This document shows, in pieces, positions 1 through 64,000 of a DNA stretch of 64,000 nucleotides. Source of the stretch: Heptranchias perlo (lineage: Eukaryota); contig NC_090357.1 in the NCBI RefSeq assembly GCF_035084215.1, forward strand, positions 9,610,001-9,674,000, given 5' to 3'. The position numbers were made by a program, and so were the translations under genes. Every line of letters begins with the position of its first letter. Positions within the stretch are counted from its first letter, which is position 1. Below the pieces are notes generated by a model. That model had not been told where the DNA came from and did not search any database. It saw only the letters and a program-made list of their open reading frames with translations.

Positions 1-896
1 GCGGGTGAAGGTTTATGTTAAGAGTACTGAAAGTATTCCAACACTACCAAAAAAACTTCCTCAGATATTTATGTCATATAAGGAGTAGAGATACTAACAG
101 TTCTAGGCAGCTTTAGTACTAGTTGGCGAATAAGAAAAAAGGTGGTGTACTAAGATCATCAGTAGTAGCAAGAAGGGGCAAGTTAGAAAGTTTTTGGAAT
201 ATGGAATGTTTTACTACAAGTGACTATTGAGGCAGTGACTCTAATACTTAAAAAGGGAACTGGCTAAGTTTTTGAAAATGAATGTAAAAGGATACAGTAA
301 AACGGCAGGGAAATGGGATTAGAGTAGAGAGTCCCAGTTTAAGAGTTGGCGCTGGCACAGATGCAATGGGTTGAATAGCTTCCTTCTGTGTTGTAATTTC
401 TATGATTCTATGAAAATATCAAAAATTTCTTTATAAAAGTCTAGGAATCTCAAAAGCTTTCTTTTTAGGAATCTCAAAAACTTAAAAAAAAAATACAAAA
501 CACATCAGCCATTTTTTGCTAGATCTGTTCAAGTATTCAGAAACTATTTGAACAGGCCTTTTTGAGCAATACAACACAACAGCAATGCAACAGTGGAAAG
601 GGTGAGCAGGCAACCTCCGTAGTGAGAGATTGAGGCAACTTCAAATTTCCCTATTAAATAAAACTATCCTGTTTTTGCTCCCCCAAAGCACATTGCAAGC
701 AGTAACCCACCTCCTACCTCTCACCTCTTCATGACAAAGTGCATTAGGCAAATATGCTGTATCACTGTGCTGCAGGTGAAGAAATTTCTCATTTACCACT
801 GTCCTTTAGGAATAGGTGTAGCCACTAAACACATGATCACCTATCAACACAGAGTGTTGCACTATCCTCACTACATACAGAAAAAACTGGCCCCAT

Positions 897-2206
897 CGGA
901 TTAATCAGGGATAGTCAACATGGCTTTGTCAAGGGAAGATCATGTCTGACTAATTTGATTGAATTTTTTGAGGGGGTGACTAGGCGTGTGGATGAGGGTA
1001 ACGCAGTGGATGTGGTGTACATGGATTTCAGTAAGGCCTTCGATAAAGTCCCCCACAGGAGACTGGTCAAGAAGGTACGAGCCCATGGAATCCAGGGTGC
1101 CTTGGCACTTTGGATACAAAACTGGCTTAGTGGCAGAAGGCAGAGGGTGATGGTCGAAGGTTGTTTTTGTGACTGGAAGCCTGTGGCCAGTGGGGTACCA
1201 CAGGGATCGGTGCTGGGTCCCTTGCTGTTTGTGGTCTACATTAATGACTTGGATATGAATGTAAAAGGTATGATCAGTAAGTTCGCTGATGATACAAAAA
1301 TTGGTAGGGTGGTAAATAGCGAGGAGGATAGCCTCAGTCTGCAGGACGATATAGATGGGTTGGTCAGATGGGCAGAACAGTGGCAAATGGAATTTAACCC
1401 GGAAAAGTGCGAGGTGATGCACTTTGGAGGGACTAACAAGGCAAGGGAATACACAATGAATGGGAGGACCCTAGGCAAGACAGAGGGTCAGAGGGATCTT
1501 GGTGTGCAAGTTCACAGATCCCTGAAGGCGGCGGAACAGGTAGATAAGGTGGTAAAGAAGGCATATGGGATACTTGCCTTTATTAGCCGAGGCATAGAAT
1601 ATAAGAGCAAGGAGGTTATGATGGAGCTGTATAAAACACTGGTTAGGCCACAGCTGGAGTACTGTGTGCAGTTCTGGTCGCCACACTACAGGAAGGATGT
1701 GATCGCTTTGGAGAGGGTGCAGAGGAGATTCACCAGGATGTTACCAGGGCTGGAGCGCTTCAGCTATGAAGAGAGACTGGGAAGATTGGGTTTGTTTTCC
1801 TTGGAGCAGAGGAGGCTGAGGGGGGACATGATTGAGGTGTACAAAATTATGAGGGGCACAGATAGGATGGATACTAAGGAGCTTTTTCCCTTCGTTGAGG
1901 GTTCTATAACAAGGGGACATAGATTCAAGGTAAAAGGCGGGAGGTTTAGAGGGGATTTGAGAAAGAACTTTTTCACCCAGAGGGTGGTTGGAGTCTGGAA
2001 CTCACTGCCTGAAAGGGTTGTGGAGGCAGGAACCCTCACAACATTCAAGAAGCATTTGGATGAGCACTTGAAATGCCATAGCATACAAGGCTACGGACCA
2101 AATGCTGGAATATGGTATTAGAGTAGACAGGGCTGATGGCCGGCGCGGACACGATGGGCCGAAGGGCCTCTATCCGTGCTGTATAACTCTATGACTCTAT
2201 GACTCT
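897..2206 (+). mobile_element. 5'-truncated CR1-class LINE, young copy (RT domain, C-terminus and 3' tail)
   Basis: Stop-free frame 898-2121 with CR1 RT motifs QHGFVKGRSCLTNL, YMDFSKAFD, GVPQGSVLGP, KFADD, RPQLEYCVQFWSP, NFFTQRVV. Ends in an (ATGACTCT)n octamer tail. Confidence 0.95.
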
Positions 2207-2839
2207 AGGCTTGCACACAGTCTTCAGATTATGTCTTACAGGCTTATTGCAACTACAACTTAACTTTCAGCTACAGCTTACACAGTTACTTTTCTTGCTC
2301 TCCCCCATCCCAATGATAGATGAATGTTCTCTGAATGTTTAAATCTCCAACTTTTCTTGCTTATTTCCTAGCAATTCAAATAACCATATTACTACATGGA
2401 AGCTTTGTCCATAGTACTTCCTGTGTCACATTTCAGTATCACACCATGTAACTCATAAATTACCGTGTCCAGCAATAATCCACAACTACACAGGTCTGCA
2501 AAGCTACCTTTGTGGTGATTGGTAGTTTCATACTGAACATGTACGGAAAGTACCAATCAGCAATTTCAATCAATGTAGTCAAATGGTTACCAATAAAAAG
2601 CAAGAAGCAGATAAGAAGCCAACAAAAATCACTCAAAATACTTTTGGAGCAGAGAAGGCTATAAAGAGATTTAATAGAGATTTTTAAAGTTACAAAGGGT
2701 GAGGCTACTTCCTCTGGCTGGGGAGTCAGCGACGAGGGGTTATCAATTTAAAATTGTCAGTAACAGTGAGGGGAGGGGAGGAGGGAGGCTGCATCCACAG
2801 CGAGCAATTGAGACAGAGACCATTGCATCTTTTAAGAAA

Positions 2840-3125
2840 TAACTTGCATTTATAAAGTACCTTTCATGTCATTAGGATGTCCCAAAGCACTTTACAGCCA
2901 ATTTAAACACAGCAAGATCCCACAAACAGCAATGAGATAAATGACCAGATGATCTGTTTTGATGGTGTTGGCTGAGGGACAATTATTGGCCAAGATATTA
3001 GAAGAACTCCCCTGCTCGTCTTCAAATAGTGCCACGGATCTTTCACATCCACCCAAGGTGGGGCCTTGGTTTAATGTTTCGTATGAAAGATGGCACCTGA
3101 CAGTGCAGCACTCCCTCAGTACTGC
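2840..3125 (-). mobile_element. DeuSINE (SacSINE1/AmnSINE1-like) fragment
   Basis: Reverse-complement match to the fuller SINE copy at 35255-35700 (ACTGAGGGAGTGCTGCACTGTC, GGCCAATA, TAAATGCAAG tail). Confidence 0.75.
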
Positions 3126-3964
3126 CATCCTTATCCAGTCTGGCGTATATGTAACTCCAATCCCACATCATCGTGGTTGACTCTTAACTAAAGTCTGAAG
3201 TGGCCTAGTAAACGACTCCATTGTCAGAGCAACTAGGGATGGGAAATAAATGCCAGCCTTGCCAGTGATGTCCACATCCCAAGAATGAATGATAGGAAGT
3301 TAAAAGTACACGAGTGTATACAAGGCATGCACCTGGTTATGCCCATGTACCAGGACTCTCTTAGGTGAAGCGCTATTTTTTGCTTCTTCAAATCCCTCCC
3401 CTCCTGAGGGGTTGACTCGTGCTGCTGTATAATTCTATTGGCAGCAGGTATCCTTTGGTACCTTCCACAAGGGGCAGAGCTACGGGGGACATCACAACTG
3501 AGTCCTATTCATCCAGACCGAACACACTCACACCACACTTTCAGCACTGATCGTTGGCTAGGAAGCAGGAGCAGGCACCGGGGTTAAGTATTTCCCCTCC
3601 CTAGCCCGAGGCCACTGAGGTCAGTTATAACATCCCTAGCACTGCCCCAAATAAAATAAGATGATTCAATACAAACTGGGGATTGAACCTGAGAGTTTAA
3701 TTCCTAGAAACTACAGCATAGGAGAAGGCCCATAACTCCAGCCCATCCTTACCAATCCTACCTCTATAACTGGAGCTATCTACTAATGTCATTTCCCTGC
3801 CTTTTCCCCACTTTTTAGTTTCTCCCTTTCGAAATCTAATCCGTTTTAAATATTATAGTCTTTGCCTCATTTATCATTTTCAATCGCTCCCATCATGACC
3901 ACCAATAACAGACCGGCAACAATCAATCCTTCCAGTATTATACAACTCAAAATGCAAACATAAC

Positions 3965-5355
3965 CCAAGAAAGAAGGGAGAGAGAAAACAGGGAACTACA
4001 GGCCAGTTAGCCTGACATCAGTCGTCGGGAAAATGCTGGAATCCATTATTAAGGAAGTGGTAACAGGCCACTTAGAAAATCATAATATGATTAGGCAGAG
4101 GCAACACAGTTTTATGAAAGGGAAATCCTGTTTGACAAATTTATTAGAGTTTTTTGAGGATGTAACTTGAAAGGGTAGATAAAGGGAAACCAGTGGAGGT
4201 AGTATATTTGGACTTTCTAAAGGCATGTGATAAGGTGCCACATAAAAGGTTGTTACACAAGATAAGGGCTCATGGGGTTGGGAGTAACATATTAGCATGG
4301 ATAGAGGATTGGTTAACAGACAGAAAACAGAGAGTAGGGATAAATGGGTCATTTTCAGGTTGGCAGGCTGTAACAAGTGGGGTGCCGCAAGGATCGGTGA
4401 TTGGGCCTCAGCTATTTACAATCTATATTAATGACTTAGATGAAGGGACCGAGTGTAATATATCCAAGTTTGCTGACGATACAAAGCTAGGTGGGAAAGT
4501 AAGCTGCGAGGAGGACACAAAGAGTCTGCAAAGGGATATAGACAGGTTAAGTGAGTGGGCAAGAAGGTGGCAGATGGAGTATAATGTGGGGCAATGTGAG
4601 GTTATTCACTTTGGTAGGAAGAATAGAAAAACAGATTATTTTTTAAATGGTGAGAAACTATTAAAATGTTGGTGTTCGGAGAGATTTGGGTGTCTTCGTA
4701 CAAGAAGCACAAAAAGTTAGCTCGCAGGTATCGCAAATGGCATGTTGGCCTTTATTGCAAGGAGATTGGAGTACAAGAGTAAGGAAGTCTTACTACAATT
4801 GTACAGTGTTTTGGTGAAACCTCAGTACAGTTTTGGTCTCCTTATCTAAGGAACGATGTACTTGCCTTAGAGGCGGTGCAACAAAGGTTCACTAGATTAA
4901 TTCCTGGGATGAGAGGGTTGTCTTATGAGCAGAAATTGGGTAGAATGCGCCTACACTCTCTGGAATTTAGAAGAACGAGGAGTGATCTCATTGAAACATA
5001 TAAGAGTCTGAGAGGGCTTGACAGGGTAGATGCTGAGAGGTTGTTTCCCCTGCCTGGAAAGTCTAGAACTAGGGGGCATAGTCTCAGGATAAGGGGTCAG
5101 CCATTTAAGACCAAGATGAGGAGAAATTTCTTCACACAGAGGGTTGTGAATCTTTGGAATTCTCTACCGCAGAAGGCTGTGGATGCTCAGTCGTTGAATA
5201 TGTTCAAGACTGAGAGAGATAGATTTTTGGAATCTAGTGGAATCAAGGGATATGGGGATCGGGCAGGAAAGTGGAGTTGAGTGGAAGATCAGCTGTGATC
5301 TTATTGAATGGCGGAGCTGGCTCGAGGGGCCATATGGCCTACTCCTGTTCCTATA
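3965..5355 (+). mobile_element. Degenerate CR1-class LINE fragment
   Basis: Broken ORFs 4193-4720 and 4876-5280 with YLDF.KA.DKVPH, GVPQGS, KFADD and RRNFFTQRVVNLWNSLP; stops and frameshifts present. Confidence 0.95.
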
Positions 5356-5914
5356 AGATTGGATGGGCAGAAGTTTTAATTGCACTCCTGGAAAAAGCAC
5401 AGTTCCAGTGGACATAATAAGGGAGATTATCCCAGGTCTGTGTCCCAGGCAATTTTCCAAGGATTTCCTGCATCCAAGCACAGACCCAGGAAAGTCTCCT
5501 CTAATCAGACAATTTCACCCACTGTTAACCTTGGCCAAACTTCTAGTGAGACTATGAATACATATTTTAAATATTTCTAACTTAAAAGGAAAGCACACTT
5601 CTAATAGCCTAAGCGAGGAGGGTCGGCAGGTAGAAGGGGTGAGACGTGGGGTGATTGAGAGAAAAAGAGAAACATTGCAACAATGATGAATTGTAACAAG
5701 AATGCATGAATGAATGAATGAATGTAGCAATGTGAATTGCACACATGCACTGAGCGCTCTTGCCTGCACACCAGTTGTGCAGCCGGGGAAGGGGATTTGG
5801 AGCCAGGCCAGGGACTGACAGCCGCAATAAGTCAATAGCAATGTTAACATTGCAAAATGTTGACATTATTGCAGACGGTGCATCGGCTGCAACCTCTCCT
5901 GCTACTTCAAAAGC

Positions 5915-7975
5915 GGGCAATCTGAAATAAAAACAGAAAGTGCTGGAGAAGCTCAGCAAGTCAGGCAGCGTCTGTGGAGAAAGAAACAGAGTTAACGTTT
6001 CAGGTCGAAGGCCTTTCGTCAGAATTGGAAGATGTTAAAAGAGTAACGTTTTTGAGCAAGTACAGAGCCAGGGAAAGAGGGGTAGGGAGGGGAGGGGAGG
6101 AAAGAACAAAAGGGAAGGTCTGTGATAGGGTGGAGGGCAGGAGTGATTAAATGACAAAAGGGATGATGGCGCAATGCAAGGAGGGTGGTAATGGGACAGG
6201 TTAAGAAAGAAAAGATTGATCAGGAGTAGCTGAAAATGGCAGCATAGAACCATTACCAGCACTAGCTGACTGAGAAAATGGGAGCAGTGGTTATGATCTG
6301 AAGTTATTGAAATCAATGTTGAGTCCGGAAGATCGTAAAGTGCCTAAACGAAAGATGAGGTGCTGTTCCTCAAACTTATGTTGAGCTTCATTGGAACAGT
6401 GTAAGTGGCCGAGGACAGAGGTCAGAGTAGGAGTGGAAAGGGGAATTAAAATGGTAAACAACCGGAAGGTCAGGGTCAGAGCGGAAGTGTTCAGCAAAGC
6501 GATCACCCAGTCTGTGTTTGCGGTCTCCTCTACATTGGGGAGAGCAATGTGTGCAACGGATACAGTATAAATTGAAAGTAGTACAGGTAAGCCGTTGTTT
6601 CACCTGGAAGCAGTGTTTGGGGCCCTGGACGGTGGGAAGGGAAGAGGTGAAGGGGCAGGTGTTGCATCTCCTGTGCTCACACGGGAAGGTGCAATGGGGA
6701 GGAGAGCGGGCGTTAGGGGTGATGGAAGAGTGGACTATGGTGTCGCGGAGGGAACTGGGAGGGGAGGACGTGTTTGATGGTGGGATCGTGCTGCAAGTGG
6801 CGGAATTGGCGGAAGATGATACGTTAAATGTAGAGGCTGGTGGGGTGCAAGGGGAAACCTATCATGGTTCTGGGAGGGAGGGGAAGGGGTGAGGGCAGAA
6901 ATGCAGGAAATAGGATGGACACGGTCGAGGGCCCTGTCAACTACAGTGGAGGGGAATCCTCGGTTGAGGAAAATATTGGAAGCACTGGTGTGGAAGGTGG
7001 TTTCGTCAGAACAGATGCAACAGAGATGGAGAAACTGGGTGAAGGGAATAGAGTCCTTACAGGAAGCGGGGTGGGAGGAAGTGTAATCAATGTAGCTGTG
7101 GGAGTCGGTGGGCTTATAATAGATATGGGTTGACAGCCTATCCCCAGAGATTGAGATAGAGAAGTCAAGGAAGGGAAGGGACGAGTCGGAGATGGACCAT
7201 GTGAAGGCGAGGGAAAGGTGGAAATTGGAAGAAAAGTTGATGAAATTTTCCAGTTCAGGGAAGAGAGCAGGAAACGGCACCAATAGAGTCATCAATGTAC
7301 TGGAAAAAGAGGTGAGGGAGGGTACCCGAGTAAGACTGGAACAAGGAATATTCCACGTATCCCACAAAAAGGCAGGCATAGCTAGGATCCTGTCCTAGTG
7401 GGGGATGGAGATGTCGACGGACTTAACGTCCATGGTGAAAAGGAGACAGTTAGAGCTGGGGAACTGGAAACTGTTAAAGTGGTGGAGGGTGTCAGAAGAG
7501 TCGCGGATGTGGGTTGGAAGAGACTGGACAAGGGGAGAAAAAAAAGTCAAGATAGGATGAAATAAGTTCCATGGGCTGAAACGATGGGTCCACCAGGGCA
7601 GTCCTGTTTGTGCATTTTGGGAAAGAGGTGGACGCGGACTGTGCGGGGTTGGGGGACTATGATGTTGGAGGCAGTGATGGGGGGGAGATCTCCAGAGGAG
7701 ATGAGGTCAGCGATGGTCTGGGAAGCAATTTTTGGCGGTGGGGTCACAGTCCAGGGGGGAGGCAGGAGGAGATGTCGGAGAGTTGGCGCTCGGCCTCCGC
7801 AAGGACCGCCCTTGCCAGCAGGTTTAATGACAAATATCAGGGTTGGACCTGAGAAAATGGAGTGCTGCAGGTTCAGAGGGAGGGAGGTTAGAGTGGGTGA
7901 GGGTGGCCGAGAAATGGAGATGGTCAACGTCACGGCCGGCAGTTGGCAGTGAAAAGATCGAGAGAGGGTCAGCGG
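5915..7975 (-). mobile_element. Penelope-like retroelement remnant (RT, GIY-YIG endonuclease, hammerhead-bearing terminal repeat)
   Basis: Minus-strand fragments FTMDVKS (RT motif A), LFFQYIDD, LPFLDFSI..YYKPTDSHSY..SSHP, and a GIY-YIG-like CTTFNLYCIRC...RLGDRFAEH. CTGACGA...GAAACGTT motif at about 5990-6025. Confidence 0.85.
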
Positions 7976-7977
7976 CC

Positions 7978-10900
7978 GGGGGGGGGGGGGGGGGGGGGGG
8001 AGGGGGGAAACGAGAGGGGGGGGAGGGGGGAAACGAGAGGGGGAGAGGGGGGAAGGGGGGAGGGGGGAGAGGGGGGAAGGGGGGGAAAACGAGAGGGGGG
8101 AGGGGGGAAGGGGGGAAACGAGAGGGGGGAGACGGGAGGGGGGAGACGGGAGGGGGGAGACGGGAGGGGGGAGACGGGAGGGGGGAGACGGGAGGGGGGA
8201 GACGGGAGGGGGGGAGACGGGAGGGGGGAGACGGGAGGGGGGAGACGGGAGGGGGGAGACGGGAGGGGGGAGACGGGAGGGGGGAGACGGGAGGGGGGAG
8301 ACGGGAGGGGGGAGACGGGAGGGGGGAGACGGGAGGGGGGAGACGGGAGGGGGGAGACGGGAGGGGGGGAGACGGGAGGGGGGAGACGGGAGGGGGGAGA
8401 CGGGAGGGGGGAGACGGGAGGGGGGAGACGGGAGGGGGGAGACGGGAGGGGGGAGACGGGAGGGGGGAGACGGGAGGGGGGAGACGGGAGGGGGGAGACG
8501 AGAGGGGGGAGACGAGAGGGGGGAGACGAGAGGGGGGAGACGAGAGGGGGGAGGGGGAGACGAGAGGGGGGAGGGGGGAGACGAGAGGGGGGAGGGGGGA
8601 GACGAGAGGGGGGAGGGGGGGAGACGAGAGGGGGGGAGGGGGGAGACGAGAGGGGGGAGGGGGGAGACGAGAGGGGGGAGGGGGGAGACGAGAGGGGGGA
8701 GGGGGGAGACGAGAGGGGGGAGGGGGGAGACGAGAGGGGGGAGGGGGGAGACGAGAGGGGGGAGGGGGGAGACGAGAGGGGGGAGGGGGGAGACGAGAGG
8801 GGGGAGGGGGGAGACGAGAGGGGGGAGGGGGGAGACGAGAGGGGGGAGGGGGGAGACGAGAGGGGGGAGGGGGGAGACGAGAGGGGGGAGGGGGGAGACG
8901 AGAGGGGGGAGGGGGGAGACGAGAGGGGGGAGGGGGGAGACGAGAGGGGGGAGGGGGGAGACGAGAGGGGGGAGGGGGGAGACGAGAGGGGGGAGGGGGG
9001 AGACGAGAGGGGGGAGGGGGGAGACGAGAGGGGGGAGGGGGGAGACGAGAGGGGGGAGGGGGGAGACGAGAGGGGGGAGGGGGGAGACGAGAGGGGGGAG
9101 GGGGGAGACGAGAGGGGGGAGGGGGGAGACGAGAGGGGGGAGGGGGGAGACGAGAGGGGGGAGGGGGGAGACGAGAGGGGGGAGGGGGGAGACGAGAGGG
9201 GGGAGGGGGGAGACGAGAGGGGGGAGGGGGGAGACGAGAGGGGGGAGGGGGGAGACGAGAGGGGGGAGGGGGGAGACGAGAGGGGGGAGGGGGGAGACGA
9301 GAGGGGGGAGGGGGGAGACGAGAGGGGGGAGGGGGGAGACGAGAGGGGGGAGGGGGGAGACGAGAGGGGGGAGGGGGGAGACGAGAGGGGGGAGGGGGGA
9401 GACGAGAGGGGGGAGGGGGGAGACGAGAGGGGGGAGGGGGGAGACGAGAGGGGGGAGGGGGGAGACGAGAGGGGGGAGGGGGGAGACGAGAGGGGGGAGG
9501 GGGGAGACGAGAGGGGGGAGGGGGGAGACGAGAGGGGGGAGGGGGGGAGACGAGAGGGGGGAGGGGGGAGACGAGAGGGGGGAGGGGGGAGACGAGAGGG
9601 GGGAGGGGGGAGACGAGAGGGGGGAGGGGGGAGACGAGAGGGGGGAGGGGGGAGACGAGAGGGGGGAGGGGGGAGACGAGAGGGGGGAGGGGGGAGACGA
9701 GAGGGGGGAGGGGGGAGACGAGAGGGGGGAGGGGGGAGACGAGAGGGGGGAGGGGGGAGACGAGAGGGGGGAGGGGGGAGACGAGAGGGGGGAGGGGGGA
9801 GACGAGAGGGGGGAGGGGGGAGACGAGAGGGGGGAGGGGGGAGACGAGAGGGGGGAGGGGGGAGACGAGAGGGGGGAGGGGGGAGACGAGAGGGGGGAGG
9901 GGGGAGACGAGAGGGGGGAGGGGGGAGACGAGAGGGGGGAGGGGGGAGACGAGAGGGGGGAGGGGGGAGACGAGAGGGGGGAGGGGGGAGACGAGAGGGG
10001 GGAGGGGGGAGACGAGAGGGGGGAGGGGGGAGACGAGAGGGGGGAGGGGGGAGACGAGAGGGGGGAGGGGGGGAGACGAGAGGGGGGAGGGGGGGAGACG
10101 AGAGGGGGGAGGGGGGAGACGAGAGGGGGGAGGGGGGAGACGAGAGGGGGGAGGGGGGAGACGAGAGGGGGGAGGGGGGAGACGAGAGGGGGGAGGGGGG
10201 AGACGAGAGGGGGGAGGGGGGAGACGAGAGGGGGGAGGGGGGAGACGAGAGGGGGGAGGGGGGAGACGAGAGGGGGGAGGGGGGAGACGAGAGGGGGGAG
10301 GGGGGAGACGAGAGGGGGGAGGGGGGAGACGAGAGGGGGGAGGGGGGAGACGAGAGGGGGGAGGGGGGAGACGAGAGGGGGGAGGGGGGGAGACGAGAGG
10401 GGGGAGGGGGGAGACGAGAGGGGGGAGGGGGGAGACGAGAGGGGGGAGGGGGGGAGACGAGAGGGGGGAGGGGGGAGACGAGAGGGGGGAGGGGGAGACG
10501 AGAGGGGGGAGGGGGGAGACGAGAGGGGGGAGGGGGGAGACGAGAGGGGGGAGGGGGGAGACGAGAGGGGGGAGGGGGGAGACGAGAGGGGGGAGGGGGG
10601 AGACGAGAGGGGGGAGGGGGGAGACGAGAGGGGGGAGGGGGGAGACGAGAGGGGGGAGGGGGGAGACGAGAGGGGGGAGGGGGGAGACGAGAGGGGGGAG
10701 GGGGGGAGACGAGAGGGGGGAGGGGGGAGACGAGAGGGGGGAGGGGGGAGACGAGAGGGGGGAGGGGGGAGACGAGAGGGGGGAGGGGGGAGACGAGAGG
10801 GGGGAGGGGGGAGACGAGAGGGGGGAGGGGGGAGACGAGAGGGGGGAGGGGGGAGACGAGAGGGGGGAGGGGGGAGACGAGAGGGGGGAGGGGGGAGACG

Positions 10901-13900
10901 AGAGGGGGGAGGGGGGAGACGAGAGGGGGGAGGGGGGAGACGAGAGGGGGGAGGGGGGAGACGAGAGGAGGGGGGAGGGGGGAGACGAGAGGGGGGAGGG
11001 GGGAGACGAGAGGGGGGAGGGGGGAGACGAGAGGGGGGAGGGGGAGACGAGAGGGGGGAGGGGGGAGACGAGAGGGGGGAGGGGGGAGACGAGAGGGGGG
11101 AGGGGGGAGACGAGAGGGGGGAGGGGGGAGACGAGAGGGGGGAGGGGGGAGACGAGAGGGGGGAGGGGGGAGACGAGAGGGGGGAGGGGGGAGACGAGAG
11201 GGGGGAGGGGGGAGACGAGAGGGGGGAGGGGGGAGACGAGAGGGGGGAGGGGGGAGACGAGAGGGGGGAGGGGGGAGACGAGAGGGGGGGAGGGGGGAGA
11301 CGAGAGGGGGGAGGGGGGAGACGAGAGGGGGGAGGGGGGAAACGAGAGGGGGGAGGGGGGAGACGAGAGGGGGGAGGGGGGAAACGAGAGGGGGGGAGGG
11401 GGGAAACGAGAGGGGGGAGGGGGGAGAACGAGAGGGGGGAGGGGGGAAACGAGAGGGGGAGGGGGAAACGAGAGGGGGGAGGGGGGGAAACGAGAGGGGG
11501 GAGGGGGGAAACGAGAGGGGGGAGGGGGGAAACGAGAGGGGGGAGGGGGGAAACGAGAGGGGGGAGGGGGGAAACGAGAGGGGGGAGGGGGGGAAACGAG
11601 AGGGGGGAGGGGGGAAACGAGAGGGGGGAGGGGGGAAACGAGAGGGGGGAGGGGGGAAACGAGAGGGGGGAGGGGGGGAAACGAGAGGGGGGAGGGGGGA
11701 AACGAGAGGGGGGAGGGGGGAAACGAGAGGGGGGAGGGGGGGAAACGAGAGGGGGGAGGGGGGAAACGAGAGGGGGGAGGGGGGAAACGAGAGGGGGGAG
11801 GGGGGAAACGAGAGGGGGGAGGGGGGAAACGAGAGGGGGGAGGGGGGGAAACGAGAGGGGGGAGGGGGGAAACGAGAGGGGGGAGGGGGGAAACGAGAGG
11901 GGGGAGGGGGGAAACGAGAGGGGGGAGGGGGGGAAACGAGAGGGGGGAGGGGGGAAACGAGAGGGGGGAGGGGGGAAACGAGAGGGGGGAGGGGGGGAAA
12001 CGAGAGGGGGGAGGGGGGAAACGAGAGGGGGGAGGGGGGAAACGAGAGGGGGGAGGGGGGGAAACGAGAGGGGGGAGGGGGGAAACGAGAGGGGGGAGGG
12101 GGGAAACGAGAGGGGGGAGGGGGGAAACGAGAGGGGGGAGGGGGGAAACGAGAGGGGGGAGGGGGGAAACGAGAGGGGGGAGGGGGGAAACGAGAGGGGG
12201 GAGGGGGGAAACGAGAGGGGGGAGGGGGGAAACGAGAGGGGGGAGGGGGGAAACGAGAGGGGGGAGGGGGGGAAACGAGAGGGGGGAGGGGGGAAACGAG
12301 AGGGGGGAGGGGGGAAACGAGAGGGGGGAGGGGGGGAAACGAGAGGGGGGAGGGGGGAAACGAGAGGGGGGAGGGGGGAAACGAGAGGGGGAGGGGGGAA
12401 ACGAGAGGGGGGAGGGGGGAAACGAGAGGGGGGAGGGGGGAAACGAGAGGGGGGAGGGGGGAAACGAGAGGGGGGAGGGGGGAAACGAGAGGGGGGAGGG
12501 GGGAAACGAGAGGGGGGAGGGGGGAAACGAGAGGGGGGAGGGGGGAAACGAGAGGGGGAGGGGGGAAACGAGAGGGGGGAGGGGGGGAAACGAGAGGGGG
12601 GAGGGGGAAACGAGAGGGGGGAGGGGGGAAACGAGAGGGGGGAGGGGGGAAACGAGAGGGGGGAGGGGGGAAACGAGAGGGGGGAGGGGGGAAACGAGAG
12701 GGGGGAGGGGGGAAACGAGAGGGGGAGGGGGGAAACGAGAGGGGGGAGGGGGAAACGAGAGGGGGGAGGGGGGAAACGAGAGGGGGGAGGGGGGGGAAAC
12801 GAGAGGGGGGAGGGGGGAAACGAGAGGGGGGAGGGGGGAAACGAGAGGGGGGAGGGGGGAAACGAGAGGGGGGAGGGGGAAACGAGAGGGGGGAGGGGGA
12901 AACGAGAGGGGGGAGGGGGAAACGAGAGGGGGGAGGGGGAAACGAGAGGGGGGAGGGGGAAACGAGAGGGGGGAGGGGGAAACGAGAGGGGGAGGGGGAA
13001 ACGAGAGGGGGGAGGGGGGAAACGAGAGGGGGGAGGGGGGAAACGAGAGGGGGGAGGGGGGAAACGAGAGGGGGGAGGGGGGAAACGAGAGGGGGGAGGA
13101 GGGGAAACGAGAGGGGGGAGGGGGAAACGAGAGGGGGGAAACGAGAGGGGGGAAACGAGAGGGGGGAGGGGAAACGAGAGGGGGGAACGAGAGGGGGGAA
13201 ACGAGAGGGGGGAGGGGGGGAAACGAGAGGGGGAAACGGGAGGGGGGAGGGGGGAAACGGGAGGGGGGAGGGGGGAAACGGGAGGGGGGGAGGGGGGAAA
13301 CGGGAGGGGGGAGGGGGGAAACGAGAGGGGGGAGGGGGGAAACGAGAGGGGGGAGGGGGGAAACGAGAGGGGGGAGGGGAGAAACGAGAGGGGGGAGGGG
13401 GGAAACGAGAGGGGGGGAGGGGGGAAACGAGAGGGGGGAGGGGGGAAACGAGAGGGGGGAGGGGGGAAACGAGAGGGGGGAGGGGGGAAACGAGAGGGGG
13501 GAGGGGGGAAACGAGAGGGGGAGGGGGGAAAGGAGGGGAGGGGGAAAGGGGGGAGGGGGGAAACGAGAGGGGGGAGGGGGGAAACGGGGAGGGGGGAGGG
13601 GGGAAACGGGAGGGGGGAGGGGGGAAACGAGAGGGGGGAGGGGGGAAACGAGAGGGGGGGGGGGGAAACGAGAGGGGGGAGGGGGGAAACGAGAGGGGGG
13701 AGGGGGAAACGAGAGGGGGGAGGGGGGAAAACGAGAGGGGGGAGGGGGGAAACGAGAGGGGGGAGGGGGAAACGAGAGGGGGGAGGGGGAAACGAGAGGG
13801 GGGAAACGAGAGGGGGGAGGGGGAAACGAGAGGGGGGAAACGAGAGGGGGGAAACGAGAGGGGGGAGGGGGGAAACGGAGGGGGGAGGGGGGGAAACGGG

Positions 13901-15444
13901 AGGGGGGAGGGGGAAACGAGAGGGGGGAGGGGGGGAAACGAGAGGGGGGAGGGGGGAAACGAGAGGGGGGAGGGGGGAAACGAGAGGGGGGAGGGGGGAA
14001 ACGAGAGGGGGGAGGGGGGAAACGAGAGGGGGGAGGGGGGAAACGAGAGGGGGGAGGGGGGAAACGAGAGGGGGGAGGGGGGAAACGAGAGGGGGGAGGG
14101 GGGAAACGAGAGGGGGGAGGGGGGAAACGAGAGGGGGGAGGGGGGGAAACGAGAGGGGGGGAGGGGGGGGGAAACGAGAGGGGGGAGGGGGGAAACGAGA
14201 GGGGGGAGGGGGGAAACGAGAGGGGGGGAGGGGGGAAACGAGAGGGGGGAGGGGGGAAACGAGAGGGGGAGGGGGGAAACGAGAGGGGGGAGGGGGGAAA
14301 CGAGAGGGGGGAGGGGGGGAAACGAGAGGGGGGAGGGGGGAAACGAGAGGGGGGAGGGGGGAAACGAGAGGGGGGAGGGGGGAAACGAGAGGGGGGAGGG
14401 GGGGAAACGAGAGGGGGGAGGGGGGAAACGAGAGGGGGGAGGGGGGAAACGAGAGGGGGGAGGGGGGAAACGAGAGGGGGAGGGGGGAAACGAGAGGGGG
14501 GAGGGGGGAAACGAGAGGGGGGAGGGGGGAAACGAGAGGGGGGAGGGGGGAAACGAGAGGGGGGAGGGGGGAAACGAGAGGGGGGAGGGGGGAAACGAGA
14601 GGGGGGAGGGGGGAAACGAGAGGGGGGGAGGGGGGGGAAACGAGAGGGGGAGGGGGGAACGAGAGGGGGGAGGGGGGAAACGAGAGGGGGGAGGGGGGAA
14701 ACGAGAGGGGGGGAGGGGGGGAAACGAGAGGGGGGGAGGGGGGGGAAACGAGAGGGGGGAGGGGGGAAACGAGAGGGGGGAGGGGGGAAACGAGAGGGGG
14801 AGGGGGGGAAACGAGAGGGGGGAGGGGGGAAACGAGAGGAGGGAGGGGGGAAACGAGAGGAGGGAGGGGGGAAACGAGAGGGGGAGGGGGGAAACGAGAG
14901 GGAGGGAGGGGGGAAACGAGAGGGGGAGGGGGGGAACGAGAGGGGGGAGGGGGAAAGGGGGAGGGGGAAAGGGGGGAGGGGGGAAAGGGGGGAGGGGGGA
15001 AACGAGAGGGGGAGGGGGGAAAGGGGGAGGGGGGGAAAGGGGAGGGGGGGAGGGGGGAAAGGGGGAGGGGGGGAGGGGGGAAAGGGGGAGGGGGGGAGGG
15101 GGGAAAGGGGGAGGGGGGGAGGGGGGAAAGAGGGAGGGGGGAAAGAGGGAGGGGGGGAGGGGGGGAAAGGGGGAGGGGGGGAGGGGGGGAAAGGGGGAGG
15201 GGGGGAGGGGGGGGGAAAGGGGGAGGGGGGGAGGGGGGGAAAGGGGGAGGGGGGGAGGGGGGGGAAAGGGGGAGGGGGGGAAAGGGGGAGGGGGGAAGGG
15301 GGGAAAGGGGGAGGGGGGAAAGGGAAAGGGGGAGGGGGGGGAAAGGGGGAGGGGGGGAAAGGGGGAGGGGGGGAGGGGGGGAAAGGGGGAGGGGGGGAGG
15401 GGGGGAAAGGGGGAGGGGGGGAGGGGGGGAAAGGGGGGGAAAGA
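7978..15444. repeat. G-rich tandem array of about 7.5 kb (14-bp AGACGGGAGGGGGG, then 21-bp AGACGAGA-G6-A-G6, then AAACGAGA-G6-A-G6, then G/A only)
   Basis: Directly visible tandem periodicity. The plus strand has no T, and C occurs only in CpG. Confidence 0.97.
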
Positions 15445-15644
15445 NNNNNNNNNNNNNNNNNNNNNNNNNNNNNNNNNNNNNNNNNNNNNNNNNNNNNNNN
15501 NNNNNNNNNNNNNNNNNNNNNNNNNNNNNNNNNNNNNNNNNNNNNNNNNNNNNNNNNNNNNNNNNNNNNNNNNNNNNNNNNNNNNNNNNNNNNNNNNNNN
15601 NNNNNNNNNNNNNNNNNNNNNNNNNNNNNNNNNNNNNNNNNNNN
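15445..15644. other. Assembly gap (200 N)
   Basis: Run of exactly 200 N, probably a placeholder length. Confidence 1.
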
Positions 15645-16030
15645 TGAGGGGGGGGGGAGGGGAGGGGGAGCGGGAGCTGTGACGGCCGGGGGCCGGGGGG
15701 CCGGGGAGGAGGGTCCTGCCACTCACCCATTCCTGCTCTCCGTGCTCTTCTCCTCCGCTTTGCGCTCCTCTCTGGGGACCCGGCTGCTGTCTCCACTGGG
15801 GAGGAGGCCCCCGTCCAGGGACTGCCTGCTCCCGCCGCCGCTGCCGGCCGCTCCTCTGGCGCTCGCTCGCTGCCTCACCTTCAAGGCCATCGCCTGACAA
15901 CCGGGTTACGGTGACCGGCGAGGCTCAGCCCGCGCCCCCCTCGTCACCAACGGCAGGCGGAGAGGCTCAAAATTACACTTCGGTGAGACGAGCGGTCGCG
16001 TTAAAGGTGTATCACTGCCCCTCGGCTGAT
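15645..16030. promoter_or_regulatory. CpG island / ALG9 promoter
   Basis: Very GC- and CpG-rich segment spanning the putative first exon, in an AT-rich background. Confidence 0.7.
15727..15890 (-). CDS. ALG9: ALG9 alpha-1,2-mannosyltransferase, coding exon 1 (rest of the gene lies left of the window)
   Basis: GCGATGG Kozak start; MALKVRQRASARGAAGSGGGSRQSLDGG...EEKSTESRN(G) resembles the ALG9 N-terminus (MASRGARQRLKG...). GG|GTGAGT donor, CpG-rich context, and syntenic position next to FDXACB1. Confidence 0.75.
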
Positions 16031-16829
16031 GCCTCCTGTTGCTGAATGTCCTGTTCCTGTTTGTGCCTTTTGGTTACTTAAAACATTTCCAAAAATAAGT
16101 TATGCGCGTTTTTTTTCTCAATCTGATTAGTTCAACACTTTTCATTTCATTTTCATTAAAATATTCGGTGCAAATAATTGTTTTATTTTTGTAATTCGCT
16201 TTTTTGGGGGGGTTTCCCGTCCTCTGTGGCGACCATCTGCTTCAAGGCTCTTTGGCAAACTATGGAACCAGATACTGGGAGCAATTTCCCTGGTGTGTTT
16301 TTCTCTCTTATAGGTTGTGCTATACATTGTACTCCACCTTGGACCTTAAATAAGTTGTCACGTTTATAAACGTGTTTTCCTTTCAATTTAATTGTAGTTC
16401 TGTCCTGAACTCTTACTGTGTTGAAATCAAGACTTGTCCAATTGTCTCAAATTCTTTCCAGGGACCTCAAAACAATAGAATTCCTTACCTCCAAAATCTG
16501 AGGAACAAAGACATTTTGGGATCAGGGAAGATTATACAGTCCATCTGGTCAATCCCCCCCCCCCCAAAAAAAATACTCCTCAATCACCCTCTCCCTCATA
16601 TCCAATACTCCTCCAAATTTCTCCCCACCGTTTGCCTCCACTGATTCACTGGCCAGTCCATTCCGCAAGCTGTAGGTGGTTCTGGCAAAGCCACATTTAT
16701 TGCCCATCCCTAGTTGTCCCGAGAAGGTAGTGGTGGGCCTTCTCCCTGAACTGATGTAATCCTTGTGGTGATGGTGCTCCCATAGGGTGTTAGGTAGGGA
16801 ATTCCAGGATTTTTGATCTAGTGATCAAG

Positions 16830-18200
16830 TTCACACCCCTCTGCATAACGTAGATAAAAGCAGACTTCCCTCTTGTAAGTTTCAGCCCATTATCCCTGGT
16901 TCTAAAGTTTCTGGCAATCTCCAACATACCTGGTTTCAATTTATCTATTCCCTTAAAAATATTGAATGTTGAATAATATCTCCCCTGAGTCTTTTCTCCA
17001 AATTCTTCAATGTCTACTCCTAACTAAGATACATTGACTATCTTGGTTGACCTTTTCTGCACTGCTTCCAAAGCCTGAATGCTCTTGTAGTATAGCAATC
17101 AAAATTGTACACTGTTGTCCAAATGTAATTATACCAACGTCTGGCAGATTCATTATCACCTCCTGAGCTGAGAACTCTATCCCTCTGAGTGTACACTCCA
17201 AGATCCAATTAGCTTTTCTTTACTGCCACCACACACTACACATATTGAGCTTTGCACCAATATCTCAAATCCATTTCCTTGGTGTCATATGGCCTAGCAC
17301 CATTTTGTTTATATTTTCATTGTTTATTTCCCTTCTCTCATCTCATTATCTTCCATTTGTTTACATTAAATGCCATTTACCATTCATCAGCCTACTTTCC
17401 CAAAACTATCCAAATCCTTTTGTATTTGCTTTGCATGTTCCCTTGTTTGAAACCCTTCTACCTGCCCCCAGTTTAGTGTTGCCTGCAATCTTAAACAGCT
17501 TTGTTTCTGTGCCCATCTCCAAATCAAGTACACACATTGTAAACAGCGATAGCCCCCCGCACCGATCCCCATGGCACCCCATCATCGACCCCCTGCCATG
17601 TTATTGAAGATCTTTTTGCAACCACACTTTGCTTTCTCTGGTTTAACCAAATTTCTGTCCACTGCATAAGCTTGCTTTTTATTCCATAACTTCCTATCGT
17701 GTGCATTAATGGCTTATGTAGCATTCACTCAAATGGATTGCTGAAATCTGAATATATCACATCTACAGAATTTCTGTTGTCCACTAGCCCTGTAATTTCC
17801 TCAAAGAACTCCAGTAAATGTGTTAGGCAAGACCTCCCTCCCATAAATCCATAGTGATTCCTCCTTACCAAACTCATCGAAATGTTTCAGGGTGCTAATA
17901 CTTTACCTACAATAGAAGTTAAGACTCATTGGCTTGTAGTTTCTTGAGTTTCCTTCATACCTCTTTTCAAAGATTGGTTGGTATTATGTTAACTACTTTC
18001 CAATCCTCGGGCAATATTCAGGATTCCCTAAAAATAGTGGTAAGGTTGTGACCAATTTCACTCACCACTTCTTTAAGGACCCCTGTATGAGGTCCACCTG
18101 GGTCTATTGTCTTGTCTTCCTTTAGGTTTCTCAGCCAACCAGTGAGTTCATTATCTTAAATTTCTATTTCTTTTAGTACTTACTATGCCCTGCCTTTCCC
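16830..18200 (-). mobile_element. Old, degenerate CR1-class LINE fragment
   Basis: Minus-strand remnants such as GIKSKLMQWTEIWLNQRKQ..GVPWGS and HYGFMGGRSCLTHLLEFFEEIT. Confidence 0.8.
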
Positions 18201-18736
18201 CCAAAAATTCAGCTTCCGTCCTTGGGAGGCCGCTCATGGCCTCTTCCACGAGCACAACCCTTCACACTATGCCTGTGTACTCCTCCTGGATACTTTGCAG
18301 ATCCAAGATAATCTGCAACATGTATGCATTAATGCACACAGTAGAAACGTATGGAATAAAAAGCAAGCTTATGCAGTGGACAGAAACTTGGTTAAACCAG
18401 AGAAAGCAAAGGGTGGTTGCAAAAAGGTCTTCATTAACATGGCAGGGGGTCACTACTGAGGTGTCATGGGGATCGTTGCGGGGGCCATCGCTGTTTACAG
18501 TGTGTAAACTTGATTTGGAGATGGGCACGGAAACAAAGCTGTTTAAGATTAAACTGGGGGAAGGTAGAAGGGTTTCAAACAAGGGAACATGCAAAGCAAA
18601 TACAAAAGGATTTGGATAGTTTGGGAAAGTAGGCTGATGAATGGTAAATGGCATTTAATGTGAACAAATGGAAGGTAATGAGACGAGAGAAGGGAAATAA
18701 ACAATGAGAATATAAACAAAATGGTGCTAGGCCATA
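17288..18736. repeat. Inverted duplication, arms about 17288-17711 and 18326-18736
   Basis: The arms are reverse complements with few differences. Both encode NYPNPFVFALHVPLFETLLP, on opposite strands in the ORF track. Confidence 0.9.
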
Positions 18737-20019
18737 AGACCTAATTGATTAGAACTAATTTTCAATACCTGCCTGGTTTAGCAGACTCAAGCCCACTCTG
18801 TCTCATTCCTGAACATTGGTTCTGTCCAAACTTGTTTCCTTACCTTCCCTCATGAAAAGAAAATCGCCCTGTCAGCATCTCACTCAATTGGCCTCTTGCA
18901 CCTCAAGAAGTTTCTCATTTAACTCATTGAATTCAAACCATGGAACCATTTTTTACAAAATATTTACATCCAGTGTTAGGATTAAGCACTCTCAGATCAG
19001 TTATAACAGCATAGAAAGCTACTGTTCTGCCTCAGGAATGCTCTTATTCCAATATCAGACGAGTGTTACCCCATTGGGTACCAGTGTGACATCTCCACTT
19101 CCCACACCAGCCATCCTTGGATGATGCAGCTACCTGGGTACTGTAGGATCTTTTCTGGATTGATGAATTAAGATGGGCTGAATGGTCTTTCTCATTCATA
19201 ATTGTCTTGTGATTTGAGTGAAACCATTAATCTAGTATGAAACATAGGCAGTGTTGCGCTGTGAACTTATGTCCACTAGGAACTAGATTGAGATTATCCA
19301 AACTAACTTTAGTTAGGACCATGACATCCTTTAGAGGGAACAGACATTATTCTGGGCTGGATTTAAACCCAACAATTTGCATTTATATAGCGCTATTAAT
19401 GTAGACATGTCCAACAGAGCTTTACAGAGGGAAAAGAGCACTGGGTCCAGATTTGGTCATTGTGAAACCCCGAACATAAAGGGAGCAACAGGAATGGAAC
19501 TGTTTGACTGCTCCCTGACAGGTCAAGCAAGGAGCAGTATTGATATCATCTGCACAGGCCTCCTGACTGACGATCTTCCCAATCAGGGAGAATGACGTGG
19601 ATGTAGGGGGTAAAAATGGGTGGAAAAATTAGTTACAACCCCCCGAGATTTTCAAATGAAAGTAAATGGATGATGTGAAGACCAATCCAAAAAGTTGTCC
19701 TTGAATCACGAAGACAAACGTGCGTTTCTTGAAAGAAATGACAGGCCAGTCTGATCTTTAAATTGTTCTCCATGACAATATTGCCAACATCCCTTGGAAT
19801 TTAGAGTTTCCCTCCAAAAATATTTTTTGCCAAATTTGAAACCCTGCAACTGATCTCAAAAGAAAGACAACCTAAAAAAAAAATCTTGTTTACATTTATA
19901 AAGGAACGCTGGATGTCTGCCTGTTCAAATGGACATTAAAGCTGTTATGTGAAGACGGTAGGGTTGGAATGCTAGAGGAATGGGAGAAAATCAGCTAAAG
20001 GGCGTCCCTCGACCGATAC

Positions 20020-20480
20020 CGCAGTGCAACATTGTCAGAGTGCCATCTTTTGGTTGAGATGTTAAACCGAGGTCCCATTTATCTGACGAAGGGTCATCGA
20101 CCTGAAACGTTAACTCTGTTTCTTTCTCCACAGATGCTGCCTGACTTGCTGAGTATTTTCAGCATTTTCTGTTTTTATTTCCCATTTATCTGTTCCATTG
20201 ATACGGGTGGATTCTAACAATCCCATTGCATTATTCAAAGAGCAGGGCCTTCTCCTGCTGTGCTGACCAACAATCCTCTCTCACCCAACATCGCCATGAA
20301 CAGGTTATTTAGTTATTCATCTCACTGCTGTTTGTGCAATCACGCTGTGCATAAATCGGCTGCTGCATTTACCTACACATCAGCAGTCACTGTACTTGAA
20401 AGTAATTCATTGTACGTGAAGTGTTTTGATATGTTCTGAGAGACATGATGAGGTGCTCCATGGATGCAAGTCTTTCTTCC
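20020..20480 (+). mobile_element. DeuSINE copy interrupted by a Penelope-type terminal-repeat fragment (20073-20192)
   Basis: GAGATGTTAAACCGAGGTCCC and GGATGCAAGTCTTTC match the other SINE copies. The insert is flanked by a TCCCATTTATCTG direct repeat. Confidence 0.75.
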
Positions 20481-21355
20481 TTTCATCTGAACCTATCTTG
20501 TGATGTATGACACAGTAAACAGGAACAATCTATGGTAGCAATGCACAGAAGCTTACAGCACAGAAGGAGGCCATTATGTCAGTGCAGCTCTTCACTGGAG
20601 CAATCCAAAACTAATCCCACTGCTGTGTACCCTCCTTTGCTTCAAACGTTTATCTACATTTTCGTTAAAATATACAATGGCCTCTGCTTCAATTAGTCCC
20701 TAAGGCAAAGCTCGTACAATCTCTGCGTAAAGAAATCTCTACTAACCTCTCTCCTCACTATACCATCCATTATATGCATATACCGTGTTACTTTTATGCA
20801 TAAAATGCAATTGAAATCTTTAAATTCCCTTTACAAGAAACTATTCTTGTGCTATTTTATTTTGCAATAGATCCCCCTGCTCATTGGTCACAGCCCTAAA
20901 ACAGAAATCAAATTACAGTAGATAATTTGATTCAGTTAATAAGCGAGGCACTTGCAGTACAGGGGAGAATAATTCCCTACTTTGCAGTGTTGTCAGTAGG
21001 AATTGTGTGAAGTTTTTAATCTAATGTTCACTTGAACTGTGAAAAACATTCAGCAGTACAATTATAGGTTTGTTCTTCCAAATTTGAGTTGCATCAGGAC
21101 AGCATTATAAATTACTTAACACTAAGGTGAAATTTTGGTGGTTACAGGTCCATCACCAGTGATGGCAGCGGCGAGAGAAATCTGAGTTGATGAATTAAGA
21201 CTATGGAAGAAGAAGCATAATCGCAAACACTGACGTTTATTTGCTCAAGTGCAATTTTTCCTGAAGCATATAGGTATCAATAGCTAAATATGTGAGTGCC
21301 AATGCTGCACTGCATAAGATAAAAATAAATCTTTCAACCACTGGTCCATAGCTCC

Positions 21356-22586
21356 TTATCTAAGAGTTACTTGAAAGCTTTTCTGTAGTTCGTCTCTGAG
21401 ATGCAGTTGCATTTCCAATGCTTGTTGATAGGACAGTGCCTTGTCACATAACTGGTATGTTAGCCTGTAACAGTAGCTCATATGTTTGGTTTGAGCGTGC
21501 CAGAACCTGTCGATCAGCCTCATTTCTCTCACCGACTCCCTGCTTACTCTCCGTACAATCGTATGGAGCTCCAACTCATCCAGCTTCCTATTAGCATCAA
21601 CCCAGAAGCTGACATCATGTGTATAGCAGGGCGGGTAGAGTGAGAAACCACAAAAAGGTTTCAATTCTGAGGTACCACTGTGGTTTAGGAAGCGTTCATC
21701 GAATGTCCACAGCATCCTCCAATCATTTATGTGATAAAACACCATGGACAGCAGGTCAAGGTTTATTGAAGTAACACAGATATTTAGCTCACCATTGGTC
21801 TGTTTATGAGGAATGAGAACCAATTTTCCAACAGCTAGATTGGTACAGTCTGGGTGTTCCACATCTTTAAAACAAATATTCCAACTTTTTCCACTGGCCT
21901 CCTCTTTAAAGATGACCAATCTTAAGCCTGTGTCCATCTGGTGGATTTCAGAGGAGGTGGTACTTGACGCTGACTTTATGAGGAAAGAAATGGCACTCTC
22001 CACAGAGCTCATAAACAGACGGAAATAATCTGGCTGTCTTTTATCACTAAAAGCACTAACCAAAACCATCTCGTGGAATACTGGCATAGTTTGCGGTGTG
22101 ATCACGCACTTCTTGAAAACGGTGCCGCTGAGTACATAGATTATTTCAGCTCTAAAGTCTGGTCTTTGCAACATGTTGTACACGTATCCTGTCAGAGTAG
22201 GCCGGAGACAACACCTCCTGCAATCCTTGCTCGCATCAGGGATCCCAGCCTGTTTTAAAGGAAAGCAGTCCACATTCTGCCCTGTCTTGTTCCCTCGGCT
22301 CGGATCAGACATTGGCACAGAAACATCACAGCATCGAGGCTTGGTCACCTGTCCGCACTCTCTGCTTCTCCACTGGTCCTCTTGACAGTTGGAACAGCTA
22401 ACCCAATAAAGCTCGGCCTGACAAACCTCAGATCCTATGTAGGTGTCATCAGACTGAAGGCCAGTCTTTGACAGCAGAGGAAAGTTGTTCTCCAGTTCAT
22501 GTACAGTCGCTGCACCTGCAATCTGCTTTCTCAACAACTCTTTAATGACATTTACTGGGTGGTTTGAACCTTTCTGAAGAAAATTC
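21356..22586 (-). CDS. FDXACB1: FDXACB1 last coding exon (includes the C-terminal ferredoxin-fold anticodon-binding domain)
   Basis: ttgcag|G acceptor at 22586. NFLQKGSNHPV...DWRMLWTFDERF...SLYPPCYTHDVSFW...SYCYRLTYQLCDKALS...FQVTLR*. AATAAA on the minus strand at 21236-21241. Confidence 0.93.
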
Positions 22587-22729
22587 CTGCAAAGATTAAA
22601 ACAGATCTCCTTTAGAACAGTAGTAAAAGGCACATATTTCTCTAGTTTAGACAGTCCCAAAGAAGGGGGCATGCCAAGGTTATCAGGGGGTGCGAGGTGG
22701 TTGAGCTGGACAAGAACGAGAACTACCAA

Positions 22730-22921
22730 TGCAGCCTCGCAGAGCCAGAGGAGGTGCAATTTGGGGTGATCTCCACTGATTTCTAGAAGTGGACAATGGA
22801 CCCATCAGAGCTGCTTCTGGTGCATAGTAACGGGTTACTATGCACCAGAAGCAGCATAGTAACGGGTTACTATGCTGTGCTGAGCTCTCCTCTGCACCTC
22901 CTCTGGCTATCCGAGGCTGCA
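22730..22921. repeat. Foldback element with 29-bp imperfect outer inverted repeats and nested internal palindromes
   Basis: Outer arms 22730-22758 and 22893-22921; perfect 22-bp hairpin 22810-22855; 12-bp hairpin 22852-22877. Confidence 0.85.
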
Positions 22922-23890
22922 GCAATTAAAGTGATAGACATTTCTGTGGCATCTCCTCACTGCTGCATGAAAGTATAGACCCTTGAAGCAGTCAGCTGTT
23001 TAAGGCACACAATCCCTACCCGACTGAAGGCGGGTGAGCATGTTGTACTTCTCTCAATTTCCCCGCCAGATTATGAAACCAATAGGATTGAACTCTGCCA
23101 TCTTCTCAGGGACTACAAAATACTGTTTCTTGGAGAAAGGAGGGAGGCGTGAATGGGACAGGAAATACCAAAGGGAGGCAGAAAAAGTTTGAGCACCTCT
23201 GCTCTAGTTTATCAATATTTTCTGCAATTTAGTAAATCGTTCATTTTATGTACTGTTAGCCACAAGACACCCGAAGGGAAAAAAATTTATAGGGTTATGG
23301 GGAAATAGTTGGGAATGGGACTAATTGGAAAGCTCTTTCAAAGAGCCAGCACAGGCACAATGGGCCGAATGCCTGCCTCCTGTGCTGTACCTACAATGAT
23401 ACTGTATACAATAGGATCCCCCTTATCCAACTTTGGCATTAATTGGGTCACTCACAAAGGCCATTGGTTAGGTGAGAGTGCCCTCTTGGGGAATCAGGTG
23501 AAATGAATGAACTTAATGGAAGCTTTTGAACCCACCGAAAGTGCAACATCTCCCAGGTACCTATTCTATTTAGATCTAACGTGAATAATTAGTTGAACAT
23601 TTTAGAATAAGGGGGAATAAACAGATGGATACTTGGGGCAAAATTTTTCACCTCTGACTGCAAATGGGAGCAATTCCAACCTTACGGGTGAATTTGCTCT
23701 CTGTGCTATTTTAAAGTTAATCCGTTTATATTGTACACTAAAATTGCACAGCATGATTTCACACCACTGGTATTTTCCTTCTATCTTATTGTGTCACTGT
23801 CTCAGTAAATATTTTAGACAAACACAGACAATACAGTTAAACAGCTTCTCAAAATTTGTATTTTTCCAATGTGCAGTTCTGTGACTTGAC

Positions 23891-24049
23891 CTGTTTATCT
23901 TTTCACCGAGTTCCTCAGGAATCTGGAAGGAGCAGCGTTCACTCCCAATCGTTGTTTCCATAACAACTGGCTTTATCTGGCTGAAGGGCAAACTTCTAGT
24001 GAACACATGGGTTAGAGCTCCATCAACATGGAAGGGCTTATCTTGACTC
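23891..24049 (-). CDS. FDXACB1: FDXACB1 coding exon 4
   Basis: tttcag|G...AG|gtcaag, 159 nt, phase 2-2. SQDKPFHVDGALTHVFTRSLPF...FQIPEELGEKINR. Confidence 0.92.
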
Positions 24050-24224
24050 CTGAAAGTAAAATTCAATTTAACACATTTTACAAGAGAGGGAAAGTAACCA
24101 AAACTGTAAAAGCAATTTGAGAAATCTGCTTCTCTTGACTGTATGTGGATACATGAAACGGTAGCTTTAGCTTCAAAGTCAACATTATCAGGAAGATATG
24201 TGCATGAGGATTTGACTACATGAT

Positions 24225-25955
24225 CGAGGCTGATTTAGGGTATGGTTCTTAATGAATACTTTGCGACTGTCTTCACAAAACAGGGGGACAATGCAGAGAT
24301 TGTAGTTAAGGAGGAGTGTGAAATATTGGATGGGATAAACATAGTGAAAGAGGAAGTATTAAGGGGTTTAGCATCTTTGAAAGTAGATAAATCGCCAGGC
24401 CCAGATGAAATGTATCCCACGCTGTTAAAAGAAGCAAGGGAGGAAATAGCGGAGGCTTTGACCATCATTTTCCAATCCTCCCTGGCTACAGGCGTCGTGC
24501 CGGAGGATTGGAGGACTGCTAACATTGTACCGTTGTTTAAAAAGTGAGAAAGAGATAGATCGAGTGATTATAGGCCAGTCATTCTAATCTCGGAAGCGGG
24601 CAAATTATTGGAATTAGTTTTGAGGGACAGCATAAATCGTCATTTAGAAAGGCACGGGTTAATCAAGGACAGTCAGCATGGATTTGTTAAGGGAAGGTCA
24701 TGTCTGACTAACTTGATTGAATTTTTTGAGGAGGTAACAAGAAGGGTCGATGAGGGTAACGCGATTGGTGTAGTGTACATGGATTTTAGCAAGGCTCTTG
24801 ACAAGGTCCCATATGGCAGACTGGTCCAAAAAGTAAAAGCCCATGGGATCCAAGGGAAAGTGGCTAGTTGGATCCAAATTGGTTCAGTGGCAGGAAACAA
24901 AGGGTAATGGTTGATGGGTGTTTATGCATCTGGAAGGCTGTTTCTAGTGGGGTCCCGCAAGGCTCAGTACTAGGTCCCTTGCTTTTTCTGGTATAGATTA
25001 ATGATTTGGACTTAAATGTGGGGGGCTTGATCAAGAAGTTTGCTGATGATAAAAAAAATTGGCCACATGGTTGATAGTGAGGAGGAAAGCAGTACACTGC
25101 AGGAAGATATCAATGGACTGTCAGGTGGGCAAAAAAGTGGCAAATGGAATTCAATCCAGAGAAGTGTGAAGTAATGCATGGGGAGGGCAAAGAAGTTTAG
25201 GGAGTACACAATAAATGGGAGGATACTGAGAGGTGTAGAGGAACAAATTGATCTTGAAGTGCATGTCCACAGATCGCTGAAGGTAGCAGAATAGGTAGAT
25301 AAGGTGGTTAAAAAGGCATATGGGATACTTTCCTTTATTAGCCGAGGCATAGAATATAAGAACAGGGAGGTTATACTAGAACTGTATTAAACATTGGTTA
25401 GGCCACAGTTTGAGTACTGCATACAGTTCTGGTCAGCACATTACAGGAAGAATGTGATTGCACTAGAGAGGGTACAGAGGAGATTTACAAAGATGTTGCC
25501 AGGACTGGAGAATTTTAGCTATGAGGAAAGATTGGATAGGCTGGGGTTATTTTCTTTGGAACAAAGGAGGCTGAGGGGAGATTTAATTGAGGTGTATAAA
25601 ATTATGATGGGACTAGATGGAGTGGATAGGGAGGACCTATTCCCCTTCGCAAAGGGGTAAGGGACCAGCGGGCATAGATTTAAAGTAATTGGTAGAAGGA
25701 TTAAAAGGGAACTGAGGAGAAATTTTTTCACTCAGAAGGTGGTGGGGGTCTGGAACTCACTGCCTGAAAGGGTGGTAGAGGCAGAAACCGTCAACTCATT
25801 TAAAAAGTACCGGGATGTGCACTTGAAGTGCCGTAACCTACAGGGCTACGGACCAAGTGCTGGAAAGTGGGATTAAGCTAGATAGCTCTTTCTCGTCCAG
25901 TACGGACACGGTGGGCCGAATGGCCTCCTTCTGTGTAGTAACTTTCTATGATTCA
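24225..25955 (+). mobile_element. Degenerate CR1-class LINE fragment in FDXACB1 intron
   Basis: KSPGPDEMYP, VPEDWRTANIVPLFKK, QHGFVKGRSCLTNL and RPQFEYCIQFWS, with stops and frameshifts. 3' end resembles that of 897-2206. Confidence 0.95.
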
Positions 25956-26605
25956 GTACAGTGCTGAGGGAATGCAGCATTGCCGAATGAGATGTTAAAC
26001 CAATGCTTTGTCTGACTGTTCTGGTGGATGTTAAAGATCCCAAGGCACTTTTTTTTTGTAAAAAAAAAATGCAGGTTGTTCTGGCTAAAAATCATCCAAT
26101 CAAAAAATTGTTCAACTGGTCATTAATCTTATTGCTTTGTGTGGGACCTTGCTACATGCAGAATAGCTGCTATATTTGCCTACAAAAACAACACTGACTG
26201 TATTTTAAAAAGTAATTAATTGGCTGCGTAGCACTTTGGGCTGTGAAAGGTATACAGATATCCAATATATTCTACCACCATTTTACACCATCCAATAAGA
26301 ACTTCTAAGCGTGCTAAGTAAAGCAGAAGAGGGGGGATTATAATAGAAGCATTTCATATAAATGGGTTGACATCTCCCATTAAAATAGTAGGCAATGGAA
26401 TGTTAAAAGTTAAGTGTTTGTGCTAATATCGCCAAAGGTAATTTACAGCATTGAATGTTATGATATTAAAATGGCTGTAACATTTCATCAAGTGCCTGCA
26501 CTTCACTTAGCAGATATTATAATGAGGATTAAGAAAACCATGTTCACACACAGGTACTTGTAAAAGACACTGAACACTAAATGTATTAGCCTGTTAATCA
26601 CCTAC

Positions 26606-26809
26606 CTATATCCTGTGCTTGTGTAGCCATAATAATGAGTGCAGTCAAACGGATGAACTTTACTCAAAATTAACCCTGCTCTTGCAGCCATGGCAACTAT
26701 TTGCCAGCTGTTGTGCCATTCTCGCATTGGTTGATCAGCGGGGGTCCCACCCTGCCCCCTGCATAGGGTAACATAAACATCACCTTTTGAAGATAGAATA
26801 CCTGTGCAA
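26606..26809 (-). CDS. FDXACB1: FDXACB1 coding exon 3
   Basis: ttttcag|T...AG|gtagg, 204 nt. CTGILSSKGDVYVTLCRGQGGTPADQPMREWHNSWQIVAMAA...TGYR (DUF2431/BMT5-like domain). Confidence 0.94.
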
Positions 26810-28514
26810 CTGAAAAAAGACAGAATAATATCATTACTGCTGTCTGCAAATGGAACAACATTCAACTGAGGACACTGAAGAGAAGCAAAAGGCTACATTA
26901 AACAAGCATGAATCACTTTATTTAAATTCAGAAATGCAGGTGAAAGGCCAAGGCCCAAAATTCAGGACGGCACAAAAAGTTGAAAAAAGTATCACTGTAA
27001 ATGAGTGATTTGGCGATGCGAAGCTTAGATTTTAAAAGCCTGAAGATTGTGGAAGGAAGCCGGTGAGCTCTCTCCGTTTCAGCTGGCTGGCGGGATGTTA
27101 TTGAGGCCCGACCGTTAACATGGAGCAGGCCTCCCACTGCAGCTCCCAGAGGGCTGGCCTGCCCACTCCTCCCCTTCCCGGCCAGGCGTTAAAACTCCCC
27201 CCCAGGAATGTCTGCATTTCCACCTAATTGGTGTCAGACCTAAATTCATTTGTTCCCTGATTGTACATTCCTTTTGTCATAATAGACCATTTGCAGAACA
27301 AAACTAGCCATTGCGCCAAATGGCTCTCAGTTGAACTCTTAATTGACTTTTGCAAATAAAATGTATTTTCATCGGCAGAATGACCTGTCCATTCAACTGA
27401 ATATTAAAGCCATGGATCTCGTCTGCAGTGGCTTGTGTACTTTGCACTAAAATAACAACTGTGGCGGTAATCAAGATTTGAAGTGACTGCCGATTTCCTA
27501 CGCATACATATTAAAAATAGACTTATCATTAATGAATAAACTCCATATTTATCAAAGTGCATGCATGGGAATGAAGCGGGAAACCTAAAAATCTTAATTT
27601 AAAAACATTTGTTTTTCAGTTCAAGGGTCTTTTTGCTGATAATTAATGAACGTTGCCTAGAGAGAATTAGATGTTATTTAACCATGCATTAATATTGTTG
27701 CAAACCATAACTCTTACATTTGAATTACAGACGCACCAAGTCTCAGACAGTCAGTATATATTCATGAAAAAATGTGACCTCATGCTGTGTGTGTTACTGA
27801 AAAAATAACTTGCATTTCTATAGCATTTCATGATGTCAGGACATCCCAAAGAGCTTTACAGCCAATTAAGTACTTTTGAAGTGTAGTCACTGTTGTAATG
27901 TAGGAAACGTGGCAGCCACTAGCAGTAAGATTAGCCCTTACTCTATTCATTATCTCCGATCATAGCTTTTCTCGTCTTTTTCTAATGATCTTACTTGGGC
28001 AAAACTCCAATTACCCAATATATACTTCAGTTCCAAATATGCATCTTCCAGGTTAGTCTTCTGTCCTGAGATTGCCATCTAAGTCTCTTCCCAATGTATA
28101 CTTGTATAGTTACAAGTATTGTTCACCCACAAACTAATGTACATAGTGATGCAATCTCAGAATGACTTCCCCATTACCCACACTATCATTGTCCATCATG
28201 GATACCTCCTATAGGTCACGTTAACTGAGCCTGGCATGGTGGTACAAGCAGGCTATGAACTAGAAAGTCATGGGTTTAGATAGCAGGCTTGGTCATCACT
28301 CCAGTTCATCTAACTCAGGCAAGCAAGTTGTTAGTTCTCAGCTAAGTTATTTAGCATCCATTTCAGATAGTGGAAAAACTGACACGGTCTGCCCCATCTT
28401 ATTCTTACTGGTTGAGTGAATGAAGCCTTGAAGAGGTTTGTCACTGTGACTGTGCCCTAGCCTGTCCCCTTGTCTTTCCCATCCCCTTCACCCCATACAT
28501 ATCGCAAACACAGT

Positions 28515-29113
28515 ACCACAGCATATGAGGAGGCCATTCGGCCCATCGTGCCTATACCGGCTCTTTGAAAGAGCTATCCAATTAGTCCCATCCCCTGCTC
28601 TTTCCCCATAGCCCTGTAATTTTTTTTCCCTTCAAGTATTTATCCAGCTCCCTTTTGGAAGGTACTGTTGAATTTGCTTCCACCACCCTTTCAGGCAGTG
28701 CATTCCAGATCATTACAACTCGCTGCGTAAAAAATTATTTCCTCATGTCGCCTCTGGCTCTTTTGCCGATCACCTTAAATCTGTGTCCTCTGGTTGCTGA
28801 CCCCTCTGCCACTGGAAACAGTTTCTCCTTATTTACTCTGTCAAAACCATTCACGATTTTGAACACCTCTATCAAATCTCCTCTAAACCTTCTTTGCTCT
28901 AAGGAGAACAACCCAGCTTCTCCAGTCTTTTCACATAACTGAAGTCCCTCATCCTTGGTACCATTTTAGCAAAATCTCTTCTGCACCCTCGCTAAGGTCT
29001 TGACATCCTTCCTAAAATGTGGTGCCCAGAATTGAACACAATACTCCAGCTGAGGTCAAACCAGTGTTTTATAAAGGTTCAGCATAACTTCCTTGCTTTT
29101 GTATTCCATGCCT
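28515..29113 (-). mobile_element. CR1-class LINE 3' fragment
   Basis: Reverse complement of CR1 C-terminal coding sequence and 3' UTR. Confidence 0.88.
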
Positions 29114-29358
29114 CTGTTTCAGTTTCAGAAAGATACAAATGGCCTGAAAATATAGAACAACAAAACATACATCTAAATAAAAACACACACAAAAAAGTGA
29201 CTAAGGTTGCTAATAGCTCCAGATGAACTAAAATAATGACTGTGGTTGTAACCATGTAGCCAACCTGGGAACACCCAGTGCAATCACTGGACACTAAGCA
29301 GAAAAATGTTTAATCCAACACTGGATGTTGTAGACTTTGATACACATCTTGAACTCAC

Positions 29359-29515
29359 CTCAGAAAAAATTTAGCCATTAGGTCTCTGTTCTTTTTCACC
29401 CCAGCCTTCTTGCCGCAATGAGGGAAATTGAAGATAATCCTGTCAAACAGCCTACCTTTCAAGCATGGACATTCCTGGAGGTTGGTACAGTCCACTTGAA
29501 AGTAAACTTCTGCTC
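29359..29515 (-). CDS. FDXACB1: FDXACB1 coding exon 2
   Basis: ttcag|GA...AG|gtgagt, 157 nt. AEVYFQVDCTNL...FDRIIFNFPHCGKKAGVKKNRDLMAKFFL. Confidence 0.95.
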
Positions 29516-30920
29516 CTGAAGGATAATGGTCAAGGCGTGCTGCATTAATATGCTGCTGCAATCAGTTCCTGTCTCCCATGTACATTATGTGACAGGTTTA
29601 GAGCATAGCCGATACCCGTTTCATTATCATATAAACTGGAAAGGACTAAGTTTGCCAAGCACAAACTATAATCTTCAAAGCTGTACATTAGAGATATGCT
29701 ATCTTATGTTGAATCCAGCTACAGTTACAATATACAATCTACCTATAATTATATTAAAATTAGCAGGTACGTCATATTACCATACCCTGTTATGCCTCTA
29801 CATGGCACCTCGATAGGATTTCCCATTATTCCCATAAGTTGCAACCTGTCACGGGCTCACAGTCACACCAGTAAGTTCAGCTATAGGGCTACCATATTGC
29901 TCACTGTAGCTATGTCAAATAGTTTCAAAGAAACTTTTTTCTTTCTCTATTTATTCAGTATAACTTCATGTAATTAGGTAAGTTTGAATAATTATGAATC
30001 CTGGTGCATTACACTATGTTACACTGAACAGTGCTAAGACTGATACTGTAATTTTGAACAATGTTATTTAAATTAAATCCAGCAAATGCTGAGCTTTAAA
30101 TTCTGTATCGAAATTATTGTCCTTTTTGTGATCATTACATTGTCATTATGTTTGACTGTGTTTAAATGATGAAATAAAGTAGATGTTTTAATATATCCCC
30201 TTTGTGACCCATTAATCCTTAATATGCCTGGGGTGAGATAAGAGTTAAATGGCACGTCAACCAAACTGTAATGCTTCCTGTTCGTGACTGAACTACATGA
30301 GATTTTTGTCGTTGAATTATTTTAAATAGGAAAATTTAAGCATCAAATTAGGTTATCACAATAAAACCCAAGGTACAAACATAATTCCCAATCTATCTTG
30401 CTGCAACTGGATATCTCCTTTTAAAACAATTTAGAGTAGTGTCTTGTCATCTTAAGTGGTAATCAGATCCATCAAAAGCATTTAAGTTAAACTGATTACT
30501 GTTTACAGTATGTCTCAAATCCTAACTATGTGTAAACTAGCAGCGAAACAGCAAGTGTTGCTAGGCAGTCCTGAGGCCAAAATTATTGAAGACATGAACT
30601 GGAAGTTACATCATAAAGTAATTCTGGTGTTGAAGCCTTACAGTATTGTCTGTAACTCCTTTGTCGATGTCCTAAATCAATATCTCAAACCTTACAATAT
30701 TACTTTTCATCTACTAAGCATCATCACTTTCTGAAAATTAATTTGGATGAAAGGTGCTACCAAACATTAAACCAATCGTTCTCATTCAGATGCTGAATGA
30801 CCTGCTGTGAACTTTTGAAGTTTTTAATTTCAGATTTCAGTATTTGCAATTTTTCTTTTGGTTGTCACTCTCACTGCACGCCAAACAACTGCCCCCTCCC
30901 CCAACACGACCTCCCCTTAC

Positions 30921-31095
30921 CTTTTTCTAACAAGTGGGCAATATTTTTCATTGCACTTCCGTGTTTAGTTATTTCTTTTTCACTTTCGAAGCAGGTTGCA
31001 GTGGTCTGGGTGTCTCTATCCACGTGATCACACAGGGTAGCAGAAAAGGAGAAATTCCCCTCGCCCACAAGCAAGGTGCTGCCTCCCCGCCTCAT
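30921..31095 (-). CDS. FDXACB1: FDXACB1 coding exon 1
   Basis: MRRGGSTLLVGEGNFSFSATL (LLVGEGNFSF signature of DUF2431); G|gtaagg donor. The five exons total 1926 nt, giving 641 aa in frame. Confidence 0.94.
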
Positions 31096-31479
31096 TGTAT
31101 ATTAGCAGCCTGAAAAGACAATAACAGGTGAACATTTCAAATACCTTCTGTAATATATTAAAAGCCATACACGCTGCAAGTGGTGTGTCCATCATTAATG
31201 AGTCTGTGATCAGTGATGGAACCTTTACTCTCCAATCATTTCTTTCTGTTATTTTTTGTGTGGATGTTGTACTTTCATTTCACACACCCAGTCAACATGT
31301 AACATGGTAAGATGCAGTGTCAGGCTCCCCTCTACACCTCATGAGCAAAGAGATCACCTCCTTGCACCCAGTGCAACACTGCAATCATGCCACCTTGCCC
31401 ATTAGTGTAACCCCGAATAATAGGGCGAGTTTTTTTGTGTGCAATGGGTCCAGTCCAGGAAGAATTTGCCTCATCCTCC

Positions 31480-31810
31480 ATCCCCTCCCACTCTGTCCCC
31501 GCACAGCTCTGGGAAGCCACACTTCCCCCCCTCCCAGCCTCGGCGTCTCCCTCACCCAAAAACCAGCGTGATTTTTTTTTCAATAAACCTCCGAGGCCAA
31601 GCGCAGCTCCGCACCTTCCAGACAGACCGCAGCGCAACTACCGAGCCGGCCCCGTCCCACCTGTGGGAGCCCTAGAGCACCGAGGGCAGCAACAGGGCCC
31701 CGACCATCGCCAGGGTCTTTCCCCAACAACTTACCCGCTAGAAAAACAGCGACACAAGCCGCTTGTGGTGCAGCGAGCAAAGGACAGGTTGTAACCAGGC
31801 CGCCTCTCTC
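31480..31810 (-). promoter_or_regulatory. CpG-rich FDXACB1 promoter with probable non-coding first exon (donor at 31735)
   Basis: GC/CpG-rich patch, consensus CGG|GTAAGT donor on the minus strand, and a matching acceptor tcttttcag|G 14 nt upstream of the ATG (exon starts 31109). Confidence 0.65.
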
Positions 31811-32539
31811 CTCATTATTTGTTATGTAATTCCAAACCAACGCATTTATTTATTTCCAGCCGCTCGATTATTCATTTCCAGCTGCATCTCTTCCTTTCAA
31901 ATCGTTTATTTCCTTCCTTCTCGTTCTTTACTCTTCCATTTCTTTCTTTCAAGCCTAGCCCACTCCTGTTTATTTGGCATCTGAACTCTCATTTATTTAG
32001 CTCCTCTCTCGACCACACATCTCATGCTTATTTCTTTGCACATCCTACCACCAGCCTCCACTACCCAACTATCACAGATACTACCCAATCCATTCAACTC
32101 TGTAACCCACACCACAACCACTATATAACTATACATTCTGTCCTACAAACCATAAAGCCTGTACTCATACTAAAGCGGTATTGTTCAATATGTTCGCCAC
32201 TAGACACATGCGGCTAATTGGAAATCCAGATGTGGCCAATTGCATTTTTGATTTGTAAAAAAAAAATGAGCAATAGACACTGTCATTGGGCAGGTGATCT
32301 CAATGCCCTCATTCACACCGCATTTGCGTTTGTTGGTAAAATGGTAAGATGAAAAGCAAAGGAAACACCAGCAACATTGAATGGAGAGGGGAGCTGCCAT
32401 CATGCTCGCCTCAAATAATCAGAATAGGTGCTCCAGGCCAGCGGAAGAAAGCAAGCTCAACTAATAATGAACCGCTCTACAGGGCACGTCATGGCAAAAG
32501 GGAAGCAGCATACAACCACATTCTGGATGGAGAGCAGGG

Positions 32540-32897
32540 GTTTTTTATTATTCATTTGTGGGATGTGGGCATCGCTGGCAAGGCCAGCATTTATTGCCCA
32601 TCCCTAATTGCCCTTGAGAAGGTGATGGTGAGCCGCCTTCTTGAACCGCTGCAGTCCGTGTAGTGGAGGTTCTCCCACAGTGCTGTTAGGAAGGGAGTTC
32701 CAGGATTTTGACCCAGCGACCATGAACGAACGGCGATATATTTCCAAGTCAGAATGGTGTGTGACTTGGAGGGAAACATGCAGGTGGTGTTGTTCCCATG
32801 TGCCTGCTGCCCTTGTCCTTCTAGGTGGTAGAGGTCGCGGGTTTGGGAGGTGCTGTCGAAGAAGCCTTGGCAAGTTGCTGCAGTGCATCCTGTAGAT
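32540..32897 (-). mobile_element. LINE (CR1/L2 group) 3'-end fragment inserted in the minisatellite
   Basis: Minus-strand WNSLPNSTVG...RFKKAAHHHLL and 3' tail; related tails at about 3190-3295 and 16680-16820. Confidence 0.8.
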
Positions 32898-33990
32898 GGG
32901 TCTGGATGGAGAGTAGAGGTGGGTCTGAATGGTGAGCAGGGGTGGGTCTGGTTGGAGAGTAGGGTGGATCTGGATGGAGAATAGGGGTGGGTCTGGATAG
33001 AGAGCAGAGGCAGATATGGATGGAGAGTAGGGGTGGGTTTGGATGGAGAGTAGGGGTGGATCTAAATGGAGAGAAGGTTGGGTCTGGATGGAGAATAGGG
33101 GTGGGTGTGGATGGAGAGCAGAGGTGGGTCTAGATGGAGAATAGGGGTGGGTGCGGATGGAGAATAAGGGTGGGTCTGGATGGAGAGCAGAGGCGGATAT
33201 GGATGGAGAGTAGGGGTGGGTCTGGATGGAGAATAGGGGTGGGTCTGGATGGAGAGCAGAGGCGGATATGGATGGAGAGTAGGGGTGGGTCTGGATGGAG
33301 AGTACGGGTGGATCTGAATGGAGAACAGGGTGGGTCTGGATGGAGATCAGTGGCAGCTCTGGCTGGAGAGTAGGGGTGGGTCTGGATGGAGAGCAGGGTG
33401 GGTCTGGATGGAGAGTAGGGATGGGTCTGGATGGAGAATAGGGGTGGGTCTGGATGGAGAGTAGGGGTGGGTCTAGATGAAGAGCAGGGTGGGTCTGGAT
33501 GGAGAGCAGAGGCAGGTCTGGCTGGAGAGTAGGGGTGGGTCTGGATGGAGAGCAGGGTGGGTCTGGATGGAGAGTAGGGATGGGTCTGGATGGAGAGCAG
33601 GGTGGGTCTGGATGGAGAGCAGAGGCAGGTCTGGCTGGAGAGTAGGGGTGGGTCTGGATGGAGAGTAGAGGTAGATATAGATGGAGAGTAGGGGTGGGTC
33701 TGGATGGAGAGTAGAGGTAGATATAGATGGAGAGTAGGGGTGGGTCTGGATGGAGAGTAGAGGTAGGTCTAGATGGAGAATAGGGGTGGGTCTGGATGGA
33801 GAGCAGGGTGGGTCTGGATGGATTATAGGGGTGGGTCTGGCTGGAGAATAGGGGTGCATCAGGATGGAGAGCAGGGTGGGTCTGGATGGAGAGCAGAGGT
33901 GGGTCTGGCTGGAGAGTAGGGGTGGATCTGGATGGAGAATAGGGGTGGGTCTGGATGGATAACTGGGGCTGATCTGGATGGAGAGCAGTG
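32896..33990. repeat. Minisatellite, 21-24-bp units of GGGTGGGTCTGGATGGAGAGTAG
   Basis: Dozens of variant units are visible. One orphan unit lies at about 32522-32540, on the far side of the LINE fragment. Confidence 0.95.
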
Positions 33991-34742
33991 GCTAGTCTGA
34001 TGCATCTTACTGTGCGAGTCAACATTCTCAGCATGAAATCTGATAAAGTCAAGGTACCACTCACAACTGCTGGACAAAAACTTAGGGACTAAGATGTGCT
34101 GTGTCTGATAAATTCATGCCCAAATTCCAAGCTTTGGTGAAAGTGAGACTGCAAAGGTTCATATTGAATGGTGGTAGATGTTTAAGTAAATATACACGTG
34201 AAGTACATTTACCTGTATTGTTTGTAAGGTGTTTTCTACTAAAATCAGTGCATGTGGCTAAACCTGTGTCTCTGTAGTCACACCTGTGGCTAGCCAGCGA
34301 TTTCTATTCATTTTATTTACATTTTAATTGTTTATTTTAGTGCAACAATATTACAGGAATAAAGTTACTCCTGACATTGGGGCGTTGTTGATTATGCCAT
34401 ATTAGAGTTTGTTTCAGTGCGGCAGTGGATAAAATAAAATTCCGGGAAAAAAAAAACTGGCCACCTCTTTGAACCAGGAATCACTGAAGTTGTCGGCAGA
34501 ATGAAGGTTAACAGCCGGGACTCTGCTAATGTTTCACATTTCCACAATGGGCCAACTCTAACTATCGGTGTAACAAACAAATGACAGAATGAATCAAACA
34601 CGGAGTTGAAGTTCAGATGAATCATCTAAAAAGATACATAGTTGTGGGGAATGCGCGCAATAAATCGCCTGGGAGTGTGACTCACTCTGCCGGCTCTGTG
34701 ATGTAATTAACAAAACGACTGGGGTACCAGTCGCAGCGTCCC

Positions 34743-34756
34743 GTTACCAAGGCAAC
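34743..34756. promoter_or_regulatory. RFX X-box upstream of CFAP68
   Basis: GTTACCAAGGCAAC fits the RFX palindrome GTTNCCNNGGNAAC. It lies about 95 bp upstream of the ATG in a CpG-rich patch. Confidence 0.75.
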
Positions 34757-34851
34757 CGATACATCGCCTGCTGCTCAGGTTCATTGCAGCCCCATCATTC
34801 ACGCTGCACGGCGCTGCTGTACGAGACCCCCCATTGCACTCACACTCCACA

Positions 34852-35055
34852 ATGTTGGACCCCTACCGGTCCCTATTGCTCTCGGACCGAGCACTGTGCC
34901 GGGTTTACCAGAATTTACCGAACTTGTTCGGATTGGACGATGCTCACAGCAGTGACGGAGATAACCGCTATAACGTGAAGACTCTCATTGCAAAATGGTA
35001 CGAGGAGAGGTGTGGGCTGGATGAAATCAAGAAAATGAAGCCTTTGCCATCGCCG
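34852..35055 (+). CDS. CFAP68: CFAP68 (C11orf1) coding exon 1
   Basis: MLDPYRSLL...RYNVKTLIAKWYEERCGLDEIKKMKPLPSP aligns to recalled human YSNRTLMGNWNQERYDLRNIVQPKPLPSQ; CCG|gtaatc donor. The start codon is less certain. Confidence 0.82.
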
Positions 35056-35254
35056 GTAATCAGTGTTTTACTCGGCTTCCTTCGTTGTTGTAGACTAGTT
35101 TTGTTTGGCAGGGAGGATAACAATTCAATTTGAAATATATCCTAAAATAAAGTGTGTGTGTGTGGGGGAGGGAAGTGACATTCTCCGTAACGTTTACAAC
35201 CTTGTACGTAAAGTTTGCTTTTTTTCACTTTAAGAAGTGGAGGATATTTTTCTC

Positions 35255-35700
35255 TGTGTTGGCCGTGGCTTGATGGTAGCACTCTCGCCTACTAATTAGA
35301 ACGCTTGTAGTTCAAGTCCTATTTGAGCACAAAAATCTAGGCTAACACTCCAGTGCAGTACTGAGGGAGTGCTGCACTGTCGGCAGGTGCCATCTTTCAG
35401 TTGAAACATTAAACCAAGGTCCTGACTGCCCTCTCACGTGGACCTAAAAGATCCCTTAGCACTATTTTGAAAAAAAGCAGGTGAGTTCTCCCCAGTGTCC
35501 TGGCCAATATTTACCCCTCAACCAACATCACTCAACCGATTATCACATTGCTGTTTGTGGAACCTTGATGTGCGCAAATTGGCTGCCGCATTTCCTACAT
35601 TAGAAATGTGACGACACTTCAAAAGTATTTTATTGGCTGTAAAGTGCTTTGGGATGTCAAGGTCATGAAAGGCGCTGTATAAATGCAAGCCTTTCTTTTC
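35255..35700 (+). mobile_element. Near-complete DeuSINE (SacSINE1-like)
   Basis: tRNA-like head (TGGC..GATGG A-box, GTTCAAGTCC B-box), Deu-domain-like core (AAAGATCCC...GGCCAATATTTACCCCTCAACCAACATCAC), and L2-type tail TATAAATGCAAG. Other copies at 25955-26260, 27805-27920 and 37835-38070. Confidence 0.8.
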
Positions 35701-35997
35701 TGAAGCGCAAAAATCCAGGATTATAATGTATCGTTTCTCAATTATAATAGTACACTGATTTATTTTCAAGTAATAAGTGTAAGCTGAAGATTAACACTTG
35801 ATATACTTGTATTGATTGCATCACAATCATAAGTCTGACCTTTCAGTATTCTCCTCTACTCTCTTGAAGCTGCTGATCCACAGGGTACAGATCCACAGGC
35901 ATCTCTAGTACTTAGCCTAAGTCATTATTCTTCATGTATGAACCTAGATAGTGACTGTGAACTGGCGATTGGACCTGGGAAACAACATCACGGCTGA

Positions 35998-36542
35998 CTT
36001 TATTTAAGGAAGGACATACTTGCATTGGAGGCAGTTCAGAGAAGGTTCACTAGGTTGATTCCGGGTATGGAAGGATTGTCTTATGAGGAAAGATTGAACA
36101 GGTTGGGTCTATACTCATTGGAGTTTAGAAGAATGAGAGGAGATCTTATTGAAACATACAAGATTCTGAGGGGACTCGATAGGGTAGATGCTGAGAGGAT
36201 GTTACTCCTCATGGGGGAATCTAAAACTAGGGGGCATAGTCTCAGAATAAGGGGTCGCCCGTTTAAGACGGAAATGAGGTGGAATTTCTTCTCCCAGAGG
36301 GTCATGAATCTTTGGAATTCATTAGCCCAAAAAGTTGTGGAGGCTGAGCCATTGAATACATTCAAGGCTGAGTTAGACAAATTTTTGATCAGCAAGGGAG
36401 TCAAAGGATATGGGGATAGGGTGGGAAAGTGGAGTTGAGGTAAAAATCAGATCAGCCATGATCTCATTAAATGGCGGAGCAGGCTTGAGGGGCCGAATGG
36501 CCAACTCCTGCTCCTATATCTTATGGTCTTATGGTCTTATGG
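35998..36542 (+). mobile_element. CR1-class LINE 3' fragment inserted into an older SINE
   Basis: ORF 36025-36438 (QRRFTRLIPG...NFFSQRV.NLWNSL) and (ATGGTCTT)n tail. The flanks are two halves of one SINE. Confidence 0.92.
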
Positions 36543-38598
36543 ACCCCAATCCTCAATGTCCATAAACATGCACTTTCCAAGCTGGAATATCAGCCACATG
36601 CAGGAACCCTCGATGATTCTTCCTCTCCCCAGTACATGGCACTAGGCCCAATTGTAGTGCACTTACTGTCACCATGATGAGATCGTATCAACGAGATGTC
36701 ATCACATGTCAATCACATGAAGCATCCTCAACATCTGGCGACACGAGGTCCACCAATGACAAAAAAAGCAGCAAAATGGAATAAAATTGCTCCGACAACT
36801 TCCACCTGACCAGTGTCCACACCTACGTCTGGAAAATGCAGTCTACAACCTTCGGTGGCTCCCTTCCCTGCCACAACACCCACTGCAATCCCAACTGAAA
36901 AAAATATATAAAAAGAGAGTGCAAAGAAATAGAAGAACACATTCAGAGAAGCACAAACAAAGAGAAAGGGAGAGAATCAGATGAGAAGGGTAAGATAGAC
37001 AGGGAAGAGGGGGAAGTCAGAAAGGGAAGCAGCAACATGATGATGGCAGTGACGTGTAAGAGGTCAACCAAATACCACGACTTACCATAAACAATGTCAC
37101 AGGAGATGTGTTAGTATCTTATAGAATAAATAGACACATAGGACTGATTTGAAAACCGTAGCCTAACCTCAGGCTTTGGATGACATAGACCGTTAGAGCA
37201 AATTTGGATTGAGGAGAAGCATATCTTATAATGTCACTTAGGTTCTTAATATCATTCCCATCTATATATTAATTTAAAAGATAGTTAGGTGTCACGCCTG
37301 AGTCAGCATTTTAGCAAATTTCATTGGCCAACACTAATTAACTGACCTTTCAAACATTAGTGTTGCTTTCTAAAAATCTCACTGGCCAATAGTGACTATT
37401 CTGATAGTTATGTGTTTGATTTTCACGACTCTGGACCAATGCCAGTACAGGTGCTAGGCTGGGACGGGGATTCAGTGGCTTCACTTTATACAGTAATGGC
37501 TCTGGCCTCAGTGCTGGGCTCTGCTTTTAACACACTGTGCTGCAGTGGCCTCTCGCTGTTTTTGCTTCTGCCTCTCCTGCCCTTAATCCATCTGCTAGAA
37601 CAGCCGCCTGTATGTGAATAAGCTTCCCTCACCACCTCCAGACACAACTGTAACCAGCATCCACTTGTATTCCCTATTGAGGCCTTCAGCAGCCTTTTCT
37701 ATGACGTCAGAAGTGACCCAGCCTCAGCTTGGTGTGACACAAAGTGTCATTGACATTGAAGTAACAGGTGTAGCAGAGATAATGGGAGAGAAAACAGGCA
37801 TCAGGAACATGTATATAAAGGGAGTCTAATAAAGAAAGAAAGACGTGCATTTATATAGCGCCTTTCATGATCTCAGGATGTCCCAAAGCGCTTTACAGCC
37901 AATTAAGCACTTTAGAAGTGAGTCACTGCTGTAATGTAGGAAACATGGCAGTCAATCAGCGCACAGCAAGTTCCCACAGACAGCAATATGATAATGACCA
38001 GATCATCTGTTTTTGGTGGTGTTGGTTGAGGGATAAATATTGGCCAGGACACCGGGGAGAACTCCCAAGACAAAATGATGGCAGTAGGGACAATAGAAGA
38101 GTAAGGATAGACATAGTGTCAGGCCCAAGCAGAGACTGAACAGGGTATAGCACAGAGAAAGAAAGTACAAACAGACTTGAACCTGCAGGCAACACCATAG
38201 AAGATTCACTGGTATCTTAAAATGATTTGTGAAACCATGTTAAAAATTCTAGGCATCATACATTAAGCCCACAGTGGTAAAATGAGGTAAAACAACAATT
38301 GACAATACAAACACTTTGTAAATGGCACTGGGGACTGAATTCAATGCATTAAATGGAAAATCTTTTCCAATTATTGTACAAATTGCTCCTCCAAATTAAA
38401 AGTTGCTTAGTTCATATCATCTGATAATTCATTTTTTTGTTACTAAATTCCCACTTTGCTGTGCTATTTCTGGTTGCTTAATTTAAATGATTGGATAATT
38501 CATTCTTTTTAGCACAAAAATGACTTTGAATTATCAGGAGTAGATAGTATTAGACAAACAGTGAAATTATTTATATATTTAGCTTGCTTTTCTTGCAG

Positions 38599-38662
38599 TA
38601 CTCACATGCCTATAAGACGATATATGGAGATTCATATAACAAGGAGGAGAAACGCTGTAGAT
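38599..38662 (+). CDS. CFAP68: CFAP68 coding exon 2
   Basis: tttcttgcag|TAC...AGAT|gtaagt, 64 nt, phase 0-1. YSHAYKTIYGDSYNKEEKRCR resembles human FGHYFETTYDTSYNNK. Confidence 0.88.
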
Positions 38663-38878
38663 GTAAGTGATAATGGATACTTCATCATACAGTTAAAAAT
38701 GTAAGCAAAAAAAAATGTAAGCAAATACTAAGTACCCTTTCTCACAGATTGAAGAGATCAGTGTTACTGATACTAGTTACAGGGCCATTGTATTTTGACA
38801 TTGCAATGCTTATCAAGACTTTTCGAATTCTCACAAATAAATTTTATCTAATAAATGAATGCCAACCTTTATAAAACC

Positions 38879-39128
38879 AACCTAGATGAATGTAAGGAAT
38901 CTTACAACACCAGGTTATAGTCCAACTGTTTTATTTGAAAATCACAAGCTTTCGGAGGCTTTCTCCTTCGTCAGGTGAGCGCACTCGCTCACCTGACGAA
39001 GGAGAAAGCCTCCGAAAGCTTGTGATTTTCAAATAAAACAGTTGGACTATAACCTGGTGTTGTAAGATTCCTTACATTTGTCAATCCCAGTCCATCACCG
39101 GCATCACCACATCAAACCTAGATGAATG
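38879..39128. mobile_element. Short Penelope-type insertion: perfect 93-bp inverted repeat with a minimal hammerhead ribozyme on each strand and a 14-bp flanking direct repeat
   Basis: Arms 38889-38981 and 38986-39078 are exact reverse complements. AACCTAGATGAATG occurs at 38879-38892 and 39115-39128. Confidence 0.85.
38989..39025 (+). ncRNA. Minimal type I hammerhead ribozyme motif (mirror copy on - strand at 38942-38978)
   Basis: TCAC-CTGACGA-A-GGAG(AAAGC)CTCC-GAAA-GC-TT-GTGA: intact core, stem II, palindromic stem III and a 4-bp stem I. Confidence 0.7.
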
Positions 39129-39790
39129 CAGTTACATGCTTGTAGGTAGGAACAACACAGAATACACCTATCATTTACAGGGAACGATACTGAAAGTGGT
39201 TGAGAGAGAAAAGGATATAGGTGATATTATGCACAGATCACTGAAGGTTCACAATCAATGCAGAGAAACTCTAGTCAAAGCAATCAGGGTATTGGGTTGG
39301 ATTAATAGAACCATTCAGTGCAAATCAAACCATTCTATCACGTCGTTGGTTAGACCGTATCTGGAGTACTGCACCCAGTTTTGGTCCCCTCACATGGTGG
39401 GTGATACAGTGGCCTTGGAAAAGGTGCAGAGGAGAGCTACAAGAATGGTTCCTAGCTGAAAGAACCTTAATTACTCAGATAGGTTTAAAGAGCTGGGTGT
39501 ATTTACTCTAGAGCAGCATAGACTTAGAGGCGACCTGATAGAGGTATATAAAATAATGAAAGGGCTAGATTGCTTGTCTATTGATAGATTATTTCAGTTT
39601 GATAGATTGGGGAGGACCAGGGGTCATGCATTTAAACTATGCAAAAGTACAAATAGGCTAGATGTTAGGCTATTCTTTTCCCAGAAAGTAGTGAACTTCT
39701 GGAATGCATTGCGCACTGGTGAGATGTGTGCTGACTCTCTGCCTTCAAGAGGGAGCTGGACCGGTTCTTGGCTGGGGCAGAGATTGTATC
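39120..39790 (+). mobile_element. Old CR1-class LINE 3' fragment (probably begins near 38850, interrupted by the palindromic insert)
   Basis: SLVRPYLEYCTQFWSPH, EKVQRRATRMVP, FFSQKVVNFWNAL. Confidence 0.88.
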
Positions 39791-40454
39791 ATGTAGAAGG
39801 TAAATAGATTAACAGATAACGTATGCATGGTCAATGTGATCTTCTGGACTGGTTTCGATCACCTGAAGGGGTCAAAGAGGAGTTTTCCAAAGGTGTTTTT
39901 CCCTTATTGGCCCTGGATTCTTTCCTGTTTTTTTGCCTCTCCCTGGAGATTACATGGCTATGGGGGGTAGGAAGTGTCTAATCATGATGCTCCAGCCATC
40001 AAGAGTGTGGGGCAGACTTGATGGACCAGCTGATCTTATCCTGCCTGTCATTTTCGTATGTTCATATCAATTCGTATCAACATCTCTGGGCTTGGGAAGA
40101 TGAAATGTCAGCCAGGATTTCAGGTTCTGACTCCTGTTGAAAAATGCATGTGTGTCAGGTAATAGCAACACTGGGCTTAGCTGTGGTTTCCCCATTTGTT
40201 GAATTGCCTGTTAAAGCTCCCTATCATACATCCATACCACAGCAGGAGCCAATGCTTTTAGGAGAGGATGGGAGAAATTTGGATCTGTAAGATGGCACAC
40301 CAAGCATGGGGAATGTGGGAGGAATGGAGATGCTAGGGTGGGGAATCGAAGGTATGATCAAAGAGAAGGGTTTTGAGATTTTGAAATTGGGGAGGGAGGT
40401 GTCAAGATGGATGGAACTGGGCAGAAATTTCCAGAGGGGCAGGAATGCATTGAC

Positions 40455-40915
40455 TGAGTGCCCCGTTCGCCCATTACCCCGTGCTTGCTGACCTACATTG
40501 GCTCCCAGTTTGGCAACACCTCAAATTTAAGATTCTCATCCTAGTGTTCAAATCCCTCCAGGGCCTCACCCCTCCCTATCTCTGTAACCTCCTCCAGCCC
40601 TACAACCCTTCAAGAACTCTGTGTGCCTCCAATTCTGGCTTCTTTTGCATCCCCGATTTCCATCGCCTCACCATTGGTGCCTGTGCCTTTAGCTGTCTAG
40701 GCACTAAGCTCTGTAATTCCCTCCTTAAACCTCTCCACCTCGCTACTTCTCTCCTCCTTTAAGATGCTCCTTAAAACCTATCTCCTTGACCATGCTTTTG
40801 GTCTCTTGTCCTAATATCTCTTTATGTGGCTCGGTATCAAATTTTGTCTGATAACACTCCTGTGAACCATCTTGGGACATTTTACTTTGTTAAATGCAAT
40901 ATGTAAGTGCAAGTT
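40455..40915 (+). mobile_element. L2-class LINE 3' fragment
   Basis: PITPVLADLHWLPV..KFKIL.LVFKSLQGLTPPYL, typical of the L2 C-terminus, and a TAAGTGCAAGTTGTTG tail. Confidence 0.85.
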
Positions 40916-40985
40916 GTTGTTGAGTGAATGGCCACTGATGGTAAAGGAGACGGTGCAAAGGTGCAAGAGGCAAGGAGAATTCTGG

Positions 40986-41227
40986 GGGGTAATTTTAAGC
41001 CCCAAGAATGGGTGGGTTGAGGGTGGGCGGGAGTTGAAAATAGTTGTTTTTTGGGTCGCGACCGCAACCCAGCTCCACTTCCGGGATTAATGTGGGCGCG
41101 TAAAGTACAGGCTTCCCACTGGGAAAGCAAAGTCTGAAAATTTTGCGGTTGCGAACCAAAAAAACCCAACTATTTTCAACTCCCTCCCGTCCCCAACCCA
41201 CCTGTTCTTGGTGGTTAAAATTACCTC
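40986..41227. mobile_element. MITE-like foldback element with about 95-bp imperfect terminal inverted repeats
   Basis: GGGGTAATTTTAAGCCCCAAGAA... versus ...TTCTTGGTGGTTAAAATTACCTC. Confidence 0.8.
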
Positions 41228-42290
41228 GCTGGTGTTAGAAGAGCAGAGAGTGTGTGCAGGGATCTAAGGAACAAAGAGGTCACTAAGGTAGGATGGGGCA
41301 GGGCCATGGAGAGATTTGAATACAAGGACGAGGAGTTTGAAATTGACACGCTGAGGCAAAAGGAGTCAGCGGCACTTAGAGAGGACGGGAGTACCTAGAA
41401 TGCCTCATGCATTGAAGATACATCATTAAACCCTATCTTTAACACATCTATGATTCCATGATCAATATGGTTGCTAAATGCCAAACACATCATTAATGTG
41501 TCCAAATACTGTATTTGCCTGGAAACTATCCCAACTGTTCTGTGAGCCAATTTTGTCTCCAATTGAAATTCTGTTGGCTCCAGATACTAAATGGGTGATT
41601 GATTTTGTGACTTACTTCTGGTGCCGTCTTTAATGAGGCTTTCCTACATGTCAGGAAAAATGGTGTCACAGCAACGTTGCCAGCGACCCACAGGAAAATA
41701 CTTTCTTTGCCTTACATACTTCAATTGGCATAATAATAATACCGTATAAATTTGGCAAGTTGACAGACTACTGATAAGGAGAATTAAGTCTATATATCAG
41801 GGCATGGAGAAAGATATAGGGGTAGAGAGAGAACAAATGTAGCAAAAAGAATATAAAAATGGAACTTCTTATACGAAACAATAATGACCCCATAAGGCAG
41901 GAGTAGGTACCAAACCAATAATGCTGTGGTCCATCTGCAGAAGCCTAGAATCTAGAACATAGGAGACCATTCAGCCCACAGTGCCTTAAGTAATGCCAGC
42001 TCTTCAACAGGAGCTGCCTACTCTAATCGAATTTCCCTGCCCCTTTTCCAGTTATTCAGTTACGTGAGGCACTGAATTTGAATCTATGGAGAGGCGCAGG
42101 TCACAAGTGACTTAAAGGCATATGTGGGGTAATCTACACTATACACCTATCTGTATGCGTGTGATTACACATTGCTCTGTTGTATCTTTGTTTAATTTGA
42201 AAAATATAATAAAACTTGGTTAACAAAAAATAAACTTTGAACTGTATTTCTATTTAACATCACTGTGTATAAAATAATTATTTTCTCCAG

Positions 42291-42721
42291 TATTTGAAAG
42301 GGAGCCGCATGTTTATCCTGTGCACCAACCAGAATTGAACCCCCCTCATACCAAAACAATCCCAAAGAGCAGGTACATGCTGGATTATGTGGACCCTGCA
42401 CTCCTATTGAAACCTCACTCAGTGGATACAGTGGAGAACAATCAGTTACAATATTGCGGACCCCCTGCTCCATCAGGTACGGACGTGGCTGCAGAGCACT
42501 ATCAGTTATGTGGCTCCTACATCCCTCTAAAACCTTCCTCACCGACAGACTCAGCTACAGTGAAGAACAATCAATCAGAATATCCAGGATTTTGTGGCTA
42601 TCACATTCCTACAAAAGATCCTTTAGGACAGTGCACAGCTGAATTTTGTGGACCCTGCAAGCCTACAATAGCTCCTTCAGGACCAGGCTTGGCTTCGTGT
42701 TGTGGATCTTGCATTCCCTGA
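42291..42721 (+). CDS. CFAP68: CFAP68 last coding exon with long C-terminal extension
   Basis: ttttctccag|TA acceptor. FEREPHVYPVHQPELNPPHTKTIPKSRYMLDY resembles human FKREPHWFPGHQPELDPP..KSTYMNSY. AATAAA at 42849-42854. Confidence 0.9.
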
Positions 42722-44469
42722 GTGGCAGACTTGGCCACAGTGAAGAATAATCAGTGAAGAACCAAAGTGATGAAAACTGCAAGAGAAAAAAAAAGACAGC
42801 CAAACTTTCTGTTGTTTTTTTTAAATGAGTAGACTGAAATGGCTCATTAATAAATAGGGAATGTTATACCTGAAGTGCTGAGTTATGAGATTTATTTAAT
42901 GTGTAAACAATCTATGACTCAGCCCATGACTAACTTTCAGAAACCAGTTATAACTGTATATAGAAATGATGTGGAGTGATGGAATGTGGGATACGATCCA
43001 CTGAGTGGTGTCAGAATGCTGAACCCATGAGCCGAAACGATGACTTAAATAATCTGCAACAGGAGTGGAGTAGTTCATAAATTCCATGCTTCAAAGATAC
43101 TCGCATTTCTATCACTTGTGTTCCTGTAGGAATGTAATAAATGGAATCATAATCGCTTGCAAACCTACATAAAACATAGGAGGTTTACCATTACTACCTG
43201 GTTGAGTATTTGGTCATTCTGTTTGTTGAATGATTGCTTTTTTAAGTAAAGTTCTGATGTTAGAATAATCAAAGGCTAACAATTGACTTGATTTCTGCTG
43301 AGAATGTTATAGAGCACACCAGAAACAGTGTGCTTGTTTAGGGCTAAATTCCCTTTTTCAAAGATTGATGCTATAATTTATTTGGTGAATTTTGACAAAG
43401 TGTTTGCAGTTTTACAGTGAGGATAACTGAAGGTTGTGAATTATTTTGTCAGTGCTAAACCTACAAATCGTTAAAATTGACTTGTGCATTTTTGTCATGG
43501 TTGTGATAAGATAGGAATGACAAACTATTGAATAATATTGTCTTGAAATTTTTTAACACTGTATTGACTGTTTTAACTTTAGCTCAGCACTGTTGCTTCA
43601 CCATATTTCCTCCTTCAGCTGGGAGGCTGGGTGATCTAAGGCAATGAATTTGTTCACTACCATGCTGTGTCTGACCTATTGGCAGGGGCAGGGGAGACAG
43701 GGAAAGAGTCCATTACATGTATGGGAACACACAGCGGAGACAATAAAACATTGAGAAGTTGAGCTGACTACACTCACAAAATATAGTGATTTCTCTTCTA
43801 TATAACTAAAACTGAATGCTGGAAATCTGAAATAAGAACAGAAAATATTGTCGAACGGTCATCATCTGAAAAGCTAGAAGGTAGGTTAACATTTCAGGTT
43901 AAGACTTGCACATTCTTACACCTGAAAGCACAGATTATACGCCTTTAGTTTTTTCCTCTGACTTCAGGCATCAATTCTCATTTTCTATCTCCGACTGCAC
44001 ACAACTATGTTCTACATTTCCAATGGCCTCTTTGCCAACACTCACAAACCCTGATGTGATACCAACTAATCATTACAATCAGAAGGAATTACATGCCTCC
44101 TACTCTTATTAAAAGGTTCTCAGTCAGAACACTATCTCACTTTTAAGACAACTGGACTTTGGCTTCTGATTTCGCTGTGAAATTTGATGTTACGGAATAG
44201 AACATTCACTATAGTACATATCGAGCTATAATATGCAAAATAGTCAGCTCCGAAAATAACATAAAAGCAAGTTATTATGCACAACTAAATACATCTCACA
44301 GTGAATTACAAGAGTCTGGTAGGTTCTTCATTGGTTTGAGTCCAGTATGCCTATTAATAGCTACATCTCTTACTGACTAAATGCACCCATGCAATTCATC
44401 TGTTAGTATATGTGTTGTTCTTATAAGCATTGATGGGACACTAATAAATGATCACAGAGATAATCATAT

Positions 44470-45043
44470 AAAGGTTACAGCACGGAAGGAGGCCATTCGG
44501 TCGATCGAGTCCGTGCAGGCTCTTTGCAAGAGCAATCCAGCTAGTCCCACTCCCCCGCTCCATCCCCGTATCCCTGCGCATTTTATCCAGTTCCCTTTTG
44601 AAGGCCATGATTGAATTTGCCTCCACCACCCCCCCGGCAATGCATTCCAGATTCTAATCACTCACTGCATAAAAAAGTTTTTCCTCATGTCACCTTTGGT
44701 TCTTTTGCCAATCACCTTAAATCTATGTCCTCTGGTTCCTGACCCTCCTGCCAATGGAACAGTCTCTCTCCATCCATTCTGTCTAGACCCTTCATGATTT
44801 TAGATATCTCTATCAAATCTCCTCTCAACCTTCTCCGCTCCAAGGAGAACAACCCCAGCCCCTCCAGTCTATCCTCATAACTAAAGTCCCTCATCCCTGG
44901 AATCATTCCAGCAAACCCCCTCCGCACCCCCTCCAAGGCCTTCACATCCCTCCCAAAGTGCGGTATCCAGAACTGGACATTATACTCCAGTCATGGCCAA
45001 ACCAGTGCTCTATAAAGGTTCATCATGACATCCTTGCTTTTGT
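44470..45043 (-). mobile_element. CR1-class LINE 3' fragment
   Basis: ORF 44712-44945 (LGLFSLERRRLRGDLIEI) plus CR1 3' UTR. Confidence 0.9.
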
Positions 45044-45084
45044 ATAGAAACCACAGCTTTGCTCAGAGGAAAATAGGATTGGTG

Positions 45085-45719
45085 TGAAGACTCGAGAGCT
45101 GGACCCTCTCTGCCTCAAGGTGGGGAATGTAAGGAAATATAGTTTTCACACAAATATATGAGGAATTTAAAGGGTTAGACTTAACGGGATTGTGGGTGAT
45201 GAACAACAAGAACCAGCCTTAGTGCAGTAATACTCGTGGTTAAAAACAAACAATCATGCTATCTGAGGCAAAAACAGTGAAACAAAAGATGGGCCTGTAT
45301 GTCCGAACATGTCGCTAAGCAACTACGTTCTAGAATCAAGGAAGAATGATTGATGGGCTCCTAAAATTGATGATAAGGAACCATCTATAAGTGGTTTAAG
45401 TTTGCTGCAGTGAAAAGGGGGGCTAGGGGTTAACTCAGGGTATATGTAGCCAGCCCCTACTCAGACTCAGGACAGAGGACAAAAAAAAAGTACCAAGCAG
45501 GTAAACGAGAACGAGAGTACGTGCATGAAGGAACGGGGAACGAGGTCGCGGCTTCTACCCAAAGGACAACGGGGTAATATAATTCTCAATTGTACTTTGT
45601 AAACTACTGCTTAAATACTGTAAGGTATTGATTCTTACTTGTGCTAAATAAACTCATATGACTATTAACCATTGTGGTGTCAGTCTCGAACATTGAACAG
45701 AGAGTCAAAATTGACTACA
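45085..45719 (+). mobile_element. Probable solo LTR (635 bp)
   Basis: TG...CA ends (TGAAGAC / GACTACA), GGTG 4-bp duplication on both sides (45081-45084 and 45720-45723), TATA-like TATAT at 45441, and AATAAA at 45647-45652. Confidence 0.65.
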
Positions 45720-46210
45720 GGTGCCCTCACTATCCGGCAGCTAAGAAACGAAATCACCCGTCAATTATCAGGAGCCCACTCTATCTGAAATGCACTGTTC
45801 TGAGATAAAGCTGTGAAAACATAAAGGGGATATAAAGTGTGGTGGCAGTGGAAGCCCGAGATTACAAGTGTTAAGTGATCTCAAATGAAAAGCCTTTGCT
45901 CTGTTCTATGATGAACAATGTATATAAATGCAGTCAAATAATACAATTTAATTTTGCAATGTATTATTTACCATAGTACAAACCAGTAAAGACAGAGACA
46001 AATCAGAAAACCAGGAACTATGCAATGTGTTGTTCAAATAGTTGACTTTATTTAATTGAAAGTTTCACTAAGGCAGTAAAGATAAATGTTTATTGCAGGC
46101 TAACAGATTTTAAGGAATGTGTGATTATATAACAATACAAAAATGTTACATTTAAAGCAAAAGGCAATACTTTAATGGCTTGAAGTCATTTTGAAATGAA
46201 CAGAAAAGAT

Positions 46211-46414
46211 CTACTTTTTCTGAAGTCCAGTGACTTCAGGCTTTTCCTCTCGGGAGATGGGCACAGATCGCTCAGGGACATCAGCCATCTTACGGGGACC
46301 AGTGATTGTAAGCACTCCATCTGCAGACAGGGAGCAGGTGATCAGGGCTGGATCAACTCCTGCTGGGACCTTGTACTTCCGGTGAAATTCTCGAGAAACA
46401 TAGCCATGTTCATC
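46211..46414 (-). CDS. CRYAB: alphaB-crystallin exon 3
   Basis: ccgtag|[70 protein letters not shown]. PolyA signals at 46089-46094 and 46047-46052 (minus). Confidence 0.97.
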
Positions 46415-47879
46415 CTACGGAATAAAAGAGTTAATCAAGTGAGTATTAAAAATGGTGGTCAGTCAATTCATTGAAGGATTTTCCAAAAAAAGTATTCCAT
46501 TTTCTTTTTTGACGATTTTTTAAAAAAATGGGTAAGGTGAAATTCCAGACAATCAAGTCTCTCAGCATTCGTGGGATTTCTCATCCGTGACTGGTATAGT
46601 CCTGAAAGTTTCTAGATGCTTCAAAATGCAATGTGAGGGCCACAAAACAGACCAAATAAAGTGTCACACGTGCTGCCTGGTCACTGAGAAAGTTATCTGG
46701 ACACAGCACCCATTGTGGCAACTACCTAGAAATGACCATAAACTTGAGATGTCTGAAACTACACTTAAATGCGGAGCTGTTAACAAAGCAAACTCAAGAA
46801 AGAAAACAAATACAGTCCATCCAGTTCAACCAGTGGTATAGATTCACATATAGAACCTATTTACTCTCCCGCTCTAACTTGAAGAAATGTGTTTTCTTCT
46901 GGCCTATGCCATAAAATGTACATCAACATTAGGAATCTCTAACTTGCAAGTGAAGAATACCTGACTAGAAATAACACTTAATAAAATGGGGGAAGATTTC
47001 CTCTATGCAGTATTTGTAACAAAACCATATACTCATTTGAGAACTGGTTTACGATTTTGTTACACACAGCACACAGAGGAAATATTGCCTTATAGAGACA
47101 TTTGGATAGTTTGAAGATTCAGAGACGTTTCTTATTAAGTTGAGAGGTGTAAATTCACTGATCCTACATTCCCAGCAGAAAATTATGCTTGAAGGGAGCG
47201 GGGTCAGAGAGAAGGCTACAACACTCGAGCTCTATTTCTTCAACTTGTGCTCCCTTTAAGTGAGACTCCCTAGTGGGAGTGTAGTAATTTACCGCAGAAT
47301 GTTTGTAATTGTCCTGTTTGTAATTGTACAGAAATAAATATTGTACACAAAATTATCATGGACTGATGTGTGCTGTCATCTTAGATACTAGGCATACTGG
47401 TTGCTGCTTGTATACAGGAATTGTGGGCTTGCAATTCAGAAATGTTTAACAGCAACACCCTTTCAAATGGATAAATATTTTTTGCAACATTTCGAAGTTC
47501 TCAAATCGGTATGAATACATTTTCACAGTGTATAAATTGGTGAATGACTGTTGGGAAAAGGGAAAATCAATCTTGTAACACCACAGAATACCTCGCCCAA
47601 ACTGCATATACGTCCAGGGCCAATATCATATTCAACTGTAAGAGGTTTGGTTTCAAGTCAACCTGCCTCAGTGTTGAGACTGCTGAGTGCACCAGGCACA
47701 TTATCCCCAAAAAACCCAATTATTTATAAAATCAGTATGTACAACTCTCAATGACTCAGCAACTTTTGCTGACATAAGAATGTTAACTAACAAAAGTGGC
47801 TGTAAAGTGCTTTGGAAGGTTTTGAAGATATGAAAGGTGCTATATAAATGCAAGTTTACACAGATCAGGAAGATCGCTA

Positions 47880-48150
47880 CTTTGATCCTCACTGCATTGA
47901 GTTAGCTGACGTCAGCCAGGGCAGTGAAAGGCTCTCCACAATTGGCCTCAGCACCTTTGGGTAAGGGATAAGAAAACTGACAGGGTTCCTGCTCCTGATC
48001 TCTACCCAATGACACCTGCTGGAAGTGTACATCTGTGGAAAATTGAGTGAAGACAGGATTAGGCTCAGCTGTGATGCCAACAGTAGTCAAATAACTTGCA
48101 AGATAATCACTACAGTGGCTCACGCTTGCAGAAATGGTCATCTGGGTGGA
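47880..48150 (+). mobile_element. Second SINE family (AmnSINE2-like by recall)
   Basis: TGAGTTAGCTGA.GTCAGCCAGGGC...CAATTGGCCTCAGCACC...GGGTTCCTGCTCCTGATC. Related copies at about 3390-3695, 35840-36690, 40085-40280, 53265-53600 and 58175-58520. Confidence 0.65.
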
Positions 48151-49045
48151 ATTCAGTCATGAAATATCAGATATTAAGGTTCATACTACACTGTCATGAT
48201 TTCTGATGTTATCTAAAGTTCTTGATTACATTAGCCTTGTAACTGAGCTCCAGGAACGATTCTATATTTAATTTTACACAGCAAGTGCATGTGATGGCTT
48301 AGTTCAGCATAAAAGAGTGCTGTATTGCTGTATTTCAGTGGAGGGAAAAGATTCCAGTTCTCAATTTAGACTGGCCTATACTGGGGTATCTGTAGACTTG
48401 TGACAGGGAGCCAGTTAAATTTATTAAAAGAATTTTTAGCAGGCATTATATTTACCCAAAATGTGAACAGTGGCTTGTTGAACACCAATGCTGATATACG
48501 TCTGTGTTTTTTGTGATGGCTGTGCAAATTCAGAAAGCTTCACAACTGAATAAGAACACTTTAAAGTGCTGTAAAAGCAGTTGGCATTCCTCCAGTGGCC
48601 TGAAAGCAGATCAGTTTAATATTTCTTTGCACCAATACAAAGGTAAACAAAGTGGGTAAGTTGGGTGGAATCATTCCATCAATAAAAAATTTATTCTGAG
48701 GAATTGCAAAACTTTTTCTCCTCTTCAAAACTGTATGGGCCTGATTTGATGTGTGTTGCCTCAACTAATTTTGAAATCTGGTTATAGCTCTAGTTTCAAA
48801 TCTTGATAGGAGGTGAGACTTTAAACCACCAGCCACAGAAGTTTCAGCTCCCAGCCAAATTAGAACCTTGTGAAGGAGTTGGCATGTAATTTATCTCCCT
48901 CTCACCCAATGTGTGACTCCTACAATTTATATCCAAACCAGCATTTGCACGGAGTACTGTGCAGTCTCCCAGCTGACGAAAGTGACTGTAAACAGAGGGC
49001 AAGTCTAAGATGGAATAAAAATAGGAGTAAAAATATAAAATGTAC

Positions 49046-49168
49046 CTGACGTTCTTCATGTTGAGCTTGGACTTCAATAAATTCGCCCAGAATTTTGACT
49101 CGGAGTTCTTCAGGAGTGAAATGTTTAACATCAAGGTGAATTGCAAATTTATCCTTGTCCAGTCTCAA
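49046..49168 (-). CDS. CRYAB: alphaB-crystallin exon 2
   Basis: ctttcag|TTG...CAG|gtacat, 123 nt. [41 protein letters not shown]. Confidence 0.97.
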
Positions 49169-51699
49169 CTGAAAGAGATAGAGCACATATGCTTAGGAAA
49201 GAATGAATGCTTGCTGCCAATTTCCTAAGCTTTTCTCTTGTCATCAATATTAGGAAGGTGATAAAATGACCAACCAGAACTGGGATCATGAATTTCTGTG
49301 GCTTAACACTAATAGCATTGATAACTCTCTCAGGATATTGTTACAATATATGATCAATTAGGGACCAAAATGTGCTAGATCAGGGTGAAAATCTGGTCAA
49401 TTATTCACTAGCTTTAAGTCTCAGCCATTGTGGCTGGAAAAGCACATTATACTTTCCTTTGTAACTGGTCACATAATATATACTGGATACAAACTGTAAG
49501 TAACAACATAAAAATTGCTATTTCCCAGTAAACCTGGACGACAGCTATTACAAACACTTTAACACTTGTTTGTGAATGTTCCATTCAATACAACCCACAG
49601 CCACATAAACCAACAAGCAGCTAAAGCACCAGTCCCTCAAAAGTTGCATAGATTTTTTAATCAGTCACTTGACTTTTTCTCTTAAATGTACTTTCTGGTG
49701 AGAACTGGGGTGTTTTTATTCTCCAACACAAAAACTTCAAATTTTCTCCCCACTAAATAAAACAGTGCTGACTGATGATATGAAACTCTTTGAATCTACT
49801 AGATTTGAAGCTTCTAGATTTTGCAAGTTAGCGTTCCCAATGCAGAGCTTTGTGCAACGGAAATAGATATCAGGAATTTGGGCTTGGAAGAAAATTGCTG
49901 ACCTCCCAAACCCGAATTCCTGATATGCATTCCTATCATGTAAAGCTGTGCACAGGGAGTGCTAATTTGTGGATTAAGGTACAGTGGATAACCTAAAAAC
50001 TGCACCATGACACAGCAAAACCCAAATTATTATTTCAAAGTACAGCAAGGAAGTAAGTGGAAAAGAGTGAATGGTAAATTTAAAACAAACAGTAGGTAAA
50101 GCTTTTTTTTTATTAAAGAGCGATGAACATTTGAAATAATCACCAAGAAGGTAATAGAGACAAAAATATTGGGGTTATTCAAAATACAATTATATGCTGT
50201 GATGAGAGAGTTACACATTTTCTAGCCATTCATAGTTAATGGGAAGAAACTCTCCAGCATTATGCACTCGAGACATGCGTTTTGATGGTTCAAATTTTCT
50301 AATCCTGAGCTTTTCTTATAGTTTCACACCAATGATTCCAGAGGTGTCAAATATATCTGATCCCTGGTGCATCATGTGAGAGAGGTGCCAACTGGAGGGT
50401 AAGTGTTTCCTTTCAGTGAGGGAGGGAAAAAGAAGAAAAAAAATAACAGAGGATGAGTTACTCCTGCACACCTCCTAGCAGCCGGCTCAAGAATGGCACT
50501 TAGAATTTCAAGTTTACTGATCGAATCATTCCGTTTTGATATCTGGATGTTTGAGGATACAATAACATGATTTCATTTAGCCGTAATCTGTTCCATGGGA
50601 TTTTGCTGGCCAGCGTGCAGTGGATCCTACTGGAACATTCTTTTCATAAACAACATTCTGGCACATAGACTCAACCCACAGCCTCAACCCACAGCACAAG
50701 GGACAAGCAAAGTCATCTGAAAAGACAGCTCACGTTGCACAAAGACGGACAATGTTGGAAATGTTAACTCATTCCGAGGCGAAGAATTATTCTTGGAATT
50801 GCACAGAAGGTCCTGAGATAATCTAAGGCTCACACTTCAAAATATTTCAGAACTTTCTTTCAATTAATTTATATGCTCCTCAAAGTGAAGGATGTTAGTG
50901 CTGTGGAACAGTACATTTTCCAATCTTTTGGCATCCAGTGCCAGGATCAAGCAGATCAGGTACAGCATGTCCAGATGCACAGTAAAGCTCCATTTTCCAT
51001 GCCCCACCAATGCAATTTAACCCTAATTCAGAATAGCAATACTACTCAAAGACAGGCATCCTTATGGTCTATTTGAGTGAGATTTCAAATTAATTGCGAT
51101 TATTTCCAAATTATAATAATTTTTGCCTTGTGGACTTATGCTTATTTGAAATTGAAACCACCACAAAATCATTTCATTTAGAAAAGATATATAACACAAA
51201 TCTACATCCTACATGTGCAAAGATATTCACCCTTGCAACAGCAGAGATGTTCTGCTCCTGACCCTGACAAAATCCATTGTGCACAGGTCCAGGATGTGTA
51301 AGATTATCGGGGAGTATCTCTGACTGCTTGCCCATGTTTCAACCTTTGGTATGTGCCCAGCGGGCACTACAGGATATTAACTGCTTTGTTAACTGCAATT
51401 ATCAATTTGTTATTTAAATTCACCAGAACCCATATTCAATTTGGACCAGCTTTATCTTTATTAGTTGTGCCCTCCTTCTGGGGGTGATGCTTATAGTTGT
51501 CCTGGTGCCATTGGGTTTCACTGGCCTGGAACAAGACAGGAGAACAGCAGAGACTGATTCTTATCCCATTAGCCTAAGCAGGATTCAAACTTAAATGCTA
51601 CAAGTACACACATATTACTCCAATTGTGCCAATACTAGAGCAAATTTTGCTTTAAAGGATATTGTCTACTTTCAATGAGTCTGATTAACTGGAGTTATA

Positions 51700-51980
51700 A
51701 ACCATTAAGAGGACACATATTTAAGATAATTGACAAAAGAACCAGAGGAGGATGAGAATTTTTTTTACGCAGTGAGTTGTTATGATCTGGAATGCACTGC
51801 TTGAAAGGGTGGTGGAAGCAGATTCTTTAGTAATTTTCAAGAAGGAATTGGATATATGCTTGAAAAGGAAAATTTGCAGGGCTATGGGGAAAATGCAGGG
51901 GACTGGGATTAATTGGATAGCTCTTTCAAAGAGCCGGCACAGGCACGATGGACTGAATGCCTCCTTTTGTGCTGTAAGAT
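51700..51980 (+). mobile_element. CR1 3'-end fragment
   Basis: IWNALLERVVEADS..FKKELD plus CR1 3' UTR. Confidence 0.8.
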
Positions 51981-54026
51981 TCAGTGATGAAGATAGTAAC
52001 AGTCGTGCTTTATAGCGTACATTAGTGAGAAATACCAGTGAAATGCATCACCTGCACTTTAAACAGCTGAGTGCTGCTGAGAGCAAGCAATCCCATTACA
52101 TCTGAATTTCACTTTCTGGCCTCTTTTAACATGTTAATATTCTTTTAATAATCTTTGTCATGGGGAAACATTTTGAATGGTGTGCAGACAGTTTGAACAG
52201 TGCAACACCTCTTTATTGATCAGTTGTTTAAATCACTGATGCTCTGCTCAATCTACCATTCAAACGGCTTTGCTGCTACCTCCGGATGTAGTGATCATTT
52301 GTTTATAGTCATCATCTGGGGACCTGTCCAAATCGATTATTATAAATGAATACCACTGTAATGTGTTTGGACAGTTTCCAAACCCAGTTCCTAGTAATGT
52401 GGCCCACAGTAGAAAACTACCCCATTTGGTACTAAATTTTCTAATCCCATTCAAAGAATCCGCAACAATGAGTGCTGAGGGAAATGTTGAAGACCACAAT
52501 AAGCTTATTGTTGAGGCAGGGCAGAGGGATTTTCTCTCTGCAACTAGCTGTGCTGCACCTTATTTGGGTGTGGTTAATGCTGACTTATAGTTCTTGAGGT
52601 GGGAAAGTGTCCCATTCTGCAATGTTCCACTTCTCATCTTGATGAGTGCAAATATTAATCCTCCACAAAAAAAGGCTACAACTGCAAATTCTAATGCTGC
52701 AAATAACATAAGTCAGAGAGCTACAGAAAATGGTGATATATTATGTTGCTGTCAACCATTGAAAAAAGCATGACCAGGATACAGGCCAACAGGGAGAGCA
52801 TAGGGCAGTGGGGTTCATTTTGGATTGTTCTAGCAAAGAGTTGTCACAGACATAATGGGCCAAATTACTTTCTTCTGTGCTGTAAACTTTTATGGCTCTA
52901 TTCAAGTGATGGACAAGGTGGAGTTTTGGTTTAGATATTTTCTGGCATTTCTCCAAATATTTCACTTGAAACTTTCAACCCGTTGGCAGTGTTCTGTGAT
53001 AATGTTCTATTTAGCACTTACTAATGATATATGAACTCGAACCATCAAAGGACCTGTAGAGGAATGTTGGTGTGAGCATGTGAGAAAATAAAGCAAAGAA
53101 TAGTGGGTAGGCAGTATGTAAAAGCCTTCTGAATTCATCCCAGACTTATAGCGTAAAAGCCTTTCTTCTCTCATGACCGTTAAAGCTCTTACAGGTACTG
53201 AGTTTGGATAGTCTCAAACCAACTCCTGTTCAATTCAAAAACTTTCCTTTATCGTCTTCTTGCCAATTTTTCCCTTCCTCTCCTCTTCTAAAGGGGTTGA
53301 TCTTTGCTGGAGTACATTCCACGGACAGCACTTGCCCTCAGGTATTGCGCCTTCATGTGTGAGCATCAGTGGGTTATTCAACTGAATAAAGTTCAGTTCT
53401 ATCGTTAACTGACATCCATACATGCAAGGGTCACTGGGTAGCAAAACAGTAGCAGGGGTCTGGCTAGTTTCCCCTCCCTGACCCATGGTATTAAGGCCAA
53501 TTGTTGTGTCCCTATGCTTCCTCCAGCTGAGATCAGCAACTCAACACAGATCAGCAATTCAACTTATGACCTTTCTAGTCTATATGACACACCAGATAAA
53601 CTTGCTGAACCATCAAGGATACATGAAAATTGATCTGCACAGACAATGCATTTCCAAGTTGCTGTGAAATCGGCTAACATGGTTGAGCTGTTCAAAGTGG
53701 TACAATCATAGTGTCAAATATTGAACAATACTGGTTTTGCAATGCTAACAATGTTGAAAATACACATCAGGCCTGTCAACAACTAAAAAGGGAAAAAACA
53801 GTTTAATATTTTGAGTTGGGATTCCTTGTCAGAACAGTTCTAAGGTTTTCAACTGAAACATTGAGCTAATTTTCCTCTTTTCAGATGCTGATGGATCTGT
53901 TGTGCAATTCCAGCATTTCCTGTTTTATTTTGGAGTTTTTCTTTTTATTAATAGTAGGTCTGTAGGGCATTAATGTGTTCACATAAAGTAAAGCAGGGCG
54001 TCCAAGCTTTTGGTCCTCTTGGCACT

Positions 54027-54380
54027 TGAAGGGGTAGATGCTGAGAGGATGTTTCCCCTTGTGGGAGAGACTAGAACTAGGGGACACAGTTTAAAAATAA
54101 GGGGTCTCCCATTAAAGATGGAGATGAGGAGAAATGTTTTCTCTCAGAGGGTCGTGAGTCTGTGGAACTCCCTTCCCCAGAGAGCGGTGGAGGCAGGGTC
54201 ACTGAATATTTTTAAGGCTGAGTTAAATAGATTCCTGATTAACAAGGGAGTCAAAGGTTATTGTAGGTAGACGGGAAAGTAGGGTTGAGGTCACAATCAG
54301 ATCAGCCATAATCTTATCAAATGGCAGAGCAGGCTCGAGGGGCTGAATGGCCTACTCCTGCTCTTAATTTGTATGTTCGT
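54027..54380 (+). mobile_element. CR1 3'-end fragment
   Basis: VDAERMFPLVGETRTRGHSLKI...SQRVVSLWNSLPQ plus tail. Confidence 0.88.
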
Positions 54381-54576
54381 ATGCATAGGTGAGTAGCATA
54401 AAGCCTTGGGGGCCACATGTAAAATCAATGTTCCCATTAATTTTCATATATTTCAAATTGCTGATGCTAACAGATCTTGATGTTCCAATTTGGGATTTAT
54501 CCACCAATGAGGCAACAATGCTAATAACTTGTGAACAAACTCCTGTCATTTACCATTAACTGCACTCATGAGCTAT

Positions 54577-54734
54577 TTTCATTATCTTACTCTTTATGAT
54601 ATATATATTCATTATCTTACTCTTTATGATATATATATTTTCATTACCTTACTCTTTATGATATAAATATTTTCATTATCTTACTCTTTATGATATATAT
54701 ATTTTCATTATCTTACTCTTTATGATATATATAT
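54577..54734. repeat. AT-rich minisatellite, 5 copies of about 30-33 bp (TTCATTATCTTACTCTTTATGATATATATA)
   Basis: Directly visible tandem copies in CRYAB intron 1. Confidence 0.92.
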
Positions 54735-54872
54735 ACAGAACAATGGAATACTTTCATTATTACTATGAAACAGACAATATGTCCACAGAGTTTGATTCGA
54801 GCATTTTAAACAAACATTTTTGTCAAGTAACAGAAAAAGGACATTGCAATTTTAAGAACACACAGAACATAC

Positions 54873-55079
54873 CTCTGAAAGTCCAGACTGTACCCAACCC
54901 GGCATCCTGACCAAGGGACTTGCCAGTCTCCAGTAGAAGGGGCTAACCATGGACGAGAAGTTGGGGAAGAGGTCAGGATCGAGGTGCTCCCCAAAATGCT
55001 GGTCAAAGATACGGGAGGGGAAGATAGAGTTTGGGAAGAGGGAACGCCGTAGCCATGGATTCTGAACTGCAATGTCCAT
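54873..55079 (-). CDS. CRYAB: alphaB-crystallin exon 1
   Basis: MDIAVQNPWLRRSLFPNSIFPSRIFDQHFGEH...SGLSE|gtatgt, 207 nt. The three exons give 177 aa. Confidence 0.97.
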
Positions 55080-55176
55080 CTTCTCTTTTCAGTTAAAGGC
55101 AGGAGAACGTATATCTGTATAACTTGTGTTGACTTCAGTCCAGGAGCTGCTTAAAGGCCAACTGGTGTCTGAGTTC

Positions 55177-55298
55177 TTTATATACACAATGACACCCAAC
55201 CCACTGAGCTTTCTGGAAAACTGATGCAAAGCTGATTGACTCTGTCCTGTGATTTCATTCTTTAGGGATTTATTATTTTTGGGATTAGAAGTGACACA
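55177..55298 (-). promoter_or_regulatory. CRYAB proximal promoter (TATA box, HSE-like site, AT-rich element, upstream conserved block)
   Basis: TATATAAA 55177-55184; TTCCAGAAAGCTC HSE-like site about 55206-55218; AATAATAAATCCCT 55264-55277; TGTGTCACTTCTAATCCC 55281-55298. Confidence 0.75.
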
Positions 55299-57005
55299 AG
55301 CAGTGGACCAGTCTCTTTACTGTTGGACAATGCTCTGCTGATCAGCCTCTTCCTCCGCTGGCAAAGCTTCAGAATGCTTCAGGAGATGACCTCATGACAT
55401 TTCAAAAATAAGCTTTTGTATTGGGAGGAATATTATGATGTTTCAGTTTTTATTCACGATTAAAGATTTTTATCGACAAATCTCTTCTTTTGTGCCTTTG
55501 TGAGTTGGATTATCTGAATGCTTAATTCAAACGGTGACGAGGTAATTACACGTGTTGCAGTCCATAAATAGACTAATGGGTGATACGCTTCTGATGTAAC
55601 CTTTATGGATATTTGTAGTTTCTGGCTGCATTTAACCCGTTGAATTGTATTATTCCACATTAATACATTACTGAATGATAACTGCGCAGTTCTTAATGCG
55701 GGGCTGGGCGCATCCACTCCCTCACCATGTTTTGTCCATTCCAAAGTTTTTTCGAAAGCATTATGAAGAAAGGAGATTGGAGGGAGACTAATTATATCAC
55801 AGAAACACATTTCTCCATATTGCAAAAAAAAATCACGCAAAACAGGTTAGCTATTTGAGAAAATCCTATACCCCCTGTATCTCCTTCCATTAAAATAATG
55901 CGATGTTACTCCAGTTACTTCGGATATGAAGAGTTGATGAATTCTTTCAGTCTTGCCTTGAAACAAAAATCACATTTTTTTACGCCGTATCCCCTCCGTT
56001 AGGACTGAAGTCATTAACAGCCTGTAATATGATAAAAGATCGAAATTACTGTGTGGACATGTAGATATAATTATCCGTCACGGTGTAATTATTAATTTCC
56101 ACATTCCATGAAAATAATCCATTCATGGATTTTATATTTTGAAAACACAGAACTAAATTACAAGTAGAATAATACCCTGGAACATTTGGAGAAAAGGTTT
56201 ACCAATATAAAAAAGCAAGTTTCTACAAACATACCACACGAAGTAGTGGGCACATTGTCAGCTCCGGGAAAGAATCTGATTGTATTTGAAAGTGAACTTT
56301 GTATAAATCCAGCACCCGCTTACCGGGTGGTAGTTGTAGTATTGCGGTGTTTGAAATAAAATGTACTTCGAATAATGCCTTTTTATATCGGTCTGCCAGT
56401 TGATCCACGAAGAATCCGATTCTTCACCTTGTGCTTTCTATAGGAACACACACATTATAAGTAACAGAAATACTACTGGGTTCTTGTTTTGTTTATAAAT
56501 CCAAACTGAATTTAGTTAAATAATTGTTTTTCTATTATTGTTTCCGTAGATTGGTCGAATTGTCGCCGGCAATACAGTAACGTGTAAATTATACCTTTCA
56601 TTTCCGTTCCTTTAATGCCAAACGTTTTATTTGACAAGTAGTCCAGAGCTGATTCTGTGATTCCTATTGGGACAAATGACACATAAGAGACACAGTATAT
56701 GAGCAAAGGACAAACAGGGGAAAAATGGTATCATTTATGGTTAAGGGTGTGATGTGTGATCGTTTCCCAGGGGAGAATCCCTTTCCACTATTGAAGTTCC
56801 AGCCTCTTGAGTGACCTGGTCTATTTCTGTCCTGGTTCGATTCCCCTCCCTCAGGAATGTCCTGACATAAACGACACCCGAGTCACGAAGGTTCCTGAGA
56901 CGGAGTGACCACAGTCTGATCTTTGGGTCAAGCAGAGAACCAGAGAGTGCAGTCGAGTGTTTAATTTGCTGCTTCTCCGCTCTCACTCACTCTCTGATCC
57001 TTACA

Positions 57006-57099
57006 ATGGAACAGAAGACAATTCCACATGCTTATCCCATGAGTGTAGAATACGAGGACGACATACCAACCACAATCTACGACCAGAACTTCGGGGAAG
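57006..57099 (+). CDS. HSPB2: HSPB2 (MKBP) exon 1
   Basis: MEQKTIPHAYPMSVEYEDDIPTTIYDQNFGE-G|gtaaat, 94 nt; head-to-head with CRYAB. Confidence 0.93.
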
Positions 57100-57410
57100 G
57101 TAAATTTATTTTCGCTTTTAACCGTAAAGTTGAGTTATTGCGGGGGGCAGTGGGTGTATGGACCAAGACGTGTGGAGATCTGAAACAGGGCATGGGGAGA
57201 TAATGTAATAACATTTTAATTTTTAAAAATTGTTTGGTGAAATCTTTTCTTCATTGAACAGCAAACCAATCAAAAATTTGGAATGTAAAATCAAGGTTAA
57301 TTTTAATTATTATCAATCTATCAAAATATAGTATCACTGATAGGGTACTTCTATGATGTATTATAAAGTTTCACTTTCTATTGTTTGATAAGTTCCAATG
57401 AATTCCTCAG

Positions 57411-57874
57411 GTTTGTCATCAGAAGATATTTTAGCTCCTACATTGTACCACGGTTACTATATCAGACCCAGGATCAATAAACAGCTGGACCGAGGCTTTT
57501 CAGAGATTGCAACAAAAGATCATAAATTTCAGGTATTCCTGGACGTCTGCCAGTTCCTGCCAGATGAGATCTCAGTTCGGACGGTGGACAACCTGCTGGA
57601 GGTGTCCGGAAGACATCCTCAGAAATTGGACAGCCACGGTTTTATCTCCCGAGAGTTCACACGCACCTACATCCTGCCCCTGGATGTGGACCCTCTGATG
57701 GTTCGAACAACACTGTCCCATGATGGCATCCTGTGTATCGAGGCACAGAGGAAAGGAGATGAGATCCAGCCCAAAATAAACAACGTGAAAATCAACGTTG
57801 AATCACCTCCCTTAGCAGCAGAGCCTAGGGCAGACACAAATAAAGAGAAGCAGAAGGATAAGAGTAGTTCCTGA
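57411..57874 (+). CDS. HSPB2: HSPB2 exon 2
   Basis: cctcag|GT. LSSEDILAPTLYHGYYIRPR...FQVFLDVCQFLPDEISVRTVDNLLEVSGRHPQKLDSHGFISREF (alpha-crystallin domain). 185 aa in total; AATAAA at 58130-58135. Confidence 0.96.
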
Positions 57875-58840
57875 AGTGAGAAGAAAAGAGCTCACTGACC
57901 CTCTTTACATGATTGATATTGATATCCGGTTCTTTGTTGACACATCTGAGCCTACTCTAGAAAACAGGGCAAATTATTAAAACGGCTAGGTTGCAAGTAG
58001 CTCACATTTTGTCAACTAGTTTTAAGTTGACAATGTTGCCAGTAAACCTAAAAAATGACTAATTTTGAAATATGTTGATATCTGCTGTATATATGAAGCT
58101 AGGAACCTTAATAATTAATATCTGCCACCAATAAAATCTGATGATTAGTGTAATGATTAACTCCCTCCTCCAATTTTTTCCCCTCGCCCCTCCTCTCTGG
58201 AAAAGGAGACTCGTACTGGAGCACATTTACAAAGGGTGTCCTCAACTACCTTTCCAAGGCTTTCTTCACATGGTCTTTTCATGTTGATAGGCTATTGAAA
58301 TGTAGGGCCTTCATAGCTCAGCCTGAACTTGTCCTTTGACATCCACAAAAATGCACTTGCCATTGATTAGGAGCTAGGGACTCCCCCTCCTCAACTTATT
58401 CCCAGGGCTACTGATCCTTTTCTCCTTTGACATCCATTGGATGGATAAACACATACCAGGGATTGAACCTAGGACCTATAACCGAGCACTGCAACACTTT
58501 GCCACTGAGCCATTGGGGCAGCACTGCTGGCATTCCTGATGTCTAGCGTGTTGACTGGCGTTTGGAATTTATTAACAAATTCTTTGGTCTTACAACTATG
58601 GGGTCTAATTTACTTTTTCATGTATGTAATGGCAGTCATTATTGCTTTTTACTTATAATAAAAGCAAAACCCTGTGCTGAAATAATTATTTGCAGGAGTG
58701 CTCCCAGCTGGTTCTTTCAGACAGCGAATCACCAGCTAAAAAGTTACATGGAACAGGTCAATCGTTTTTCAAAACCATGACAATAAAGTCACGTAACAGG
58801 CCTTAATAGGAGGATATATTTTAAGAGTGAAATCAGTTAA

Positions 58841-58993
58841 GGGTTGATTTTAACTTTCGGCGGTGGTGGAAAACGGGCAGTAGCGGATTGGCCGGCTTTT
58901 ATGCAGCCTGTCCAATTTTCGAGCAAGGTGTATAATGACCGGTTGATCCGCTACTGCCTGTTTTCCGCAACTGCTGAAAGTTAAAATCAGCCC
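58841..58993. mobile_element. MITE-like foldback element (about 55-bp imperfect terminal inverted repeats)
   Basis: GGGTTGATTTTAACTTTCGGCGGT...CAGTAGCGGAT versus ATCCGCTACTG...CTGAAAGTTAAAATCAGCCC; TAA/TAT flanks. Confidence 0.8.
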
Positions 58994-61900
58994 TATAGTT
59001 TGTCATACATAAGAAATGCAATAAAGTGTTTAAAAGTTAAAACTGCAAATGCTGGAAATCTGGTTCTGAAAGGCCCATCAGCAACTGAAAAGAGAAAATA
59101 CAGATGAACATTTCCAGTAGAGATACTTCAGTGCTTTTATCTAAACTGACTTAGTCAGGGTCTCTGACTAGAGTGATAACATTTTTTCCTGCTCCTAATT
59201 GCTGACCAGGAATCCTCCTGAAAGTGCTTGTCTTTGGCTGTCAAGTGAGGCTTTTATTTCCAATAAAATTAAGTACTGCCTGTCAGTTTGGGGACATAGC
59301 CTGAGGTCAGGTACAGTTGTCCTGACAGAATAAATTCACCAACCTTGTGCTCCCAGTGGAGCACCATGCTTATTAGGAGTGTGTTCAGAGAATTGGTACT
59401 ACAATGCTATAGCCCTGTCTCATTTTGAGTCATTCTCAATTGTGCTACTATTGTGAATTTGTGCTACTGTTCTTCAGCTCTGCTTTCTCAAGTGCAAATA
59501 TACTGTAGCACAGAAAAATAACTGAGGGCCTTCACATCTTTGGAAACATATGCTCCAGGACACCATCATAGGGATGTTTGTAGCATGTAGAGCATTTTAT
59601 ATAGGACAGGCTAGGGTCTTCTGCACCCTCTTTGCTACACTATCCATTTGTCTCAGTTTCCCATGTCCTACAAGCTGATTTTGACTGTTTTGGATCACCT
59701 CATGTACTTTCCTGTTCCTTCAACTCCAAACAAGCATCAATAATGCCTTTTCAGTAAAAACTAAACATGTTGGAATTTATGGAGAAATGCTTCAATTACT
59801 CCTTAATGAAGTAAAAACACGTCTAACATGGGTTAAGTGTGTTATACCTGTTTACTCCCAGGAGCAATTTTAGGATTGTGGGTAAAAGTTAATTAAACAC
59901 ATTCCATTAACACTAATGCACAGTAGTACCATATCTTAATATTTAATTAAGACAAGTGCTGGCATGAATACTCAGAAAAAATTAAACTCCTAATAGAGTA
60001 AACTGCCCTCTGCCTTTGCATTGCATAGTCCACTGAACCAGATATTGAAACATCAACAGTATGCTTTGTTGATAAAAAACAACTTTTGTGTAAGTAGGAT
60101 CACTGAGGATGATATCATCTCTTGTAATTGTGTGCCTAGGTTTTAAAATCATTTTTAATAAGGCATTATAAACTTTTCACTTATTGATACTGATCATGAT
60201 AGTTCCAGTGTTGCTAATGTAAATTGGTTTCTATCCTTTTAGTTCTGAACTTCATTTGCAGCTTTTAAACTGCACACCTTCTCCTCTCTACATAACATCC
60301 AGAAAATACTTGTGTTTCTGTAAATTTTTGAATACATATGTACTGAATAAAAATAGAATATGGGAAATATACAGAACTACAGATTTTTTTTTCAGTGCTA
60401 TGAATAAGCGACAATTATTGCAATCCTGGTCCAAATTTAATTTGGTGGAAAAATGCTACAGGACTTTGATGGACCAAATTATACAGATGTCTTTACATGA
60501 AACTTTGAAATTGAATTGATAAAGAAATTGATGAAGAATAAATACTTCCTTTCCAAAAGAAATACTTAAAATAATTCTGGTTGAGAATTTGAGCGTGTAC
60601 TTTGATTTAAAACAAAGAGGAAAAAATGAATTATAAAACTGAAATTTAAAAAATGATACTTCTTATAAAACATGGATAAAGGTGGATTGCTTCCTTTCCC
60701 CAAGCCCTGGTTTTGTTAAAATAGCAAATCATATTAATCACAATTGCAAAGTTCAGATGTATTATTAACCTTCATTTGGTTCAACTTACGTAATGAAAAT
60801 GTGTTCACGTTGCAAAATGAAAAGCTCTTTCACAGAAGATCTACAAAGCTAATCTATCAAAAAAAACCTAAAAATAAGATTATCAAAAGAAAATAGAAAA
60901 ATCAATGGAACCGAGGAATTTTGTTCTAATTTAAATTGTTCCTGGATTGAAAAGTAAAAAAAAGGTGCAATCTTGGCCTCGCTTTTCCCATTAGTGTTTG
61001 GGGAAAATGGTATAATGCTACCTGCAGTATTTTTTCATCTGGTAGCACTGGTGAAAATGGATGACCACAAGGCTTCTGATTTCCTGATACATCTGAGTGA
61101 CGTACTATCAGTGGCCAGGGATAAAGACAAGCACATTGACAAAGTGGCAAGGTGAGTGATACTACCAAGCCGCTGCCTGGTTACCTAATAGTTTGTTTTT
61201 GGTTACTACCAGGTATAACTGGCCTCATGTTCACTGCCACCCCCAATTTCTTACTTCCTGGATGACCTTAGTAGGTGTTATCCTCAGTTGGTCTGGATTC
61301 TGGTTTTGCATAGGACATTTTTTAAAGAAATATTCTCCAAGTTCAAGGCTTTGCAATGGCCTTGTCTTATATTTGTCCTAACTACAATATTGCCCCAGAT
61401 TTATTTTTACCCTAATAGGTTTCTCATGGTAAATCAGATGATACACTGATTTATATTAATAGGAGCATTAAACCATATTTGAAGCAGAGTCCATAAATAC
61501 TTTTAAAAGTGAATTAGATAGTTACTTGAAAAAAAGATTTACAGAGGATGGGGAAAGAGTAGGAGAATGGGATGGTACATGTGGCTAAAAGTACTGAAGC
61601 ATATTGTTTCTGTGCCATATACTTCTATGATTAAATATTATGATGAAGCTGTGTTTAAGCTGCCCTGTCCCTTTATGGTTACAAAATCTAATTGCTGTAA
61701 GTAAACACAGGCTGAGATCAGAGTTTAATTTTGTAAAGGAAGCTTGCAGATTGTAAATTTTTGGCTCCAGGTCAGAAAAAATAGCATGAAACCACTGCCT
61801 TTTGTTCTCAATTTTATATACTTTTGACACTTTGAAGCATGGTGTCTGCAGTGTGATGATGCTCTAAAAACTTTTAGATATAATAGATTTATTATTTTTA

Positions 61901-63449
61901 AATTTTCTTTTAACTACTCAGTTTGGCTCCTTTTCCATATACATTTGGCTTACAGTGAGATTGGGGCACAGATATAACATCTTAGTACCTAGTTAAACGT
62001 TCCTAGCGCTTCCTCTTCATCCCCTTTCCTTCATCTAGTTAGCTTGCTGCATAGCCTAATCAATAAAGCATCTTTGGAAAATTCCAATGTTCATACTTAA
62101 CAACTTTTAGTTTTAAATTGTAAATATTTCACTGTCCAACTTTTCTTTTTGCTTTTGCACAGTTAAGATTGCATGGCAGAGTGGAAAGCTAATAGAATGT
62201 CAGAAAATACTATATTCCGGCTTCACTAGATTCAGCTTTGCTTATCTACCAGTGTCTTGCTTCTTTTACTTATGTTTCTCCCTCCTTTAGGTCTTTCTCT
62301 GGTTGAGAGCGATCACTACCAAGTTTCTGACAATTGTGATCTGTAAACCAGCTACCAAGAGGTGCATGAGACCAGCTTGGGATGTTTTGCCCTCTGATAT
62401 TCACTTGCTCCCCATGGGCAGGTATCTAGCCGCCACTCAGTGCCCCTCGCTGCTCAATACACCAGACAAGACTAGATCTGAAATTGTAAACCTCAGCCCG
62501 TGTACTATCACTCCATCGCACTGCACATTGGTACACCAACGTGCTGCGCTATTCACAAAATACCGCAGATGCTGGAAATCTGAAACATAAATAGAAAATG
62601 CTGGAAACGCTCAGTACGTAAGGCAGCAGTAGTGGAGAGAACAGACAAAGGGTTTCACATATGGACCCGTCATTTCTTGTGATGCCAAAATAGTTGATTA
62701 AAATTTACAACACTATTAAAGTACTCATTTAAAGTGTACGTAACGCTAAATACGACATGAGCTCTAACTTCCTGGAAAAAATAGCATTCTGCGTCACTTA
62801 CAAAGCTTCTGCAGCTGTTACAGTCATATATTTGGACCCGAGTTGATGATAAAACATTTCATCTAGTCAGTCATGATGGGCAGCTGAACTACCAGTATGA
62901 ACCAATGTATCCGGGCCAAGATATCAAAAGCTTGATTCATCAAGTTGATATATATACATATAAAAATAAAACTCCCAGGACCTATCTGACCCAACTTCAT
63001 CCTTGTGGAAATAGCGAGCTGCTTCTGGACACTCGATTGATGTCCGCAGCTCACCAGCAATATGCTGATAAGATCCAATTTCAGGTGAGCCTTGGGCCTC
63101 CGGCTACTGGCGTGTTCTCCCAGCGCCACACATATTTCAGGCCCAAAGACGGGCCAAAACAAATTTTCACCTGAGGTGTCTAATGGATGCCTGGCGGTGC
63201 ATCCACATGTGGTGAGGGAAGACTGGTGCTGAGTTACCTTGGAGCTTTAGAACATACTTTTTAACAGCTGTTAACCAAATGCCAGTACTTAGCGTCTCAG
63301 AGCAGGCCACCTACTCATTTTGTGGCAGGGGAATAATGCATTGCACACAGCAATCTAAAGAAAGAAGAAAATAATTAACAGAGTCGGGATAGGCAGTATG
63401 CTCCTGTAATACTTCGCAGGGTGTGCGTTACTGGGCTGTAACACAATCA

Positions 63450-64000
63450 AGGGATTCCAGTACAGCTACAACATTGGCATCTACCTGGCAATGTGGAAAA
63501 TTGCCCAGGTATGTCCTGTCCACAAAAAGCAGGACAAATCCAATCTGGCCAATTACTGCCCCATCAGTATACTCTCAATCATCAGCAAAATGATGGAAGG
63601 TGTCGTCGACAGTGCTATCAAGTGGCACTGACTCACCAATAACCTGCTCACTGATGCTCAGTTTGGGTTCTGCCAGGACCACTCGGCTCCAGACCTCATT
63701 ACAGCCTTGATCCAAACATGGACAAAAGAGCTGAATTCCAGAGGGGAGCTGAGAGTGACTGCCCTTGACATCAAGGCAGCATTTGACTGAGTGTGGCACC
63801 AAGGAGCCCGAGTAAAATTGAAGTCAATGGGAATCAGGGGGAAAACTCTCCAGTGGCTGGAATCATACCGAGCACAAAGGAAGATGGTAGTGGTTGTTGG
63901 GGGCCAATCATCTCAGGCCCAGGACATTGCTGCAGGAGTTCCTCAGGGCAATGTCCTAGGCCCAACCATCTTCAGCTGCTTCATCAATGACCTTCCCTCC
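63450..64000 (+). mobile_element. LINE (CR1/L2 group) RT fragment running off the window end
   Basis: WKIAQVCPVHKKQDKSN.ANY.PIS, QFGF, ALDIKAAFD and AGVPQGNVLGP, with internal stops. Confidence 0.88.

Follow-up and report, generated by a model that had tools for sequence, protein, structure and literature searches.

Penelope-like elements (PLEs) typically leave an inverted, 5′-truncated copy beside the inserted one, together with a tail of 30–40 bp (PMC8557442; Craig et al., 2021), and head-to-head pLTRs with palindromes at their junctions and target-site duplications of 8–10 bp have been described among them (PMC3846280; Arkhipova et al., 2013). Minimal hammerhead ribozymes occur in pairs on opposite strands, 100–700 bp apart (PMC4209133; Cervera and de la Peña, 2014). 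A PLE protein cleaves and extends both strands, with two internal start sites of reverse transcription (RT) that bound the tail (PMC11167929), prefers AT-rich DNA and does without ribozyme cleavage (PMC11167929; Frangieh et al., 2024). Retrozymes, on the other hand, are defined by head-to-tail tandem units (PMC7229834; bioRxiv 10.64898/2026.07.22.740005).

The unit analysed here lies in a window of 64,000 nucleotides of the Heptranchias perlo genome (the whole stretch of DNA studied, numbered from its first letter). A sequence-only reading had seen in it either a one-off inverted Penelope truncation or a non-autonomous, retrozyme-like family, and had ranked it as the window's best candidate for an undescribed system. 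The first of these proposals is supported by the ends of the tail, by the 5′ truncation with an inverted copy, and by the minimal hammerhead, while the architecture as such is already in print (PMC3846280, PMC8557442, PMC4209133). Like the EN+ PLE insertions in PMC3846280 and PMC8557442, the unit has a head-to-head truncated copy, a tail on one arm, a target-site duplication and a palindromic junction; it differs from them in that no ORF lies between the arms, making it a minimal case, and in that the centres cluster 5′ of the ribozyme, and its duplication measures 14 bp as against 8–10 bp in the rotifer examples (PMC3846280). Its hammerheads share the short stem I, the extra base before stem II, G10.1-C11.1 and the palindromic stem III with those of metazoan PLEs, but have a stem II of 4 bp and a U at position 17; opposite-strand hammerhead pairs are known from Schistosoma too, whereas here the cores are ∼20 nt apart and perfectly complementary (PMC4209133). 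With the Anolis Poseidon element PAc it has in common a tail bounded by two fixed ends, an AT-rich target and a retained cut-site sequence; the PAc ORF, however, starts inside the ribozyme, while all three plus-strand reading frames here run into stops inside the arm, and on our side the comparison is one of sequence (PMC11167929).

Non-LTR retrozymes are likewise small, non-coding and PLE-derived and carry a type I hammerhead (PMC7229834; Li et al., 2026), but they consist of head-to-tail repeats that release monomers and circles, whereas here the arrangement is head-to-head and each strand has a single ribozyme. A retrozyme has at least two head-to-tail units, and the window contains one head-to-head copy; with no tandem units in the window and with hammerheads that face apart, the proposal of a retrozyme-like family is not supported. 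Four features characteristic of PLE insertions are present: a minimal type I hammerhead in a pLTR, a 5′ truncation with an adjacent inverted truncated copy, the optional tail of 30–40 bp, and a target-site duplication in AT-rich DNA, the duplication being deduced from the CR1 reading frame. On these four tested features we file the unit as a likely PLE stub, and we regard it as mostly ordinary, because its architecture has been described before and because the hairpin is predicted to keep the ribozyme unfolded.

Anatomy of the unit

The two arms, each of 93 nt, are 100% reverse-complementary. They, the 4-nt loop, the 36-bp tail and the flanking 14-bp repeat are all exact, as the sequence-only reading had reported, and the AATAAA that it had noted after the hammerhead is present and mirrored on the other strand (Table 1). 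Four nucleotides of the direct repeat belong to the left arm as well, and the chance of finding a repeat of this length is ∼5e-6 even when 30 × 30 placements are allowed. The insertion has a net size of 222 bp, or 226 bp counting the 4-nt overlap.

Table 1. Features of the palindromic unit and its surroundings (window positions).
Feature	Position	Strand	Remarks
Probable coding exon of CFAP68, 5′ of the insertion	38599-38662	+	Splice signals; donor at 38663, insertion 216 nt beyond
Target-site duplication, left copy, 14 bp	38879-38892	+	Microhomology: last 4 nt shared with the left arm at its outer end
Left arm	38889-38981	-	Inverted 5′-truncated pLTR copy, tail absent; outer end mirrors 39078, beside the family end at 39079
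Minimal type I hammerhead, mirror copy	38942-38978	-	Own descriptor
Apex of the palindrome, 4 nt	38982-38985	.	Indel variants in runs X1 and X10
Right arm	38986-39078	+	5′-truncated pLTR copy; summed contig depth 0.8-2.4 million vs 12.5 in the unique flank
Minimal type I hammerhead	38989-39025	+	Own descriptor; agrees with the descriptor in PMC4209133
AATAAA hexamer	39032-39037	+	Mirror at 38930-38935 on the minus strand; putative poly(A) signal
Penelope-type tail, 36 bp, on one arm only	39079-39114	+	Family loose ends behind 39079 and 39114
Target-site duplication, right copy	39115-39128	+	CR1 homology becomes detectable here, its first five codons coinciding with this copy
Old CR1-like LINE fragment (target)	39115-39498, extending further right	+	tblastn

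A short palindrome with a flanking duplication is also what a MITE or fold-back element moved by a transposase would leave behind. In this unit, however, the 36-bp tail parts the right arm from the duplication, which terminal inverted repeats would adjoin at both ends, and the arms consist of a repeat that bears a hammerhead and has two fixed 3′ ends; we hold this origin to be extremely improbable.

Host gene and target site

The host is a CFAP68-like gene on the plus strand, whose exons on both sides of the insertion match PF06608 with E-values of 0.0019 (below the curated cut-off) and 2e-8. The earlier assignment to intron 2 of CFAP68 holds for the gene, which has Pfam support, but is uncertain for the intron number, as the middle exon at 38599–38662, which yields no Pfam match by itself, is defined by its splice signals. 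An FDX-ACB domain gene (21356–22804, minus strand) and an HSP20-family exon (57392–57874, plus strand) flank the CFAP68-like gene, in what we take to be the vertebrate gene order.

With a CR1 ORF from elsewhere in the window as query, tblastn recognized the CR1 fragment (42% over 132 aa, E 2e-31). The homology sets in with the first base of the duplication and extends rightward only. To the left we found no CR1: 97% of 500 shuffles reached as high a score as the 150 nt there. The insertion thus lies 14 bp within the CR1 fragment, measured from its detectable edge. It had been described as splitting an old CR1, of which the part to the right is confirmed, while the left flank shows no CR1 homology, so that no long copy was split.

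Hammerhead motifs and predicted fold

The two inverted hammerheads proposed from the sequence were recovered by a descriptor for minimal type I hammerheads, which has two matches in the 64-kb window, one per arm and on opposite strands; in 100 Markov controls, relaxed matches averaged 0.06 and strict ones were absent. The plus-strand motif has a stem I of 4 bp, an intact core, an extra base before a stem II of 4 bp, and a self-complementary stem III region, with the predicted cut after 39021 (U17). Rfam returned no hammerhead among its 13 matches at E ≤ 10; the best of these, mir-3199 (53 bits, gathering threshold 100), was rejected, its score reflecting the long hairpin only.

Since the two hammerheads sit on opposite strands, a transcript from either side contains a single ribozyme together with the sequence exactly complementary to it. 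Dimers are thought to be necessary for minimal hammerheads (PMC4209133), and a dimer within the unit is impossible because a transcript carries only one ribozyme. The full hairpin has a predicted fold of −172.5 kcal/mol, and the pairing probability of stems I and II drops from 0.86–0.98 in the isolated motif to 0.00 once the left arm is included; the right arm and tail alone fold no better than shuffles (z −0.09). Predicted folding supports the suggestion that the ribozyme is masked inside a 93-bp dsRNA, and the perfect stem takes in the poly(A) signal as well. Within CFAP68 pre-mRNA, folding into a ribozyme-blocking 93-bp hairpin is predicted, and the unit is therefore most likely inert. An intronic dsRNA of 93 bp could undergo editing by ADAR or dicing.

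An abundant family with two ends

Contigs from 4 of 13 sequencing runs were matched to positions 38560–39400 at 80% likeness. The run X1 comes from organism A and is possibly the assembly's own sample; organisms B and C carry the element family as well. Bins across the element reach a summed depth of 0.55–2.4 million in X1, against 12.5 in the flank, which puts the arm at ∼1e4 to 3e5 copies, a rough bracket for k-mer overlap rather than a true copy number. The unit is thus a single member of a family with a very high copy number.

Loose ends in X1 accumulate at two places, behind 39079 (80 contigs; agreement 0.35) and behind 39114 (69 contigs; agreement 0.38). These are heterogeneous family ends, 35 nt apart, and it is there that the two arms of this copy end; such a spacing is the tail signature of PLEs. 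Beside the junction, one consensus is common to the loose ends at 38988 and at the mirror position 38979 (agreement 0.45–0.46), from which it follows that longer upstream forms exist and that this copy is 5′-truncated. Both arms have the same minority allele at 38927/39040 (∼23% of depth), pointing to one source for the two.

Tandem duplications of the arm's last 35 nt (38889–38923, mirrored at 39044–39078), about the length of the tail, were seen in contigs of X1 (3) and X5 (8). Outside these runs, a scan of metagenomes with a conserved 22-mer gave 0 matches, and a scan with the hammerhead pattern gave two in metagenomes and none in either the viral or the prokaryote collections. The two metagenome matches, on marine contigs (L001:600–684 and L002:600–740) that are near-identical to each other, represent a sequence distantly related to the arm and tail, in which the hammerhead core and stems are conserved and the 600 nt of upstream sequence are non-inverted.

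Authenticity and age

One 400-nt contig in X1, at the single-copy depth of 12.5, joins the unique left flank to the inverted arm with zero mismatches. An assembly or fold-back sequencing artefact would fit with the facts that none of the contigs listed extends from one end of the stretch to the other and that the centre and right junction of this copy are absent among the 8 X1 records listed; we nevertheless consider it highly unlikely, given the mismatch-free contig across the left junction (from a run that is possibly the assembly's source), the different flanks, and the presence of a duplication and a tail, neither of which a fold-back read would yield.

The unbroken left junction suggests homozygosity, and there is no empty-site joint among the 15 joints listed of 121, with organism C covering the left flank at 38562–38762 only. 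The unit had been called very recent. This is borne out only in part: the arms are identical, but 0 mismatches in 93 positions permit a divergence of up to 3.2%, one base of the tail, T39085, differs from 99% of the family depth, and the left junction reads as if homozygous.

Palindrome centres in the family

Among the 15 joints listed of 121, 11 connect the left arm to the right arm with other centres, and 10 of these 11 lie −11 to +6 nt from symmetry; of the other four joints listed, one steps back by 35 nt and three involve CR1. Because the listed arm-to-arm joints fall elsewhere, shorter palindromes with many centres exist. The one joined at 38957>39010 and centred on hammerhead stem II has a depth of 358 in X1, where it mostly comes with one 5-nt filler, and of 166 in X10, and is found in X6 too; we regard it as a candidate hot spot for snap-back.

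Close to the centre of this copy, X1 contigs are gapped at 38979, 38982, 38984 and 38986 (4, 13, 20 and 9 contigs, respectively), amounting to at least four indel forms, the 20-contig form alone having a depth of 2,429. Their summed depth is 4,376, against 960 for the 10 deeper centres listed that are present in X1. The comparison is a rough one, since a nearby centre registers as an indel but a distant one as a joint, and some gapped contigs are perhaps non-palindromic. In X10, the summed depth is constant at 11,431 across 38979–38986; 24 contigs with a depth of 9,860 are 3 nt short at 38986, and a single contig lacking 5 nt has a depth of 4,440, compared with ∼15 for unique DNA. A further 106 joints, 50 indels, 166 differences and 705 loose ends lie beyond those listed.

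The centre is a preferred zone with varied junctions and no single fixed sequence. The sequence-only reading had asked whether the same centre recurs, with different inversion points marking ordinary Penelope truncations; many other inversion points do occur, near-identical centres also recur with varied indels, and the outcome leans towards the ordinary. Ribozyme cleavage as the process that sets the centre was considered and rejected: the predicted cut is ∼37 nt away on the 3′ side of the centre, and its position is retained within both arms. We found no account of clustered centres or of this family in the literature consulted, although Repbase, Dfam or supplements may hold the family.

Origin of the palindrome

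The reading that we prefer, by a modest degree, is that of a dead, 5′-truncated pLTR insertion of an abundant PLE, its mirror form having been made at insertion and without a palindromic master. As to how, it seems somewhat more likely than not that nicks staggered by 14 nt each served as primer for a cDNA, one per start site, and that the two cDNAs were joined head-to-head. Judging from the duplication, the element's GIY-YIG endonuclease would have nicked both strands of the AT-rich intron 14 nt apart, and each nicked strand would then have been extended along pLTR RNA that had not been cleaved and that came from a single source. One cDNA would have started at the family end 39114 and yielded an arm with its tail, the other at 39078/79, with 4 nt of target pairing, and yielded an arm alone; both ends are seen in the data, and priming at them is proposed after PMC11167929. 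The two cDNAs would have halted 3–7 nt 5′ of ribozyme stem I before joining head-to-head. A transcription start there might be what makes RT halt near the 5′ edge of the ribozyme.

Several points weigh against this preferred explanation. No RT or endonuclease ORF was seen for the family, whose PLE identity comes from non-coding signatures. Two-strand priming on one template in vivo does not appear in the passages of PLE literature consulted, and PMC3846280 favours self-priming. Formation at insertion is further countered by the strong recurrence of centres near this one (the constant depth of 11,431 in X10), and a palindromic master or snap-back at a native hairpin would likewise yield recurrent centres.

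Snap-back would produce the same stub if a cDNA started from 39114, folded back 5′ of the ribozyme and copied itself, its end annealing through the 4-nt microhomology. The identity of the arms, minority allele included, agrees with this, as do the recurrent centre 38957>39010 at hammerhead stem II, a native hairpin, and the interpretation of junction palindromes as self-priming in PMC3846280; but the second arm ends at the major family end 39078/79, an RT start site in the anole element (PMC11167929), where snap-back requires an extra cut or stop. We think this course possible and clearly less probable than two-strand priming. More doubtful still is a palindromic, non-autonomous family of ∼230 bp, transcribed and retrotransposed whole by a Penelope enzyme in trans. 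Near-identical centres at high depth in two organisms (9,860 and 4,440 in X10; 2,429 in X1) speak for it, whereas the centres differ by indels of 1–5 nt, at least 11 other centres occur among the joints listed, longer upstream forms exist, and a perfect hairpin of 93 bp abolishes the predicted ribozyme fold and would make a poor RT template. It is conceivable, if rather improbable, that PLEs of this lineage mass-produce minimal palindromes through a fixed stop 5′ of the hammerhead, such as an RNA 5′ end, and that some of these now form a hairpin family that is copied whole.

Other elements in the window

A decayed PLE of a second family occupies ∼5924–7700 on the minus strand, with RT-like motifs recognized by eye and with HTH_animal-like and GIY-YIG-like pieces that have no Pfam support; it ends in a hammerhead-like pLTR at 6023–5924, which links a similar end to GIY-YIG-like coding sequence and speaks for the PLE reading of the unit in the CFAP68 intron. 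A long low-complexity purine/pyrimidine array (∼7900–15700), beside an N gap, adjoins it. Older remnants of the second family are found at 62582–62638 and 53882–53930, and a solo copy of 100 bp at 20082–20181, 91% alike, non-inverted and truncated at the ribozyme core, is flanked by a 13-bp duplication (20073–20085 and 20180–20192). Its stem III palindrome has CG where the unit in the CFAP68 intron has GC. That this copy is cut off at the ribozyme core fits a general tendency to stop near the ribozyme, as a single case.

Three other palindromes, at 58840–58994, 40988–41225 and 22810–22855, are 77%, 70% and 96% self-complementary, respectively, and have no hammerhead matches; the first two look like old MITE-type elements. 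The window further contains an inverted pair of ∼430 bp with 90% identity (17284–17711 and 18327–18740) and a minisatellite of 1.1 kb (∼32900–34000).

Significance

Taken singly, the locus carries little weight, being one of thousands of stubs, with a published architecture and a ribozyme predicted to be masked. Its value lies in the population to which it belongs, where both arms end at the tail sites, cross an uncut ribozyme and meet near its 5′ edge. The formation of inverted repeats and the completion of the second strand in PLEs are called unresolved in PMC8557442 and PMC11167929, and the clustered centres offer a modest mechanistic lead: a genome-wide survey of centres, outer ends and arm mismatches could separate two-strand priming, snap-back and a palindromic master computationally. 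Should some of these units indeed be a hairpin family, introns would be seeded with perfect dsRNA of 90 bp, with silencing of the parent element as a further possible effect, and the copies, hundreds of them to a single centre, would constitute a natural library on PLE second-strand synthesis.
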